A DNA stretch of 64,000 nt, taken from contig NC_057760.1 in the NCBI RefSeq assembly GCF_004010195.1, forward strand, positions 3,151,954 through 3,215,953, given 5' to 3'. How positions within the stretch are numbered: position 1 is the first letter of the stretch; each line of letters begins with the position of its first letter. Below the pieces are notes generated by a model. That model was given only the letters and a program-made list of their open reading frames with translations. It was not told the origin of the DNA and searched no databases. Below, piece after piece: positions 1-64,000 of the stretch. This DNA is from Chiloscyllium plagiosum. Lineage: Eukaryota. The translations under genes were made by a program, and so were the position numbers.

Positions 1-607
1 TCCCCCCAGTGTGTAAAGGGGATGTGGATGCCTGTGTTTCCCCCCCCCCCCCCCCGTATAAAGGTGGGGGGTGTCCTTTGCAGTCCCTGTGTGTGTAAAA
101 AGGTAAGGCTCCATCCACATTTCCAATTCCTCATTGATTGAGTTCACCCTGCCACCCCCCCACACACCCACTGTCTCCCTATTCAAATGGATCATTCCAT
201 GTTTCCCACAATGTTACTACATTTGCTCGATCTTTGCCTACCCAGTCATCTGACCCTTGCTGTAATTGGATATTGTACAACCTCATTTCCTCCTGGCTTT
301 TTTCGATATGCAACTTGCTTCACCTCAATTTCCATTAGCTTGACCCTCACAAACACTGGCTCTCTCTGGAGGTTTCAACACGTTGAGCTCTCTGTCTCTC
401 GTCAGCAACAGATTCTCCTCATTTGTTGAAAGTGATGGTTAATTGGGGTCTGTGACTGCTTGGATTTCCTTTGCATCTTTTATTAAATAGCAGACAGAGA
501 AATGTAATCTTCCAGCCTGAAGGAGATCGAGACAGGCAATGATATAATCTTTGTAGATGAACACGAATGCAAAAATGTTGAAGGATGAACCGAAATGGAC
601 AAAATTG

Positions 608-700
608 CCCTGAAGAAGGGCTTATGCCTGAAACGTCGATTCTCCTTCTCCTTGGATGCTGCCTGACCTGCTGTGCTTTTCCAGCAACACATTTTTAAGC
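608..700 (+). mobile_element. Penelope-like element end fragment with hammerhead-like motif
   Basis: CTGAAGAAGGGCTTATGCCTGAAACGTCG...GATGCTGCCTGACCTGCTG; same family as the GIY-YIG-linked copy at 9850-10275. Confidence 0.65.
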
Positions 701-774
701 AATAACTCTGGTGGTGTCAAGTACAAGTACACAGTACAAATGTCAGTCTCAGTCAGAGAAAATAACCTAAACTC

Positions 775-1085
775 CAGTGAATATGGTCCCTAACCTATCC
801 AGAGTCGTCTCCTACATCAGCCCTGCCATCCTGGTATCAGGCTGGGAAACCTTCACTGCACTCCCTCCATCACAAGAGCATCCTTCCTCAGATGAGGAGA
901 CCAAAACTGCACATGGTACTCCAAATGGGGTCTCATCAAGGCCCAGTACCTACTATGAAGGCCAACATACCATTTACCTTCTTCACTACCTGCTGCAGTT
1001 ACTGTGAACTTACAGTGACTGGTGCACGAGGACACCCAGGTCTCATTGCACCTCCCCCTTTTCCAATCTGTTGCCATCCATAATG
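775..1085 (-). mobile_element. CR1 LINE fragment
   Basis: Minus-strand translation [21 protein letters not shown], typical CR1 ORF2 C-terminus. Confidence 0.75.
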
Positions 1086-1244
1086 TCTACATGTCTGTAG
1101 ATGAGAAGTTCATTTTAAACCAGTTGCCAGATGCTTGTCTAACCCCTGCAGTGATCTATTCTCCCTGCTGGGGTACACCTGATTAGTGTTCAATCATTTT
1201 CGACTGTTTAATTCAACCCATTGCCTCTTTGCTTGAGTATGCAA

Positions 1245-1495
1245 ACTCCTCTCGCTCTCTCTCTCACTCTCACTTATTGTCTCTCTCTCTCTCTCTCACT
1301 CACTCTCTGTCTCTCTATTTCTCTCTCTCACTCACTCTCACTCACTCTCTCACACTCATTCCCACTTACACTCACTCTCTCTCTCTATTTCCAACTCTGT
1401 CTCACACACACTCTCTCTCATACTCACTCTCTATTTCTCTCTCTCTCTCTCTCTCTCACTCCCTCTCTCACTCTTTCTCTCTGTCTTATTCCTCT
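1245..1495. repeat. (CT)n/(CA)n compound low-complexity microsatellite
   Basis: Direct inspection. Confidence 0.9.
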
Positions 1496-1587
1496 GTGTA
1501 TCCACAGGAAGACATTAACTAGGATATTGAGTGACCACAATAAAAGTGCTTGAATAAGATGTTTCCTTTGAACATTTTGTCTCCTAG

Positions 1588-1716
1588 ATGCGACAGTATA
1601 TGTGGGTGGTCTGGATGAAAAGGTGAATGAGCCGTTGCTATGGGAACTCTTCCTGCAGGCTGGGCCGGTGGTTAACACCCATATGCCCAAGGACAGAGTG
1701 ACTGGGCAGCATCAAG
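1588..1716 (+). CDS. SF3B4: Splicing factor 3B subunit 4, coding exon 2 (RRM1 N-half); exon 1 is upstream of the window
   Basis: ctcctag|AT GCG ACA ... CAA G|gtgag; translates (D)[42 protein letters not shown](G); 129 nt. Confidence 0.97.
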
Positions 1717-2048
1717 GTGAGAACATTGGCATGGCTGGATGTAAACTCAGCTCACTGTCTACGGAGCATTCATCCCTCCAATAATTCACTGTTAATGAAT
1801 GGAGCTTGAGATGATGGGGAGCTTACAGCTGAGTTTGCCACTGCACCGGGTGGTGCTGGCATCCTCTGTAGGCAGCTATGTTGTTTTCCCGCTCTGTGGG
1901 CTGACCTCCTGTTGGGCGTCGTGCCACACTGGGCAATGGGCGGGGATCTCCGGATCTCTCTCTCTCTCTCTCTTGCTGATGTTCCTCCTGCTTGGTGCAC
2001 TGTTGCCCACCCTTTGCCTGACACTGGTTTTTGTTCTCTCTGTTCCAG

Positions 2049-2591
2049 GATATGGCTTTGTGGAATTCCTGAGTGAGGAGGATGCAGACTATGCCATCAA
2101 GATCATGAATATGATCAAACTGTACGGAAAGCCAATCAGGGTCAATAAGGCCTCAGCTCACAACAAGAACCTGGATGTTGGTGCAAACATATTCATTGGC
2201 AACCTGGATCCGGAGATTGATGAGAAACTCCTGTACGATACTTTCAGTGCTTTTGGGGTCATCCTGCAGACTCCCAAGATTATGCGGGACCCTGACACTG
2301 GCAATTCCAAAGGCTATGCCTTCATCAATTTTGCCAGTTTTGATGCCTCTGATGCTGCCATAGAGGCGATGAATGGGCAGTACCTGTGTAACCGGCCTAT
2401 CACTGTGTCCTATGCCTTTAAGAAGGACTCCAAGGGCGAGAGGCATGGCTCAGCAGCTGAACGCTTGCTGGCTGCGCAGAACCCTCTGTCACAGGCCGAC
2501 CGTCCTCATCAGCTGTTTGCTGATGCTCCTCCTCCTCAGGCCTCTCAGGGTAATGTGGTGTCCAGCTTGGCAGCAGGAGTGCCCCCTCCAG
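2049..2591 (+). CDS. SF3B4: SF3B4 coding exon 3 (RRM1 C-half and RRM2)
   Basis: ttccag|GA TAT GGC ... CCA G|gtaag; [34 protein letters not shown]...[38 protein letters not shown]; 543 nt. Confidence 0.98.
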
Positions 2592-2696
2592 GTAAGCATT
2601 CTTCCGTCTCCCCATTCCGACTGACTGCAGCCATCGGCTCAGAGGGAGGTTCAGGGTCAAAGTGCTCTCTGGGTCACGTGAAGATCGGGCTGTTGG

Positions 2697-3770
2697 GATA
2701 ACATAGAACAATACAGCGCAGAACAGGCCCTTCGGCCCTCAATGTGAACTATTCTCAGCTCGTCCCCCTACACTATCCCCACATCATCCATGTGCTTATC
2801 TAAGGATTGTTTAAATCNNNNNNNNNNNNNCCCTTACCACTCTCTGTGTAAAGAACCTGCCTCTGATATCCGTCTTAAATCTATCACCCCTCAATTTATA
2901 GTTATGCCCCCTTGTACAAGCTGACGTCATCTTCCTGGGAAAAAGTCTTTCACTGTCTACCCAATCTAATCCTCTGATCATCTTGTATGTCTCTATCAAA
3001 TCCCCTCTTAGCCTCCTTATTTGCAATGAGAACAGACCCAAGTCCTCATAAGACCTTCCCTCCAGACCAGGCAACATCCTGGTAATTCCCGCCTCAGGCG
3101 ACTGACTGTGTGGAGTTTGCACGTTCTCCCCGTGTCTGCGTGGGTTTCCTCCGGGTGCTCCGGTTTCCTCCCACAGTCCAAAGATGTGCAGGGTCAGGTG
3201 AATTGGCCATGCTAAATTGCCCGTAGTGTTAGGTAAGGGGTAAATGTAGGGGTATGGGTGGGTTGCGCTTCGGCGGGGCGGTGTGGACTTGTTGGGCCGA
3301 AGGGCCTGTTTCCACACTGTAAGTAATCTAATCTACTATCCAAAATCCCCTCTGCACCTTTCCCAATGCTTCCACATCCTTCCTGTAATGGGGTGACCAG
3401 AACTATACGCAATATTCCAAGTGTGGCCGCACTAGCGTTTTGTACAGTTGCAGCATGATATTGCGGCTCTGAAACTGAATCCCTCTCCCAATGAAACCTA
3501 ACACACTGTGTGCCTTTTAACAGTACTCTCAACCTGGGCGGCAACTTTCAGGGATCTATGTACATGGGACTCCAAGATCCCTCTGCACATCCACACTACC
3601 AAGAATCTTTCCATTGACCCAGTTTTCTGCCGCCTTGTTATTCTTCCCAAAGTGCATCGCCTCACATTTAGCTGCACTGAACTCCATTTGCCACCTCTCA
3701 GCCCAATTGTGCAGTTTATCCAAGTCCCCCACAACCTGTAACATTCTTCCACACTGTCCACCCCTCCACT
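2697..3770 (-). mobile_element. CR1 LINE 3' part, interrupted by an HE1 SINE
   Basis: LGLFSLQIRRLRGDLIETYK...TRGHNYKL; LDKLHNWAERWQMEFSAAKCEAMHFG. Confidence 0.85.
3084..3334 (+). mobile_element. HE1-type V-SINE, 5'-truncated
   Basis: V-domain TGTGTGGAGTTTGCACGTTCTCCCCGTGTCTGCGTGGGTTTCCTCCGGGTGCTCCGGTTTCCTCCCAC and (TAATC)n tail. Confidence 0.85.
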
Positions 3771-4081
3771 GATTAGACCCTAGACGGGAAGAGAATGGAT
3801 TCAGTGGGGAAGGTTTTTGGAGTAGCAGCCTATGGGTCTTAGGATGCATGAGGTGCTGCTCCCTATCTCTGAGCGAGGGAGGGGGGGGGCGGGGGGGGGG
3901 GGTCTTGGTCTGTACTATCAGCGGCTCCCTGGCACAGGACAGGGGGGTGGGGTTTAATGGGGACCATGCNNNNNNNNNNNNNNNNNNNNNNNNNNNNNNN
4001 NNNNNNNNNNNNNNNNNNNNNNNNNNNNNNNNNNNNNNNCCCCCCACCCCCCATCTTGTTCCCCCATGCCCTCTCTGACAG

Positions 4082-4273
4082 GTATGCCACACCCAGGATC
4101 ATTCCCACCTCCAGTGCCTCCACCAGGGGCAATACCACCAGGGATGCCCCCAGCAATGCCACCTCCAATGCCACCCAGCACATCCGCGCCTGGACCACCA
4201 GCATCTGGCCCACCGGGGACGACGCCGCACCATGTGGGACCTCCGTTTCCTCCGGGAGGTATGCCCCATCACG
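4082..4273 (+). CDS. SF3B4: SF3B4 coding exon 4 (Pro-rich tail)
   Basis: ctgacag|GT ATG CCA ... CAC G|gtgag; [20 protein letters not shown]...; phase 1 at both ends. Confidence 0.92.
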
Positions 4274-4382
4274 GTGAGTATTACACCCTGACAGCGATAC
4301 TGCTGAGACTGTGGCCAGTGGTGATGCTAAAGTAACCTGTGCTTGTCTGTCTGTCTGTCTGTCTATCTCTCACTCTGTCCAG

Positions 4383-4550
4383 GAATGCACCCAATGCAGG
4401 TGCCACATCATGGACCACACAGCATGGCTCCCCTGTCTGGTGGGCCAGCACAGAATGCTCCTCACCGACCTCCCCCTCCTGGAATGCAGCATCACAACCC
4501 TCCTCCCATGGTGATGCCCCCTCGCGGACCCCCATTTGGACATCACATGG
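4383..4550 (+). CDS. SF3B4: SF3B4 coding exon 5 (Pro/His-rich tail)
   Basis: gtccag|GA ATG CAC ... ATG G|gtaag; MHPMQVPHHGPHSM...PPRGPPFGHHM; phase consistent. Confidence 0.9.
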
Positions 4551-5406
4551 GTAAGGAGGGGCTCTGTGTGGGATCGACAGTCTGGGGAAATATTCCGACT
4601 GTGATGTGGCAGAACAAGTTGAGGAAGATGCTAAAGCTCTCAGGCTCAGGTAGTTATTTCTGGAGGAACGGAACGCAAAAGCGAGTAACTGATAGTGAAT
4701 CCCTCAGAAACCACTGGTCAAACCTGCTCACTTAGAACACAGCAGCTTTCCGTTTTGGCAGACCCATCTTACAAAAGAAGCCTTGAAGAGGGAGATTTAA
4801 CAGACAGGCCCCAGGGCAAGGTGACTTCACTCTGTGTGGAGAGACTGGAGTCCCAGAGATTGTTCCTGTTGGAGCAGGGAGGTGTAACAGGAAATTGGAC
4901 TGAGGTGTTCAAAATTGTGAAGGAGTAAATAGGAGCAGCTGTCTGGTCAGACACGACGATCAGGAGGCTGAGGGTCAGATTCTAACCTCCCTCCCACTTG
5001 CTGCATCACAGTATCACAACCTCCCAGGGAAAGGGTGAACAGAGAGAGAATCATCATTCTCTGTGGGACCACAGGAGAGGGTGGGTCAATAGGGCTGTGT
5101 GTGGAACCAGAGAGGGGGTTTCTCTGTGTGTGTGTGTGTGTGTATATGTATGAGGAGCTGAATGGGGACGGGGTGGGGGGTGTGTGTGTGTGAGAGAGAG
5201 GGTTGACTGTCCCTTGGTAGGGGTGGGACTAGGCCTTCCTGTGTTAGTCAGATGGCAGCTGTGTGTGAGACCATAGTTGGAGGTTTCTTGACTGTGGAAC
5301 TGAGGGATTCTTAGAGAATCTGAGCGGGCTTTTCCAAAGAGGGGCACAACTGTGTTCTCTGTTTCCTCTGTTCTATTTAATCTCCTTTCCTCTCTCCCAC
5401 CTGTAG

Positions 5407-5585
5407 GACCACCCCCACATGGAATGCGTGGGCCCCCACCTCCAATGCCCCCGCCCGGGTTCAATGGCCCACCACGTCCTCCACATTTTGGATTTGCGCG
5501 CGGTCCACTCATGCCCCCACGTGGTGGTACCCGGCTCCCACTGCCCCCCCGAGGATTACCGCGAGGGCCCCTCCAGCCTCAGTAA
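5407..5585 (+). CDS. SF3B4: SF3B4 terminal coding exon
   Basis: pyrimidine tract then ctgtag|GA CCA ... [25 protein letters not shown]...[11 protein letters not shown]. Confidence 0.92.
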
Positions 5586-6039
5586 TGGTGACCACTGCCT
5601 CAGAGAGCCGCGGCAGCTCCTCAGGGAGCTGTGTTTGTCAGTAAGACACTGTCTGGATCAGGATGAGCTTGTAGCTGCTACAAACCGGATCACATCAATG
5701 GCTTCCCGTGCTCCGAGATTTCACAAACAACCTGGAACACGCGGCCTGCGCAGTGGGTCACTGTATCACTCTAACCAGGCTCTTGGTCACTCTCACTGTC
5801 CCTCTGGAGTGTGAGGGCTGTTAGCTGGTGAATGGAGACCGGTCCTGAGTTGCTGTATGTCTGAGAGCTGTTCCCTTTCAGACCGAAGTTTTCATGATGA
5901 TGTCTCTGCCCACCCTACAAGGCTGATGTAAATCAGAGAATTAACGTTACTGTGGACCCAACAGTTCCCTGATACACCCCTGACTCTCCATGAGAGGGGT
6001 CATGCTATTGCTGTTACAGTGAGAGGGGTGGTGTTAGAG

Positions 6040-7270
6040 GTCAGCCCAGGCTGGGGGAGGGGGTTAAGAGGTTAGCTCTGGGTCTGGGGAAGGGTGGGGT
6101 GGTTAGAGATCAGCCCTGGGAGGGGAGAGGTTAGAGGTCAGGGCCAGGCTGGGGGAGGTGGGGGAATTAGAGGTCTGCCCGGGCTAGGGGGAGGGGNNNN
6201 NNNNNNNNNNNNNNNNNNNNNNNNNNNNNNNNNNNNNNNNNNNNNNNNNNNNNNNNNNNNNNNNNNNNNNNNNNNNNNNNNNNNNNNNNNNNNNNNNNNN
6301 NNNNNNNNNNNNNNNNNNNNNNNNNNNNNNNNNNNNNNNNNNNNNNNNNNNNNNNNNNNNNNNNNNNNNNNNNNNNNNNNNNNNNNNNNNNNNNNNNNNN
6401 NNNNNNNNNNNNNNNNNNNNNNNNNNNNNNNNNNNNNNNNNNNNNNNNNNNNNNNNNNNNNNNNNNNNNNNNNNNNNNNNNNNNNNNNNNNNNNNNNNNN
6501 NNNNNNNNNNNNNNNNNNNNNNNNNNNNNNNNNNNNNNNNNNNNNNNNNNNNNNNNNNNNNNNNNNNNNNNNNNNNNNNNNNNNNNNNNNNNNNNNNNNN
6601 NNNNNNNNNNNNNNNNNNNNNNNNNNNNNNNNNNNNNNNNNNNNNNNNNNNNNNNNNNNNNNNNNNNNNNNNNNNNNNNNNNNNNNNNNNNNNNNNNNNN
6701 NNNNNNNNNNNTCAGGCCCAGCCCAGGGGAGGGGGATGTTTGAGAATCAGGCCCAGCCCAGGGGAGGGCGATGTTTGAGAGTCAGGCCCAGCCCGGGGGG
6801 GAGGGGGATGTTTGAGAGTCAGGCCCAGCCCAGGGGAAGGGGATGTTTGAGAGTCAGGCCCAGCCCAGGGGAGGGCGATGTTTGAGAGTCAGGCCCAGCC
6901 CGGGGGGAGAGGGATGTTTGAGAATCAGGCCCAGCCCAGGGGAGGGGGATGTTTGAGAGTCAGGCCCAGCCCAGGGGAAGGGGATGTTTGAGAGTCAGGC
7001 CCAGCCCAGGGGAAGGGGATGTTTGAGAGTAGAGTCAGGCCCAGCCCAGGGGAAGGGGATGTTTGAGAGTAGGCCCAGCCCGGGGGAGGGGGATGTTTGA
7101 GAGTCAGGCCCAGCCCAGGGGAGGGCGATGTTTGAGAGTCAGGCCCAGCCCGGGGGGAGAGGGATGTTTGAGAATCAGGCCCAGCCCAGGGGAGGGGGAT
7201 GTTTGAGAGTCAGGCCCAGCCCGGGGGCGGGGGATGTTTGAGAGTCAGGCCCAGCCCAGGGGAGGGGGGG
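6040..7270. repeat. G-rich ~35-bp minisatellite spanning an N gap
   Basis: Unit GGGGATGTTTGAGAGTCAGGCCCAGCCCAGGGGAG, about 15 copies at 6712-7270; degenerate copies before the gap. Confidence 0.9.
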
Positions 7271-7424
7271 TGGGTGCGGTTTAAGGGTCAGTGGTCAGGG
7301 TGTGAGGGTGTGGAGAGGCAAGGGGAGTGAATTGTGTGTCCGGTTATAATTGACACCATTCTCAAACGCAGTCTCAGCTCCTTCTGTTCCATGTACTTTT
7401 TTCCAAGAGATGTGATACATTTTT

Positions 7425-7430
7425 AATAAA
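7425..7430 (+). terminator. Probable SF3B4 polyadenylation signal
   Basis: First AATAAA in readable sequence after the stop; upstream TGTA, downstream GT/T-rich tract. An N gap lies within the inferred UTR. Confidence 0.6.
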
Positions 7431-7566
7431 ACTTGTTTGTGATTTTTTTGTTGTTGTCCTACGATCATTCAATCAGCCATGGTTCAAGGAAGAGGTACTC
7501 TCAGACACCAGGAACATAACAATAGGATCTGTGTCATACTCTATCCGAGGGTCAGAACTACCGCGA

Positions 7567-7853
7567 GTGGCACGGTAGCTCAGTGGTTAGCCTCACAGCA
7601 CCAGGCTCCCAGGTTCGATCCCACCCTCGGGCGACTGTCTGTGTGGAGTTTGCACATTCTCCCCGTGTCTGTGTGGGCTTCCTCCGCTTTCCTCCCACAG
7701 TCCAAAGGTCAGATGATTTGGCCACGCTAAATTGCTCTTGGTGTTAGGTGCATCAGTCAGAGAGAAATGGGTCTGGGTGGGTTACTCTTCGGAGGGTCGG
7801 TGTGGACTGGTTGGGCCAAAGGGCCTGTTTCCACACTGTAGGGAATCTAATCA
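7567..7853 (+). mobile_element. HE1-type V-SINE
   Basis: tRNA-like head TGGCACGGTAGCTCAGTGGTTAG, B box GGTTCGATCC, V domain, AATCT tail. Confidence 0.85.
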
Positions 7854-7874
7854 ACTAAGAGACTGCCCAATTCT

Positions 7875-9187
7875 GAGAGTCAGTACTGAGGGAGTGATAG
7901 AGGGTCAGCGCTGAGGGAGTGCCGCACTGTCGGAGGGTCAGGGCTGAGGGACCAATGCAGTCGGAGGGTCAGTACTGAGGGAGCGCCGCACTGTCGGAGG
8001 GTCACTACTGAGGGAGCGCCGCACTGTCAGAGGGTCAGCGCTGAGGGAGTGCCGCACTGTCAGAGGGTCAGTGCTGAGGGAGTGCTGCACTGTCGGAGGG
8101 TCAGTGCTGAGGGAGCGGGCACTGTCGGAGGGTCAGCGCTGAGGGAGGGCTGCACTTCGGAGGGTCAGCGCTGAGGGAGTGCTGCACTGTCGGATGGTCA
8201 GTGCTGAGGGAGTGGGCACTGTCGGAGGGTCAGTGCTGAGGGAGCGCTGCACTGTCGGAGTGTCAGTGCTGAGGGAGTGCAGCACTGTCGGAGGGTCAGA
8301 GCTGAGGGAGCGCTGCACTGTCGGAGGGTCAGCGCTGAGGCAGCGCTGCACTGTCGGACGGTCAGCGCTGAGGGAGTGCCGCACTGTCGGAGGGTCAGTG
8401 CTGAAGGAGCGCCACACTGTTGGGTCAATGCTGAGGGAGTGTGCACTGTCGGAGGGTCAGTGCTGAAGGAGTGGGCACTGTCGGAGGGTCAGTGCTGAGG
8501 GAGCGGGCACTGTCGGAGTGTCAGTGCTGAGGGAGTGCCGCACTGTCGGAGGGTCAGTGCTGAGGGAGTGCCGCACTGTCGGAGGGTCAGCACTGAGGGA
8601 GTGCCGCACTGTCGGAGGGTCAGCGCTGAGGGAGCGCTGCACTGTCAGAGAGTCAGCGCTGCGGGAGTGGGCATTTATCGGAGGATCAGTGCTGAAGGAG
8701 CGCCACACTGTTGGGTCAGTGCTGAGGGAGTGGGCACTGTCGGAGGGTCAGTGCAGAGGGAGTGGGCACTGTCGGAGTGTCAGTGCTGAGGGAGTGCCGC
8801 AGTGTCAGAGGGTCAGTGCTGAGGGAGTGCTGCACTGTCAGAGGGTCAGTGCTAAGGGATTGGGCACTGTCGGAGGGTCAGTGCTGAGGGAGTGGGCACT
8901 GTCGGAGGGTCAGTGCTGAGGGAGTGGACACTGTTGGAGGGTCAGTGCTAAGGGAATGCCACACTGTCAGAGGGTCAGTGCTGAGGGAGTGCTGCACTGT
9001 CGGAGGTTCAGCGCTGAGGGAGTGGGCACCTGTCGGAGGGTCAGCGCTGAGGGAGTGGGCACTGAGAGTCAGCGCTAAGGGAATGCCACACTGTCAGAGG
9101 GTCAGTGCTGAGGGAGTGCTGCACTGTCGGAGGGTCAGCGCTGAGGGAGTGGGCACTGAGAGTCAGCGCTGAGGGAGTGCCGCACTC
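7875..9187. repeat. 33-bp minisatellite (about 40 copies)
   Basis: Unit GGGAGTGCCGCACTGTCGGAGGGTCAGTGCTGA. Confidence 0.95.
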
Positions 9188-9848
9188 TGAAAAGAAGAGC
9201 TGTACAGTGGGTACTCGGTGTACTAAACCGTTCAATGTCCTGACTCTTTCTGGGTCCTGACTTTCCCAGACACCATTGCTGTGTTCTGTATTGTGGGGCA
9301 GTGCTCCCTTGGTACAGTGGAATTCTGGTCATAAATCTGAAGTGACATTTTGAAGATATGAAGCATAAGTTGACCATGGCCAATTGGATCAGGAATATAA
9401 AAGTTTTAGTGGCACAGAGGTGGTTTTTAAACAAATCGTTCCCAGTCTGCAACCATCCACATTTCTCGATGGCGCAAACACCCAATAGGAAAAGTAAATG
9501 AACCAGGGTTAATCAAATAATTTAGGGAAATGTATTAAAGGAAGTGGCTTATAAGAATGCCCGAAAAAGTGGTACAGGTGAGGAATTTAACATCTGATAA
9601 AGCTGCACCAAGAAACTGGGAAAGAAATGGAAAACCGACTATGAATACAAACTGGCAAGCAATATAACTGAACACTGTAAACGCCTCTGGAGGAGTGGGC
9701 TGGCCAACCCTTTCACATACCCAAACAGAGAACACAGGTGGGGACAGCAGAGTTTACGAGAACCAAGGATGCTGTAAATCGGAGACAAAAATAGAAATTG
9801 CTGGAGCTTTCCCGTATCCTTAACCCAACTGCCACACGCCAGAGCTGA

Positions 9849-10272
9849 AAATGTGTTGCTGGAAAAGCGCAGCAGGTCAGGCAGCATCCAAGGAACAGGA
9901 GAATCGACGTTTCGGGCATGAGCCCTTCTTCAGGAATGAGGAAAGTGTGTCCAGCAGGCTAAGATAAAAGGTTGGGGGGAGGGGCGTTGGAAATGCGATA
10001 GGTGGAGGGAGGTCAAGGTGAGGGTGATAGGCCGGAGTGAGGACGGGGTGGTTGGGTTGGTTGGTCCGGGTGTCCCAGAGGTGTTCTCTGAAACGTTCCG
10101 CAAGTAGGCGGCCTGTCTCCCCAATATAGAGGAGGCCACATCGCGTGCAGCGGATGCAGTAAATGATGTGTGTGGAGGTGCAGGTGAATTTGTGGCTGCC
10201 TGACCTGCTGCGCTTTTCCAGTGACACATTTCCATCTCTGATCTCCAGCATCTGCAGCCCTCACTTTCTCCT
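9849..10272 (-). mobile_element. Penelope-like element remnant (GIY-YIG fragment, inverted terminal segment)
   Basis: FTCTSTHIIYCIRCTRCGLLYIGETGRLLAERFREHL; terminal segment ~9849-9888 recurs inverted at ~10194-10230; hammerhead-like motif 9904-9935. Confidence 0.85.
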
Positions 10273-10436
10273 GCCACATGTTAGGCCTTGTTATTACAAA
10301 GGCTGCTATGACACACAACCCATTGTTAGCTACTAACAGTCCTTTATTAATAGCTATTCAGCCTCCCAGCCAGATCATTGTCCACTCCTTTGTCTCTCCA
10401 GCTGTTCCTCTGTCACTTTGGGCTTTCTCCCCACTT

Positions 10437-10745
10437 ATTAGATTACTTACAGTGTGGAAACAGGCCCTTCGGCCCAACAAGTCCACACCGACCCGCTGAA
10501 GAGTAACCCACCCAGATTCATTTCCCTACATTTACCCCTTCACCTAATACTACGGGCAATTTAGCATGGCCAATTCACCCTACCCTGCACATCTTTGGAC
10601 TGTGGGAGGAAACCGGAGCACCCGGAGGAAACCCACGCAGACACGGGGAGAACGTGCAAACTCCACACAGTCAGTCGCCAGAGGCGGGAATGGAACCCAG
10701 GTCTCTGGCGCTGTGAGGCAGCAGTGCTAACCACTGTGCCACCCA
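10437..10745 (-). mobile_element. HE1-type V-SINE
   Basis: Reverse complement of head, V domain and tail. Confidence 0.85.
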
Positions 10746-10884
10746 CATGTCTCACCCCCACCCCCACCCTATCTTGTACATTTCAACCATTAGTTTCTCA
10801 GCTACCATCAGGTTCTGAGGAAGGGTCACTCTGATTTCTCTCCATGGATGCTGTCAGACCTGCTGAGCTTTTCCAGCAATTTTT

Positions 10885-12410
10885 GTCACAGGGGAATTTA
10901 TAGTGGAGAAACTAAACAGTTACTTTGTGTTTGACTTCACAGAGTAAAAATACAGAGAATCTCCCAAAAGTAATGGGTCACCAAGGGTCATGTGAAATTG
11001 AACAAAAGGAAATCAGTTGTTTGCAAAGATGTGAAGTGGGTAAAGTTAACGGGGTTGAAAGTTGATGAATCCCTGGACCAGATGAGCTTCAAGCAGTGTT
11101 GAAGGAGGCAGCTTGAGAGATACTGGATGTATTTGGGGTTACCATACTATATAGATTCTCAAAAAAGTGGCAAATTAGATTGGAAAGTCGCAGATGTAAC
11201 CCCAGCATTGAACAAATGAGGGAGAGTGGAGCATTACAGAACTGTTAGTTTAATGTCAGGAAGTCAGTGTTCAAACCTGTTATAAAGAATGTGATCAATG
11301 AATAATTGGAAAACAATCTGAGCATTGAGCAATTTCAATGTCAATTATGAAAAGGAAATCATGTTTGATAAATTTGGAGTTTTCTTAAGAAAGTCAAGTG
11401 CGACTGGATATGTGTGTGTTTGGATTTTTAGAAGTTTCTGATAAGCCCCCAGATGGGTTAGTAAATAAAGTGAAAGGTTTGGGGAAATGTCTGATTGAGA
11501 ATTGGTTAACAGAGCAGGAATGGATGTATCATGCTCGGGGTGACAAAGATCAGTGCTAGGACCTCAACTGTTCACAATCCTATGTAGCTGTGGACCCCAA
11601 TGGGAATATGTCCACATCTGCTGGATGGGAAGGTAAATGGTGAGGAGGTTACGAGGGGAATTGGACACGCTCAGTGAATGGACTGGAACATGGCAGATGG
11701 AATAGAATATGAAGTAAGTTACTTTGCAAAAGAAAAAAAAATGTCTGAAATGGTGAGAGAGTGGGTGTCCAAAAGAACCTGCTGTCCTTGTTCATGAATA
11801 ATTGAAGGTTGACATGAAGGTGTAGTAAGCAGTTAGAACAGCAAATGATATGTTGGCCTGCATTGTAAGGAGATGCTATTACAGGAATAAAGACGTCTTG
11901 TTGCAGTTGTATTGAACTTTGGCAAGACCACACCTGGAAGTATTGTGGACAATTTTGGTTCCCTTATCTAAGGAAGGACACATTTACCAGAGGAGGAGTG
12001 CAGTGCAGGTTCCCCAGATTAATTCCTGGAATGATAGGATTGCCTTACAATGAAAGATTGACAAGATTGGGTCTATTGAAAATTGAGTGGTGACCTCATT
12101 GAAATTACAAAAATCATTCAGGGTGGACATAGGTAGTTTATTGCCCAGGAAAAATGAGTCAAAAATCTCAGCATAAAAGGAAAGCCATCTTGGACTGAGA
12201 TGAGGAATTTCTTCACTTGGACGTTCGTGATTCAATGGAATTCTCAGCACCAGACACTCAATCATTGAGTATTTAACACAGAAAGTAAAACCTTTCTGGA
12301 GATTAATAGCCTTACCAAATATAGACTCATGTGAGCAAGTGGCATTAAGGAGTTGATCAGCTGTGCTCTACAAAGTCAGCAGGCTCAATGGGCTGAATAG
12401 CTCACTCCAG
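10885..12410 (+). mobile_element. Decayed CR1 LINE RT region
   Basis: Recognisable CR1 motifs (GGAAATCATGTTTGATAAATTT, TGGCAGATGGAAT, AGACCACACCTGGA.GTATTGTG) with many stops and indels. Confidence 0.75.
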
Positions 12411-12431
12411 TTTGTAAATACTGACCCGCTG

Positions 12432-12746
12432 ATGGCGCTCCCTCAGTGCTGATCCCCCAACAGTACGGAGCTCCCTCAGCACTGACCCTCCGACAGTGCG
12501 GCGCTCCCTCAGCACTGACCCTCCGACAGTGCGGCACTCCCTCAGCACTGACCCTCCGACAGTGCGGAGCTCCCTCAGCACTGACCCTCCGACAGTGCGG
12601 CATTCACTCAGCACTGACCCTCCGACAGTGCCTGTTCCTCAGCACTGACCCTCCAACAGTGCGGCACTCCCTCAGCGCTGACCCTCCGACAGTGCGGCAC
12701 TCCCTCAGCGCTGACCCTCCGACAGTGCGGAGCTCCCTCAGTACTG
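12432..12746. repeat. 33-bp minisatellite, reverse orientation of the 7875-9187 array, running into a gap
   Basis: Unit TCAGCACTGACCCTCCGACAGTGCGGCACTCCC. Confidence 0.95.
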
Positions 12747-13583
12747 NNNNNNNNNNNNNNNNNNNNNNNNNNNNNNNNNNNNNNNNNNNNNNNNNNNNNN
12801 NNNNNNNNNNNNNNNNNNNNNNNNNNNNNNNNNNNNNNNNNNNNNNNNNNNNNNNNNNNNNNNNNNNNNNNNNNNNNNNNNNNNNNNNNNNNNNNNNNNN
12901 NNNNNNNNNNNNNNNNNNNNNNNNNNNNNNNNNNNNNNNNNNNNNNNNNNNNNNNNNNNNNNNNNNNNNNNNNNNNNNNNNNNNNNNNNNNNNNNNNNNN
13001 NNNNNNNNNNNNNNNNNNNNNNNNNNNNNNNNNNNNNNNNNNNNNNNNNNNNNNNNNNNNNNNNNNNNNNNNNNNNNNNNNNNNNNNNNNNNNNNNNNNN
13101 NNNNNNNNNNNNNNNNNNNNNNNNNNNNNNNNNNNNNNNNNNNNNNNNNNNNNNNNNNNNNNNNNNNNNNNNNNNNNNNNNNNNNNNNNNNNNNNNNNNN
13201 NNNNNNNNNNNNNNNNNNNNNNNNNNNNNNNNNNNNNNNNNNNNNNNNNNNNNNNNNNNNNNNNNNNNNNNNNNNNNNNNNNNNNNNNNNNNNNNNNNNN
13301 NNNNNNNNNNNNNNNNNNNNNNNNNNNNNNNNNNNNNNNNNNNNNNNNNNNNNNNNNNNNNNNNNNNNNNNNNNNNNNNNNNNNNNNNNNNNNNNNNNNN
13401 NNNNNNNNNNNNNNNNNNNNNNNNNNNNNNNNNNNNNNNNNNNNNNNNNNNNNNNNNNNNNNNNNNNNNNNNNNNNNNNNNNNNNNNNNNNNNNNNNNNN
13501 NNNNNNNNNNNNNNNNNNNNNNNNNNNNNNNNNNNNNNNNNNNNNNNNNNNNNNNNNNNNNNNNNNNNNNNNNNNNNNNNNNN

Positions 13584-13747
13584 CATCTTTGGACTGTGGG
13601 AGGAAACCGGAGCATCCGGAGGAAACCCACGCAGACACGGGGAGAATGTGCAAACTCCACACAGTCAGTTGCCTGAGGCGGGAATTGAACCCGGGTCTCA
13701 GGCGCTGTGAGGCAGCAGTGCTAACCACTGTGCCACCGTGCCGCCCA
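13584..13747 (-). mobile_element. HE1-type V-SINE (5' half; remainder in gap)
   Basis: Reverse complement begins GGGCGGCACGGTGGCACAGTGGTTAGCACTGCTGCCTCACAGC. Confidence 0.85.
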
Positions 13748-14946
13748 CTGGCAGCATCTGTGGAGACAAATCAGAGTTCCCATTTTGTGTCCAGTTACCC
13801 TTGTTCAGACCTTTCTCCCTCTGAGGTACATCACCAGGACTGGTCCAAATCCATGTCATGGTAATGTTTTATGTAACATATTGCAGAACTGTGCAAGCAC
13901 ATTGGGAAATATTATGAGTAGCAATATTCACAAAGTGGGAGATTTGAACCAAGAGTTTAAATGAGAATTGTTAATGTAAATTTAAATTGAACGCAGCTAA
14001 TTTAAATCTTTGGCAATGTTGAATGTATCACGCACATTCCTTTCTCAGTGGCTCTGACAATGAGGAGTTAATAATGAGCTCCAACTGTACAGTCCCGTAT
14101 GCACTGTCTGGGATTAATTGGGATACAGACAGGTGTTAATTGGAGAGTCTGTTGAAGTGACCCTCCTGGTTATCCTGGTTATTCAGAAACTGAGAGTGAA
14201 ATAATAACAGATGCGGAGGAGGTGGTAAGTGGGAGTGTGACACCAGCAGAGACAGACGTGGGATACTAGGCTGATTGAGCATTTAAGTGTTGAAAAATCA
14301 ACAATGTTCATTCCTCCTAGTTAATTTATTGCTTGGAAATACATTTTATTTCAATCACTTTTCAACTTTATTGCAGTTCCACTCGCAATCTGTCTTCACA
14401 GTTCCTCTCTGTCTTCAGTCCCACTCACTCCCAACAGTAACCCTCTGTCTTGCTTCTCAGTATCTCCTTCTCTTCACAGTACGTCACTCTTTCTGACTGA
14501 GAAGTTACTGAATCTCTGTCTTCACATTTCCTCCCTCTCTTACCATCCTCGCTTGCTGCTGTGTCTGTCCTTATGTTCCTCCTTCCCCCCTCTTTCTGTC
14601 CTTGCAGTTCCCCTCTCTCTCTCACACACACTGTCCATCCTCAGACTCTGTCCAGGTGACAGTGCCTTTACCTCCTGCTAGCTGTTAACCAAGTCTGGTT
14701 AATCCACCTTCACATTCAGCCTCTCCTCAAGTTCTCCATGCAGTTCAACAGAATTCAATGAGCTTTCATAGAAACATGTGGATCTACTGTGATGATCTCC
14801 TTGAAGCGGCGTGTTACCTCATTGGGCGGTCTATACTGCTTTTTTAAATTCATTTGGGCATCACTGGCTGGGCCAACATTTTAGTGCCCGTCCTTGAGAA
14901 GGTTGTGGGGAACTGCATTCATGTGGTTTAGATTAACTGTAAAGAA

Positions 14947-15225
14947 CAGTGGCTCAGTGGTTAGCACTGCTGTCTCACAGCGCCAGAGAACCGGGTTCAA
15001 TTCCCGCCTCAGGCAGCTGTCTGTGTGGAGTTTGCACGTTCTGCATGGGATTGCTCCCGTTTCCTCCCACAGTCCAAAGATGTGCAGGTCAGGTGAATTG
15101 GCCATGCTAAATTGCCCGTAGTGTTAGGGGAAGGGGTAAATGTAGGGGAATGGGTTGCTCTTCAGAGGGTCGGTGTGGACTTGTTGGGCCGAAGGGCCTG
15201 TTTCCACACTGTAAGTAATCTAATC
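14947..15225 (+). mobile_element. HE1-type V-SINE
   Basis: A/B-box head, V domain with internal deletion, TAATCTAATCT tail. Confidence 0.85.
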
Positions 15226-15349
15226 TTTAAAAAAACGCATGCCTTATCCCTTCAGGGAGAGAATTCCAGGATTTTGATCCAGCAGCTGTGAACTGCCCAT
15301 GTATGGAGGTATATTTTAGTCAACTGCTGTTTCTGGGCAATAGCTATAC

Positions 15350-15477
15350 TTTGGAAAAGCGCAGCAGATCAGGCAGGGCCCAAGGAGCAGGAGAATGAAC
15401 CTTTTGGGCAGAGGCCCTTCATCAGCACCACACTCTCAACAATCACCTCCAACATCTGCAGTCCTCACTTTCTCCTC
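15350..15477. mobile_element. Penelope-like end fragment, decayed
   Basis: TGGAAAAGCGCAGCAGATCAGGCAG...GCCCTTCATCAG, then an opposite-orientation CATCTGCAGTCCTCACTTTCTCC piece. Confidence 0.55.
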
Positions 15478-15719
15478 AAAAGCTATACATTGGCTCAGTG
15501 ACCGTGAATTGAGTCCGGCAGAGTGGAGTTATAAATATTCCGGATCCTGATCGTCAACAAAATCTCGTATTTAAGATTCGGCTGAAAGTGAGACGAACCC
15601 GTTAGTGGAATAGCCCAACGCAATATGGACACCCAATGTCTAAGATGTTATAAGCAGAGTAAGTGTTTAGAGATTGGACCTTTAGTCAATTCTCCAGGAA
15701 ACACCCTAAACCGATGACA

Positions 15720-17265
15720 GTTGTTGCTGTCAGGTGCTGTGTAAATGGGAGTTGTTACTGCCAGGCGCTGTGTAAATGGGAGCTGTTACTGTCANNNNNN
15801 NNNNNNNNNNNNNNNNNNNNNNNNNNNNNNNNNNNNNNNNNNNNNNNNNNNNNNNNNNNNNNNNNNNNNNNNNNNNNNNNNNNNNNNNNNNNNNNNNNNN
15901 NNNNNNNNNNNNNNNNNNNNNNNNNNNNNNNNNNNNNNNNNNNNNNNNNNNNNNNNNNNNNNNNNNNNNNNNNNNNNNNNNNNNNNNNNNNNNNNNNNNN
16001 NNNNNNNNNNNNNNNNNNNNNNNNNNNNNNNNNNNNNNNNNNNNNNNNNNNNNNNNNNNNNNNNNNNNNNNNNNNNNNNNNNNNNNNNNNNNNNNNNNNN
16101 NNNNNNNNNNNNNNNNNNNNNNNNNNNNNNNNNNNNNNNNNNNNNNNNNNNNNNNNNNNNNNNNNNNNNNNNNNNNNNNNNNNNNNNNNNNNNNNNNNNN
16201 NNNNNNNNNNNNNNNNNNNNNNNNNNNNNNNNNNNNNNNNNNNNNNNNNNNNNNNNNNNNNNNNNNNNNNNNNNNNNNNNNNNNNNNNNNNNNNTGTAAA
16301 TGGGAGTTGTTACTGTCAGGTGCTGTGTAAATGGGAGTTGTTGCTGTCAGGTGCTGTGTAAATGGGAGTTGTAACTGTCAGGCGCTATGTAAATGGGAGT
16401 TGTTACTGTCAGGCGCTGTGTAAATGGGAGCTGTTGCTGTCAGGCGCTGTGTGAATGGGAGCTGTTGCTGTCAGGTGTTATGTAAATGGGAGTTGTTGCT
16501 GTCAGGCGCTGTGTAAATGGGAGTTGTTGTTGTCAGGCGCTGTGTAAATGGGAGCTGAGGCTGTCAGGTTCTGCGTAAATGGGAGTTGCTACTGTCGGGC
16601 GCTGTGTAAATGGGAGTTGTTGTCAGGCGTTCTGTGAATGGGAGCTGTTGTTGTCAGGCGCTGTGTGAATGGGAGCTGTTGTTGTCAGGTGCTGTGTGAA
16701 TGGGAGCTGTTGTTGTCAGGCGCTGTGTAAATGGGAGTTGTTGCTGTCAGGCGCTGTGTGAATGGGAGCTTTTGTTGTCAGGCGCTGTGTAAATGGGAGC
16801 TGTTGTTGTCAAGCGCTGTGTGAATGGGAGCTTTTGTTGTCAGGCGCTGTGTAAATGGGAGCTGTTGTTGTCAGGTGCTGTGTGAATGGGAGCTGTTGTT
16901 GTCAGGCGCTGTGTAAATGGGAGCTGTTGTTGTCTGGCGCTGTGTGAATGGGAGCTGTTACTGTCAGGCGCTGTGTGAATGGGAGCTGTTGTTGTCAGGC
17001 GCTGTGCAAATGGGAGCTGTTGTTGTCAGGCCCTATGTGAATGGGAGCTGTTACTGTCAGGCGCTGTGTAAATGGGAGTTGTTACTGTCAGGCGCTGTGT
17101 GAATGGGAGCTGTTGTTGTCAGGCGCTTTGTAAATGTGAGCTGTTACTGTCAGGCGCTGTGTAAATGGGAGTTGTTGTCAGGTGCTGTGTAAATGGGAGT
17201 TGTTGTCAGGCGCTGTGTGAATGGGAGCTGTTGTTGTCAGGCGCTATGTAAATGGGAGTTGTTGT
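15720..17265. repeat. 31-bp minisatellite spanning an N gap
   Basis: Unit TGTAAATGGGAGCTGTTGTTGTCAGGCGCTG. Confidence 0.95.
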
Positions 17266-17926
17266 GATGCTCTGAGCAGAGTCAGTGGTGTACAGCACAG
17301 TGAAAGGAGTTTTAACCAGCTAACCTGACCATTCGAGGCTGCGCTTCCTGATTGTTTTCCCTGCCACTTGATCTTTCCCCTGAACACTGTTAGCCTCCTG
17401 CTATCCTTGATGTCACAGGCTGCGCATGGCCTGCTCTCATATCCCCGGTAACACCAGCAGATTGCGGCTCCTGGGAATAGTTGGGAATGTTCCATTAGAA
17501 GATTTTCTGAATCAGGAAGGGGTGGATTCCATTTCACCTGCCTGTCACACAGTTTAGCTCCAAGCCAGTCAGTTAGTTCAGAATGGAATTATTGTCGATA
17601 CTAAGATAGAAACGCAGGAGAAGCACAGGAATTGCTTGCTGCTCAATTTTACAAGAAAATGCTGATTGCCTGGGATTGAGCTGTTAATGTTACCTTGTCA
17701 CCACTGGTAACTGTCAGGGGGCAGTATTTAAACACATAATAAATGTACAGGGTATGTCCCACTTGATCCCCAATGTCAGTTTGGCTCTAACCCTTTGCCT
17801 CCCCTTGTGAATGACTGCCTTAGACTTCGATCAAACCCCCTGCTACACAGCACTCCAACTCCCAAAGTCCAGTGGTATCATGAGCTAATCGACCATGATC
17901 AAGTGCAATGATCCAGGCCTCTTGAG

Positions 17927-18262
17927 TGCAGCACAGTGACTCAGTAGTCAGCACTGCTATCTCACAGCACCAGGGATCTGGGTTCAATTCCAGTTTCAAG
18001 CGACTGTCTGTGTGGAGTTGGCACGTTCTCCCCGTGTCTGCGTGGGTTTCCTCCGGGCGCTCAGTTGCCCTCTCTCAGTCCAATGATGTGCAGGTTGGGT
18101 TGGATTGGCCATGCTAAGCTGTCTCTCGGGATGTGGAAGCTAGGTGGGTTAGCCATGGGGGATGCAGGGTTACAGGGATATGGTAGGAGGGTGGGTCTAA
18201 GTGAGATGCTCTTCGGAGGGCTGGTGTGGACTTGCTGGGCAGAATGGCCTACTTCCACACTG
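17927..18262 (+). mobile_element. Older V-SINE (HE1-related)
   Basis: Diverged head, V domain and 3' part. Confidence 0.75.
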
Positions 18263-18639
18263 TTGATTTTCTAACTAAACTAATGAGACAAGGAACCAAC
18301 TTTTGTGGATTGAGTTTATGAACTGTGTATAAAGTTGCAAACTGCATTGAATACAGCCCCAGTCTAGACAGTGTGGAAGTTATATCCAATTACTTCCACT
18401 TCTATTCCATATTGGGTCAGTTGAACTTATGGACAGAGGTAGGGATTAACCCGTTATTTATGCTGTTAATCATAAATTACCTCCTGCTGCCTGTCTTGTC
18501 TTCTTTGTAAAATGAGAATGGGGTCAAACTGATTGTGAGTACTCACATGGTTCAATATCCTGCTGGATACGCACTGTGTGTCTTCACACAGGAGATGCAA
18601 CCATCCAGTCAGGGTACTGGACAGAAGGAGTCAGCAATA

Positions 18640-19860
18640 GTGCTTTCCAGGAGCATTTTGTAAACAGCAACCTGCTCTCAAATACCCAGTTTGGGTTCCA
18701 TCAGGCCACTCATTACAGCCTTGGTTCAAACATGGACAAAGAGCTGAGTTCCAGAGGTGAGGTGAGAGTGACAGCTCTTGACATCAAGGCTGCATTCGAC
18801 CGAGCCTCAGGCAAAACTGGAATCAAGGGTTATCAGAGAGCAAACACTTTGGTGGTTGGAGTCATACCTGGCACCTTGGAAGATGGTTGTAGTTGTTGGA
18901 GACCAGACATCTCAGCTCCAGGACATCACTACAGGGTTTCCTCAGGGGAGTGTCCTAGGCCCAACCATCTTCAGCTGTTTCATCAATGAACTTCGTCCAC
19001 TATAAGGTCATTGGAGAATGTTCGCCGATGATGATGGCACAATGCTTAGCACCATTTGCAACACCTTCAACACTGAAGAAGTCCATGTTCAAATGAAACA
19101 AGAGCTAGATAATATTTTCATTTGGATTTACAAATAGCAAGTAACATTTCCACTACACAAGTGCCAGGCAATGACTATCTCCAATAAGAGAGAATCTAGC
19201 CATTTTCCTTTCACATTCAATAGCCAAACCATTACTGAATCCCTCACTATGGACATCCTTCGGGGTGGGGGGGGAGGGATTATCCTTGTCCAGAAACTGA
19301 ACTGGTATCACGATATAAATCCTGTGGCTACAAGAGCAGGTCAGAGTCTGGAAATACTGTGGTGGGTAATTCACCGCCTGACTCCCCAAATCCTGTCCAC
19401 CATCTACAAGGCACAAGTCAGGAGTGTGATGGAATACACCAAAAGTGCCTGGATGGGTGCAGCTCCAACAACATTAAGAAGCTCGATACCGTCCAGGGCA
19501 AAACAACCTGCTTAGCTGGCACTGCATCTACAAACGTCCCCTCCCTCCACCACCTATGCTCAGTAGCAGCAGTGTGAACCATGTACAAGGTGCACTGTGG
19601 AAATTCAACAAAGCTTCTTCCAAACCCACGATCTCTTCCAACTGGCAAGGTCACAGGGACACCACACCCTGCCTGTTCCCCTCCAAGTCACTTGCCATTC
19701 TGACTTGGAAATATATTACCATTCCTTCACTGTCAAAATCCCGAAATTCCCTCCCACATGACGTGGACTGCAGTGGTTCAAAAAGGCAGCACACCACCAC
19801 CTTCTCAAGGGCAGCTGGGACTGGGTCTAACCAGCAATGCCCATACTCCATGATTGAATT
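18640..19860 (+). mobile_element. Decayed CR1/L2-group LINE 3' part
   Basis: VRVTALDIKAAFDR; GFPQGSVLGPTIFSCFIN; FADD at ~19020; STIYKAQVRSVMEY. Confidence 0.85.
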
Positions 19861-20639
19861 AGATATACCCAAATAGAATTGTAAAATTAATTCATTGATG
19901 CCAGGAACAGTTCCCAATCCCAGAAATATTTCCTGATCTCAGAGACAGCTCCTGATGCCACCAATGTTACCTGTTCCCAAACTTGGGAATACCTGCTGAC
20001 CATGTTAATCCCAGAAACCACCTTATGCTAGGGGTATACCCCAATCCCAGTTAAAGCTCTAAGTCCCCGGGTTTTCCTGATCCCCACAGAAACCCTCTAA
20101 TCTCAGGATTACTGTCTGATTCCAGAAAAATCTCCCAATTGCAACAAGAGCTCTCGATGCCAGAAATTCCCCAGAGCCGTTGCTTGATTCCAAGGACAGG
20201 TCCCAATGCCAGGGACAGCTTCTAATCCCAGCTCACCACATGAACTTCAGGTTGCTTTTCTGCCTGAGACTGTGAGGTGATTAAAACCTGAAGGGAGCTG
20301 ATTCTGGAATTCAAGGAAAGAATGGGAACATGAAAGGATACATTAACAAATTGGGAATGAGGGAAAAACGAGCTGGGAATTGGTGGAGGAGAGGAAAACG
20401 AGCAGGAGCAGACTTTTGGCCTTCAAACGCAGTTGAAATCCTCATCTTAGCAACATTAAAATATTTTAATTGTAATGTTTCTGACAGCTCACCAAGCAAG
20501 CTGTCCTTCCTGACAGAATCTACAACAGCTGGATAATCTTGACTCTTACCACCTCCACCCACCCCCCCTGCCCAACTCTCCATGTGGACTCTTCCTGTGG
20601 GATGGTGTATGTGAGAGAGAGAGAGAGAGAGAGAGAGGA

Positions 20640-20741
20640 AGAAACAGTGACTGTGGTACCCAGATCTCTGAGCCTGCATCCAGCAAGCAGTACCCTACAT
20701 CCAGCAGAGACTGTGGTATCGACCCCTCTCTCAACAGTCAG
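20640..20741 (+). other. Candidate non-coding first exon of SV2A
   Basis: Unique sequence after a (GA)n tract ending in a donor-like CAG|gtaaaa within a repeat-poor island; no direct proof. Confidence 0.25.
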
Positions 20742-22439
20742 GTAAAAAAATAAACTCACTACAAATCATCTACCTTTGCATTTTCAAAAAGAAAAAAAAT
20801 TGCAAAATAATCATTTTTGTTTTGGAATGTCAGAGGGAGTAATTTCCAAAATCTCTTCTGCCTGTTTGTCAGTGTGGCCATTTTGTCCTGAGAATCCTTG
20901 AATGTTGTTTTTTTTTTCCCCCCTATGGTCTTTACATTTTGTGGAAAGATTCATTTTAACAGCTCTGTGATTTTATTGTTCATGTTAATTGTTACAGTGT
21001 AATGGCAGCCATGTGGTTTACAGGGGACTGAAATGTGAAGCTGTGAATTGAGAGAGATAGAACTGATGGAATGGGCTGTTAGTTTGACCTTGTCAGTGCT
21101 GATTATTGTCACCCTGTATATCCGGAACTCTCCCCTTACACTGCTGAAGAATTTGTACACCCAGATTTGAAAAAAAAAAGATCTCACTAGTTATGTTTAA
21201 CATATAATCAGATTGGGCAATGCAGAAGGTTATTGGACAGACGGTGCTTCAAGGCCTGCTCTTGTTAATATCTGGCTTTGGAAATGATTGAGAAAAATCC
21301 TTTGCTTCCTCAGTGTGTGAATCTTCAGGATGGTGTGAGATGTAGACTGTGTGACCACAATGCAGGCTGAAGTCAAAAGGGTGCCAGGTTCTATTTAGAG
21401 TGACACATGGCATGTTTCAGATTGTGCTGCTGTTTTTGTATGTCGATATGATGGTTTGTCTCACTGATTAAACTGCTCTTTGTGGGGATAAACACGCAGT
21501 TGGGTAGACAAGCCAGAGATACCCTGGTACAGCTGGCATGGTGCCTTCTTGTTGCCAGCTGTATCCAGGCTTCCGTCTCTGTCATGCAATTCAAGAGAAT
21601 TGCCCCCAGGCACTCAATGAACATGGGGCTGCTGAGCATAATGCGACATTACAATGTGACTGAGTACCGGGAAATGAGGAGCACTGCAGGGGCTTACAGC
21701 TCGAAAGACTAGAGAGAGGGAGCGGGGGGAAGTGGAGAGACAGGATTTAAAGGGAACCGAGTAGAGAAAAATAATGGTGGGGAAAGCAGGAGAGAAAAAA
21801 ATGCTTGAGGAAGAGACGGAGGGAGAAAGACAGAAAAATGGAGACAGGCAGAGAAAAGGGCAAGACCACGAGATGGAGGAAGAGAGAAAAAATAAGATCA
21901 AGGAATAAGGTTGGAGGTGAAGAAGTGCAACAGGAGTTAAGGAAAGAGACAGTTTGCAAAGAGAGGGAGAGATGGAATTAAAATTGAGACACGGCAGGCA
22001 TATCAGTACAGAAGGATAAGAAAGAGAAATATCCTTCAGATCAAGGTGAAATCCTCACAACCACCATCTTCTCCCTTTCTTTTGATCTCTGATAACAATT
22101 TGGAATTTTTGGCAGTTACCATAGAGCTGGAACTCAGAAACCTGACCCACAGAAGCCATTCCTGACATTGTCAAACCTCCAATAATACACTGAGAACAAG
22201 ATCATTGGACACACAAATGACAGGGGCCCACTATCATAGAGTCAGAGAGATGTACAGCCCGGAAACAGACCCTTTCGCTCCAACCCGTCCATGCCGACCA
22301 GATATCCCAACCCAATCTAGTCCCACCTGCCATTTAAAGAGATTCCCCTCTCAACAGTCATCATTTTATTCTCTCCTTCCTCTACTGCTGTCTACATGGA
22401 CTGAAGACACTGTGTACATCCGGAGGCTTACAAAGGGAA

Positions 22440-24570
22440 GTCCGAATGGGAGCTTAGGAATCTATATAAATAATAAGTATCTGGGAGAGAGTTACAGACT
22501 CGGATCTAATCAAGGGGTTCAGGCTGGTTTAATATATATAACAGATACCCAGGAGTGATTTGCAGACCAGAAGTGGACACACAAATCGAGGTGTTCGGGG
22601 TATGGGTTTATATTTAGAATAACAGATACCTGGGAGTGATTTACAGACTGGGATCTAATTGAGAATTGTGAAGGTGGTGGGTTCATATATAGAGTAGCAA
22701 ATACCCAGGAGGGATTTACAAACTGGGATCTAATCAAAGGGTTCAGGGTAGTTTATGTATAGAATAATAGATACCTGGGAGTGAGTTACAGACTGGGATC
22801 TAATCAAGGGGTTCAGGGTGGTTTATACATTGAATAACGGATACACAGGAGTGAATTACAGCCTGGAATCATACCATAGGCTTTAGGTACAGAAAAGAAT
22901 ATATAGAAACTGATAGAAGGGTGTGGAACGATTTATTTCCAGTATATTTGATATCTGGGAGTGAGTTACACGCTAGAAACTAACTGATGGGATTCAGTAG
23001 ATCCACATATAGAATATAGATATCGAACAGGCTAGAATTTAACTCATGGTTCTGGGGATTCTGTATATGGGATATCTGGCAGAGAGTTATGGACTGCTGT
23101 CTAATTGTGCTGTTCATGTGGGATGATATACAGTAACAGATTCTGGGACAGAGTTGCAGACTGGAACCTAATCAAGGGTTCAGGTGGTCTATTATAGAAT
23201 ACAGACTCTGGAATCTAATCGAGAGGTTAGATACAGAATCTGGGACTGAATTACAGGTTTATATGTAATCAAGGGGTTCAGGTGTTTTATATACAGAATA
23301 ACACATACCCCGGAGTAAAGTGCGTTGGGTCCTCTTGTGGCAGAATAGTACTGTCCCTACCTTTGAACCAGGAGGCCTGGGTTCAAATCCCACCTGCTCC
23401 AGTGATGTGTAATAACATCTTTGAAAAGGTTGGTTAGAAAAATAGATTAATTTTTTAAAAAATCCTTGAGTAAGGTAAAGTCACCATTGTCCAACCAGAC
23501 CATAAGGCTGCTCTCTCTCACTAAAGAAAGAGAGAGAGAGAGAGAGAAGACTTCTGGTGGTGAGTTAACATGAGGATCACTACACTTCAGGCACACAGAG
23601 AGGCTGAGAAGGGGAATCCTTCATGGTCTCCTCAGCCAGAGGAGAAACTGAACCCAGGCTGTTGGTGTCACTGTATCGGAGATCAGCTGCTCAGCCAACT
23701 GACCCCCAACCCTGAGTAGGGTATAGACTGGAATCAAAATGAGGGGTCAGTGTAGTTTATATATAGAATAACTGACCCCCATCCCTGAGTAGGGTATAGA
23801 CTGGAATCAAAATGAGGGGTTAGTGTAGTTTATATATAGAATAACTGACCCCCATCCCTGAGTAGGGTATAGACATAGAATAACTGACCCCCATCCCTGA
23901 GTAGGGTATAGACTGGAATCAAAATGAGGGGTTAGTGTATTTTATATATAGAATAACTGACCCCCGTCCCTGAGTAGGGTATAGACTGGAATCAAAATGA
24001 GGGGTCAGTGTAGTTTATATATAGAATAACTGACCCCTATCCCTGAGTAGGGTATAGACTAGAATCAAAATGAGGGGTCAGTGTATTTTATATATAGAAT
24101 AACTGATATCCTTTACTAAGGTATAGAATGCAATTATATTCAAGGGGCTCAGATGGTTTATAAATGAAGTCATAGTTACTCAGGAGTGAGGTACAGATTG
24201 AAATCCAATCAAGGGGTTTGGTAGACTAATAGTTAATGCAGGATTCACTTACCAGCTGGAACCTAATTGAGGGGTTTGGGTAGTTTAATATAGAATACTG
24301 GATATCCAGCAGTGAGCTACAAACTGGAAAGTAATCACAGGGTCTAGAATATGATGTGTATTTGTAGAATATCAGATACCTGAGAGTGAGGCACAGACTG
24401 CAAACCTATCAGTGGTTTGGGAGTTGGAGGGGAAAGGATAACACATATCCAGGAATAAGCTACAGACAGGAAACTAATTGAGGGTTTTCAGGGGTGGGGC
24501 ATGGATATAGGATAACCGGTATCTCTGAGGTACAGACTGAAATCTAATTGAGGGGTATAAGTAGTTTGAG
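22440..24570. repeat. Degenerate ~70-75-bp satellite with SINE insertions and a young 73-bp sub-array
   Basis: Recurrent TATAGAATAACAGATACCYRGGAGTGAGTTACAGACTGGAATCTAATYRAGGGGTTC. Confidence 0.85.
23325..23705. mobile_element. Two tail-to-tail tRNA-derived SINE fragments
   Basis: + strand head with GGTTCAAATCC at ~23380; - strand copy 23460-23705 homologous to the 48563-48735 SINE. Confidence 0.55.
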
Positions 24571-25038
24571 ACATTGGGCAAATAGCATTTACGACATACA
24601 ACCACCAGGCAATGATCATCTCCAACAACAGAGAACCTAACTATCACACTTAACACTCAAAGGCATTACCATCACTGAATTATACACTGTCAACATCCTG
24701 AGGGTTACCACTGACCAGAAACTGAACTGGATTAGCCATGCAAATACTGTGGCGACAAGGGCAGGACAGAAGTTAGGAATCCTGCAGCAAGTAAGTCACC
24801 TCCTGACTTCCCCAAAGCCTGTCCAGTATCAACAAGGCACAAATCAGTAGTGTGACAGAATATTCCCCACTCCCCTGGATTGAGGCAGCTTCAACAACAC
24901 TCAAGAATCCAGGACAAAACAGCCCACTTGGCTGGCACCACATCCACAAGCATCCACTCCCTTCTTCACTGACACTCAGGAGCTGCACTTTGTACCATCT
25001 ACAAGATGCACTGCTCAAATTCACCAGGACTCCTTATA
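24570..25038 (+). mobile_element. LINE 3' fragment of the 18640-19860 family, split by the Gypsy element and resuming at ~27821-28070
   Basis: Colinear similarity to 19130-19830 (CCAGGCAATGA.CATCTCCAACAA, CAGAAACTGAACTGG, CCATCCTGACTTGGAA). Confidence 0.75.
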
Positions 25039-25039
25039 C

Positions 25040-27820
25040 TGTGAAATAACTCAAAAGAGACTGGTATGATGTCACCGAGTCACCCTTTATTTACATGTGG
25101 AAAGTCCTCGACACTGATCCAGCTCCCTCAGAGCCAGCCCTCAGAGTGGGCACTCCTGTTCTTTTTTCTTTTAATTTACCGCCTAACTGCGGTAGTGTTT
25201 ATTTTCCCCAGCACCCATGGTGTGTGTTTGTGCAGGTGTGAGACACAGTGAGAGACACAAGGTGCACGAATCTTTATTCAGTTCCCCACCACCAGGAAGA
25301 AAGGAAACACCCGAGTGGCCAGTGACAAGCAGTGCCCTTCACATCAAAGGGCAGTGCTGTGTGATCAAACAGTGAAGGGGAGGGTAGGGACTAAATCAAA
25401 ATATAGTTGGAGGGAGAAATGATGCACTCCACTCCCTGCGGCGCCCACCTCTCCCTGAACAACTCCAGGGTGTCGGTGGTTACCGCATGCTCCTTCTCCA
25501 AGGACACCCGGGCCCTAACGTAACCGCGGAAGAGGGGCAGGCAGTCGGCCCTAACGACCCCCTCCACGGCCCGCTGCCTCGACCTGTTTATGGCCAGTTT
25601 GGCCAGAGACGCTCCTGTTCGTTTTTTAGCCTCTGGCACTCCTGTTTATTTCTTTTTTCTTTTTTTGTATTTCTTTTCCCCAACACCCATGGTGTGTGTG
25701 TGTGCAGGTGAGAGACACAAGATGTACGAATCTTTATTCAGTATCCACCACCAGGAAGAAAGGAAATACCCGAGTGGCCAGTGACAAGCAGTGCCCTTCA
25801 CATCAAAGGGCAATGCTGTGTGATCAAACAGTGAAGGGGAGGGCAGGGATTAAATCAGAATACACTCCTGTTCTTCTTTTTTTTTTCAGCCAATGAGGGG
25901 TAGCCAGATTCCGTTCACTCCTATTGGTTGGAGGACCAACCTCTCCCGGGGTTTTTTTTTTTTCTCTCTTTTTTTTTCTTTTTTCTTTTTTTTTTTCTTC
26001 TATCCCACACTACCACCTAAGTGCGGTAGTGCTTATTTTTTCCCCAGCACCCATGGTGTGTGTGTGCAGGTGGGAGACACAGTGAAAGACACAAGGTGCA
26101 CGAATCTTTATTCAATTTCCACCACCAGGAAGATAGGAAAACACCCGGGTGGCCAGTGACAAACACTGCCCTTCTCATCAAAGGGCAGTGCTGTGTGATC
26201 AAAAACAGTGAAGGGGAGGGTAGGGATTAAATCAAAATACACTCCTGTTCTTATTTGTCAGCCAGGGCTCCCTGATTGGACCAGATTAACAGCCCTCCCC
26301 CATTAAGGGAATTTATATTCTATGAGGTCCACCTGACTGATCTTGTTACAATTACTACATCCCTCACCCTCTGAGTCCAAGGACAGAGGTCAGTTCCTTT
26401 TTTTTTGCAGCTCCTGCTGAGGCATTTTAGCAGCAGGTCAGCTTCTCCAACGCTGCCTTAGATACAGTCAGCATGTTAATGCACAGTAACCGCCACCGCT
26501 CCCACCCCCGATCTCCGATTTTCGCCCAGAGCACCTTGGAAGACATTCATTCTCTTCTTCAGGTGGCAAAGACATTGAGGCAGCAGCATCCACCATGTCA
26601 TCTCGGTTGCAAGGTATCGTCATTGCTTGATGGAGAGGGAGAACCCAGGGATACTGGAACAATCAAAATGGCTGTCGAGGAGCAGGGCATGTTTTGCTCT
26701 CACACTGTTTGCAAGCTTGTAGCTTTCATATGGTCCACGTGCTTGTTCAGGACCCTTGACCTAACGTCACATCGACCATGCCTCTTACCCATGGTTCCTA
26801 AACCAAACTCTGTCCCATGAAGTAAACCGTCTCTCTCGCTTACAGGAGGCTTGTGTCTTGCATTGGTGTTCCTGATACTACTTCCGTGCTGCACAGGGAG
26901 GTATTGCATGTCAATAGTGGGTCTCACTTGGAATCATAGCGTGCCACCACTTTAAAGGATGATACTTGCTCTTCACTTCCCTGAAGGCTATGGCTTGGCT
27001 ATGTGACCATTTCCAAGATGTAAAGGTGTTAGGATGGAGGCCAGGTTATATATGAACTTTCATAATTATTCACCAGCCCCAGGCAAGACTTATACTCCAG
27101 AACAGACATGGGAGCTGGGGCACCTTTGATTGCCCTCACTCTACCTTCCAGCGGGTTGACTCTGTAGCCCAGGTAGATAACTTGGGATGCCTGGAACACA
27201 TTTATCCCTTCTAAGGCATACACCCGCTTGGGAGAAATGTTTAAAGTCCTCTTAGTTATGCTTATTGGTCTTCCCTGTTATTAGCATATCATCTGGATAA
27301 ATGATGACCAGGGGATCAACCTTATAAAATATTCTCCATCGTCCTATTTAGGTCAGGCTTGGAGGGTCGAAGGACCTGTTCCTGGGCTGTAGATTTTCTT
27401 TGTTCTTTGTCTGCTGATAATACCTCAAGTGGCAAGCTCATTTATTGGTACAAACTCATATGGGGTTAATTGTAGCATGTTTCTGGGAATCCTCGCCCAA
27501 CTGCAATTGCAAATACCCATGGCTCATGTCCAGCTTCATGGAGGACAGCTCTCTCCCCCCCCACCCCCCACCACCACTGCCACCTTTGTGTATAAATCCT
27601 CGAAGCGAGGGACTGAATATTTATCCAGCAGCGAAAATTGCTTTGCTGTTTGTTTAAGATGTCCACAAGGATGGACCGGCCCATCAGGCTTCACAATTGG
27701 TACGATTGGTATTGCCCATTCTGAAAACTTTGATTTGCTGGAATGCCCAGACTAATAACCCCAGTCAGGGAACTCATTTTGTATGAGGTCCACCTGGCTG
27801 ACCTTGTTACAATCAGTACG
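25040..27820 (-). mobile_element. Decayed, internally deleted Gypsy LTR retrotransposon
   Basis: LTR ~25040-26359 ending TTACAATTACTACA followed by a PPT complement TCCCTCACCCTC; partial second LTR ~27748-27820; RT remnants FSEWAIPIVPIVKPDG and YLGYRV..LEGRVRAIKGAPAP..CLGLVNNY; integrase tail KHVDHMK. Confidence 0.75.
25161..26238 (-). mobile_element. Three stacked 5'-truncated Tx1-like LINE 3' ends
   Basis: Three copies of the same 3'UTR with T-rich tails; the first carries an ORF2 C-terminus LAKLAINRSRQRAVEG...ELFRERW resembling Tx1. Confidence 0.7.
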
Positions 27821-29184
27821 TATTACACCTTTCGAAACGCACAAGGGCATCAGATATTTGTTAATACAGCCATCCATAAGATACCCTCCAAGCTATTCAC
27901 CATCCTGACTTGGAAGTGCATCACTGCTTCTTCACTATTGCTGGGTCAAAATCCTGCAACTCCTGAATGACACTGTGGGTCTTCTTACGCTAAATGGTTT
28001 GCAATAGTTCAAGGTTGTAGCTCACCTCATCTTCACAAGGGCTACTAGGGCTGGGCAACAAATACTGGGAAGAACACTCTCATCCTATACACAAATACCA
28101 GTGAATTCAAGGCTGCAATTTCATTGGGTGGAGTTTTTATATAGAATAACGATACCTTACTGCCTGAAAGATTTAGTTGAAATCCATATGTGAGTTACTG
28201 TGGGGTGGAATTTAACTGGGGAAGCCCATGTGTTCTTATTGATTTGTGGACTAAATGGCAAAAGGTTTGTTTTAAAGCCAAAGGGGGGGGGGGAAGAATT
28301 TCTGTATTTTTGTAAACATGTTAGTGGAACTCATTGTGAGCTATGTTTACATTTCTGCTTTGTTCAAGCATGGGGAGAGGCGAGCTAAGAGTCCACAGCA
28401 GCAGGGGTTGTGTGTGTGTGCAGGGTGAGATTCAGCCAGCAGCAAGTTGTGCAAATATTACCAGTTTGTAGATGCCAGAAGACATCAGTCTGACGGCAGC
28501 TCTATTATTACCTGCAGAGTGTTTTCTGTCGACCTGAGTCTATCAGATAGGTAAATTGGAGACTTTGATCAAATATTTAACTTTTTTAATGATCACGAGA
28601 ACAGTGCTTGAGCATCAACGCACTTTTTCAAATGGATTGTAACAGTAATAAGAGAGACCTGGGACTGAGTCGCAATTTGGAATCTAATCAGTTGGTTTGT
28701 TAATAGACTAATAGGTAGCACAGGAGTGGAATCTAATCACGGGTTCAGTTCTTCCTGTCTATGACAAGGACTGAATTATAATACACAAGAAGCAATTTTT
28801 TCCAGTGGTGGAATGCTGGTAACTGGAGAATTTATATATAGACAAATGAACCAAAGATAAGGATATTATTTCTAAAGAATAAATTGTGATCTGGAATGCA
28901 CTGCCTGACCTGTTGTGTCTCTGACTCTGTCTCACTCTGACCCGGCCTCTCATTCTCCCCTTGTTATTCTCAATATTAACATCATCACTAATTCCATTGC
29001 CCCTTTCACCTCCTTAGCCAATACTCTCTCTGCCCTTGTTTCCATGTTTTCTGTCCTTGTCTGTCTGTCCCTCTCTCTGCCCCTGATCTTGTCCCTCTTT
29101 CTGCCCATCCTTTTCTCTCTCTGCTCCATCTTTCTCTCTACCATACCTCTCTCTCTGGCCCTAATAGACTCTTGGACATTTATA

Positions 29185-31600
29185 GCACAGAGACCATTCA
29201 GCCATCATAACCTTATACACTTCTATTAGATCATCTCTCAACCGTTGCTGTTCTAAGGAGACCAACCCAAATCTACCCATTCATTCCTTACAGCTCAAAC
29301 TCTCTGGCCTAGGCAGCATCTTTGTAAATCTCCTCTGCTCCTTTTGGTGCATTCACATCCTGACCATAATGTGGGGACCAGAATTGCACACAGTACACCA
29401 GATGTGGCCACAGCAGCACTTTATACAGATCCAGCATAACCTCCTTGCTCTTGTGTGCCAGACCTCAGCTAATAAAGGCAGGTATTCCACACGTCTTCTT
29501 AACCACCTTATCTACATGCCATGCCACCTTTAGGCACCTGTAGAACTGTTCACCAAGGTCACTCAGTACTTACAGGGTCCTTTCATTCAACTGTGTAATC
29601 CCTTGCCTTGTTAGGCCTCTCCAAGTGCAATACTTTACACTTTTCCTGATTGAATTCTATTTGCCACTATCCTGCTGAGCTGACCATCATCCTCCTGCAC
29701 TTTACGGCTACCCCTCTCACTATTTATCACCTGACCAATGTTTGTGTCATGTGCAAACTTGTTGATGGTACTCTTCCCCCCCCATTTAAGTCCAAATCAT
29801 TAATATATACCACAAGTGGTAAGGGCCCCAGCACCAAGCTCTATGGAACTTCATTAGAAACAAATTTCTATTCACAGAAATATGCTTCACTCATCACCCT
29901 CTGCTTCCTGCCTCACAGCCAATTTTGGATCTGATGTGTCTCCTTGTCTTGGATCCCATGAATTCACATTTTTGACCAATTTGCCATGAGGGATCTTATC
30001 AAAAGCCTTGCTAAAGCCCATGTAGACCACATCAACTCATAGAGATGTACAGCATGAAAACAGGCTTCTGTCCAACCCGTCCATGCCGACCAGATTTCCT
30101 AAATTAATCTAGTTCCATTTGCCAGCATTTGGCCCATATCCCCCCAAACCCTTCCAAATCATATACCCATCTAGATGCCTTTTAAAAGTTGTAATTGTAC
30201 CAGCCTCCACCACTTCCTCTGGCAGCTCATTCCATACGTGCACCACCCTCTGTATGAAAAAGATGCCCCTTAGGTCCTTTTAAATCTTTCCCATCTCACC
30301 CTAAACCTATGCCCTCTAGTTCTGGATTCCCGATTATCTGTTTACCCTATCCATGCCCCTCATGATTTTATAACCTCCATAAGGTCACCCCTCAGCCTCC
30401 AATACTCCAGGGAAAACAGCCCCAGTCTATTCAGCTCTCCCTGTAGCTCAAATCCTCCAATTCTGGCAACATCCTTGTAAAGCTTTTCTGAACCCTTTCA
30501 AGTTTCACAACAGCCTGCCTATAGCAGGGAGACCAGAATTGCACGCAGTACTCCAAAAGTAATGTGCCCAAACAATGTGCTGTACAGCCGCAACATGACC
30601 CTCCCAACTCCTGTACTCAATGTACTGACCGATAACAACAAACATACCAAACGCCTTCTTCACTATCCTGTCTACCTGCGACCCCACTTTCAAGGAGCTA
30701 TGAACCATCACTCCAAGGTCTCTTTGTTCAGCACCACTCCCCAAGACCTTATCATTAAGCGTATAAGTCCTGTCCAATTTGCCTTTCCAAAATGCAGCAC
30801 CTCACATTAAATGCATTACTTTTACTCCTGGTTTCCACCACAAAAAATTTGATATAAGTTGTCAAACATGACTTTCCCTTAACATGTCCATGCTGAGTAC
30901 ATGTGATTAATCTGTATATCTCTGAGTGCAGATATCTTCTATCCCTCAGCATTCTTTCTAATAACATCCCCCTTAGACTAATTGGCTTTCCTGGCTGCCG
31001 GTTCCGGTAATTTGTTGTAGTGGCCAGTGTATTGGATCTAGAAGCATGGCACTCATCAACAAACACCTAATATAGCTAAGAGACCTAATATACAGGCCAC
31101 TACAGTGAACTAATGGGACCGACAACCTGAAGCAGCAGGAACAGAACCAAATTCCAGAAGACACAGTACAGCAGTACCTCACAGGAGGTTCCAAAGCACT
31201 GTACATGTCACCGAGACAGGGGACAAAATGTCTGCAAATCAACTTCCCAGCTCGGCGAACATACCCACAACAACGGTAAAGTATTCATTTCAGACTGTGC
31301 CTATGTCTTCTGGATCAAGACACACATTATCTCCAAGGTCCCTAATAGGTCCTACTCTTTCTTTAATTATTCTCTTGCTCTTTATGTGGTTAAAAAGTCC
31401 CACTGGATTTTCCTTTATCCTACCAGCCAATGCTTATACACTCTCTTTGATTTCCTAAATTCCTCATTATGATCCTCCTCCCCTGCACTTTATAGACTTC
31501 TCTGGGGGTCTCTGCCTTGGTGAACCTTTGATATCTGCTATAAGCTTCTCTTTTCTTTTTAATCCTAACATTTATGTCCTTTGATATCAGGGTTCCCTGA
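29185..31600 (-). mobile_element. Nested CR1 LINE fragments (younger copy ~30037-30810 within an older copy)
   Basis: RTYTLNDKVLGSGAEQRDLGVMVHSSLKV; TQHGHVKGKSCLT. Confidence 0.8.
30992..31275 (+). mobile_element. Penelope/Poseidon-like end fragment with short inverted 5' piece
   Basis: Homologous to 56150-56400; ~30996-31040 is the reverse complement of ~31083-31130-type sequence. Confidence 0.7.
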
Positions 31601-32253
31601 TCTCTCTGTCATGTCTCTCCCCCTCTGCCCCCACCTCATCTTTCTTGGTCTCCTGTCTCTTTTTCTCTGCCCTTGTCCTTTTTCTCTCTGCCCATCTCTC
31701 TCTCTCTCTGCACACCCTTCTATCCCTCTACAGTCCTGCCTCCCTCTCCGAGTCTGGCCCAGTCTCCCTGTCTCTGTCTCCTCTCTTTGTCTGGCCCTCT
31801 CTCTCTCTCTCTCTCTCTCCCCAGCTTTGCAATCTGTCTCTGCTCCTTAATATGGAGCCGCAATACACTGCATGGTAAAGACCAGTCCTACATTATCCAT
31901 TTCGAGAGGGTACTGTCATGCAAGCTCTGGCTAACTATCAGCTGTCTCCAACCCACCCACTGGTCGGCTGTCTAATGCTGTGAAATTGTCAACTATCTAA
32001 GAAATCTAATCTTTGTGCATTATTCCAGCCTTCGCTCCTGTGGGACCACTTTCTGTCTGATTCACTCTGGTGTAATTAAACTTTCACAGGGCTCAGTGTG
32101 GGAGACAGGCTGCAAACTGTGAGCCCCTACCCTGGCATGGTTGAACAATTCTGCTTCCTTTAGTTGAACAACTCTGCTCAAACTGTTCCAAGTCCATGCT
32201 GGTGTCACTGTGACCAATGAAATCCACTTGACTGTTTATTTCTTTTTTTTTAG

Positions 32254-32642
32254 GTTCAGCTGAACCAGCAATTAAAGCTAATACATTGTGACGAAGTTAC
32301 CATCCTACTCTACTCCCTAATATACTGCCTTTATTTTAAATCATTAGGTATATCCCTGTCTTTGTGTGATCATCGATCGCTCTTTGATTTGGACTCCTAC
32401 TTGTTCCCCTGGCTTGTTTCCTGCTTCCTCTCTGGACTCAGCTTCCATTTGCTGTCCTGGGCCAGCTACTGCTTGTTCTCCATCTTCATCACTCTCCTTG
32501 TCCAATTCCTGCCTGTTCCGCTGAGATTCTCCATCTGGAACCTGTGTTCCCTGTGACTACCTCACTCAAGTTTCACCCCTGGATGTGACTGGCACGGTCA
32601 AACTTCCTGAAAGTACCCACACATCTCCTGAGCCAGGTCGCT
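32254..32642 (+). other. SV2A: SV2A 5'UTR portion of the first coding exon
   Basis: Strong acceptor tttctttttttttag|G at 32253/32254 followed by unique sequence up to ATG 32643. Confidence 0.6.
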
Positions 32643-33219
32643 ATGGATGACAACTTCAAAGACCGGACAGCCTTCATCAGAGGGGCCAAGGACATTGCCA
32701 AGGAAGTGAAGCGGCAGGCAGCTAAAAAGGTGGCCAAAGGTACAGACCGACTCCACGATGAGTACAGTCGGCGCTCTTACACACGATTCCAGGAAGAGGA
32801 CGATGACGATGACTACCAGCCACAATATAGCTACTCAGGTGGAAACGATGAAGAAGGAGGCTCGAGTGATGCCACTGAGGGCCATGATGAGGAAGACGAG
32901 ATCTATGAGGGGGAATATCAGGGCATCCCCCATGCCAACAAGATGGCAGATGACCACATAGCAAGCACACAGCCCATGGTGGATGATTTCAGGGACTATG
33001 AGGAGATGGAAGGTGAACGGGAGAAGGAGAAGGAACAGCTGGCCCAGCAGTATGAGCTCATCTTACAGGAATGTGGTCATGGCCGCTTCCAGTGGACTTT
33101 GTACTTTGTTCTGGGCCTGGCACTCATGGCAGATGGGGTGGAGGTCTTTGTGGTTGGGTTTGTGCTGCCTAGTGCTGAGAAGGACATGTGTTTATCTGAC
33201 TCCAACAAAGGCATGCTCG
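32643..33219 (+). CDS. SV2A: Synaptic vesicle glycoprotein 2A, coding exon 1
   Basis: MDDNFKDRTAFIRGAKDIAKEVKRQAAKK...SSDATEGHDEEDEIYEGEYQGIP...ECGHGRFQWTLYFVLGLALMADGVEVFVVGFVLPSAEKDMCLSDSNKGML G|gtaag. Confidence 0.95.
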
Positions 33220-35043
33220 GTAAGTACAAGGAGCATTCAATCCAAAACTGCTCAAACAGAATCAATGGAATTCATATAAGTATATATATATATGCTCAGG
33301 GGCCTGCTCCTCTGTGTCTATTTGTGTAGTTCCCAGACACTGCTGTGTGACCCACATACTGCTCTGTTGCCTTTGTATGTACATGTGGGTCCAAGACCAG
33401 ACTCCACACTCTGTGTGTGTACGTGTGTGTGTAGGTTTGATACCTTCTCCCAGTGTTTGTTCGGTTGCTGGGGTCTGTGTGTGGTCTACATACACACACA
33501 GTGCTGCAGGGTCTTAGACATATACACACACAGAGCAGACTGTTGACTGAGACTGCTCACATACTCAAGGTGTTTTAGAGGCTGTTGGTGTCACAGTTTT
33601 CAATCAGCACAAGTGCATCTCACAATGACAGTGACCCACTCTTCAGGGACATAGAATAAAAAGAGCATTAAATCAGAGCAGTCCAACACCATTCACATAT
33701 CCTTCATCATCTCACTGTAACTCAGAGAGGGACATGCTGTCTCAGGGGTCCTCATCATTTCAAGGCTGTGAAATAGAATTATATATTCTCACTAGTGTAA
33801 CTGATTTAGTATCCTTTACATGCCTCCCAGACTCATCCTTTGAATTACTTCAAATTACAGAGACTAAAATTTGGGAGACTAACCAAGAATAATGGAATAG
33901 TCAAATCTAGAGTTAACAAAGGGATGAATAATGAGGACTTCAGGTTAATTGAGATGGGTGGAGCAGGTCAATGTTGTGAAACAGACTTCCTTGGTTATAG
34001 AGTAGCTATCTGGTCAGATGCTCATCTCAGGGTCAAATGTGATGCAAAATTTTAAATAACATGATCAGACTCAGTTACCTGGAGGATGGGTAGAAAAGAG
34101 ACTAAGGAACAGAATTTGTGTTGATAACCAAAGCCAATGGCTTTAGCCTTCCCAATATTTAACTGAAGGAAATGTCTCCTCATCCATTAGACTATGTATG
34201 ACCAGAGAAATGGAGAATATAATGAAACAATAAAAGAGTGCATGATTCCCATCAGGGGAATTCTTTGTGAGGGTCAGGCCAAATACAATATGTTGATAGG
34301 GGAAATGAAGTGGAAAAAGTAAGACTGACAAACAAAAAGAATATGGGAACAGAATGGCAGTTAACAGTGAAGCCAAAACGTCTTGTAGCAACATATAAAT
34401 CATACGTCAGTCATAAACAACAGAGGGTTCCTATTCAGGACAAAAAGGGTGGTCAACGCTTACTGGTGCAAGATATAATATATCATAAGTACTTTGCATC
34501 AGTGATTAAGGAAGAATGAACTGATAAAATTAGTACGTAGAAATGGTAGTGAAGGAATGGGGTGAAAATTGATAGGAAGAATGTATTGGAAAAGAGTGGA
34601 TAAATCACTTAAAATTAAAGAAAATGAGCAGTGGAGACATTAAAGGGCTTGTCATAATCTTCCAATCTGCCCTGGGCACAGGGGGAGATGCCAGAAGACT
34701 GCAGAATGGGAAATTTGACACAATTATTGAAGAAAGAGGGTGAAGATATTCTTAGTTAAGTTCTGAGGAAGTGTCACTCTGGACCCAAAACGTGAACTCT
34801 GATTTCTCTCCACAGATGCTACCAGACCTGCTGAGCTTTCCCAGCAATTTCTGTTTTTGATTTCCAGCATCCACAGTTCTTTCGGGTTTTTTTCTTAGTT
34901 AAGTACTGGCAATTTAACATTACTGGTAGGAGAGCTTTTAGAAATAGCAATCCAGGAACAGGTGAGCAGGCATGAGGAGAGAGTTGTATTTGTTAAGGAG
35001 ACTAGCATGAATGTGTAAAAGGCAGATTGTGCTTTACTAACTA

Positions 35044-35454
35044 CAGTAGCGCCTCGACTTACGAACTTAATCCGTTCCGGGACCCGATAGGCGAACCAAA
35101 AAGTTTGCGAACTGAATCGATTTTTCCTGTTGTTCGGATAGCGTAAGAATGCTTGGACGTAGCAATGAACGCTGTCCACAGCGCACTCGCCAAAGACAAA
35201 CTGAATGAGATCACGCGGGGCCCGAGAGCTTTTGCGTTCAACAAGTGCGTAGCAAAGCAGAACAATGAAACCGCGTGGTCGCACACGGGCTTTTTGCGTT
35301 TGTACCTTTGTTCGTACCTTGAATTTTGTACGTACGTTGAAGCAAAATTTTACGTAACAATCCTGTTCGTAAACCGATTTGTTCGTGAACGGGAATCCTG
35401 TTCGTAAACCGATTTGTTCGTGAACGGGGTCGTTCGTATGTCGAGGCGCTACTG
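35044..35454. mobile_element. Non-autonomous Tc1/mariner-pogo (Tigger-like) MITE, 411 bp
   Basis: 23-bp TIRs CAGTAGCGCCTCGAC(T/A)TACGAAC with one mismatch; TA on both flanks (35042-43, 35455-56). Confidence 0.9.
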
Positions 35455-35515
35455 TATAATTCCATTTTTTGGTGACGTTCCAGAGAAAGTAGCTGAAAGG
35501 AATACATTGTTGTCT

Positions 35516-36223
35516 TGTTATGAAGGTGTAAGGGGTACTGTACCTGTAAGAGAGTTAAAAGCTAGCAGAGCTACCTTTATAAGGTAACAATATAACATTT
35601 GGTCGAACATCTAAATTAACTGGGTTGCCTGGAGACAACAAAACAAATTCAAATTTGGCCAATCAGTTTAAATTATCCCCCAAAATACCAAACTCCAATC
35701 AAGTTTGAATTTAGTATTTTGACAATATTAAGACCGATGAAATGATCCAATGCTTTGGGGTATAAAAGCGAAACAAAATTGAACAGTTGGAGGAGAACTG
35801 CCAAAGGACCAACAGCTGTAGGCTGCGAGTGAGAACTCTCGGAGAGGTACCTGTCTGGAGAAGGAGTTTGCACAGAGAAAAAGATTGACACCAACTTGGA
35901 GAGTAAATCCACAGAGGAAGATTCAAAGAGAAGATTCAACAGCTGGCTGGTTTTGATATTTGAATTTTCCTGTAAATCTTAATCGGAGGTTTTGTCAGAC
36001 TAGCATTATAGAAGGGAAAGTAAAAGATAGGTTAGAGGAAGGAGTTGTAAAGAGTTGTTAGTTAATTATTCTCTGTTATATTTTAAGAAATAAAGTTGTT
36101 AATTTTACTTTAAATAGTTCTTGGCCTTTTGCATTTTCACAGATTATTGCACGGGGTAAATCATTTCTGTGTTGTTGGTTTAAAATTAGCGGGGGGGGGG
36201 GGTGTTTACCCCGTATTGTAACA
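35516..36223 (+). mobile_element. Solo LTR, 708 bp
   Basis: TGTTA...TAACA termini, 4-bp TSD GTCT; CCAAT boxes, TATAAAA at 35761, AATAAA at ~36089. Confidence 0.88.
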
Positions 36224-37029
36224 GTCTATAAGTGTTATTGATTTTAGATAGGTCTTTAACAATGTTCCACCACAAAAAACTCAGGTAAACAAAACTGGGG
36301 TTCATGAAATAAGAGGATCACAGTTGGATAAAAAGTGATAAGGACTGAAAATAGTGAGTTGTGTCAAATGAGTGTTTCTTAGACTAGAGAGTGACAGACA
36401 GTGAGGTTCTCCTAGGGGTCAGTGCTAGGAGCCCTGCATCCCTTTGATGTACATTAATGATGTGGAATGCAGAGTAACACTTCAAAATTTGCTGATGTTA
36501 CCAATGATCCTTGAAGCTACGATGCTGAGCATGATTCTGTTTCACTACAGACACAGAGAGACTAGCTGGATAGGCAGACTAGTTACAGGTGGAATTTAAT
36601 GTGGAGTATCAGGGAATGCACTTCAGTGATGCAGTAAATGCTGACGATCAGGAACTTGCTACCCATTAGTGTGTTGGAAGCAGACCATCAGTGTATTTGA
36701 AAGGAAATTCAGAAAAAATAACTTTAAAGAATTCGAGGATAAACAGGGGGTAAAAGACTAAGCAAGTGAACTGAAGACTCTGTTTCTGTGGAGAAATGAC
36801 CAATACCTCGAGTCTAATAGCCCTCTAAATCTCTTCTCCCTTGCTGTATCCCGATACTGCTGAGAATTCACCATGTATCTCCAGTAGGACCCTTCTTAAC
36901 TTGAAAACATTATCAATATAAGACAGGGCAATGAGTTATGAGACTTAGCGTGTGATATATGGAGTAATACTGTTCACTGAGCTACAGAAAAAAACAGTAA
37001 AGTGTGCGGTTGATCAGCCAAACAGGAGA

Positions 37030-37428
37030 TGGAAATGTGTTGCTGGAAAAGCGCAGCAGGTCAGGCAGCATCTAGGGAACAGGAGAATCGACATTTCGGG
37101 CATTAGCCCTTCCTGGAAAAGCGCAGCAGGTCAGGCAGCATCTAGGGAACAGGAGAATCGACATTTCGGGCATTAGCACTTCTGGAAAAGCGCAGCAGGT
37201 CAGGCAGCATCTAGGGAACAGGAGAATCGACGTTTCGGGCATTAGCACTTCTGGAAAAGCGCAGCAGGTCAGGCAGCATCTAGGGAACAGGAGAATCGAC
37301 GTTTCGGGCATTAGCCCTTCCTGGAAAAGCGCAGCAGGTCAGGCAGCATCTAGGGAACAGGAGAATCGACGTTTCGGGCATTAGCCCTTCGGGAACAGGA
37401 GAATCGACGTTTCGGGCATTAGCCCTTC
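37030..37428 (-). mobile_element. Tandemly reiterated Penelope-like end (5 x 69-70 bp plus a 38-bp partial) with 16-bp TSD
   Basis: TCAGCCAAACAGGAGA at 37014-37029 and 37429-37444; units start at 37043, 37113, 37182, 37251, 37321. Confidence 0.85.
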
Positions 37429-37551
37429 TCAGCCAAACAGGAGACTCAAATGTGACAGGTTAAGGACAGCCTGTGAAGAGGTTGAACTAGTTGGGTAGCT
37501 CAGTGTGCACTGAGTGTCTCATTCTGACTGTTTTTTGTTTTTCTGTTGCAG

Positions 37552-37732
37552 GGCTAATCGTATATTTGGGGATGATGGTGGGGGCCTTCCTCTGGGGAGG
37601 TCTTGCAGACAGGATGGGCCGCAGGCAGTGTCTGCTCATCTCTCTTTCAGTAAACAGTGTCTGTGCTTTCTTCTCGTCCTTTGTGCAAGGATATGGGACC
37701 TTCCTGTTCTGCAGACTTCTCTCTGGTGTTGG
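37552..37732 (+). CDS. SV2A: SV2A coding exon 2
   Basis: ttgcag|GG CTA ... GG|gtaac; LIVYLGMMVGAFLWGGLADRMGRRQCLLISLSVNSVCAFFSSFVQGYGTFLFCRLLSGVG (MFS motif A). Confidence 0.96.
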
Positions 37733-38460
37733 GTAACGTAGACTGCTCTGCTTCCTTGCACCCTTTCTCATTCTGAAATTGTGTTGTGTTAGCCTGCCTT
37801 CCCTGAGGTGGGTTAACTTCCAGGAGAACCCCACCCTGTGACCTAGGAATGAATCATTCCTTTTACTAGCCAAGATCACAATTCATATGGAAAGTACATG
37901 CCATTGCTGGGTTAGAAAGAGAGGGGAAATTAGGCAGGATCACTATCCATTGACCCCTGGGCTAAAGACAGAGGGGAAATTTAACCAGGGTTTCTGCTCC
38001 TGATCACTGTCCAGTCACCTCCTGGTATAAAGATATTATTTTTTCATTCTCTTTATTCTTGGATTATGATACTGCCTACACAAAGAGGCTGTGTAAAGAT
38101 ATATTTGTAGTTTAAAACATTGTGTTTACTGAAGTTCATTGAGAGACGTATACATAACACTGCCATTCCCTGGAACAGTGAGAGCAGCCAGACAGAACTG
38201 AGGCAGTGGTTTTCTGAATGAAGTGACAGCTAGCTGATAACATTTAGTAGGTTCCTGGTCATGTGAGATCAATAAAAGAGAAACTCATAGCCTGCAAAGA
38301 GAGAGCATCTAAATTTCACTACCTGTTCATGCAGCGGTATTGGGAAAAATGTCTGGTAACTGTCCTCATTCACTATTTCCCTGTAAACTGCTCTCGCTGC
38401 AAATTTCTTTGTTGAAAGAAAAACCAGCTTCAATGATGGTGCTGAACAGCTGAACAGATT

Positions 38461-39783
38461 ATAGAACATAGAACATTACAGCACAGTACAGGCCCTTCGG
38501 CCCTCAATGTTGTGCCGACCTGTCATACCAATCTGAAGCCCATCCCACCTACACTATTCCACGTACGTCCATATGCTTGTCCAATGACGACTTAAATGTA
38601 CTTAAAGTTGGTGAATCTACTACTGTTGCAGACAAAGCATTCCATACCCTTACTACTCTCTGAGTAAAGAAACTACCTCTGACATCTGTCCTATATCTAT
38701 CACCCCTCAATTTAAAGCTATGCCCCCTCGTGCTCTCTGTCACTATACTTGGAAAAAGACTCTCCCTGTCCACCCTATCTAACCCTCTGATTATCTTATA
38801 TGTCTCTAAACCTTCTTCTCTCTAACGAAAACAGCCTCAAGTCCCTCAGCCTTTCATTGTAAGACCTTCCCTCCATACCAGGCAACATCCTACTAAATCT
38901 CCTCTGCACCCTTTCCAAAGCTTCCACATCCTTCTTATAATGCAGTGACCAGAACTGTACACAATACTCCAAGTGCAGCTGCACNNNNNNNNNNNNNNNN
39001 NNNNNNNNNNNNNNNNNNNNNNNNNNNNNNNNNNNNNNNNNNNNNNNNNNNNNNNNNNNNNNNNNNNNNNNNNNNNNNNNNNNNNNNNNNNNNNNNNNNN
39101 NNNNNNNNNNNNNNNNNNNNNNNNNNNNNNNNNNNNNNNNNNNNNNNNNNNNNNNNNNNNNNNNNNNNNNNNNNNNNNNNNNNNNNNNNNNNNNNNNNNN
39201 NNNNNNNNNNNNNNNNNNNNNNNNNNNNNNNNNNNNNNNNNNNNNNNNNNNNNNNNNNNNNNNNNNNNNNNNNNNNNNNNNNNNNNNNNNNNNNNNNNNN
39301 NNNNNNNNNNNNNNNNNNNNNNNNNNNNNNNNNNNNNNNNNNNNNNNNNNNNNNNNNNNNNNNNNNNNNNNNNNNNNNNNNNNNNNNNNNNNNNNNNNNN
39401 NNNNNNNNNNNNNNNNNNNNNNNNNNNNNNNNNNNNNNNNNNNNNNNNNNNNNNNTAACCCTCTGTTTTCTTTCAGCAAGCCAATTACTGATCCAAACTG
39501 CTATATCTCCCACAATCCCATTCCTCTGCATTTTGTATAATAGCCTACTGTGGGGAACCTTATTGAATGCCTTGCTGAAATCCATATACACCACATCAAC
39601 CGGTTTACTCTCATCTACGTGTTTGGTCACCTTCTCAAAGAACTCAATAAGGTTTGTTTAGGCACGACCTACCCTTCACAAAACCTTGCTGACTTTCCCT
39701 AATCAAATTATTCTTTTCTAGATGATTATAAATCCTATCTCTTATAACCTTTTCCAACACTTTACCAACAACTGAAGTAAGAT
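38461..39783 (-). mobile_element. CR1 LINE fragment spanning an N gap
   Basis: LTSVVGKVLEKVIRDRI...SQQGFVKGRSCL; VDVVYMDFSKAFNKVPH; HLEYCVQFWS; (TTCTATG)n tail. Confidence 0.9.
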
Positions 39784-39823
39784 TGTGGTGTGTAACCAAG
39801 CCTTTTTCATTCACTTGCTCTAG

Positions 39824-39975
39824 AATTGGTGGTTCTATTCCCATTGTGTTTTCTTACTTCTCGGAGTTCCTCGCCCAGGAGAAGCGAGGGGAGCACCTGA
39901 GCTGGCTTTGCCTGTTCTGGATGATCGGAGGAATTTATGCCTCAGCGATGGCATGGGCCATCATCCCTCACTACG
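39824..39975 (+). CDS. SV2A: SV2A coding exon 3
   Basis: ctctag|A ATT GGT ... TAC G|gtaag; IGGSIPIVFSYFSEFLAQEKRGEHLSWLCLFWMIGGIYASAMAWAIIPHY. Confidence 0.96.
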
Positions 39976-40114
39976 GTAAGGGCATCAAAGTCAGGTGCAA
40001 GAGCTACACAACAAATATCAAGTCAACCTGGGATGGAGTACTGAGGATGGGTCAAGGACCAGACAATAATGCAGGGAGTTCAAGGCCAATATCATAATCA
40101 TTGTGTCTAAAACA

Positions 40115-40433
40115 TGGCGGCACGGTGACTCAGTGGTTAGCACTGCTGTCTCACAGCACCAGGGTCCCAGATTCGATTCCAGCCTCGGCCGATTGTCTGT
40201 GTGGAGTTTGCACATTCTCCCCGTGTCTGCGTGGGTTTCCTCCCATAGTTTCCTCCCATAGTCCAAAGATGTGCAGGTTAGGTGAATTGGCCATGCTAAA
40301 TTGCCCACAGTATTAGGTGCATTAGTTAGGGGTAAATGTAGGGGAATGGGTCTGAGTGGGTTGCTCTTCGAAGGATCAGTGTGGATTTGTTGGGCTGAAG
40401 GGCCTGTTTCCATACTGTAGGGAATCTAATCTA
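40115..40433 (+). mobile_element. HE1-type V-SINE
   Basis: Full head, V domain and tail. Confidence 0.88.
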
Positions 40434-40697
40434 AAACTAGGTGTGAAATTCCAGCACGGTTCTCAAATAACAGGTGCACCACCAGTGTGTTTAATACAGA
40501 TAAATTGTGCTGGTCTCATATGGGGGAATGTTTGATGGGGACAACATCAAAGAGGTTTTACTCTGTATGTAACCACATACTATACAAGTGCTAGGAGTGT
40601 TCAATGGGGACAATGGAGAGGAAGCATTACTCTACCAAATCCCATTCTGTACTGGTGCTGGGAAACTAATTAATACTGATATATTACACTGACCCAC

Positions 40698-42002
40698 TGA
40701 TGTACAGCATGGAAATAGACCCTTCGTTCCAACCCGTCCATGCCGACCAGATATCCCAACTCAATCTAGTCCTACCTGCCAGCACCCGGCTCATATCCTT
40801 CCAAACCCTTCCTATTCATATACCCATCCAAATGCCTTTTAAATGTTGCAATTGTACCAACCTCCACCACTTCCTCTGGCAGCTCATTCCATACACGTAC
40901 CATCCTCTGCATGAAAAAGCTGCTCCTTAGGTCTCTTTTATATCTTTGCCCTCTCACCCTAAACCTATGTCCTCTAGTTCTGGACTCCTCGACCCCAGGG
41001 AAAAGACCTTTTCTATTTATCCTATCCATGCCTCTCATGATTTTATAGACCTCTATAAGGTCACCCCTCAGCCTTCGATGCTCCAGGGAAAACAGCCCCA
41101 GCCAATTCAACCTCTCCCTATGCTCAAATCCTCCAACCCTGGCAACATCCTTGTAAATCTTTTCTGAACCCTTTCAAGAGGTCTCTTTGTTCAGCAACAC
41201 TCCCTAGGACCTTACCATTAAGTGTATAAGTCCTGCTAAGATTTGCTTTCCCAAAATGGAGCACCTCACATTTATCTAAATTAAACTCCATCTGCCACTT
41301 CTCAGCCCATTGGCCCATCTGATCAAGGTCCCGTTGTAATCTGAGGTAACCCTCTTCGCTGTCCACTACACCTCCAATTTTGGTGTCATCTGCAAACTTA
41401 CTAACTGTACCTCTTATGTTCACATCCAAACCATTTATATAAATGGTGAAAAATAGTGGACCCAGCACCGATCCTTGTGGCACTCCACTGGTCACAGGCC
41501 TCCAGTCTGAAAAACAATCCTCCATTATCACCCTCTGTCTTCTACCTTTGAGCCAGTTCTGTATTCAAATGGCTAGCTCTCCCTATATTCAATAAGACCT
41601 AACCTTGCTAACCAGTCTTCCATGGTGAACCTTGTCGAACGCCTTACTGAAGTCCAGCTTTATTCCTGATTAAGGGCTTTTGCCCGAAACGTCGATTTTG
41701 CTGAAGCTCCTCGGATGCTGCCTGAACTGCTGAGCTCTTCCAGCACCATTGATCCAGAATCTGGTTTCCAGCATCTGCAGTCATTGTTTTTACCTTCCAT
41801 ATAGATCATGTCCACCACTCTGCCCTCATTAATCCTCCATGTTACTTCTTCAAAAAACTCAATCAAGTTTGTGAGACATGGTTTCCCATGCACAAAGTCA
41901 TGTTGACTATCCCTTATCAGTCCTTGCCTTTCCAAATACATGTACATCCTGTCCCTCAGGATTCCCTCCAACAACTTGCCCACCACCGACGTCAGGCTCA
42001 CT
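40698..42002 (-). mobile_element. CR1 LINE RT/3' fragment with internal deletion
   Basis: SGVPQGSVLGPLFFTIYIN...SKFADDTKIGG; LTSVVGKLLEGILRDR. Confidence 0.92.
41657..41795 (+). mobile_element. Penelope-like end fragment inserted in CR1
   Basis: TCCA on both flanks; CTGATTAAGGGCTTTTGCCCGAAACGTCG...GATGCTGCCTGAACTGCTG. Confidence 0.7.
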
Positions 42003-42416
42003 GCTGCTTGAACGTTACCGAAGGTAAGGACTGGTTTGCACTAAATCATTGAACCCTCATAAAATGCAGCAATATTGTAACTCAGCCCTTCTGTGTAACA
42101 CTGTGTCACACTCTTTTCTCTGAACTTCCTCTATCATTTCGCCCCTACCTCTGATCTACTTACCCTGCTTATTTCATGCTACAATCTTCCTTTATATTGG
42201 GTTTTTAATCTCATATCAACACTTCTGTTCTCTTTTATTTGTGTTAATGTCACATACTGCTCTCTTTCCCATCCTTCCTGTCACTATCCTTTCCCTTCCC
42301 ATCTTGTTCCATCCCCATATCCTGTCCTCATCCAATTCTCTTAATTTCCTGCACGGTCTCAATTCAATCACTCTCCTCCATCCCCCACCTCTCCCTTTCC
42401 TTCCCTTTCCCTCCAG

Positions 42417-42550
42417 GCTGGAGTTTCCAGATGGGATCAGCATACCAGTTCCACAGTTGGCGAGTCTTTGTTCTTGTCTGTGCCTTTCCTTCCGTCTTTG
42501 CGATTGTGGCCCTCAACTTCATGCCTGAGAGTCCTCGCTTCTACCTAGAG
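42417..42550 (+). CDS. SV2A: SV2A coding exon 4
   Basis: ctccag|GC TGG ... GAG|gtaac; WSFQMGSAYQFHSWRVFVLVCAFPSVFAIVALNFMPESPRFYLE. Confidence 0.96.
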
Positions 42551-42644
42551 GTAACTACCACTGTTTCCCCTCTTTCACTACATGCTTGCTTACAATCCTC
42601 AACACGACCCACAGGCACAAGGCTGGCAGAAGATTTTCATTAAT

Positions 42645-43000
42645 TTAGAGAGCTTTACTCTGTATCTAATCCCATGCTGTCCCCATACTGAGTGTTTGAT
42701 GAGGATACTGCAGAGAAGGCTTAACTCTGTTCCAAAAGCTGTGCTCTCCCTGTCCTGGAGTGTCTGATGGGGACACTGTAGAGAGCTCTTTACTTCCAGT
42801 TTAAAAAACTAAGAGTTTTACTTTCAGTTTAAAAGAGTAGACAGAATGTTTTTCTGTACGTAACCCCACGATGTACTTGTCCTGCGAGTGTTTGATGGGG
42901 ACTGTGTAGAGTAAGCTTTACTTTGTTTAAAAGAGTCAAGGCAGTTTTACTCTGTATTTCACCCTGTGCTGTACCTTCCTTGACTGGAAATGAGAGTTGT
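42645..43000. repeat. Degenerate ~69-bp satellite (also ~40520-40660, ~44830-44939, ~45584-46530)
   Basis: Consensus GGGAGTGTTTGATGGGGACAGTGTAGAGGGAGCTTTACTCTGTATCTAACCCNGTGCTGTNCCTGTCCT. Confidence 0.8.
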
Positions 43001-43236
43001 ATTTCCTTCATAATGTGATGTGGAATGAGATGCTGTATGAGTCTCTGTCTTGAGTTTATTGCTGTGATATTGGAACTGCTAGTATTTGGATCCAAGTAGT
43101 TCACGCCTGGAAAGGTGTCAGCACTGCTCACATTAGAGGAACTACCCGACAGAGAGAGACAGTGACAAATCTGATTAGTCTGAAAAGTTTGCAGATTATT
43201 CCAGCAGAGTGACCTGCTCTATCTATCTTCTGACAG

Positions 43237-43326
43237 AATGGCAAACACGATGAGGGCTGGATGATTCTCAAACAGGTTCATGACATCAACATGAGGGCCA
43301 AAGGCTTCCCGGAACGGGTCTTCTCT
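43237..43326 (+). CDS. SV2A: SV2A coding exon 5
   Basis: tgacag|AAT ... TCT|gtgag; NGKHDEGWMILKQVHDINMRAKGFPERVFS (not in ORF track, translated by hand). Confidence 0.95.
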
Positions 43327-43474
43327 GTGAGTATCTTGATTTGGTCACAACTCACTGAACTTTGAGTTAATGATAGGCTTTTCAGGTTGTGGCAAGGCTA
43401 GCTTTCTTTAATAAACTAGTCACTGCATAGAGATTTCCCTCCTCTCTAAATTCCAGATCATTGGATATTGATCT

Positions 43475-43870
43475 GCGACTGGGCTTGTATACCCTTGAGT
43501 TTAGAAGACTGAGAGGGGATCTGATTGAGACATATAAGATTATGAAAGGATTGGTCACTCTGGCAGCAGGAAACATGTTTCCGCTGATGGGTAAGTGCCG
43601 AACCAGAGGACACAGCTTAAAAATACGGGGTAGACCATTTAGGACAGAGATGAGGAATGCTCTGCCCCAGAGGGCAGTGGAGGCCCAGTCTCTGGATTAA
43701 TTTAAGAAAGAGTTGGATAGAGCTCTCAAAGATAGTGGAATCAAGGGTTATGGAGATAAGGCAGGAAGAGGATACTGATTAGGAATGATTAGCCTTGATC
43801 ATATTGAATGGCGGTGCAGGCTCGAAGGGCTGAATGGCCTACTCCTGCACCTATTGTCTATTATTGTCTA
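43475..43870 (+). mobile_element. CR1 LINE 3' end
   Basis: LGLYTLEFRRLRGDLIETYKIMKG...RTRGHSLKIRG; CTATTGT tail. Confidence 0.88.
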
Positions 43871-44433
43871 TCATGAGCAGAAGCTCTAGCTGATTTAACC
43901 TCTCTCTCTTATCCGGGGTCATTGGACAATGATCAGGACGAGGAACCCTGGCTAATTTCTCCTTGCTGTCTAACCCAGGGTTTGTGCTGCTAATCAAACA
44001 GGCCATCTTTCTTGGATGTTGTTGAACTCCTGGAGTATTGTAGCAGCTGCCCTAATCCAGAAAAAGTGCAGCCCATTCCGGAATTTGTCTTGTAGGTCCT
44101 GAAGAGTCTCAGTGAACAGTTGCAAGTTAAGTGATGATTGTTATCTGATCTGCAGATTTATTCATCTATAGTCACATTTCATATGATAAATTAAATGTGA
44201 CAATTTTTCTTAAGCTTCACAATCATTTTGTTCCCTTTGAATGAAGGTTATGCTGTGGTTTGATATGTTATTCTGCGTGTCAGTTGTTAGTTTATTCACT
44301 GGTTAGCTCTCCTGCATCCTTTGCATATACATTGCCATAGAAGGTTTTGAACACTGCAGTAAAGTTAATTATGAGTAGTTTTATTGAGCTGCACTATGTC
44401 TTTGCTCAATGCTGATTGTTTGTGTTTCCACAG

Positions 44434-44544
44434 GTAACGCACATTAAAACCCCCAAACAGCTGGATGAACTGATCGAGATCCAGTCAGATACAGGCACTT
44501 GGTACCGACGCTGGCTAGTCCGCTTCACCAACATCTTTCAGCAG
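44434..44544 (+). CDS. SV2A: SV2A coding exon 6
   Basis: ccacag|GTA ... CAG|gtata; VTHIKTPKQLDELIEIQSDTGTWYRRWLVRFTNIFQQ. Confidence 0.95.
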
Positions 44545-44711
44545 GTATACATCCTCAGACATAATTATACATCATGCAGCCAGGAAGCGCATGTATCATT
44601 AGAATTTCCCTCCTATGGGGTGTGGCACACAGATAAAGGTAAAGCAGGGAAATAAGGTTGTGCATTGGATTGACAGCAACGCATTCATTCATTTACTGTC
44701 TGTTTGTGCAG

Positions 44712-44800
44712 GTTCGGAGCAACTTCCTGCAGTGTTTCTCAATCCAGTACCGCCGTACAACATTCCTTATGATGGCAGTTTGGTTCACAATGGCCTTTAG
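44712..44800 (+). CDS. SV2A: SV2A coding exon 7
   Basis: gtgcag|GTT ... AG|gttgg; VRSNFLQCFSIQYRRTTFLMMAVWFTMAF(S). Confidence 0.93.
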
Positions 44801-44939
44801 GTTGGTTTGTTATTCAGTCCTGGCAGACTGTGTGTTTGACGGGGTGTGGAGGAAGAAGGAGAAGGAGTTTATATCTAAATCCATGCTATACTTTTCATAG
44901 GAGTGTCTGATGGGGATGGTATAGCAGGAACTTTACTTT

Positions 44940-45583
44940 TGCTATGGACTAAGCCAGACCACTCAAAACATTTTTAAGCAAGCAGCTCAGACTTTAACTT
45001 TGCCATTTGTTTCAGTAGGTGTGCAGTGATAATTACCCGGATTGAGTTAGCTAGGTTGACTGCTTGATTTTAAAACAGAAAGATTTATTCACAAAATTAT
45101 ACAATGAAACACAAAGAACCGAATAAAGAACCCCTCCAGAACTCAGCCTATCCAATTAGACTTAATTATGCTGTTCCGAATATGCACAACCCAATCACAA
45201 TAAGCAAACTGCCTTTAAAAACCAGTATAAATGGAACATATGCTTACAGGTTGAAGTTGTAGGGCAGAAGAGAGAGGATTTCCACACAGTTCCCTGTTTA
45301 ACTCTTCACCAGGTCAGACTGAACTAAAACTGCTCAGTTCAGCTAGAGAGCTGACCATTCCCCTTTCTTATTCCAGGTCACTTCTAAAACATGTCCACTT
45401 TGGCCTGAAGTCTCATCTGCTTACATATAAACAAAAGGCCTCTCAAAATCCTTTTCATCTCTGTGCCAAACCTGACTGATCGGAGCCTGGCCCAGTTAAT
45501 TACCCCTCTGAAAAAAATCAAGGACAGAGTCTCCTTGAGCCAACGAACAACTTTTAGAGAAAAAAGGAACAAGCTTTGTGACA
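44940..45583 (-). mobile_element. Solo LTR, 644 bp, inserted in the 69-bp satellite
   Basis: TG...CA termini (TGCTA...TGACA) with 4-bp TSD CTTT; minus-strand AATAAA near 45084. Confidence 0.8.
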
Positions 45584-46530
45584 CTTTGTATCTGACGATG
45601 TGCTGTCCCTGTCCTGACAGTGTTTGATGAGGGCAGTATAGAGAGAGCTTTATTCTGTATCAAACCTTGAGAATGTTTGATGGGAACAGTGTAGAGAAAG
45701 CTGTATTCTCTATCTAACCCCATTCTGTTCCTGCTCTGACAATATTTGATGGTACAGGTAAAGGAATCTTTACTCTGTCTCTAAACTTGTGGTGTACCTG
45801 CCCTGGCAGTGTTTGATAGGATAGGCAGAGAGCTTGACTTTTAGTTGAGAAAGGAGGCAGCTTTACTTTGTATCTATCTTGTGCTGTCCCTGTCCTGGGA
45901 GTGTTTGATAGGGACAGCATCAAGGTAGCTTTACTTTCAGTTTAAAAGAGGAGTTTATTCTGTTGTTAATGTCCTGGGAGTATTTGAGAAGTGTAGAATG
46001 AGCTTTATTCTGTATCTGACCCCATGCTTTCCCCATCCTGTGAGTGTATGTTGTTTCTGGGGAGTAGGGGTGCAGGAGGGAGATAGTATAAAGGGTGTTT
46101 TAGTGTAACTAACCCTGTGCCTTACCCGAATTGTGAGTGTTGACTGGGACAGTGTTAAGGAAGTTTTATTTCTATTTATTTATAGTTTTAAAAAGTAGAG
46201 GTAGCTTCACTATTTATCTAATCTTGTGCTGTCCCTGTTCCGAGAGGGTTTGACAGGGGAGAGTGTAGAGGTAGCTTTACTCTGTATCTCACCCTGTGCT
46301 ATCACTGTCCCAGGAGTGTTTGATGGGGACAGTGTCAAGGGAACTTTACTTTCAGTTTAAAATAGTAGAGAGAGTTTCTTCTGCATATAACCCCATACTG
46401 TGTCTATTCTGGGAGTGTTTGGATGGGGAAAGCATAGGATGAATTTACTCCATATCTAACCTGCACTATACTTGTTCTGGGTGAGGTTGATTGGAACAAT
46501 GTAGAGAAAGCTTTTACTCTGTAACCAAAC
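45584..46530. repeat. Degenerate ~69-bp satellite block
   Basis: Repeated GTGTTTGAT.GGGACAG...GCTTTACT.TGTATCT. Confidence 0.85.
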
Positions 46531-46600
46531 TGATGTTTCTGAAATACAATCGGAGTGTGGTTGCCACACAGCCTTCTGATACAAGCTCTGTGTTCTTCAG

Positions 46601-46765
46601 TTACTATGGTCTGACAGTGTGGTTCCCGGACATGATCAAACATTTGCAGATGATGGAGTACTCCTCACGCACTAAAGTCTTCTACAAGGAGAAGGTTGAA
46701 CATTTCACCTTTAACTTTACACTTGAAAATCAAATTCACAAGAATGGTGATTACTACAACGACAA
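46601..46765 (+). CDS. SV2A: SV2A coding exon 8
   Basis: cttcag|T TAC ... AA|gtgag; YYGLTVWFPDMIKHLQ...EHFTFNFTLENQIHKNGDYYND(K). Confidence 0.95.
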
Positions 46766-47369
46766 GTGAGTGCCCACAAAATTACATAAAAGACACGGAG
46801 AGTCCTAGGTGTAATATTAGAGTCTTAATGGAAGCACAACCTTCCCTATAGCTGTGGGCACGGGTTGTCTTCCAGACGGATCCACTCCGAGGGACAGGGA
46901 AAGCAATGGAGTTGAGCAGGCATCACACTCCACCTAATGTTATGGCCTCACCAGATGTGAAGCTGGGAATCAGATTGGAAACTCTAGTTGATCTCTATGT
47001 GAGCTGAGATTAGAGATCAGATGTTCCCAGTCCTTACGGTGTGGATTATCTTACCATTCATTTACACATTGCGGATCTGTTTGACATTACCCGTCTATGC
47101 TTGGTTTGGTATGAAAATCTTAAAACTGTCCTTTCAGGGCAAGGCTTCAAAAGTCCATCTTACAACCCCCATGCAGGGTCTGTGAGCTGGAATTTAGGGG
47201 TCACAAGCTCAGAGGCAGCTAGGCTGCAATGTTGCTTGGGATCCCTCACTCACACCAAGGTCTTGTCTCTCACTCTCCCTATGCTCACAGAGGAGTTAGA
47301 ACAATTTTCATGCTGAAAGCACAGCATTAAGAGATAATTATGATATTATTTTCTTGTTACCTTGGACAG

Positions 47370-47503
47370 ATTTATTGGGATGAAGCTGAAATCAGTGATA
47401 TTCGAGGACTCCCTGTTTGAAGAATGTTATTTTGAAGACATTACCTCGAGTAACAGTTTCTTCAAGAACTGCACCTTTATCTCAACACTCTTCTACAATA
47501 CAG
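47370..47503 (+). CDS. SV2A: SV2A coding exon 9 (luminal pentapeptide-repeat domain)
   Basis: ggacag|A TTT ... ACA G|gttta; FIGMKLKSVIFEDSLFEECYFEDITSSNSFFKNCTFISTLFYNT. Confidence 0.95.
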
Positions 47504-47872
47504 GTTTACTAGCTGCATGTCTTGTGCTTGTTACTACCAACTGCTCTCACTTCCACTCCATGTAACTGTGTTAAATGGTGAGAGCTTGTTTGTATTATCA
47601 AGGGGAACCTATGGGCATCTGTCAGAAAGTAGGCTGTCTGAAGCTCTTCCCAATATTAATTGGAACAGCGTGCTATGGACAGTGTCTCTGAGTGGACTCA
47701 CTGTGCTTGAATGGGGAATATATGTATGTTCGGGGCTGGAAGTTTAATTAGAGGATCTGCTCCTGATTAGTACTCAGATGTAGGGTGAAGTGGGGGAACT
47801 GGATTGTCAGTTGTCTGGAGAGTTAGAATGTCCTTGCGATGTCATGCTGATGAACTGTTATTGTTTATACAG

Positions 47873-48076
47873 ATTTCTTTGACTATAAGTTGATGGGCTG
47901 CCGTCTGATAAACAGTACGTTCTTGCACAGTAAGGAGGGCTGTCAGCTTGACTTCAGCGATGATAACAATGCCTACATGATCTACTTTGTTAGCTTCCTG
48001 GGATCTCTAGCTGTACTGCCTGGAAACATAGTGTCTGCTCTTCTCTTGGACAAGATCGGTCGGCTTAGGATGCTGG
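47873..48076 (+). CDS. SV2A: SV2A coding exon 10
   Basis: atacag|AT TTC ... CTG G|gtgag; FFDYKLMGCRLINSTFLHSKEGC...LAVLPGNIVSALLLDKIGRLRML. Confidence 0.95.
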
Positions 48077-48309
48077 GTGAGTGGCAGCAGTAGTAAATGA
48101 GGTATATGGAATTGTGTCTCATTCTTCAGGGCTCCAGATGTTTTGATTGATGTGTAAGTGCCTCCTTACACCTTACTGCTAGCCCTGTCCTAGCCAGTCA
48201 AGTTATACCATATAACTGTGCCATACCATAATCCAGATGATAGATTTTCTTGAGCTTTGTAGTGTGTAATAACTTTTCTCTCTCTAATCTTTTTTCCCCC
48301 TACCGCTAG

Positions 48310-48469
48310 CTGGCTCCAGCACACTCTCCTGCATCAGCTGTTTCTTTGTGTCCTTTGGTAATAATGAGTCTGCAATGATCGCACTGCTCTGTCTATTCGG
48401 GGGAGTCAGCATTGCTTCATGGAACGCACTCGATGTCATTACAGTGGAGCTCTATCCATCTGATAAGCG
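48310..48469 (+). CDS. SV2A: SV2A coding exon 11
   Basis: cgctag|CT GGC ... CG|gtatg; GSSTLSCISCFFVSFGNNESAMIALLCLFGGVSIASWNALDVITVELYPSDK(R). Confidence 0.95.
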
Positions 48470-48562
48470 GTATGAGTCAGTCTCTTGCAAGGGTGCTGGT
48501 TTCCTGGTAATGTTACCTCTACCTTTTCTTTGTCAACCATGGGCTGCACCCCTCCCTTGGAT

Positions 48563-48735
48563 TGGTTTAGCTCAGTTGGCTGGATAGCTGGTTTGTGAAG
48601 CGTATGATGCCAATAGCGTGGGTTCAATTCCCATCACTGGCTGAGGTTACCCTGAAGGACTCTCCCCTTACCTGAGGTATGGTGGCCCTCATGTTAAATC
48701 ACCACCAGTCTTCTCTCTCTCTAATGAGACAGCAA
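48563..48735 (+). mobile_element. tRNA-derived SINE (second family)
   Basis: A box TAGCTCAGTTGG, B box GGTTCAATTCC; homologous to 23460-23705. Confidence 0.65.
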
Positions 48736-48971
48736 AGTTGTTGGTACATGTGTTTAAGTTTCTGTATCTTCTGCCTGATGGAGAGGTTGGAAGAGAGCAT
48801 TACCAGGGTGGGAGGAATCTTTGATGTTGGCAGCCTTTCCACAGCAATAAGAAGTGTTGATGGAGTCCACGGGTGGGAGGTTGGTTTTCGTGATGGTTCG
48901 AGCTGTGTTGATTCTGTTTTCTTTTGCCCTGTTTTCTGTTAATTAAATCAGTGTTTTTTTTATTCTGCTAG

Positions 48972-49155
48972 GACCACAGCCTTCGGATTTCTCAATGCTC
49001 TGTGTAAGCTGGCGGCCGTACTGGGCATCAGTATATTCCAATCCTTTGTGGGGGTCACCAGAGCAGTGCCCATCATATTGGCCTCTGTTGCCCTGGCATT
49101 GGGCAGTTACCTGGCTCTAAAACTCCCAGAGACTCGTGGCCAGGTGCTGCAGTGA
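48972..49155 (+). CDS. SV2A: SV2A terminal coding exon
   Basis: tgctag|G ACC ... TTAFGFLNALCKLAAVLGISIFQSFVGVTRAVPIILASVALALGSYLALKLPETRGQVLQ TGA. Confidence 0.96.
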
Positions 49156-52115
49156 GTCTGGCTTCAGCCAGAGCCCCTGTAGATGTAGACACTGTGACTC
49201 ATCTTCCTCCGTTCTTTCATATTGTTTTTGTATGTTTTCCCATGTGGACAAGAAATGAAACTCTATAGAACTCATTACCAACTCCTGCAGATGTAAATAA
49301 ACCCTTCTGGTATTTGTGTACACAAATCTCACTGTACAGACCACAGTGGTACAAGGTGTAGGAGGAGCACAGAACCCATAGAGTAGAATAACCTGACAAC
49401 CCCCAGAGCACAAATCATCTGCCATGTAAGCTCAGGAATGGCAGTGTTATGTATGTATTTCCTGGATTATTCTCAAAGTGTAAATACTGTGTGGTTGAGA
49501 TTCCAGGCTCAATCCTGAGGCATAGTTTGCTAGGCCCTAATCATGTGATCTGTACAGTGATCCAATTTTTCATTTACTGGTATGAGGCAGAGTTTGTGCA
49601 ATTTTTAGTGTAGCTGTCCAGAGTAACCTTACCCAGTTAGATTCAATACAATAATCAAGTCCGAGGGTGAAGCACAGGGCTGTTGGGTACGATGGGGAAG
49701 CACAGGGAGAATTTATTCCTTCCAATTTGAAACTGGTGATTACTGGAGAGTATGTGTGTGTGTGTGAGAGAGATGTGTTGAGGGGCAAAGGAGTAAAGGG
49801 TTGTGGCTGGCTTGGTGTGCGGGAAGTGATAGAATCATCACAGTCACTGGTTAATTCCTAACCAGACCCAATTAATGAACCTAAGCACACTAACTGAGCC
49901 CTTTGAGTCTGGTCATCATTTACAAATGAAATATTAAAATCAGAATCTTATTACAAGTTGAAACTCCTTTCCCTTTTCCATCCCTCACTCCTTGTGTCTC
50001 CCTTTCCTGTACCTGTCTCGACCCATGGTGCTCACTTAACAGTAGGCCGATGTGGTGACAATCAGTGGCTCTGTGGCTGTTGTAAGGAGTGATCCATTGT
50101 CAATCGCCAAATATTTTTCTACTCTGCGTCTCGTTTTAATTCTCTGGTGAGAGGTTTGTTCAGACTTGTGAATGCTATAGATTTAGAAACTAGTATGTGT
50201 GAGCGTGTAACTGTTTTTGTGCAGTTGTGCGACTATTCCTTGCTGCCTTGTTGTCTGTCTGTGTAAAACCCGGTGATAGATGGAGGTTATCTGTATAGTT
50301 TCAGATATAATAGAGTACAATTGTAGTGTGTCTGAATTTTAGCTGTTTTGTATTATATTTAAAGAAAGAGGCCTCTCAATGGCAAAGATCTACTCCAAGC
50401 TGTAACAAAATAAATAAAGAACTGTGGACCATCCATTGCTGGCTATGCCCCTTATCTTAATTGTTTTGGATTGCCTTTGATCTATCTTACCCGAGGAGCT
50501 ACAGTTACTTTAACACTCAGGATCGTGAAGAGAAAAATCAAGTCAGTCTCCTGCACTCTAACTGGACACTGGATGAAAATGGGTTGAGGACCCAACAGTC
50601 AAACCTTACCAACACACTGTTTTGATTCACACATTTGGATCACCACCCAGGGAGGAAGTTCAATGCTCAAGAAGCTTTTATGAGGCAGCTGTGTCACTTT
50701 AAGAAACTAGAGAACCTGAGATTAGTGAGGTCTTCAAAACTACAAGGGATTTCAACAGAGTATATGGGGGAAAACAAGCAGAAGACCCAGAAACCAAAGG
50801 ACACAAATTTAAAAGTGAAAGGGGAGATGACTTTCATGCGGTCAGTTGTTGTAATCTGCCTGGATGAGCAGATTTACAAATAATATTTTAAAGGAAATTG
50901 AATAAATCCTTAAAATGGTAGGTTTGCAGGACTTGGGGAGAGTATGACAAATCGAACAATTCTTTCTAACAACTAGTATAGGAGTGATGAGCTAAATAGA
51001 TGCTTTCTGTTCTGATTTATTTCACATGATAGAGATAATTGAAATTGCAAGGCAAACAAATTTATTTTCTTGATCAATTGCCATATTTAAAGCAGCACAT
51101 GACCAAAGTCTTGCCTTGTTGGAACATTTCAGCAGTGTGTAATATGACAGTGACTCCTGTCTGAATCAGTCCTTTTGTCCTGGGGCTTGCATAACCTACT
51201 CAGAGCCCTTCAGTCTTTTGAAAGTGCTTCCAGTTTGACTGCCACATTCAGGTCATGTTTGGACCCTCCCAGACATGCCGGGCTCCTGTCGAAGNNNNNN
51301 NNNNNNNNNNNNNNNNNNNNNNNNNNNNNNNNNNNNNNNNNNNNNNNNNNNNNNNNNNNNNNNNNNNNNNNNNNNNNNNNNNNNNNNNNNNNNNNNNNNN
51401 NNNNNNNNNNNNNNNNNNNNNNNNNNNNNNNNNNNNNNNNNNNNNNNNNNNNNNNNNNNNNNNNNNNNNNNNNNNNNNNNNNNNNNNNNNNNNNNNNNNN
51501 NNNNNNNNNNNNNNNNNNNNNNNNNNNNNNNNNNNNNNNNNNNNNNNNNNNNNNNNNNNNNNNNNNNNNNNNNNNNNNNNNNNNNNNNNNNNNNNNNNNN
51601 NNNNNNNNNNNNNNNNNNNNNNNNNNNNNNNNNNNNNNNNNNNNNNNNNNNNNNNNNNNNNNNNNNNNNNNNNNNNNNNNNNNNNNNNNNNNNNNNNNNN
51701 NNNNNNNNNNNNNNNNNNNNNNNNNNNNNNNNNNNNNNNNNNNNNNNNNNNNNNNNNNNNNNNNNNNNNNNNNNNNNNNNNNNNNNNNNNNNNNGTAATG
51801 TAATGTAATGTAATCTAATCTAATCTCTAAATCGCCCCTCTGGACCCAAATGTATTACTCCTCTCTCACCATAAATCGTTCGTTTTAGTCAGTGTTTTAG
51901 GTTGACATAAATAATCAGTGGGATGGTGGCAGTTTCCCTTTCCGAGAGAAGATTAACAAAGTATTTGGGCTGTTTAATTAATCAAGTGGTTTTTCATCTT
52001 TCTATGTTGTGGGGTTATTAGATTCAATGTTTTACATGGCCCCAATGGGGCTGACAACCTCTGTGTTATTCCCCCAGCAATAAAACTATCAGAACACTGT
52101 TTTGTAATGGTGAAA

Positions 52116-52121
52116 AATAAA
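52116..52121 (+). terminator. Candidate distal SV2A poly(A) signal (alternatives near 49296 and at 50409-50418)
   Basis: AATAAA with upstream TGTA and downstream TG-rich sequence, near the end of unique sequence before the repeat block. Confidence 0.35.
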
Positions 52122-52487
52122 CTTCTATTTGATGAATTGTGTTTCCAGTTCCAAAGTGTTTCACAGTCAATAAATTGTCCTTAACATGCTGCTGTGTAAA
52201 TGAATATATTAGTCAATTCACCTAGAGCAAATTGTTGCAATCATTAGGGAGTTAACTGCATACTTAAACAGTTTAGCTGCTATTTGTTCTGTGAGAAAAC
52301 TCCAAAAGAAAGCTTTCTGTTTTTCTTCAAATTAAGTGATGGACCCTTCACGCCACTTGACAGGCAATGAATTGTCAGTCTGGGTCATAAACTGAAATCC
52401 TGGAATGGGGCTTGAACCCGCAACTGAATGATTCAGAAATTACAGCAAAAAAGCCAGATCCGTAAACAATTAAAGTAACGATGCAAG

Positions 52488-53340
52488 TTGGAGAAAGTGA
52501 GGACTGCAGATGCTGGAGATCAGTCGAAAAGTGTGGTGCTGAAAGAGCACAGCCGGTCAGGCAGCATCCAAGGATCAGAGTTAAAAATCACACAACACCA
52601 GGTTATAGTCCAACAGGTTTAATTGGAAGCACTAGCTTTCGGAGCATCGCTCCTTCATCAGGTGGTAGTGGAGGGCTCAGTCCTAACACACAGAATTTAT
52701 AGCAAACATTTACAGTGTGATGTAACTGAAATTATACATTGAAAAATTGATTGTCTGTTAAGTATTTCATCTGTTAGAATACAGTGATAGTTTCACTTCT
52801 TTCATGTGTAAATCACAAAACCTTTTTAAAAAAAAGTTGCGTTCTCGGGTTAGCTGTTAACAATGGTGATAGCTAGATAATATGTTGAAGGTATTGGCCC
52901 CCTGTGTTCTCTGTCTATGACCTGATGTTTAGATTGATTCTAATCTAAAAAGTGAGATAACAGAGTTTTATATAAATTCATGCAGTTTTTGAGCTCAGAG
53001 TTCTACATGAATGTATGCAGTTTTTGAGCAAAGTACAATGTAACCCTGCAAGTACAAATTCACCCCACAAAATATATGTGTGCATGTGGGTCTTTGTCTG
53101 TGTGTGTGTGTGTCTGGGGTGGGGGTTGTGAGTGTGAGAAAGTGTATGTGTGTGTGTGTGTGTGTAGTGAGTGCAGAGTGTCTTAAGTCTGTGAGAGGGT
53201 GCATGTGTGAGTGTGAGAGTGTGTGTGGGTGTCTGTGTGTGCGTATGTGTGTATGTGTGCGCATCTGTGTGTATGTGTATCCATGTGTATGTGTGTATAG
53301 GAGTGCCTGTGTGTGTGTGAGAGTGTGTGTGTGCAGGAGT
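52488..53340 (-). mobile_element. Penelope-like element end(s) with intact minimal hammerhead motif and (TG)n-rich region
   Basis: 52488-52577 matches the GATGCTGCCTGACC family; 52580 onward is a different family carrying the hammerhead. No coding remnant seen, so PLE assignment is by motif only. Confidence 0.6.
52630..52664 (-). ncRNA. Minimal type I hammerhead ribozyme motif
   Basis: 5'-CAC CUGAUGA A GGAGC-GAU-GCUCC GAAA G CUA^GUG-3': intact core, 5-bp stem II, 3-bp stem I, palindromic AGCU helix III. Confidence 0.75.
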
Positions 53341-53431
53341 ATCTTGTTTTATCTGGTTAAGATATAGGGGAAGCTGAATTGGTAAAAGCTTGCTAAAGAA
53401 GAGGCTGCCCAGTTGATCTCTCCGAAAGACC

Positions 53432-54490
53432 ACATAACAGAGCAGCAGGAGTAGGCCATTCAGCCCATTTTGTTTGGTCTGCCATTCAATGAGATTATGG
53501 CAGAGCTGATCGTCCTCAACTCCATTTTCCTGCCTTTTTCTCTATAACCCTTTATTCCCTTACTGATTAAAAATCTGTCTATCTCTATCTTGAATACACT
53601 TAACCATCCAGCCTTGACAACCTTTTGTGATAAAGAATTATACAAATTCACCAAGAGAAGAAATTCTTCATCTCTGCCTTAAAAGGGTGACCCCTTATTC
53701 TGAGATTATGCTGCATGATCATGGATTTTCCCACAAGGGGAAACAATCTCTCTGCATCTAACTGTTGTGTCCCCTAAAGACTTTTATGTTTCAATAAGGT
53801 TGCTTCCAAGTCTTCTAAACTCCAATGAGGACAGACCCAACCTGGGCAGCACGGTGGCTCAGTGGTTAGCGCTGCTGCCTCGCAGCACCAGGGTCCCAGG
53901 TTCAATCACCAGCCTCGGGCGACTGTCTGTGTAGAGTTTGCACATTCTCCCCGCGTCTGCGTGGGTTTGCTCCGGTTTCCTCCCACAGTCCAAAGATGCG
54001 CGGGTTAGGTGAATTGCCATGCCAAATTGCCCGTAGTGTTAGGTGCATTAGTCAGAAGGAAATAGGTCTGGGTGGGTTACTCTTCAGAGAGTCTGGTTGG
54101 GCTGAAGGGCCTGTTTCTGCACTGGAGGGAATCTAATTTACTCGATGCCACCTCATAAGTCAGTTCCTCCATATCTGAGGTCAGCCTCACAAACCTTCTC
54201 TGTACTATCTTCAATGTCATTTTCATTTCCACAGAGAGGGACCCAAAACTGTTCATTGTGGTCTAACTGGTGCCTTGTACATTTTTAGCAAATGCCTGGA
54301 CTTCTCTACATTTATACTCAACTCCCTTTGAAATAAAGACTAACATTCCATTTATCTTCCTTCTAATATGCAGAATCTTTGAGATTTATGCATGAGGTTT
54401 TCTAATTCTGTCTGTGTTGTAGTTCTTTACAGTCCTTTTCAATTTAAATAATATTCAGCTCCTCTATTCTTCCTGCCAAAGTGCATTCCC
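53432..54490 (-). mobile_element. Decayed CR1 LINE 3' part interrupted by HE1
   Basis: LYNSLSQKVVKAGWLSVFKIEIDRFL..KGIKGY; AATGGCCTACTCCTGCT 3' end. Confidence 0.8.
53843..54137 (+). mobile_element. HE1-type V-SINE
   Basis: GGGCAGCACGGTGGCTCAGTGGTTAGC head, V domain. Confidence 0.85.
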
Positions 54491-54699
54491 AATTCTGAAA
54501 AGAAAGCAATCTATATCATTTCAGGGGGAAACCTGTTTGTTCTTTTGGTAGATTGATTGAAGGAACATCTTAAGGTTGTGTTTCCTGAGCAAGCAAGACT
54601 TCAAAGACACTTGGGTATTGTTAGTGACTTGACCATATGTGCTAGAACATCAGAGCAACAGACCCCAGATCATCTTACACTTTATCATTTCTAATCATT

Positions 54700-55260
54700 G
54701 AATATTACAACATAGAAAGAGGCCCTCAGTTTCCATGCCAGTCATCAAGTACCCATCTATTCTAACCCCATTTTTCCAGCATGTATGCTGTGTTATGTCA
54801 AGTGCTCAGTTAAATTCTTCTTAAATGTCTTGAGGGTACTTGCCTTTATTATCCTTTAGGCGGTCAGTTCAAGAGACCTGCTACCTTCTGATTAAAGTGT
54901 ACAAAGTAATGAAGGGCATACACAACATAGACTGGGAGAAATTTTCCCCTTAGTAAACTTCAATGCAAACTATCAGGGGGCACAGTTTTAAGGTAAGCAC
55001 ACTCTGGGTGAAAATAATTTTCCTCAAATCCCCTCTAAACTTCCAAAATGTTATCTTAAAACTTAGTCTCCTAGTTATTAATCGATTTAGTAAGGGGAAA
55101 AGTTTCTCAATATTTACCTTGTGTATGCCACTCATAACTTTGTACACTGCAGTCAGACCGTCCCCCGTCCCCCCCCCCCTCAGTCTGCGCTATGCAAAAC
55201 AACCTCAGCTTACTGCGTCTCTCATCCGAGTTGAATTCCTCCAGTCCCAACAACATGAAT
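54700..55260. mobile_element. CR1 3' fragments (minus-strand copy with a short plus-strand CR1 piece at ~54890-54995)
   Basis: YKVMSGIHKVNIEKLFPL...FRGDLRKIIFTQ; TIRGHSFKV on the opposite strand. Confidence 0.65.
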
Positions 55261-55681
55261 AACCTCTTGGTCAACGTAGTTGCTTTTCTTCCAGAAGGCT
55301 AATTTCTGCAAAGTTAGTTTTTCTTTTTTCTTAAATAGTGTTTGTGTGTATTTTGGGGAAATTTAAACCTTTGTTCTTAACATTTTGATTAAGTTTTGTT
55401 TTGGTGATAAACCTATAGTTGTGCATGTTAAAAAAAAACCTATTTGGTAAATCCTGTTGTTTAAAAATTGATATGGATAAAGTATTTAATTAGTGAAAGA
55501 AAAACAGAAGTGGCTGCAGAAACTCAGCAGGTCTGGTAGTGTCTGTGGAGGGACAAAGTTAATGTTTTGATTTGAACATGACTCTTTTTCAGAATAATGA
55601 GGGTTAGAACACCGAAGAAGAATCATATCAGATTTGATTGATTGTTGTCACATGTACTGATATACAATGAAAAGTGTTGTT

Positions 55682-56438
55682 GTGGTTCTGTTCGCTGAGC
55701 TGGGAATTTGTGTTGCAGATGTTTCGTCCCCTGTCTAGGTGACATCCTCAGTGCTTGGGAGCCTCCTGTGAAGCGCTTCTGTGATCTTTCCTCCGGCATT
55801 TATAGTGATTTGTCTCTGCCGCTTCCGGTTGTCAGTTCCAGCTGTCCGCTGCAGTGGCCGGTATATTGGGTCCAGGTAAATGTGTTTGTTGATAGAATCT
55901 GTGGATGAGTGCCATGCCTCTAGGAATTCCCTGGCTGTTCTCTGTTTGGCTTGTCCTATAATAATAGTGTTGTCCCAGTCAAACTCATGTTGCTTGTCAT
56001 CTGCGTGTGTGGCTACTAAGGATAGCTGGTCGTGTCATTTCGTGGCTAGTTGGTGTTCATGGATGCGGATCGTTAGTTGTCTTCCTGTTTGTCTTATGTA
56101 GGGACAACACTACTATTATAGGACAAGCCAAACAGAGAACAGGCAAGGGATTCCTAGATGCAGGCACTCATCCACAGATTCTATCAACAAACACATCGAC
56201 CTGGACCCAGTATACCGGCCACTGCAGCGGACAGCTGGAACTGACAACCGGAAGCGGCAGAGAAAAACCACTATAAATGCCGGAGGAAACAACACAGAAG
56301 CGCTTCACAGGAGGCTCCCAAGCACTGGGGATGTCACCTAGACAGGGGACGAAACGTCTGCAACACAAATTCCCAGCTCGGCGAACAGAACCACAACAAC
56401 GAGCACCCGAGCTACAAATCTTCTCACAGACTTTGAAG
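55682..56438. mobile_element. Penelope/Poseidon-like element as a diverging inverted pair, with 14-bp TSD
   Basis: TGAAAAGTGTTGTT at 55668-55681 and 56439-56452; minus arm translates YIRQTGRQLTIRIHEHQLAT...HEFDWDNT..IGQAKQRTAREFLEAWHS (GIY-YIG C-part). Confidence 0.88.
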
Positions 56439-56850
56439 TGAAAAGTGTTGTTTTATGTGTCTTACAGGCAGATCATACCATACAAAGTGCATCAGGGAGG
56501 AGAATACAATGCAGAATAGAGTGTTACAGCTGCAGAAAAGATGCACAGAGAAAGAGAGAGAGAGAGAGAGAGAGATCAGAATTAACATTTGAGATACCCA
56601 ATCCAACCACTGATAACAGTGGGGAAGAAGCTGTTCTTGAATCTGTTAGAATTTCTATTCAAACTTTTATATCTTCTGCCTAATGGAAGAGGTGAAAGAG
56701 AGTATAACTGGAGTGGGAAGGGGTCTTTGATAATGTTGGTTGTTTTCCTGAGGAAGCGAGAAGTATAGATGGAGTCAATGGAGCCGTGTTCACGACTCTG
56801 TAATTTCTTGTGGTCTCGCGGGAGCAGTTGCCATACCACGTCTGATGCAT
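56439..56850 (-). mobile_element. Rex/Babar-like LINE 3' fragment (its extreme 3' end lies at ~55630-55681)
   Basis: SIDSIYTSRFLRKTTNIIKDP...LPLGRRYKSL...NRFKNSFFP. Confidence 0.75.
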
Positions 56851-57084
56851 CAAGATAAGATGCTTTATATGGTCTGTTTTTGTCTCCAATAGATGCTTCC
56901 AGATCTGCTGAGTTTCTCCAGCAATTTCTGTTTTTATTTTAGATTTTCATCATCCGCAGTATTTCACTTTGATTAGGTTGGTGACTTTGGTAACTGGACA
57001 GAGTATATTTATTTTATGTGTGACTCATCAAACAATGGGACTAGAGAGACAGTGCACTTTTCTCCAGGCCCAGTCACAGCAATA

Positions 57085-57990
57085 AATTGAATTGAATTTA
57101 TTGTCACAGTCTTGCGAGCGATACAGGCAGATCACAGAGTTAAGTAGCATAGATAAGCAATTAATAGGTAAACAGCGGCAAAAACAAAAACACAGATACA
57201 GGCGAATGTTAAAAGTTTGTGAGTCCGTTCAGTATTCTAACAACAGCAGGGTAGAAACTGTTGTGAAACCGGCTGGTGCGTGTGTTCACGCTTCTGTACC
57301 TTCTCCCCAGTGGTAGAGGTTGTAGAAAAACATTGCCAGGGTGGGATGGTTCTTTGAGAATGCTGGTGGCCTTTCCCTGACAGTGGGTCTAGTAGATGGA
57401 TTCTATAGATGGGAGGTTGGCCTTTGTGATAGTCCGGGCCGAGTTCACCACTCTCTGTAACCGTCTCTGATCTTGAATGGTACAGTTGCCACACCAGGTA
57501 GTGATACATCCAGACAGAATGCTCTCGATGGCGTACCTATAAAAATTGGCAAGGGTATTTGCCATCATGCCAAATTTCCTCAGCTGCCTGAGGAAGAAGA
57601 GACGTTGTTGGGCCTTTCTAACCAGTGTGTCCACATGACGAGTCCAAGAAAGCTTGTTGTGAATGACCACTCCCAGGAGCTTAACACTCTCCACTCGTTC
57701 CACCTCTGTACTGTTGATGTGTAGGGAGGCATGAGTAACATTCAACTGAAAGTCAATAATGAGTTCCTTCACTTTGCCAGCATTGAGAGCTCGATTGTTC
57801 TCAGTGTACCATTTTTCCAGGTCTTCCACCTCCCGTCTGTAGTCTGTTTCGTCGCCGTCTGAGATTCGACCGACTGTAGAATCTTCACTGATTGTGGCCT
57901 GTGGGTCAGGAAACTGAGGATCCAGTTGCAGAGTGTGGGGCTTAGTCTGAGATCACTAAGTTTAGTAATCAGTCTCGAGGGGATAATGAG
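57085..57990 (-). mobile_element. Rex/Babar-like LINE fragment
   Basis: [13 protein letters not shown]...VERVESVKLLGV...KAQQRLFFLRQLRKFGM...FYRYAIESILSGCITTW. Confidence 0.85.
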
Positions 57991-58309
57991 ATAATAAAAG
58001 AGGAAGTAAAAGGAAAGAGGTTTTCATCGAGACAACAGTGAGATGTTGCGACATCTGTGGAAGTGGGATGAACACATCAGGGAGAATGGAATAAAAGGTT
58101 TGGTTGATGGGCTAGGAAGAGGTTTCAGTGCAACACAAGTATTGACGCTCACCCGATTAGCCTTTTATTATGCAGCAAATTTAATGCAAACTACCACCTG
58201 GTCAGATTTCAAGCTTCTGCAAACACTCCAAAAATGTGTGCATTCTTGTTTTGATTTGAGTCGGGCATTCACTTTATTGTATCCTTTTAAGCATAAAATG
58301 AAAAACACC

Positions 58310-58815
58310 TCCTTCACTGTTTGATCACACAACATTGCCCTTTGATGTGAAGGGCACTGCTTGTCACTAGCCACTTGGGTGTTTCCTTTTCTTCCTGGGT
58401 GGTGGAAATTGAATAAAGATTTGTACACCTTGTGTCTTTCACTGTGTCTCACACCTGCGCACACACACACAACATGGGGGCGGAGGAATAAATAAGCAGT
58501 TAGGAGGTAGTGTGGGGGTAATATAGAGAAAATAATATTAAAATAAAAGATTTGTACACCTTGTGTTTTCCACTGTGTCTCACATCTACACACACAACAT
58601 GGTTGCTGGGAAAAATAAGTACTACCGCAGTTAGGTGGTAGTGTGAGAGTAATATCTAAAAAACGTATATAAAAAAAAAAGATTTGTACACCTAGTGTCT
58701 TTCAGTGTGTCTCACATCTACACACACAATATGGGTGCGGGGGAATAAATAAGTACTACCGCAGTTAGGTGGTAGTGTGGGGGTAATATATAAAAAAAAG
58801 TTTATTAAAAAAAAA
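58310..58815 (+). mobile_element. Tx1-like 3'UTR with triplicated terminal ~135 bp
   Basis: Reverse complement of the 25161-26238 3'UTR; AAAGATTTGTACACCT recurs at ~58415, ~58546, ~58678. Confidence 0.75.
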
Positions 58816-58820
58816 TGGTG

Positions 58821-59154
58821 TGGGCGGCACGGTGGTTAGCACTGCTGCCTCACAGCGCCAGAGACCCGGGTTCAATTCCCGCCTCAGGCGACTGACTGTG
58901 TGGAGTTTGCACGTTCTCCCCGTGTCTGCGTGGGTTTCCTCCGGGTGCTCCGGTTTACTCCCNNNNNNNNNNNNNNNNNNNNNNNNNNNNNNNNNNNNNN
59001 NNNNNNNNNGCTCCGGTTTCCTCCCACAGTCCAAAGATGTGCAGGTCAAGGTGAATTGGCCATGCTAAAATTGCCCGTAGTGTTAGGTAAGGGGTAAATG
59101 TAGGGGTATGGGTGGGTTGCGCTTCGGCGGGTCGGTGTGGACTTGTTGGGCCGA
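58821..59154 (+). mobile_element. HE1-type V-SINE fused to the 48-bp array
   Basis: Head and V domain; ends at GGGCCGA. Confidence 0.88.
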
Positions 59155-62100
59155 CCACACTGTACCAGGGGTGAGTGACCGTCACTCACTGTCCATCTAA
59201 CCCCACACTGTACCAGGGGTGAGTGACCGTCACTCACTGTCCATCTAACCCCACACTGTACCAGGGGTGAGTGACCGTCACTCACTGTCCATCTAACCCC
59301 ACACTGTACCAGGGGTGAGTGACCGTCACTCACTGTCCATCTAACCCCACACTGTACCAGGGGTGAGTGACCGTCACTCACTGTCCATCTAACCCCACAC
59401 TGTACCAGGGGTGAGTGACCGTCACTCACTGTCCATCTAACCCCACACTGTACCAGGGGTGAGTGACCGTCACTCACTGTCCATCTAACCCCACACTGTA
59501 CCAGGGGTGAGTGACCGTCACTCACTGTCCATCTAACCCCACACTGTACCAGGGGTGAGTGACCGTCACTCACTGTCCATCTAACCCCACACTGTACCAG
59601 GGGTGAGTGACCGTCACTCACTGTCCATCTAACCCCACACTGTACCAGGGGTGAGTGACCGTCACTCACTGTCCATCTAACCCCACACTGTACCAGGGGT
59701 GAGTGACCGTCACTCACTGTCCATCTAACCCCACACTGTACCAGGGGTGAGTGACCGTCACTCACTGTCCATCTAACCCCACACTGTACCAGGGGTGAGT
59801 GACCGTCACTCACTGTCCATCTAACCCCACACTGTACCAGGGGTGAGTGACCGTCACTCACTGTCCATCTAACCCCACACTGTACCAGGGGTGAGTGACC
59901 GTCACTCACTGTCCATCTAACCCCACACTGTACCAGGGGTGAGTGACCGTCACTCACTGTCCATCTAACCCCACACTGTACCAGGGGTGAGTGACCGTCA
60001 CTCACTGTCCATCTAACCCCACACTGTACCAGGGGTGAGTGACCGTCACTCACTGTCCATCTAACCCCACACTGTACCAGGGGTGAGTGACCGTCACTCA
60101 CTGTCCATCTAACCCCACACTGTACCAGGGGTGAGTGACCGTCACTCACTGTCCATCTAACCCCACACTGTACCAGGGGTGAGTGACCGTCACTCACTGT
60201 CCATCTAACCCCACACTGTACCAGGGGTGAGTGACCGTCACTCACTGTCCATCTAACCCCACACTGTACCAGGGGTGAGTGACCGTCACTCACTGTCCAT
60301 CTAACCCCACACTGTACCAGGGGTGAGTGACCGTCACTCACTGTCCATCTAACCCCACACTGTACCAGGGGTGAGTGACCGTCACTCACTGTCCATCTAA
60401 CCCCACACTGTACCAGGGGTGAGTGACCGTCACTCACTGTCCATCTAACCCCACACTGTACCAGGGGTGAGTGACCGTCACTCACTGTCCATCTAACCCC
60501 ACACTGTACCAGGGGTGAGTGACCGTCACTCACTGTCCATCTAACCCCACACTGTACCAGGGGTGAGTGACCGTCACTCACTGTCCATCTAACCCCACAC
60601 TGTACCAGGGGTGAGTGACCGTCACTCACTGTCCATCTAACCCCACACTGTACCAGGGGTGAGTGACCGTCACTCACTGTCCATCTAACCCCACACTGTA
60701 CCAGGGGTGAGTGACCGTCACTCACTGTCCATCTAACCCCACACTGTACCAGGGGTGAGTGACCGTCACTCACTGTCCATCTAACCCCACACTGTACCAG
60801 GGGTGAGTGACCGTCACTCACTGTCCATCTAACCCCACACTGTACCAGGGGTGAGTGACCGTCACTCACTGTCCATCTAACCCCACACTGTACCAGGGGT
60901 GAGTGACCGTCACTCACTGTCCATCTAACCCCACACTGTACCAGGGGTGAGTGACCGTCACTCACTGTCCATCTAACCCCACACTGTACCAGGGGTGAGT
61001 GACCGTCACTCACTGTCCATCTAACCCCACACTGTACCAGGGGTGAGTGACCGTCACTCACTGTCCATCTAACCCCACACTGTACCAGGGGTGAGTGACC
61101 GTCACTCACTGTCCATCTAACCCCACACTGTACCAGGGGTGAGTGACCGTCACTCACTGTCCATCTAACCCCACACTGTACCAGGGGTGAGTGACCGTCA
61201 CTCACTGTCCATCTAACCCCACACTGTACCAGGGGTGAGTGACCGTCACTCACTGTCCATCTAACCCCACACTGTACCAGGGGTGAGTGACCGTCACTCA
61301 CTGTCCATCTAACCCCACACTGTACCAGGGGTGAGTGACCGTCACTCACTGTCCATCTAACCCCACACTGTACCAGGGGTGAGTGACCGTCACTCACTGT
61401 CCATCTAACCCCACACTGTACCAGGGGTGAGTGACCGTCACTCACTGTCCATCTAACCCCACACTGTACCAGGGGTGAGTGACCGTCACTCACTGTCCAT
61501 CTAACCCCACACTGTACCAGGGGTGAGTGACCGTCACTCACTGTCCATCTAACCCCACACTGTACCAGGGGTGAGTGACCGTCACTCACTGTCCATCTAA
61601 CCCCACACTGTACCAGGGGTGAGTGACCGTCACTCACTGTCCATCTAACCCCACACTGTACCAGGGGTGAGTGACCGTCACTCACTGTCCATCTAACCCC
61701 ACACTGTACCAGGGGTGAGTGACCGTCACTCACTGTCCATCTAACCCCACACTGTACCAGGGGTGAGTGACCGTCACTCACTGTCCATCTAACCCCACAC
61801 TGTACCAGGGGTGAGTGACCGTCACTCACTGTCCATCTAACCCCACACTGTACCAGGGGTGAGTGACCGTCACTCACTGTCCATCTAACCCCACACTGTA
61901 CCAGGGGTGAGTGACCGTCACTCACTGTCCATCTAACCCCACACTGTACCAGGGGTGAGTGACCGTCACTCACTGTCCATCTAACCCCACACTGTACCAG
62001 GGGTGAGTGACCGTCACTCACTGTCCATCTAACCCCACACTGTACCAGGGGTGAGTGACCGTCACTCACTGTCCATCTAACCCCACACTGTACCAGGGGT

Positions 62101-64000
62101 GAGTGACCGTCACTCACTGTCCATCTAACCCCACACTGTACCAGGGGTGAGTGACCGTCACTCACTGTCCATCTAACCCCACACTGTACCAGGGGTGAGT
62201 GACCGTCACTCACTGTCCATCTAACCCCACACTGTACCAGGGGTGAGTGACCGTCACTCACTGTCCATCTAACCCCACACTGTACCAGGGGTGAGTGACC
62301 GTCACTCACTGTCCATCTAACCCCACACTGTACCAGGGGTGAGTGACCGTCACTCACTGTCCATCTAACCCCACACTGTACCAGGGGTGAGTGACCGTCA
62401 CTCACTGTCCATCTAACCCCACACTGTACCAGGGGTGAGTGACCGTCACTCACTGTCCATCTAACCCCACACTGTACCAGGGGTGAGTGACCGTCACTCA
62501 CTGTCCATCTAACCCCACACTGTACCAGGGGTGAGTGACCGTCACTCACTGTCCATCTAACCCCACACTGTACCAGGGGTGAGTGACCGTCACTCACTGT
62601 CCATCTAACCCCACACTGTACCAGGGGTGAGTGACCGTCACTCACTGTCCATCTAACCCCACACTGTACCAGGGGTGAGTGACCGTCACTCACTGTCCAT
62701 CTAACCCCACACTGTACCAGGGGTGAGTGACCGTCACTCACTGTCCATCTAACCCCACACTGTACCAGGGGTGAGTGACCGTCACTCACTGTCCATCTAA
62801 CCCCACACTGTACCAGGGGTGAGTGACCGTCACTCACTGTCCATCTAACCCCACACTGTACCAGGGGTGAGTGACCGTCACTCACTGTCCATCTAACCCC
62901 ACACTGTACCAGGGGTGAGTGACCGTCACTCACTGTCCATCTAACCCCACACTGTACCAGGGGTGAGTGACCGTCACTCACTGTCCATCTAACCCCACAC
63001 TGTACCAGGGGTGAGTGACCGTCACTCACTGTCCATCTAACCCCACACTGTACCAGGGGTGAGTGACCGTCACTCACTGTCCATCTAACCCCACACTGTA
63101 CCAGGGGTGAGTGACCGTCACTCACTGTCCATCTAACCCCACACTGTACCAGGGGTGAGTGACCGTCACTCACTGTCCATCTAACCCCACACTGTACCAG
63201 GGGTGAGTGACCGTCACTCACTGTCCATCTAACCCCACACTGTACCAGGGGTGAGTGACCGTCACTCACTGTCCATCTAACCCCACACTGTACCAGGGGT
63301 GAGTGACCGTCACTCACTGTCCATCTAACCCCACACTGTACCAGGGGTGAGTGACCGTCACTCACTGTCCATCTAACCCCACACTGTACCAGGGGTGAGT
63401 GACCGTCACTCACTGTCCATCTAACCCCACACTGTACCAGGGGTGAGTGACCGTCACTCACTGTCCATCTAACCCCACACTGTACCAGGGGTGAGTGACC
63501 GTCACTCACTGTCCATCTAACCCCACACTGTACCAGGGGTGAGTGACCGTCACTCACTGTCCATCTAACCCCACACTGTACCAGGGGTGAGTGACCGTCA
63601 CTCACTGTCCATCTAACCCCACACTGTACCAGGGGTGAGTGACCGTCACTCACTGTCCATCTAACCCCACACTGTACCAGGGGTGAGTGACCGTCACTCA
63701 CTGTCCATCTAACCCCACACTGTACCAGGGGTGAGTGACCGTCACTCACTGTCCATCTAACCCCACACTGTACCAGGGGTGAGTGACCGTCACTCACTGT
63801 CCATCTAACCCCACACTGTACCAGGGGTGAGTGACCGTCACTCACTGTCCATCTAACCCCACACTGTACCAGGGGTGAGTGACCGTCACTCACTGTCCAT
63901 CTAACCCCACACTGTACCAGGGGTGAGTGACCGTCACTCACTGTCCATCTAACCCCACACTGTACCAGGGGTGAGTGACCGTCACTCACTGTCCATCTAA
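59155..64000. repeat. 48-bp tandem array, about 101 apparently identical copies, continuing past the window end
   Basis: Unit CCACACTGTACCAGGGGTGAGTGACCGTCACTCACTGTCCATCTAACC; the ORF track shows an invariant 16-aa repeat. Confidence 0.98.

Follow-up and report, generated by a model that had tools for sequence, protein, structure and literature searches.

Downstream of the SV2A gene of Chiloscyllium plagiosum, on the opposite strand, lies a 35-base sequence that looks like a minimal hammerhead ribozyme, and it raises the question of whether the motif does something at its host gene or was simply carried there by a mobile element. We examined this question in the whole 64,000-nt stretch of DNA around the site (the window) and in four public sequencing runs (of 24 listed), which were mapped on positions 51830-53075. 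The runs cited below are DNA contigs of the same species (X5), contigs of a second, related species (X10), and a poly(A) single-cell library (X21; one sample, about 2% of the run, 7,045 reads mapped). The fourth, X22, comes from the same sample as X21 and gave no mapped reads, so that it carries no weight here. With high confidence, we regard the sequence as an intact minimal hammerhead motif within an isolated, truncated member of a very abundant repeat family, likely a Penelope-like terminal repeat; at the SV2A locus it is probably an inert passenger.

The motif at the SV2A locus

The sequence-only reading that drew attention to this site had described a minimal type I hammerhead of the Penelope kind, cut between 52633 and 52632 and dependent on a partner copy. 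Read directly from the DNA, the minus-strand motif agrees with that description letter for letter, and we predict the cut at the same position (Table 1). Its assignment to the Penelope kind is supported by the presence of all sequence traits of minimal hammerheads. The CUGANGA, GAAA and NUH elements are intact, A 52654 stands unpaired between positions 9 and 10.1, G 52653 and C 52641 form the G10.1-C11.1 pair, the palindromic stretch at 15.2-16.2 (AGCU) leaves no loop 3, and helix I is short. The motif in the SV2A flank is a real, intact-looking minimal hammerhead motif.

Table 1. Positions in the window of the hammerhead motif, the repeat that carries it, and neighbouring features
Feature	Position	Strand	Basis
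SV2A last coding exon	48972..49155	plus	matches SV2A residues 683-742, E 1e-25
Three AATAAA hexamers (52079, 52116, 52169), candidate distal SV2A poly(A) signal	52079..52174	plus	sequence
Truncated high-copy repeat; likely 3' untranslated part, pseudo-LTR and tail of a Penelope-like element	52579..53340	minus	loose ends, depth, TG array
Minimal type I hammerhead motif	52630..52664	minus	sequence, descriptor, simulations, fold of 35-mer
Stem I 5' arm	52664-52662	minus	sequence
CUGAUGA core	52661-52655	minus	sequence
Extra A, one base	52654	minus	sequence
Stem II, perfect 5 bp	52653-52649 with 52645-52641	minus	sequence
Stem II loop, 3 nt	52648-52646	minus	sequence
GAAA	52640-52637	minus	sequence
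Palindromic AGCU, without loop 3	52637-52634	minus	sequence
H17 = A, end of CUA triplet	52633	minus	sequence
Predicted cut	between 52633 and 52632	minus	sequence
Stem I 3' arm (stem I = 3 bp)	52632-52630	minus	sequence
ATTAAA poly(A)-signal hexamer, 9 nt after predicted cut	52618..52623	minus	sequence; family poly(T) ends
Poly(A) addition sites of family RNA (reads from the family, not this copy)	52603..52606	minus	X21 reads
GU/U-rich stretch behind the poly(A) sites, putative place of downstream element	52583..52602	minus	sequence
End piece of second hammerhead-bearing family, stops 7 nt short of its predicted cut	52490..52578	minus	self-BLAST, loose ends
Second minimal hammerhead, core 9933, ACGU palindrome, 2-bp stem I	9848-10260	minus	descriptor, Pfam

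The bare 35-mer has a predicted folding energy of -9.1 kcal/mol, stems I and II both forming (z -2.05; 7 of 200 shuffled sequences fold equally well). When the flanks are included, the predicted probability of an intramolecular stem I is 0.007-0.11, and AGCU is mostly paired elsewhere. As the sequence-only reading also held, this architecture calls for a partner copy, and the predicted dimer would be held by three short helices of 3, 4 and 3 bp. In terms of secondary structure only, with no tertiary contribution, the active dimer is predicted to be less stable than two monomers, by 1.9-2.7 kcal/mol for the bare 35-mer and by 23 kcal/mol with flanks. Self-BLAST found no second copy of the 52579-53340 family within the window. 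The other match to our strict hammerhead descriptor, at 9933, has a different palindrome (ACGU) and a different stem I, and therefore would not serve as a partner. According to PMC4209133, minimal hammerheads showed no cleavage as single copies and weak cleavage as dimers. Where an element is complete or in tandem, the AGCU palindromes would thus let two motifs pair and cleave weakly, probably helped by the element's own protein, and a cut at the predicted site would remove the poly(A) tail. The copy in the SV2A flank, with no near partner and facing away from SV2A, likely does neither.

The identity of the host gene is clear from its first (E 7e-75) and last coding exons, the latter ending in a stop codon at 49153-49155. 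Four plus-strand AATAAA hexamers (49296, 50409, 50413 and 50901) lie nearer to SV2A than the three candidate distal ones, from which they are separated by a 500-N gap (51295-51794). The motif lies 460-550 nt beyond the distal hexamers on the opposite strand, as had been claimed with an approximate distance of 0.5 kb. An RRM-protein gene (1799-5585) upstream of SV2A (32589-49155) and on the same strand is one that we take to be SF3B4, which stands upstream of SV2A in the human genome as well.

The functional tie to SV2A implied by that position finds no support, as the motif is antisense and X21 (about 2% of the run, tissue unspecified) gave 0 reads on the unique flank 51830-52459. Since the motif is on the opposite strand, read-through RNA from SV2A would carry its reverse complement only. 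Co-opted hammerheads, such as those of the Clec2 3' UTR and of amniote introns, fold canonically and lie in sense within a transcript of the host; this motif is antisense to SV2A, lacks helix III and has no Rfam match. It probably does nothing to SV2A.

The copy could alternatively be a working, co-opted element, ending or cutting minus-strand transcription toward SV2A and thereby shielding the 3' end of the gene, but we consider this improbable. It is true that core, stems and hexamer are all intact, that RNA of the family is polyadenylated in vivo behind its own signal (see below), and that a related species has the flank too (an X10 contig covers 51832-52510 with 35 differences and breaks at 52510, before the insertion). 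However, intactness is what the low divergence of the copy predicts. The copy differs from the family majority in X5 at 15 or more of 496 positions (3% or more), so that an intact 32-nt core with stems is expected by chance with a probability of about 0.97^32 = 0.38, with no selection needed. For the same reason, and because the window holds no partner, a special standing for this copy is not supported. Also against co-option are the predicted instability of the dimer, both bare and with flanks, and the frames of 52500-59200, among which no minus-strand host gene was seen by eye.

The host repeat and its relatives

The extent of the repeat is shown from 52579-52581 to 53075, and its far end probably lies near the end of a TG-rich array (53077-53333), at 53333. 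Loose ends accumulate before positions 52579, 52580 and 52581 in X5 (1554, 486 and 420) and in X10 (2362, 723 and 662), which places the end of the family 52-54 nt past the predicted cut; X21 RNA has 384 loose ends before 52579. The summed contig depth in X5 amounts to 0.33-8.6 million over 52586-53075 as against 9.1 in the quietest bins of the unique flank, a figure that is not a copy number but whose contrast with the unique flank marks a very abundant repeat, and the depth picture in X10 is the same. The repeat is hugely amplified in Chiloscyllium plagiosum and a relative. Its copies are numerous and dispersed, and their 3' end is well defined and lies a short way past the hammerhead, as is characteristic of endonuclease-bearing Penelope-like elements (PLEs). 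No coding remnant was detected by tblastn in or near the copy, and four trial left ends revealed no target-site duplication of at least 6 nt. A share of the family copies runs past 52579 with a common extension (agreement 0.40-0.64), in which 9 nt of the sequence directly following the ATTAAA hexamer recur in inverted form. This extension could fold over the poly(A) sites, and it may be an optional PLE tail.

Among the 40 best-supported of 240 variants in the family, those inside the motif are confined to 52646 and 52647, both in loop II, those just outside stem I are at 52665, at 52667 and in a common insertion behind 52629, and none is a compensatory base-pair change. We infer that none of the 32 core and stem positions of the copy departs from the majority of the family.

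A motif-pattern search of metagenome contigs yielded two loci, on the marine contigs L001 and L002. Their motif is identical to 52630..52664 at 33 of 35 positions, with both changes in loop II, and their stem I has one extra (fourth) pair; outside the motif, no DNA similarity to the repeat is detectable. As L001 and L002 are 99.6% identical over 677 nt, we count them as one element. L002 contains a GIY-YIG-type frame with a C-x3-C-xx-C linker, which ends about 750 nt upstream of the motif. The frame has no Pfam match; over 52 residues it shares 40% identity with the Pfam-confirmed GIY-YIG piece in our window, and a homologue search returned one near-identical unnamed protein among 8 candidates. 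L001 carries an inverted reverse transcriptase piece (RVT_1, E 1.5e-5, below the curated cut-off). In PMC8557442, a CX2-5CxxC linker is given for Neptune and Nematis, inverted truncated neighbours are described, and the role of PLE hammerheads is called unclear. The marine sequences (L001 1-1050 and L002 1-1470) thus appear as a Penelope-type element with nearly the same ribozyme motif in unrelated flanks.

The recurrence of the motif suggests a strong constraint on these 35 nt across distant elements. The reverse transcriptase and GIY-YIG frames are absent from the truncated copy and are seen in L001 and L002, which share the motif only. It is through this shared motif in an otherwise unrelated marine element that the 52579 family can be connected with coding PLEs, and a Penelope-like retroelement is the likely source of this terminal repeat. 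A probe from the tail side of the repeat found 0 loci in viral contigs and 0 in metagenome contigs, and the motif patterns found 0 and 9 loci in viral contigs and 0 in prokaryote genomes. The 9 viral loci were dropped as chance matches, as no stem II or matching stem I was seen; by eye, 8 look like the ends of RNA-phage coat genes and 1 lies in a portal-like gene.

Instead of being a truncated coding element, the repeat may constitute a separate non-autonomous family, similar to retrozymes or SINEs and mobilized by the enzymes of Penelope elements, although we find this unlikely. The copy has no coding remnant, and upstream of 52670, next to the motif, the summed depth drops to about a third (from 2.9 to 0.9 million in X5 and from 7.2 to 2.3 million in X10), so many copies may be short. 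In addition, a preprint (10.64898/2026.07.22.740005) derives animal retrozymes from the pseudo-LTRs (pLTRs) of PLEs. However, high depth persists as far as 53075, and the 680 nt that precede the motif here are similar in length to the 750 nt that separate frame and motif in L002. By the definition in that preprint, a non-LTR retrozyme has at least two units in tandem, every one with its own complete hammerhead; the copy beside SV2A stands singly, with no such array. We thus retain the truncated terminal repeat as the preferred reading.

By comparison, a chance match of a short descriptor has almost nothing left to recommend it: Rfam has no hammerhead match at the gathering score in the whole window (and none at E<=10 over 52000-53400) and the folding z-score is only -2.05, but the strict descriptor, which has 2 matches in the window (52661 and 9933), has 0 in 400 first-order Markov simulations of it, and these simulations together with the 33 of 35 identities in the otherwise unrelated marine element, beside the restriction of the listed variants to the loop, effectively refute it. 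CTGANGA by itself is not enriched in the window (42 observed, 47.4 expected). Five Rfam rows at E<=10 are below the gathering score and were taken as chance.

The window also holds remains of other hammerhead-bearing families. The end piece of the second family that abuts the repeat is marked by loose ends before 52490 and behind 52578. The ends of both families are joined in other contigs too, in line with the insertion of PLEs next to each other described in PMC6765202. The motif at 9933 lies directly behind, and in line with, a GIY-YIG fragment (Pfam E 5.8e-5). An inverted end piece of the second family is present at 10195-10271, and more decayed copies occur at 610, 15425 and 41665. At 37026-37428, tandem units of about 69 nt from the end of the second family are each broken inside the hammerhead core, none being complete, and this array looks like a broken mini-retrozyme. 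Within an inverted pair of a third repeat family (55676-56401), the hammerhead at 55751 is decayed; the frame that precedes it resembles an endonuclease C-terminus and has no Pfam match. The end of the window (59155-64000) is occupied by a 48-nt unit repeated 101 times at 100% identity, which may be a satellite of very recent origin or an artefact of assembly.

Family RNA and the poly(A) signal

The X21 reads come from family copies, not from this locus, with 361 of the 7,045 at least 99% alike to this copy. Poly(T) begins before 52603 in 879 reads and before 52606 in 713 (together 1,592 of 7,045), which corresponds to poly(A) sites 15 and 12 nt after ATTAAA and 27-30 nt past the predicted cut. 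The putative place of the downstream element (Table 1) follows the established geometry of vertebrate poly(A) signals. This copy has no genomic A-run at 52603-52606 (4 A in 20 nt, longest run 2). The depth in the motif bin is 1,982 versus 295, larger in the ribozyme-sense direction, where the larger direction is read as minus-strand RNA, as in most stranded libraries. Upstream of the poly(A) sites, the depth decays over about 350 nt, as expected for a true 3' end. Hence, in this run most RNA of the family has the ribozyme sense, and its poly(A) tails are added 27-30 nt beyond the predicted cut, which is a new point. Priming on A-rich copies elsewhere could account for poly(T) ends, and the counts are those of the loose ends listed, beside which there are 1,598 further rows.

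As the tails are added 27-30 nt past the cut, tailed reads that run through the motif derive from uncleaved RNA. No pile-up of read starts or ends is seen anywhere in X21, the cut site included, although a product of 30 nt would escape a poly(A) library made from fragmented RNA. The insertion behind 52629 is found in 645 of 2,940 RNA reads as against about 4% of the DNA depth in X5, and because it is far commoner in RNA than in DNA, a few loci may dominate the family RNA.

The ends of the genomic copies tell something about the template from which they were made. They reach 22-27 nt past the poly(A) sites and 52-54 nt past the cut, which suggests that the template was neither cleaved nor tailed there. 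This agrees with PMC11167929, in which uncleaved RNA is the main insertion template and cleavage needed protein. The copy beside SV2A would have been made by reverse transcription from the element's tail, stopping about 760 nt later, before the coding sequence.

Poly(A) signals follow some, but not all, hammerheads in this collection. The marine element has AATAAA 18 nt after its predicted cut, whereas A(A/T)TAAA is absent from the 90 nt that follow the cut in the families at 9933 and 55751; the coupling is therefore not general to all families here. Our search, which covered mainly open-access literature, found no published description of a poly(A) signal behind a PLE hammerhead, and a term search of PMC2377424 gave no passage on polyadenylation.

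Comparison with known hammerheads

In the accessible part of PMC4209133, the minimal hammerheads in the pLTRs of metazoan PLEs share with our motif the type I core, the unpaired base between 9 and 10.1, the G10.1-C11.1 pair and the palindrome without loop 3, and they are likewise mostly single dispersed motifs of truncated elements. Stems I and II measure 3 and 5 bp here and 4-5 and 7-8 bp in the minimal hammerheads of Schistosoma. In contrast to the repeat in the SV2A flank, a poly(A) signal behind the motif is not mentioned in that part of the paper, and two of its supplementary files have no shark entry. Among the papers listed by our literature search, none dealt with PLE ribozymes of sharks.

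The copy also resembles insertions of the Neptune/Nematis type, as described in PMC8557442, in having a hammerhead near the 3' end, a short tail, and truncated and inverted neighbours. Their CX2-5CxxC linker is seen in L002, whereas the copy in the SV2A flank is without a coding part. With the Anolis Poseidon element PAc, as presented in PMC11167929, our family shares an insertion end downstream of the cut, which implies an uncleaved template, and the lack of RNA ends piled at the cut. However, the reading frame of PAc starts inside the hammerhead, whereas both ATGs in our motif run into stops within 15 codons, and it is the SV2A-flank motif, unlike that of PAc, that is followed by a poly(A) signal. 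A similar arrangement is known for the hammerhead in the 3'-UTR of rodent Clec2 (PMC6765202 and PMC6155905), where the cut also lies upstream of the poly(A) signal and cleavage removes the signal or the tail. The Clec2 ribozyme, however, is a discontinuous type III hammerhead in sense orientation in a host mRNA, whereas ours is of the minimal type I, belongs to a mobile repeat and runs antisense to SV2A.

The motif in the SV2A flank is thus an ordinary further example of the PLE hammerheads described in 2014, with a modest lead concerning polyadenylation. The locus itself matters little, as it is one of very many Penelope-type hammerhead remnants; what has been added to the earlier reading of it is the boundary of the element and the ATTAAA 9 nt after the cut. 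A poly(A) signal at this distance behind the cut fixes where the family RNA ends, and cleavage would remove the tail. As a speculation, which we hold only tentatively and think rather doubtful, the terminal repeat in this group of PLEs might act like the R segment of a retrovirus, with transcription beginning shortly before the hammerhead and stopping at the poly(A) signal that follows it; the threefold depth drop upstream of 52670 is the observation that bears on such a start. Each end of a full transcript would in that case bear a hammerhead, the two serving as dimer partners for each other in cis, and cleavage would take off cap and poly(A) tail at once to leave a unit-length, circularisable RNA, while the very numerous dispersed copies would seed the genome with ready-made poly(A) sites. 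If the coupling of hammerhead and poly(A) signal held across families, this would suggest that the ribozyme serves to switch the state of the RNA, not to make the template for insertion.
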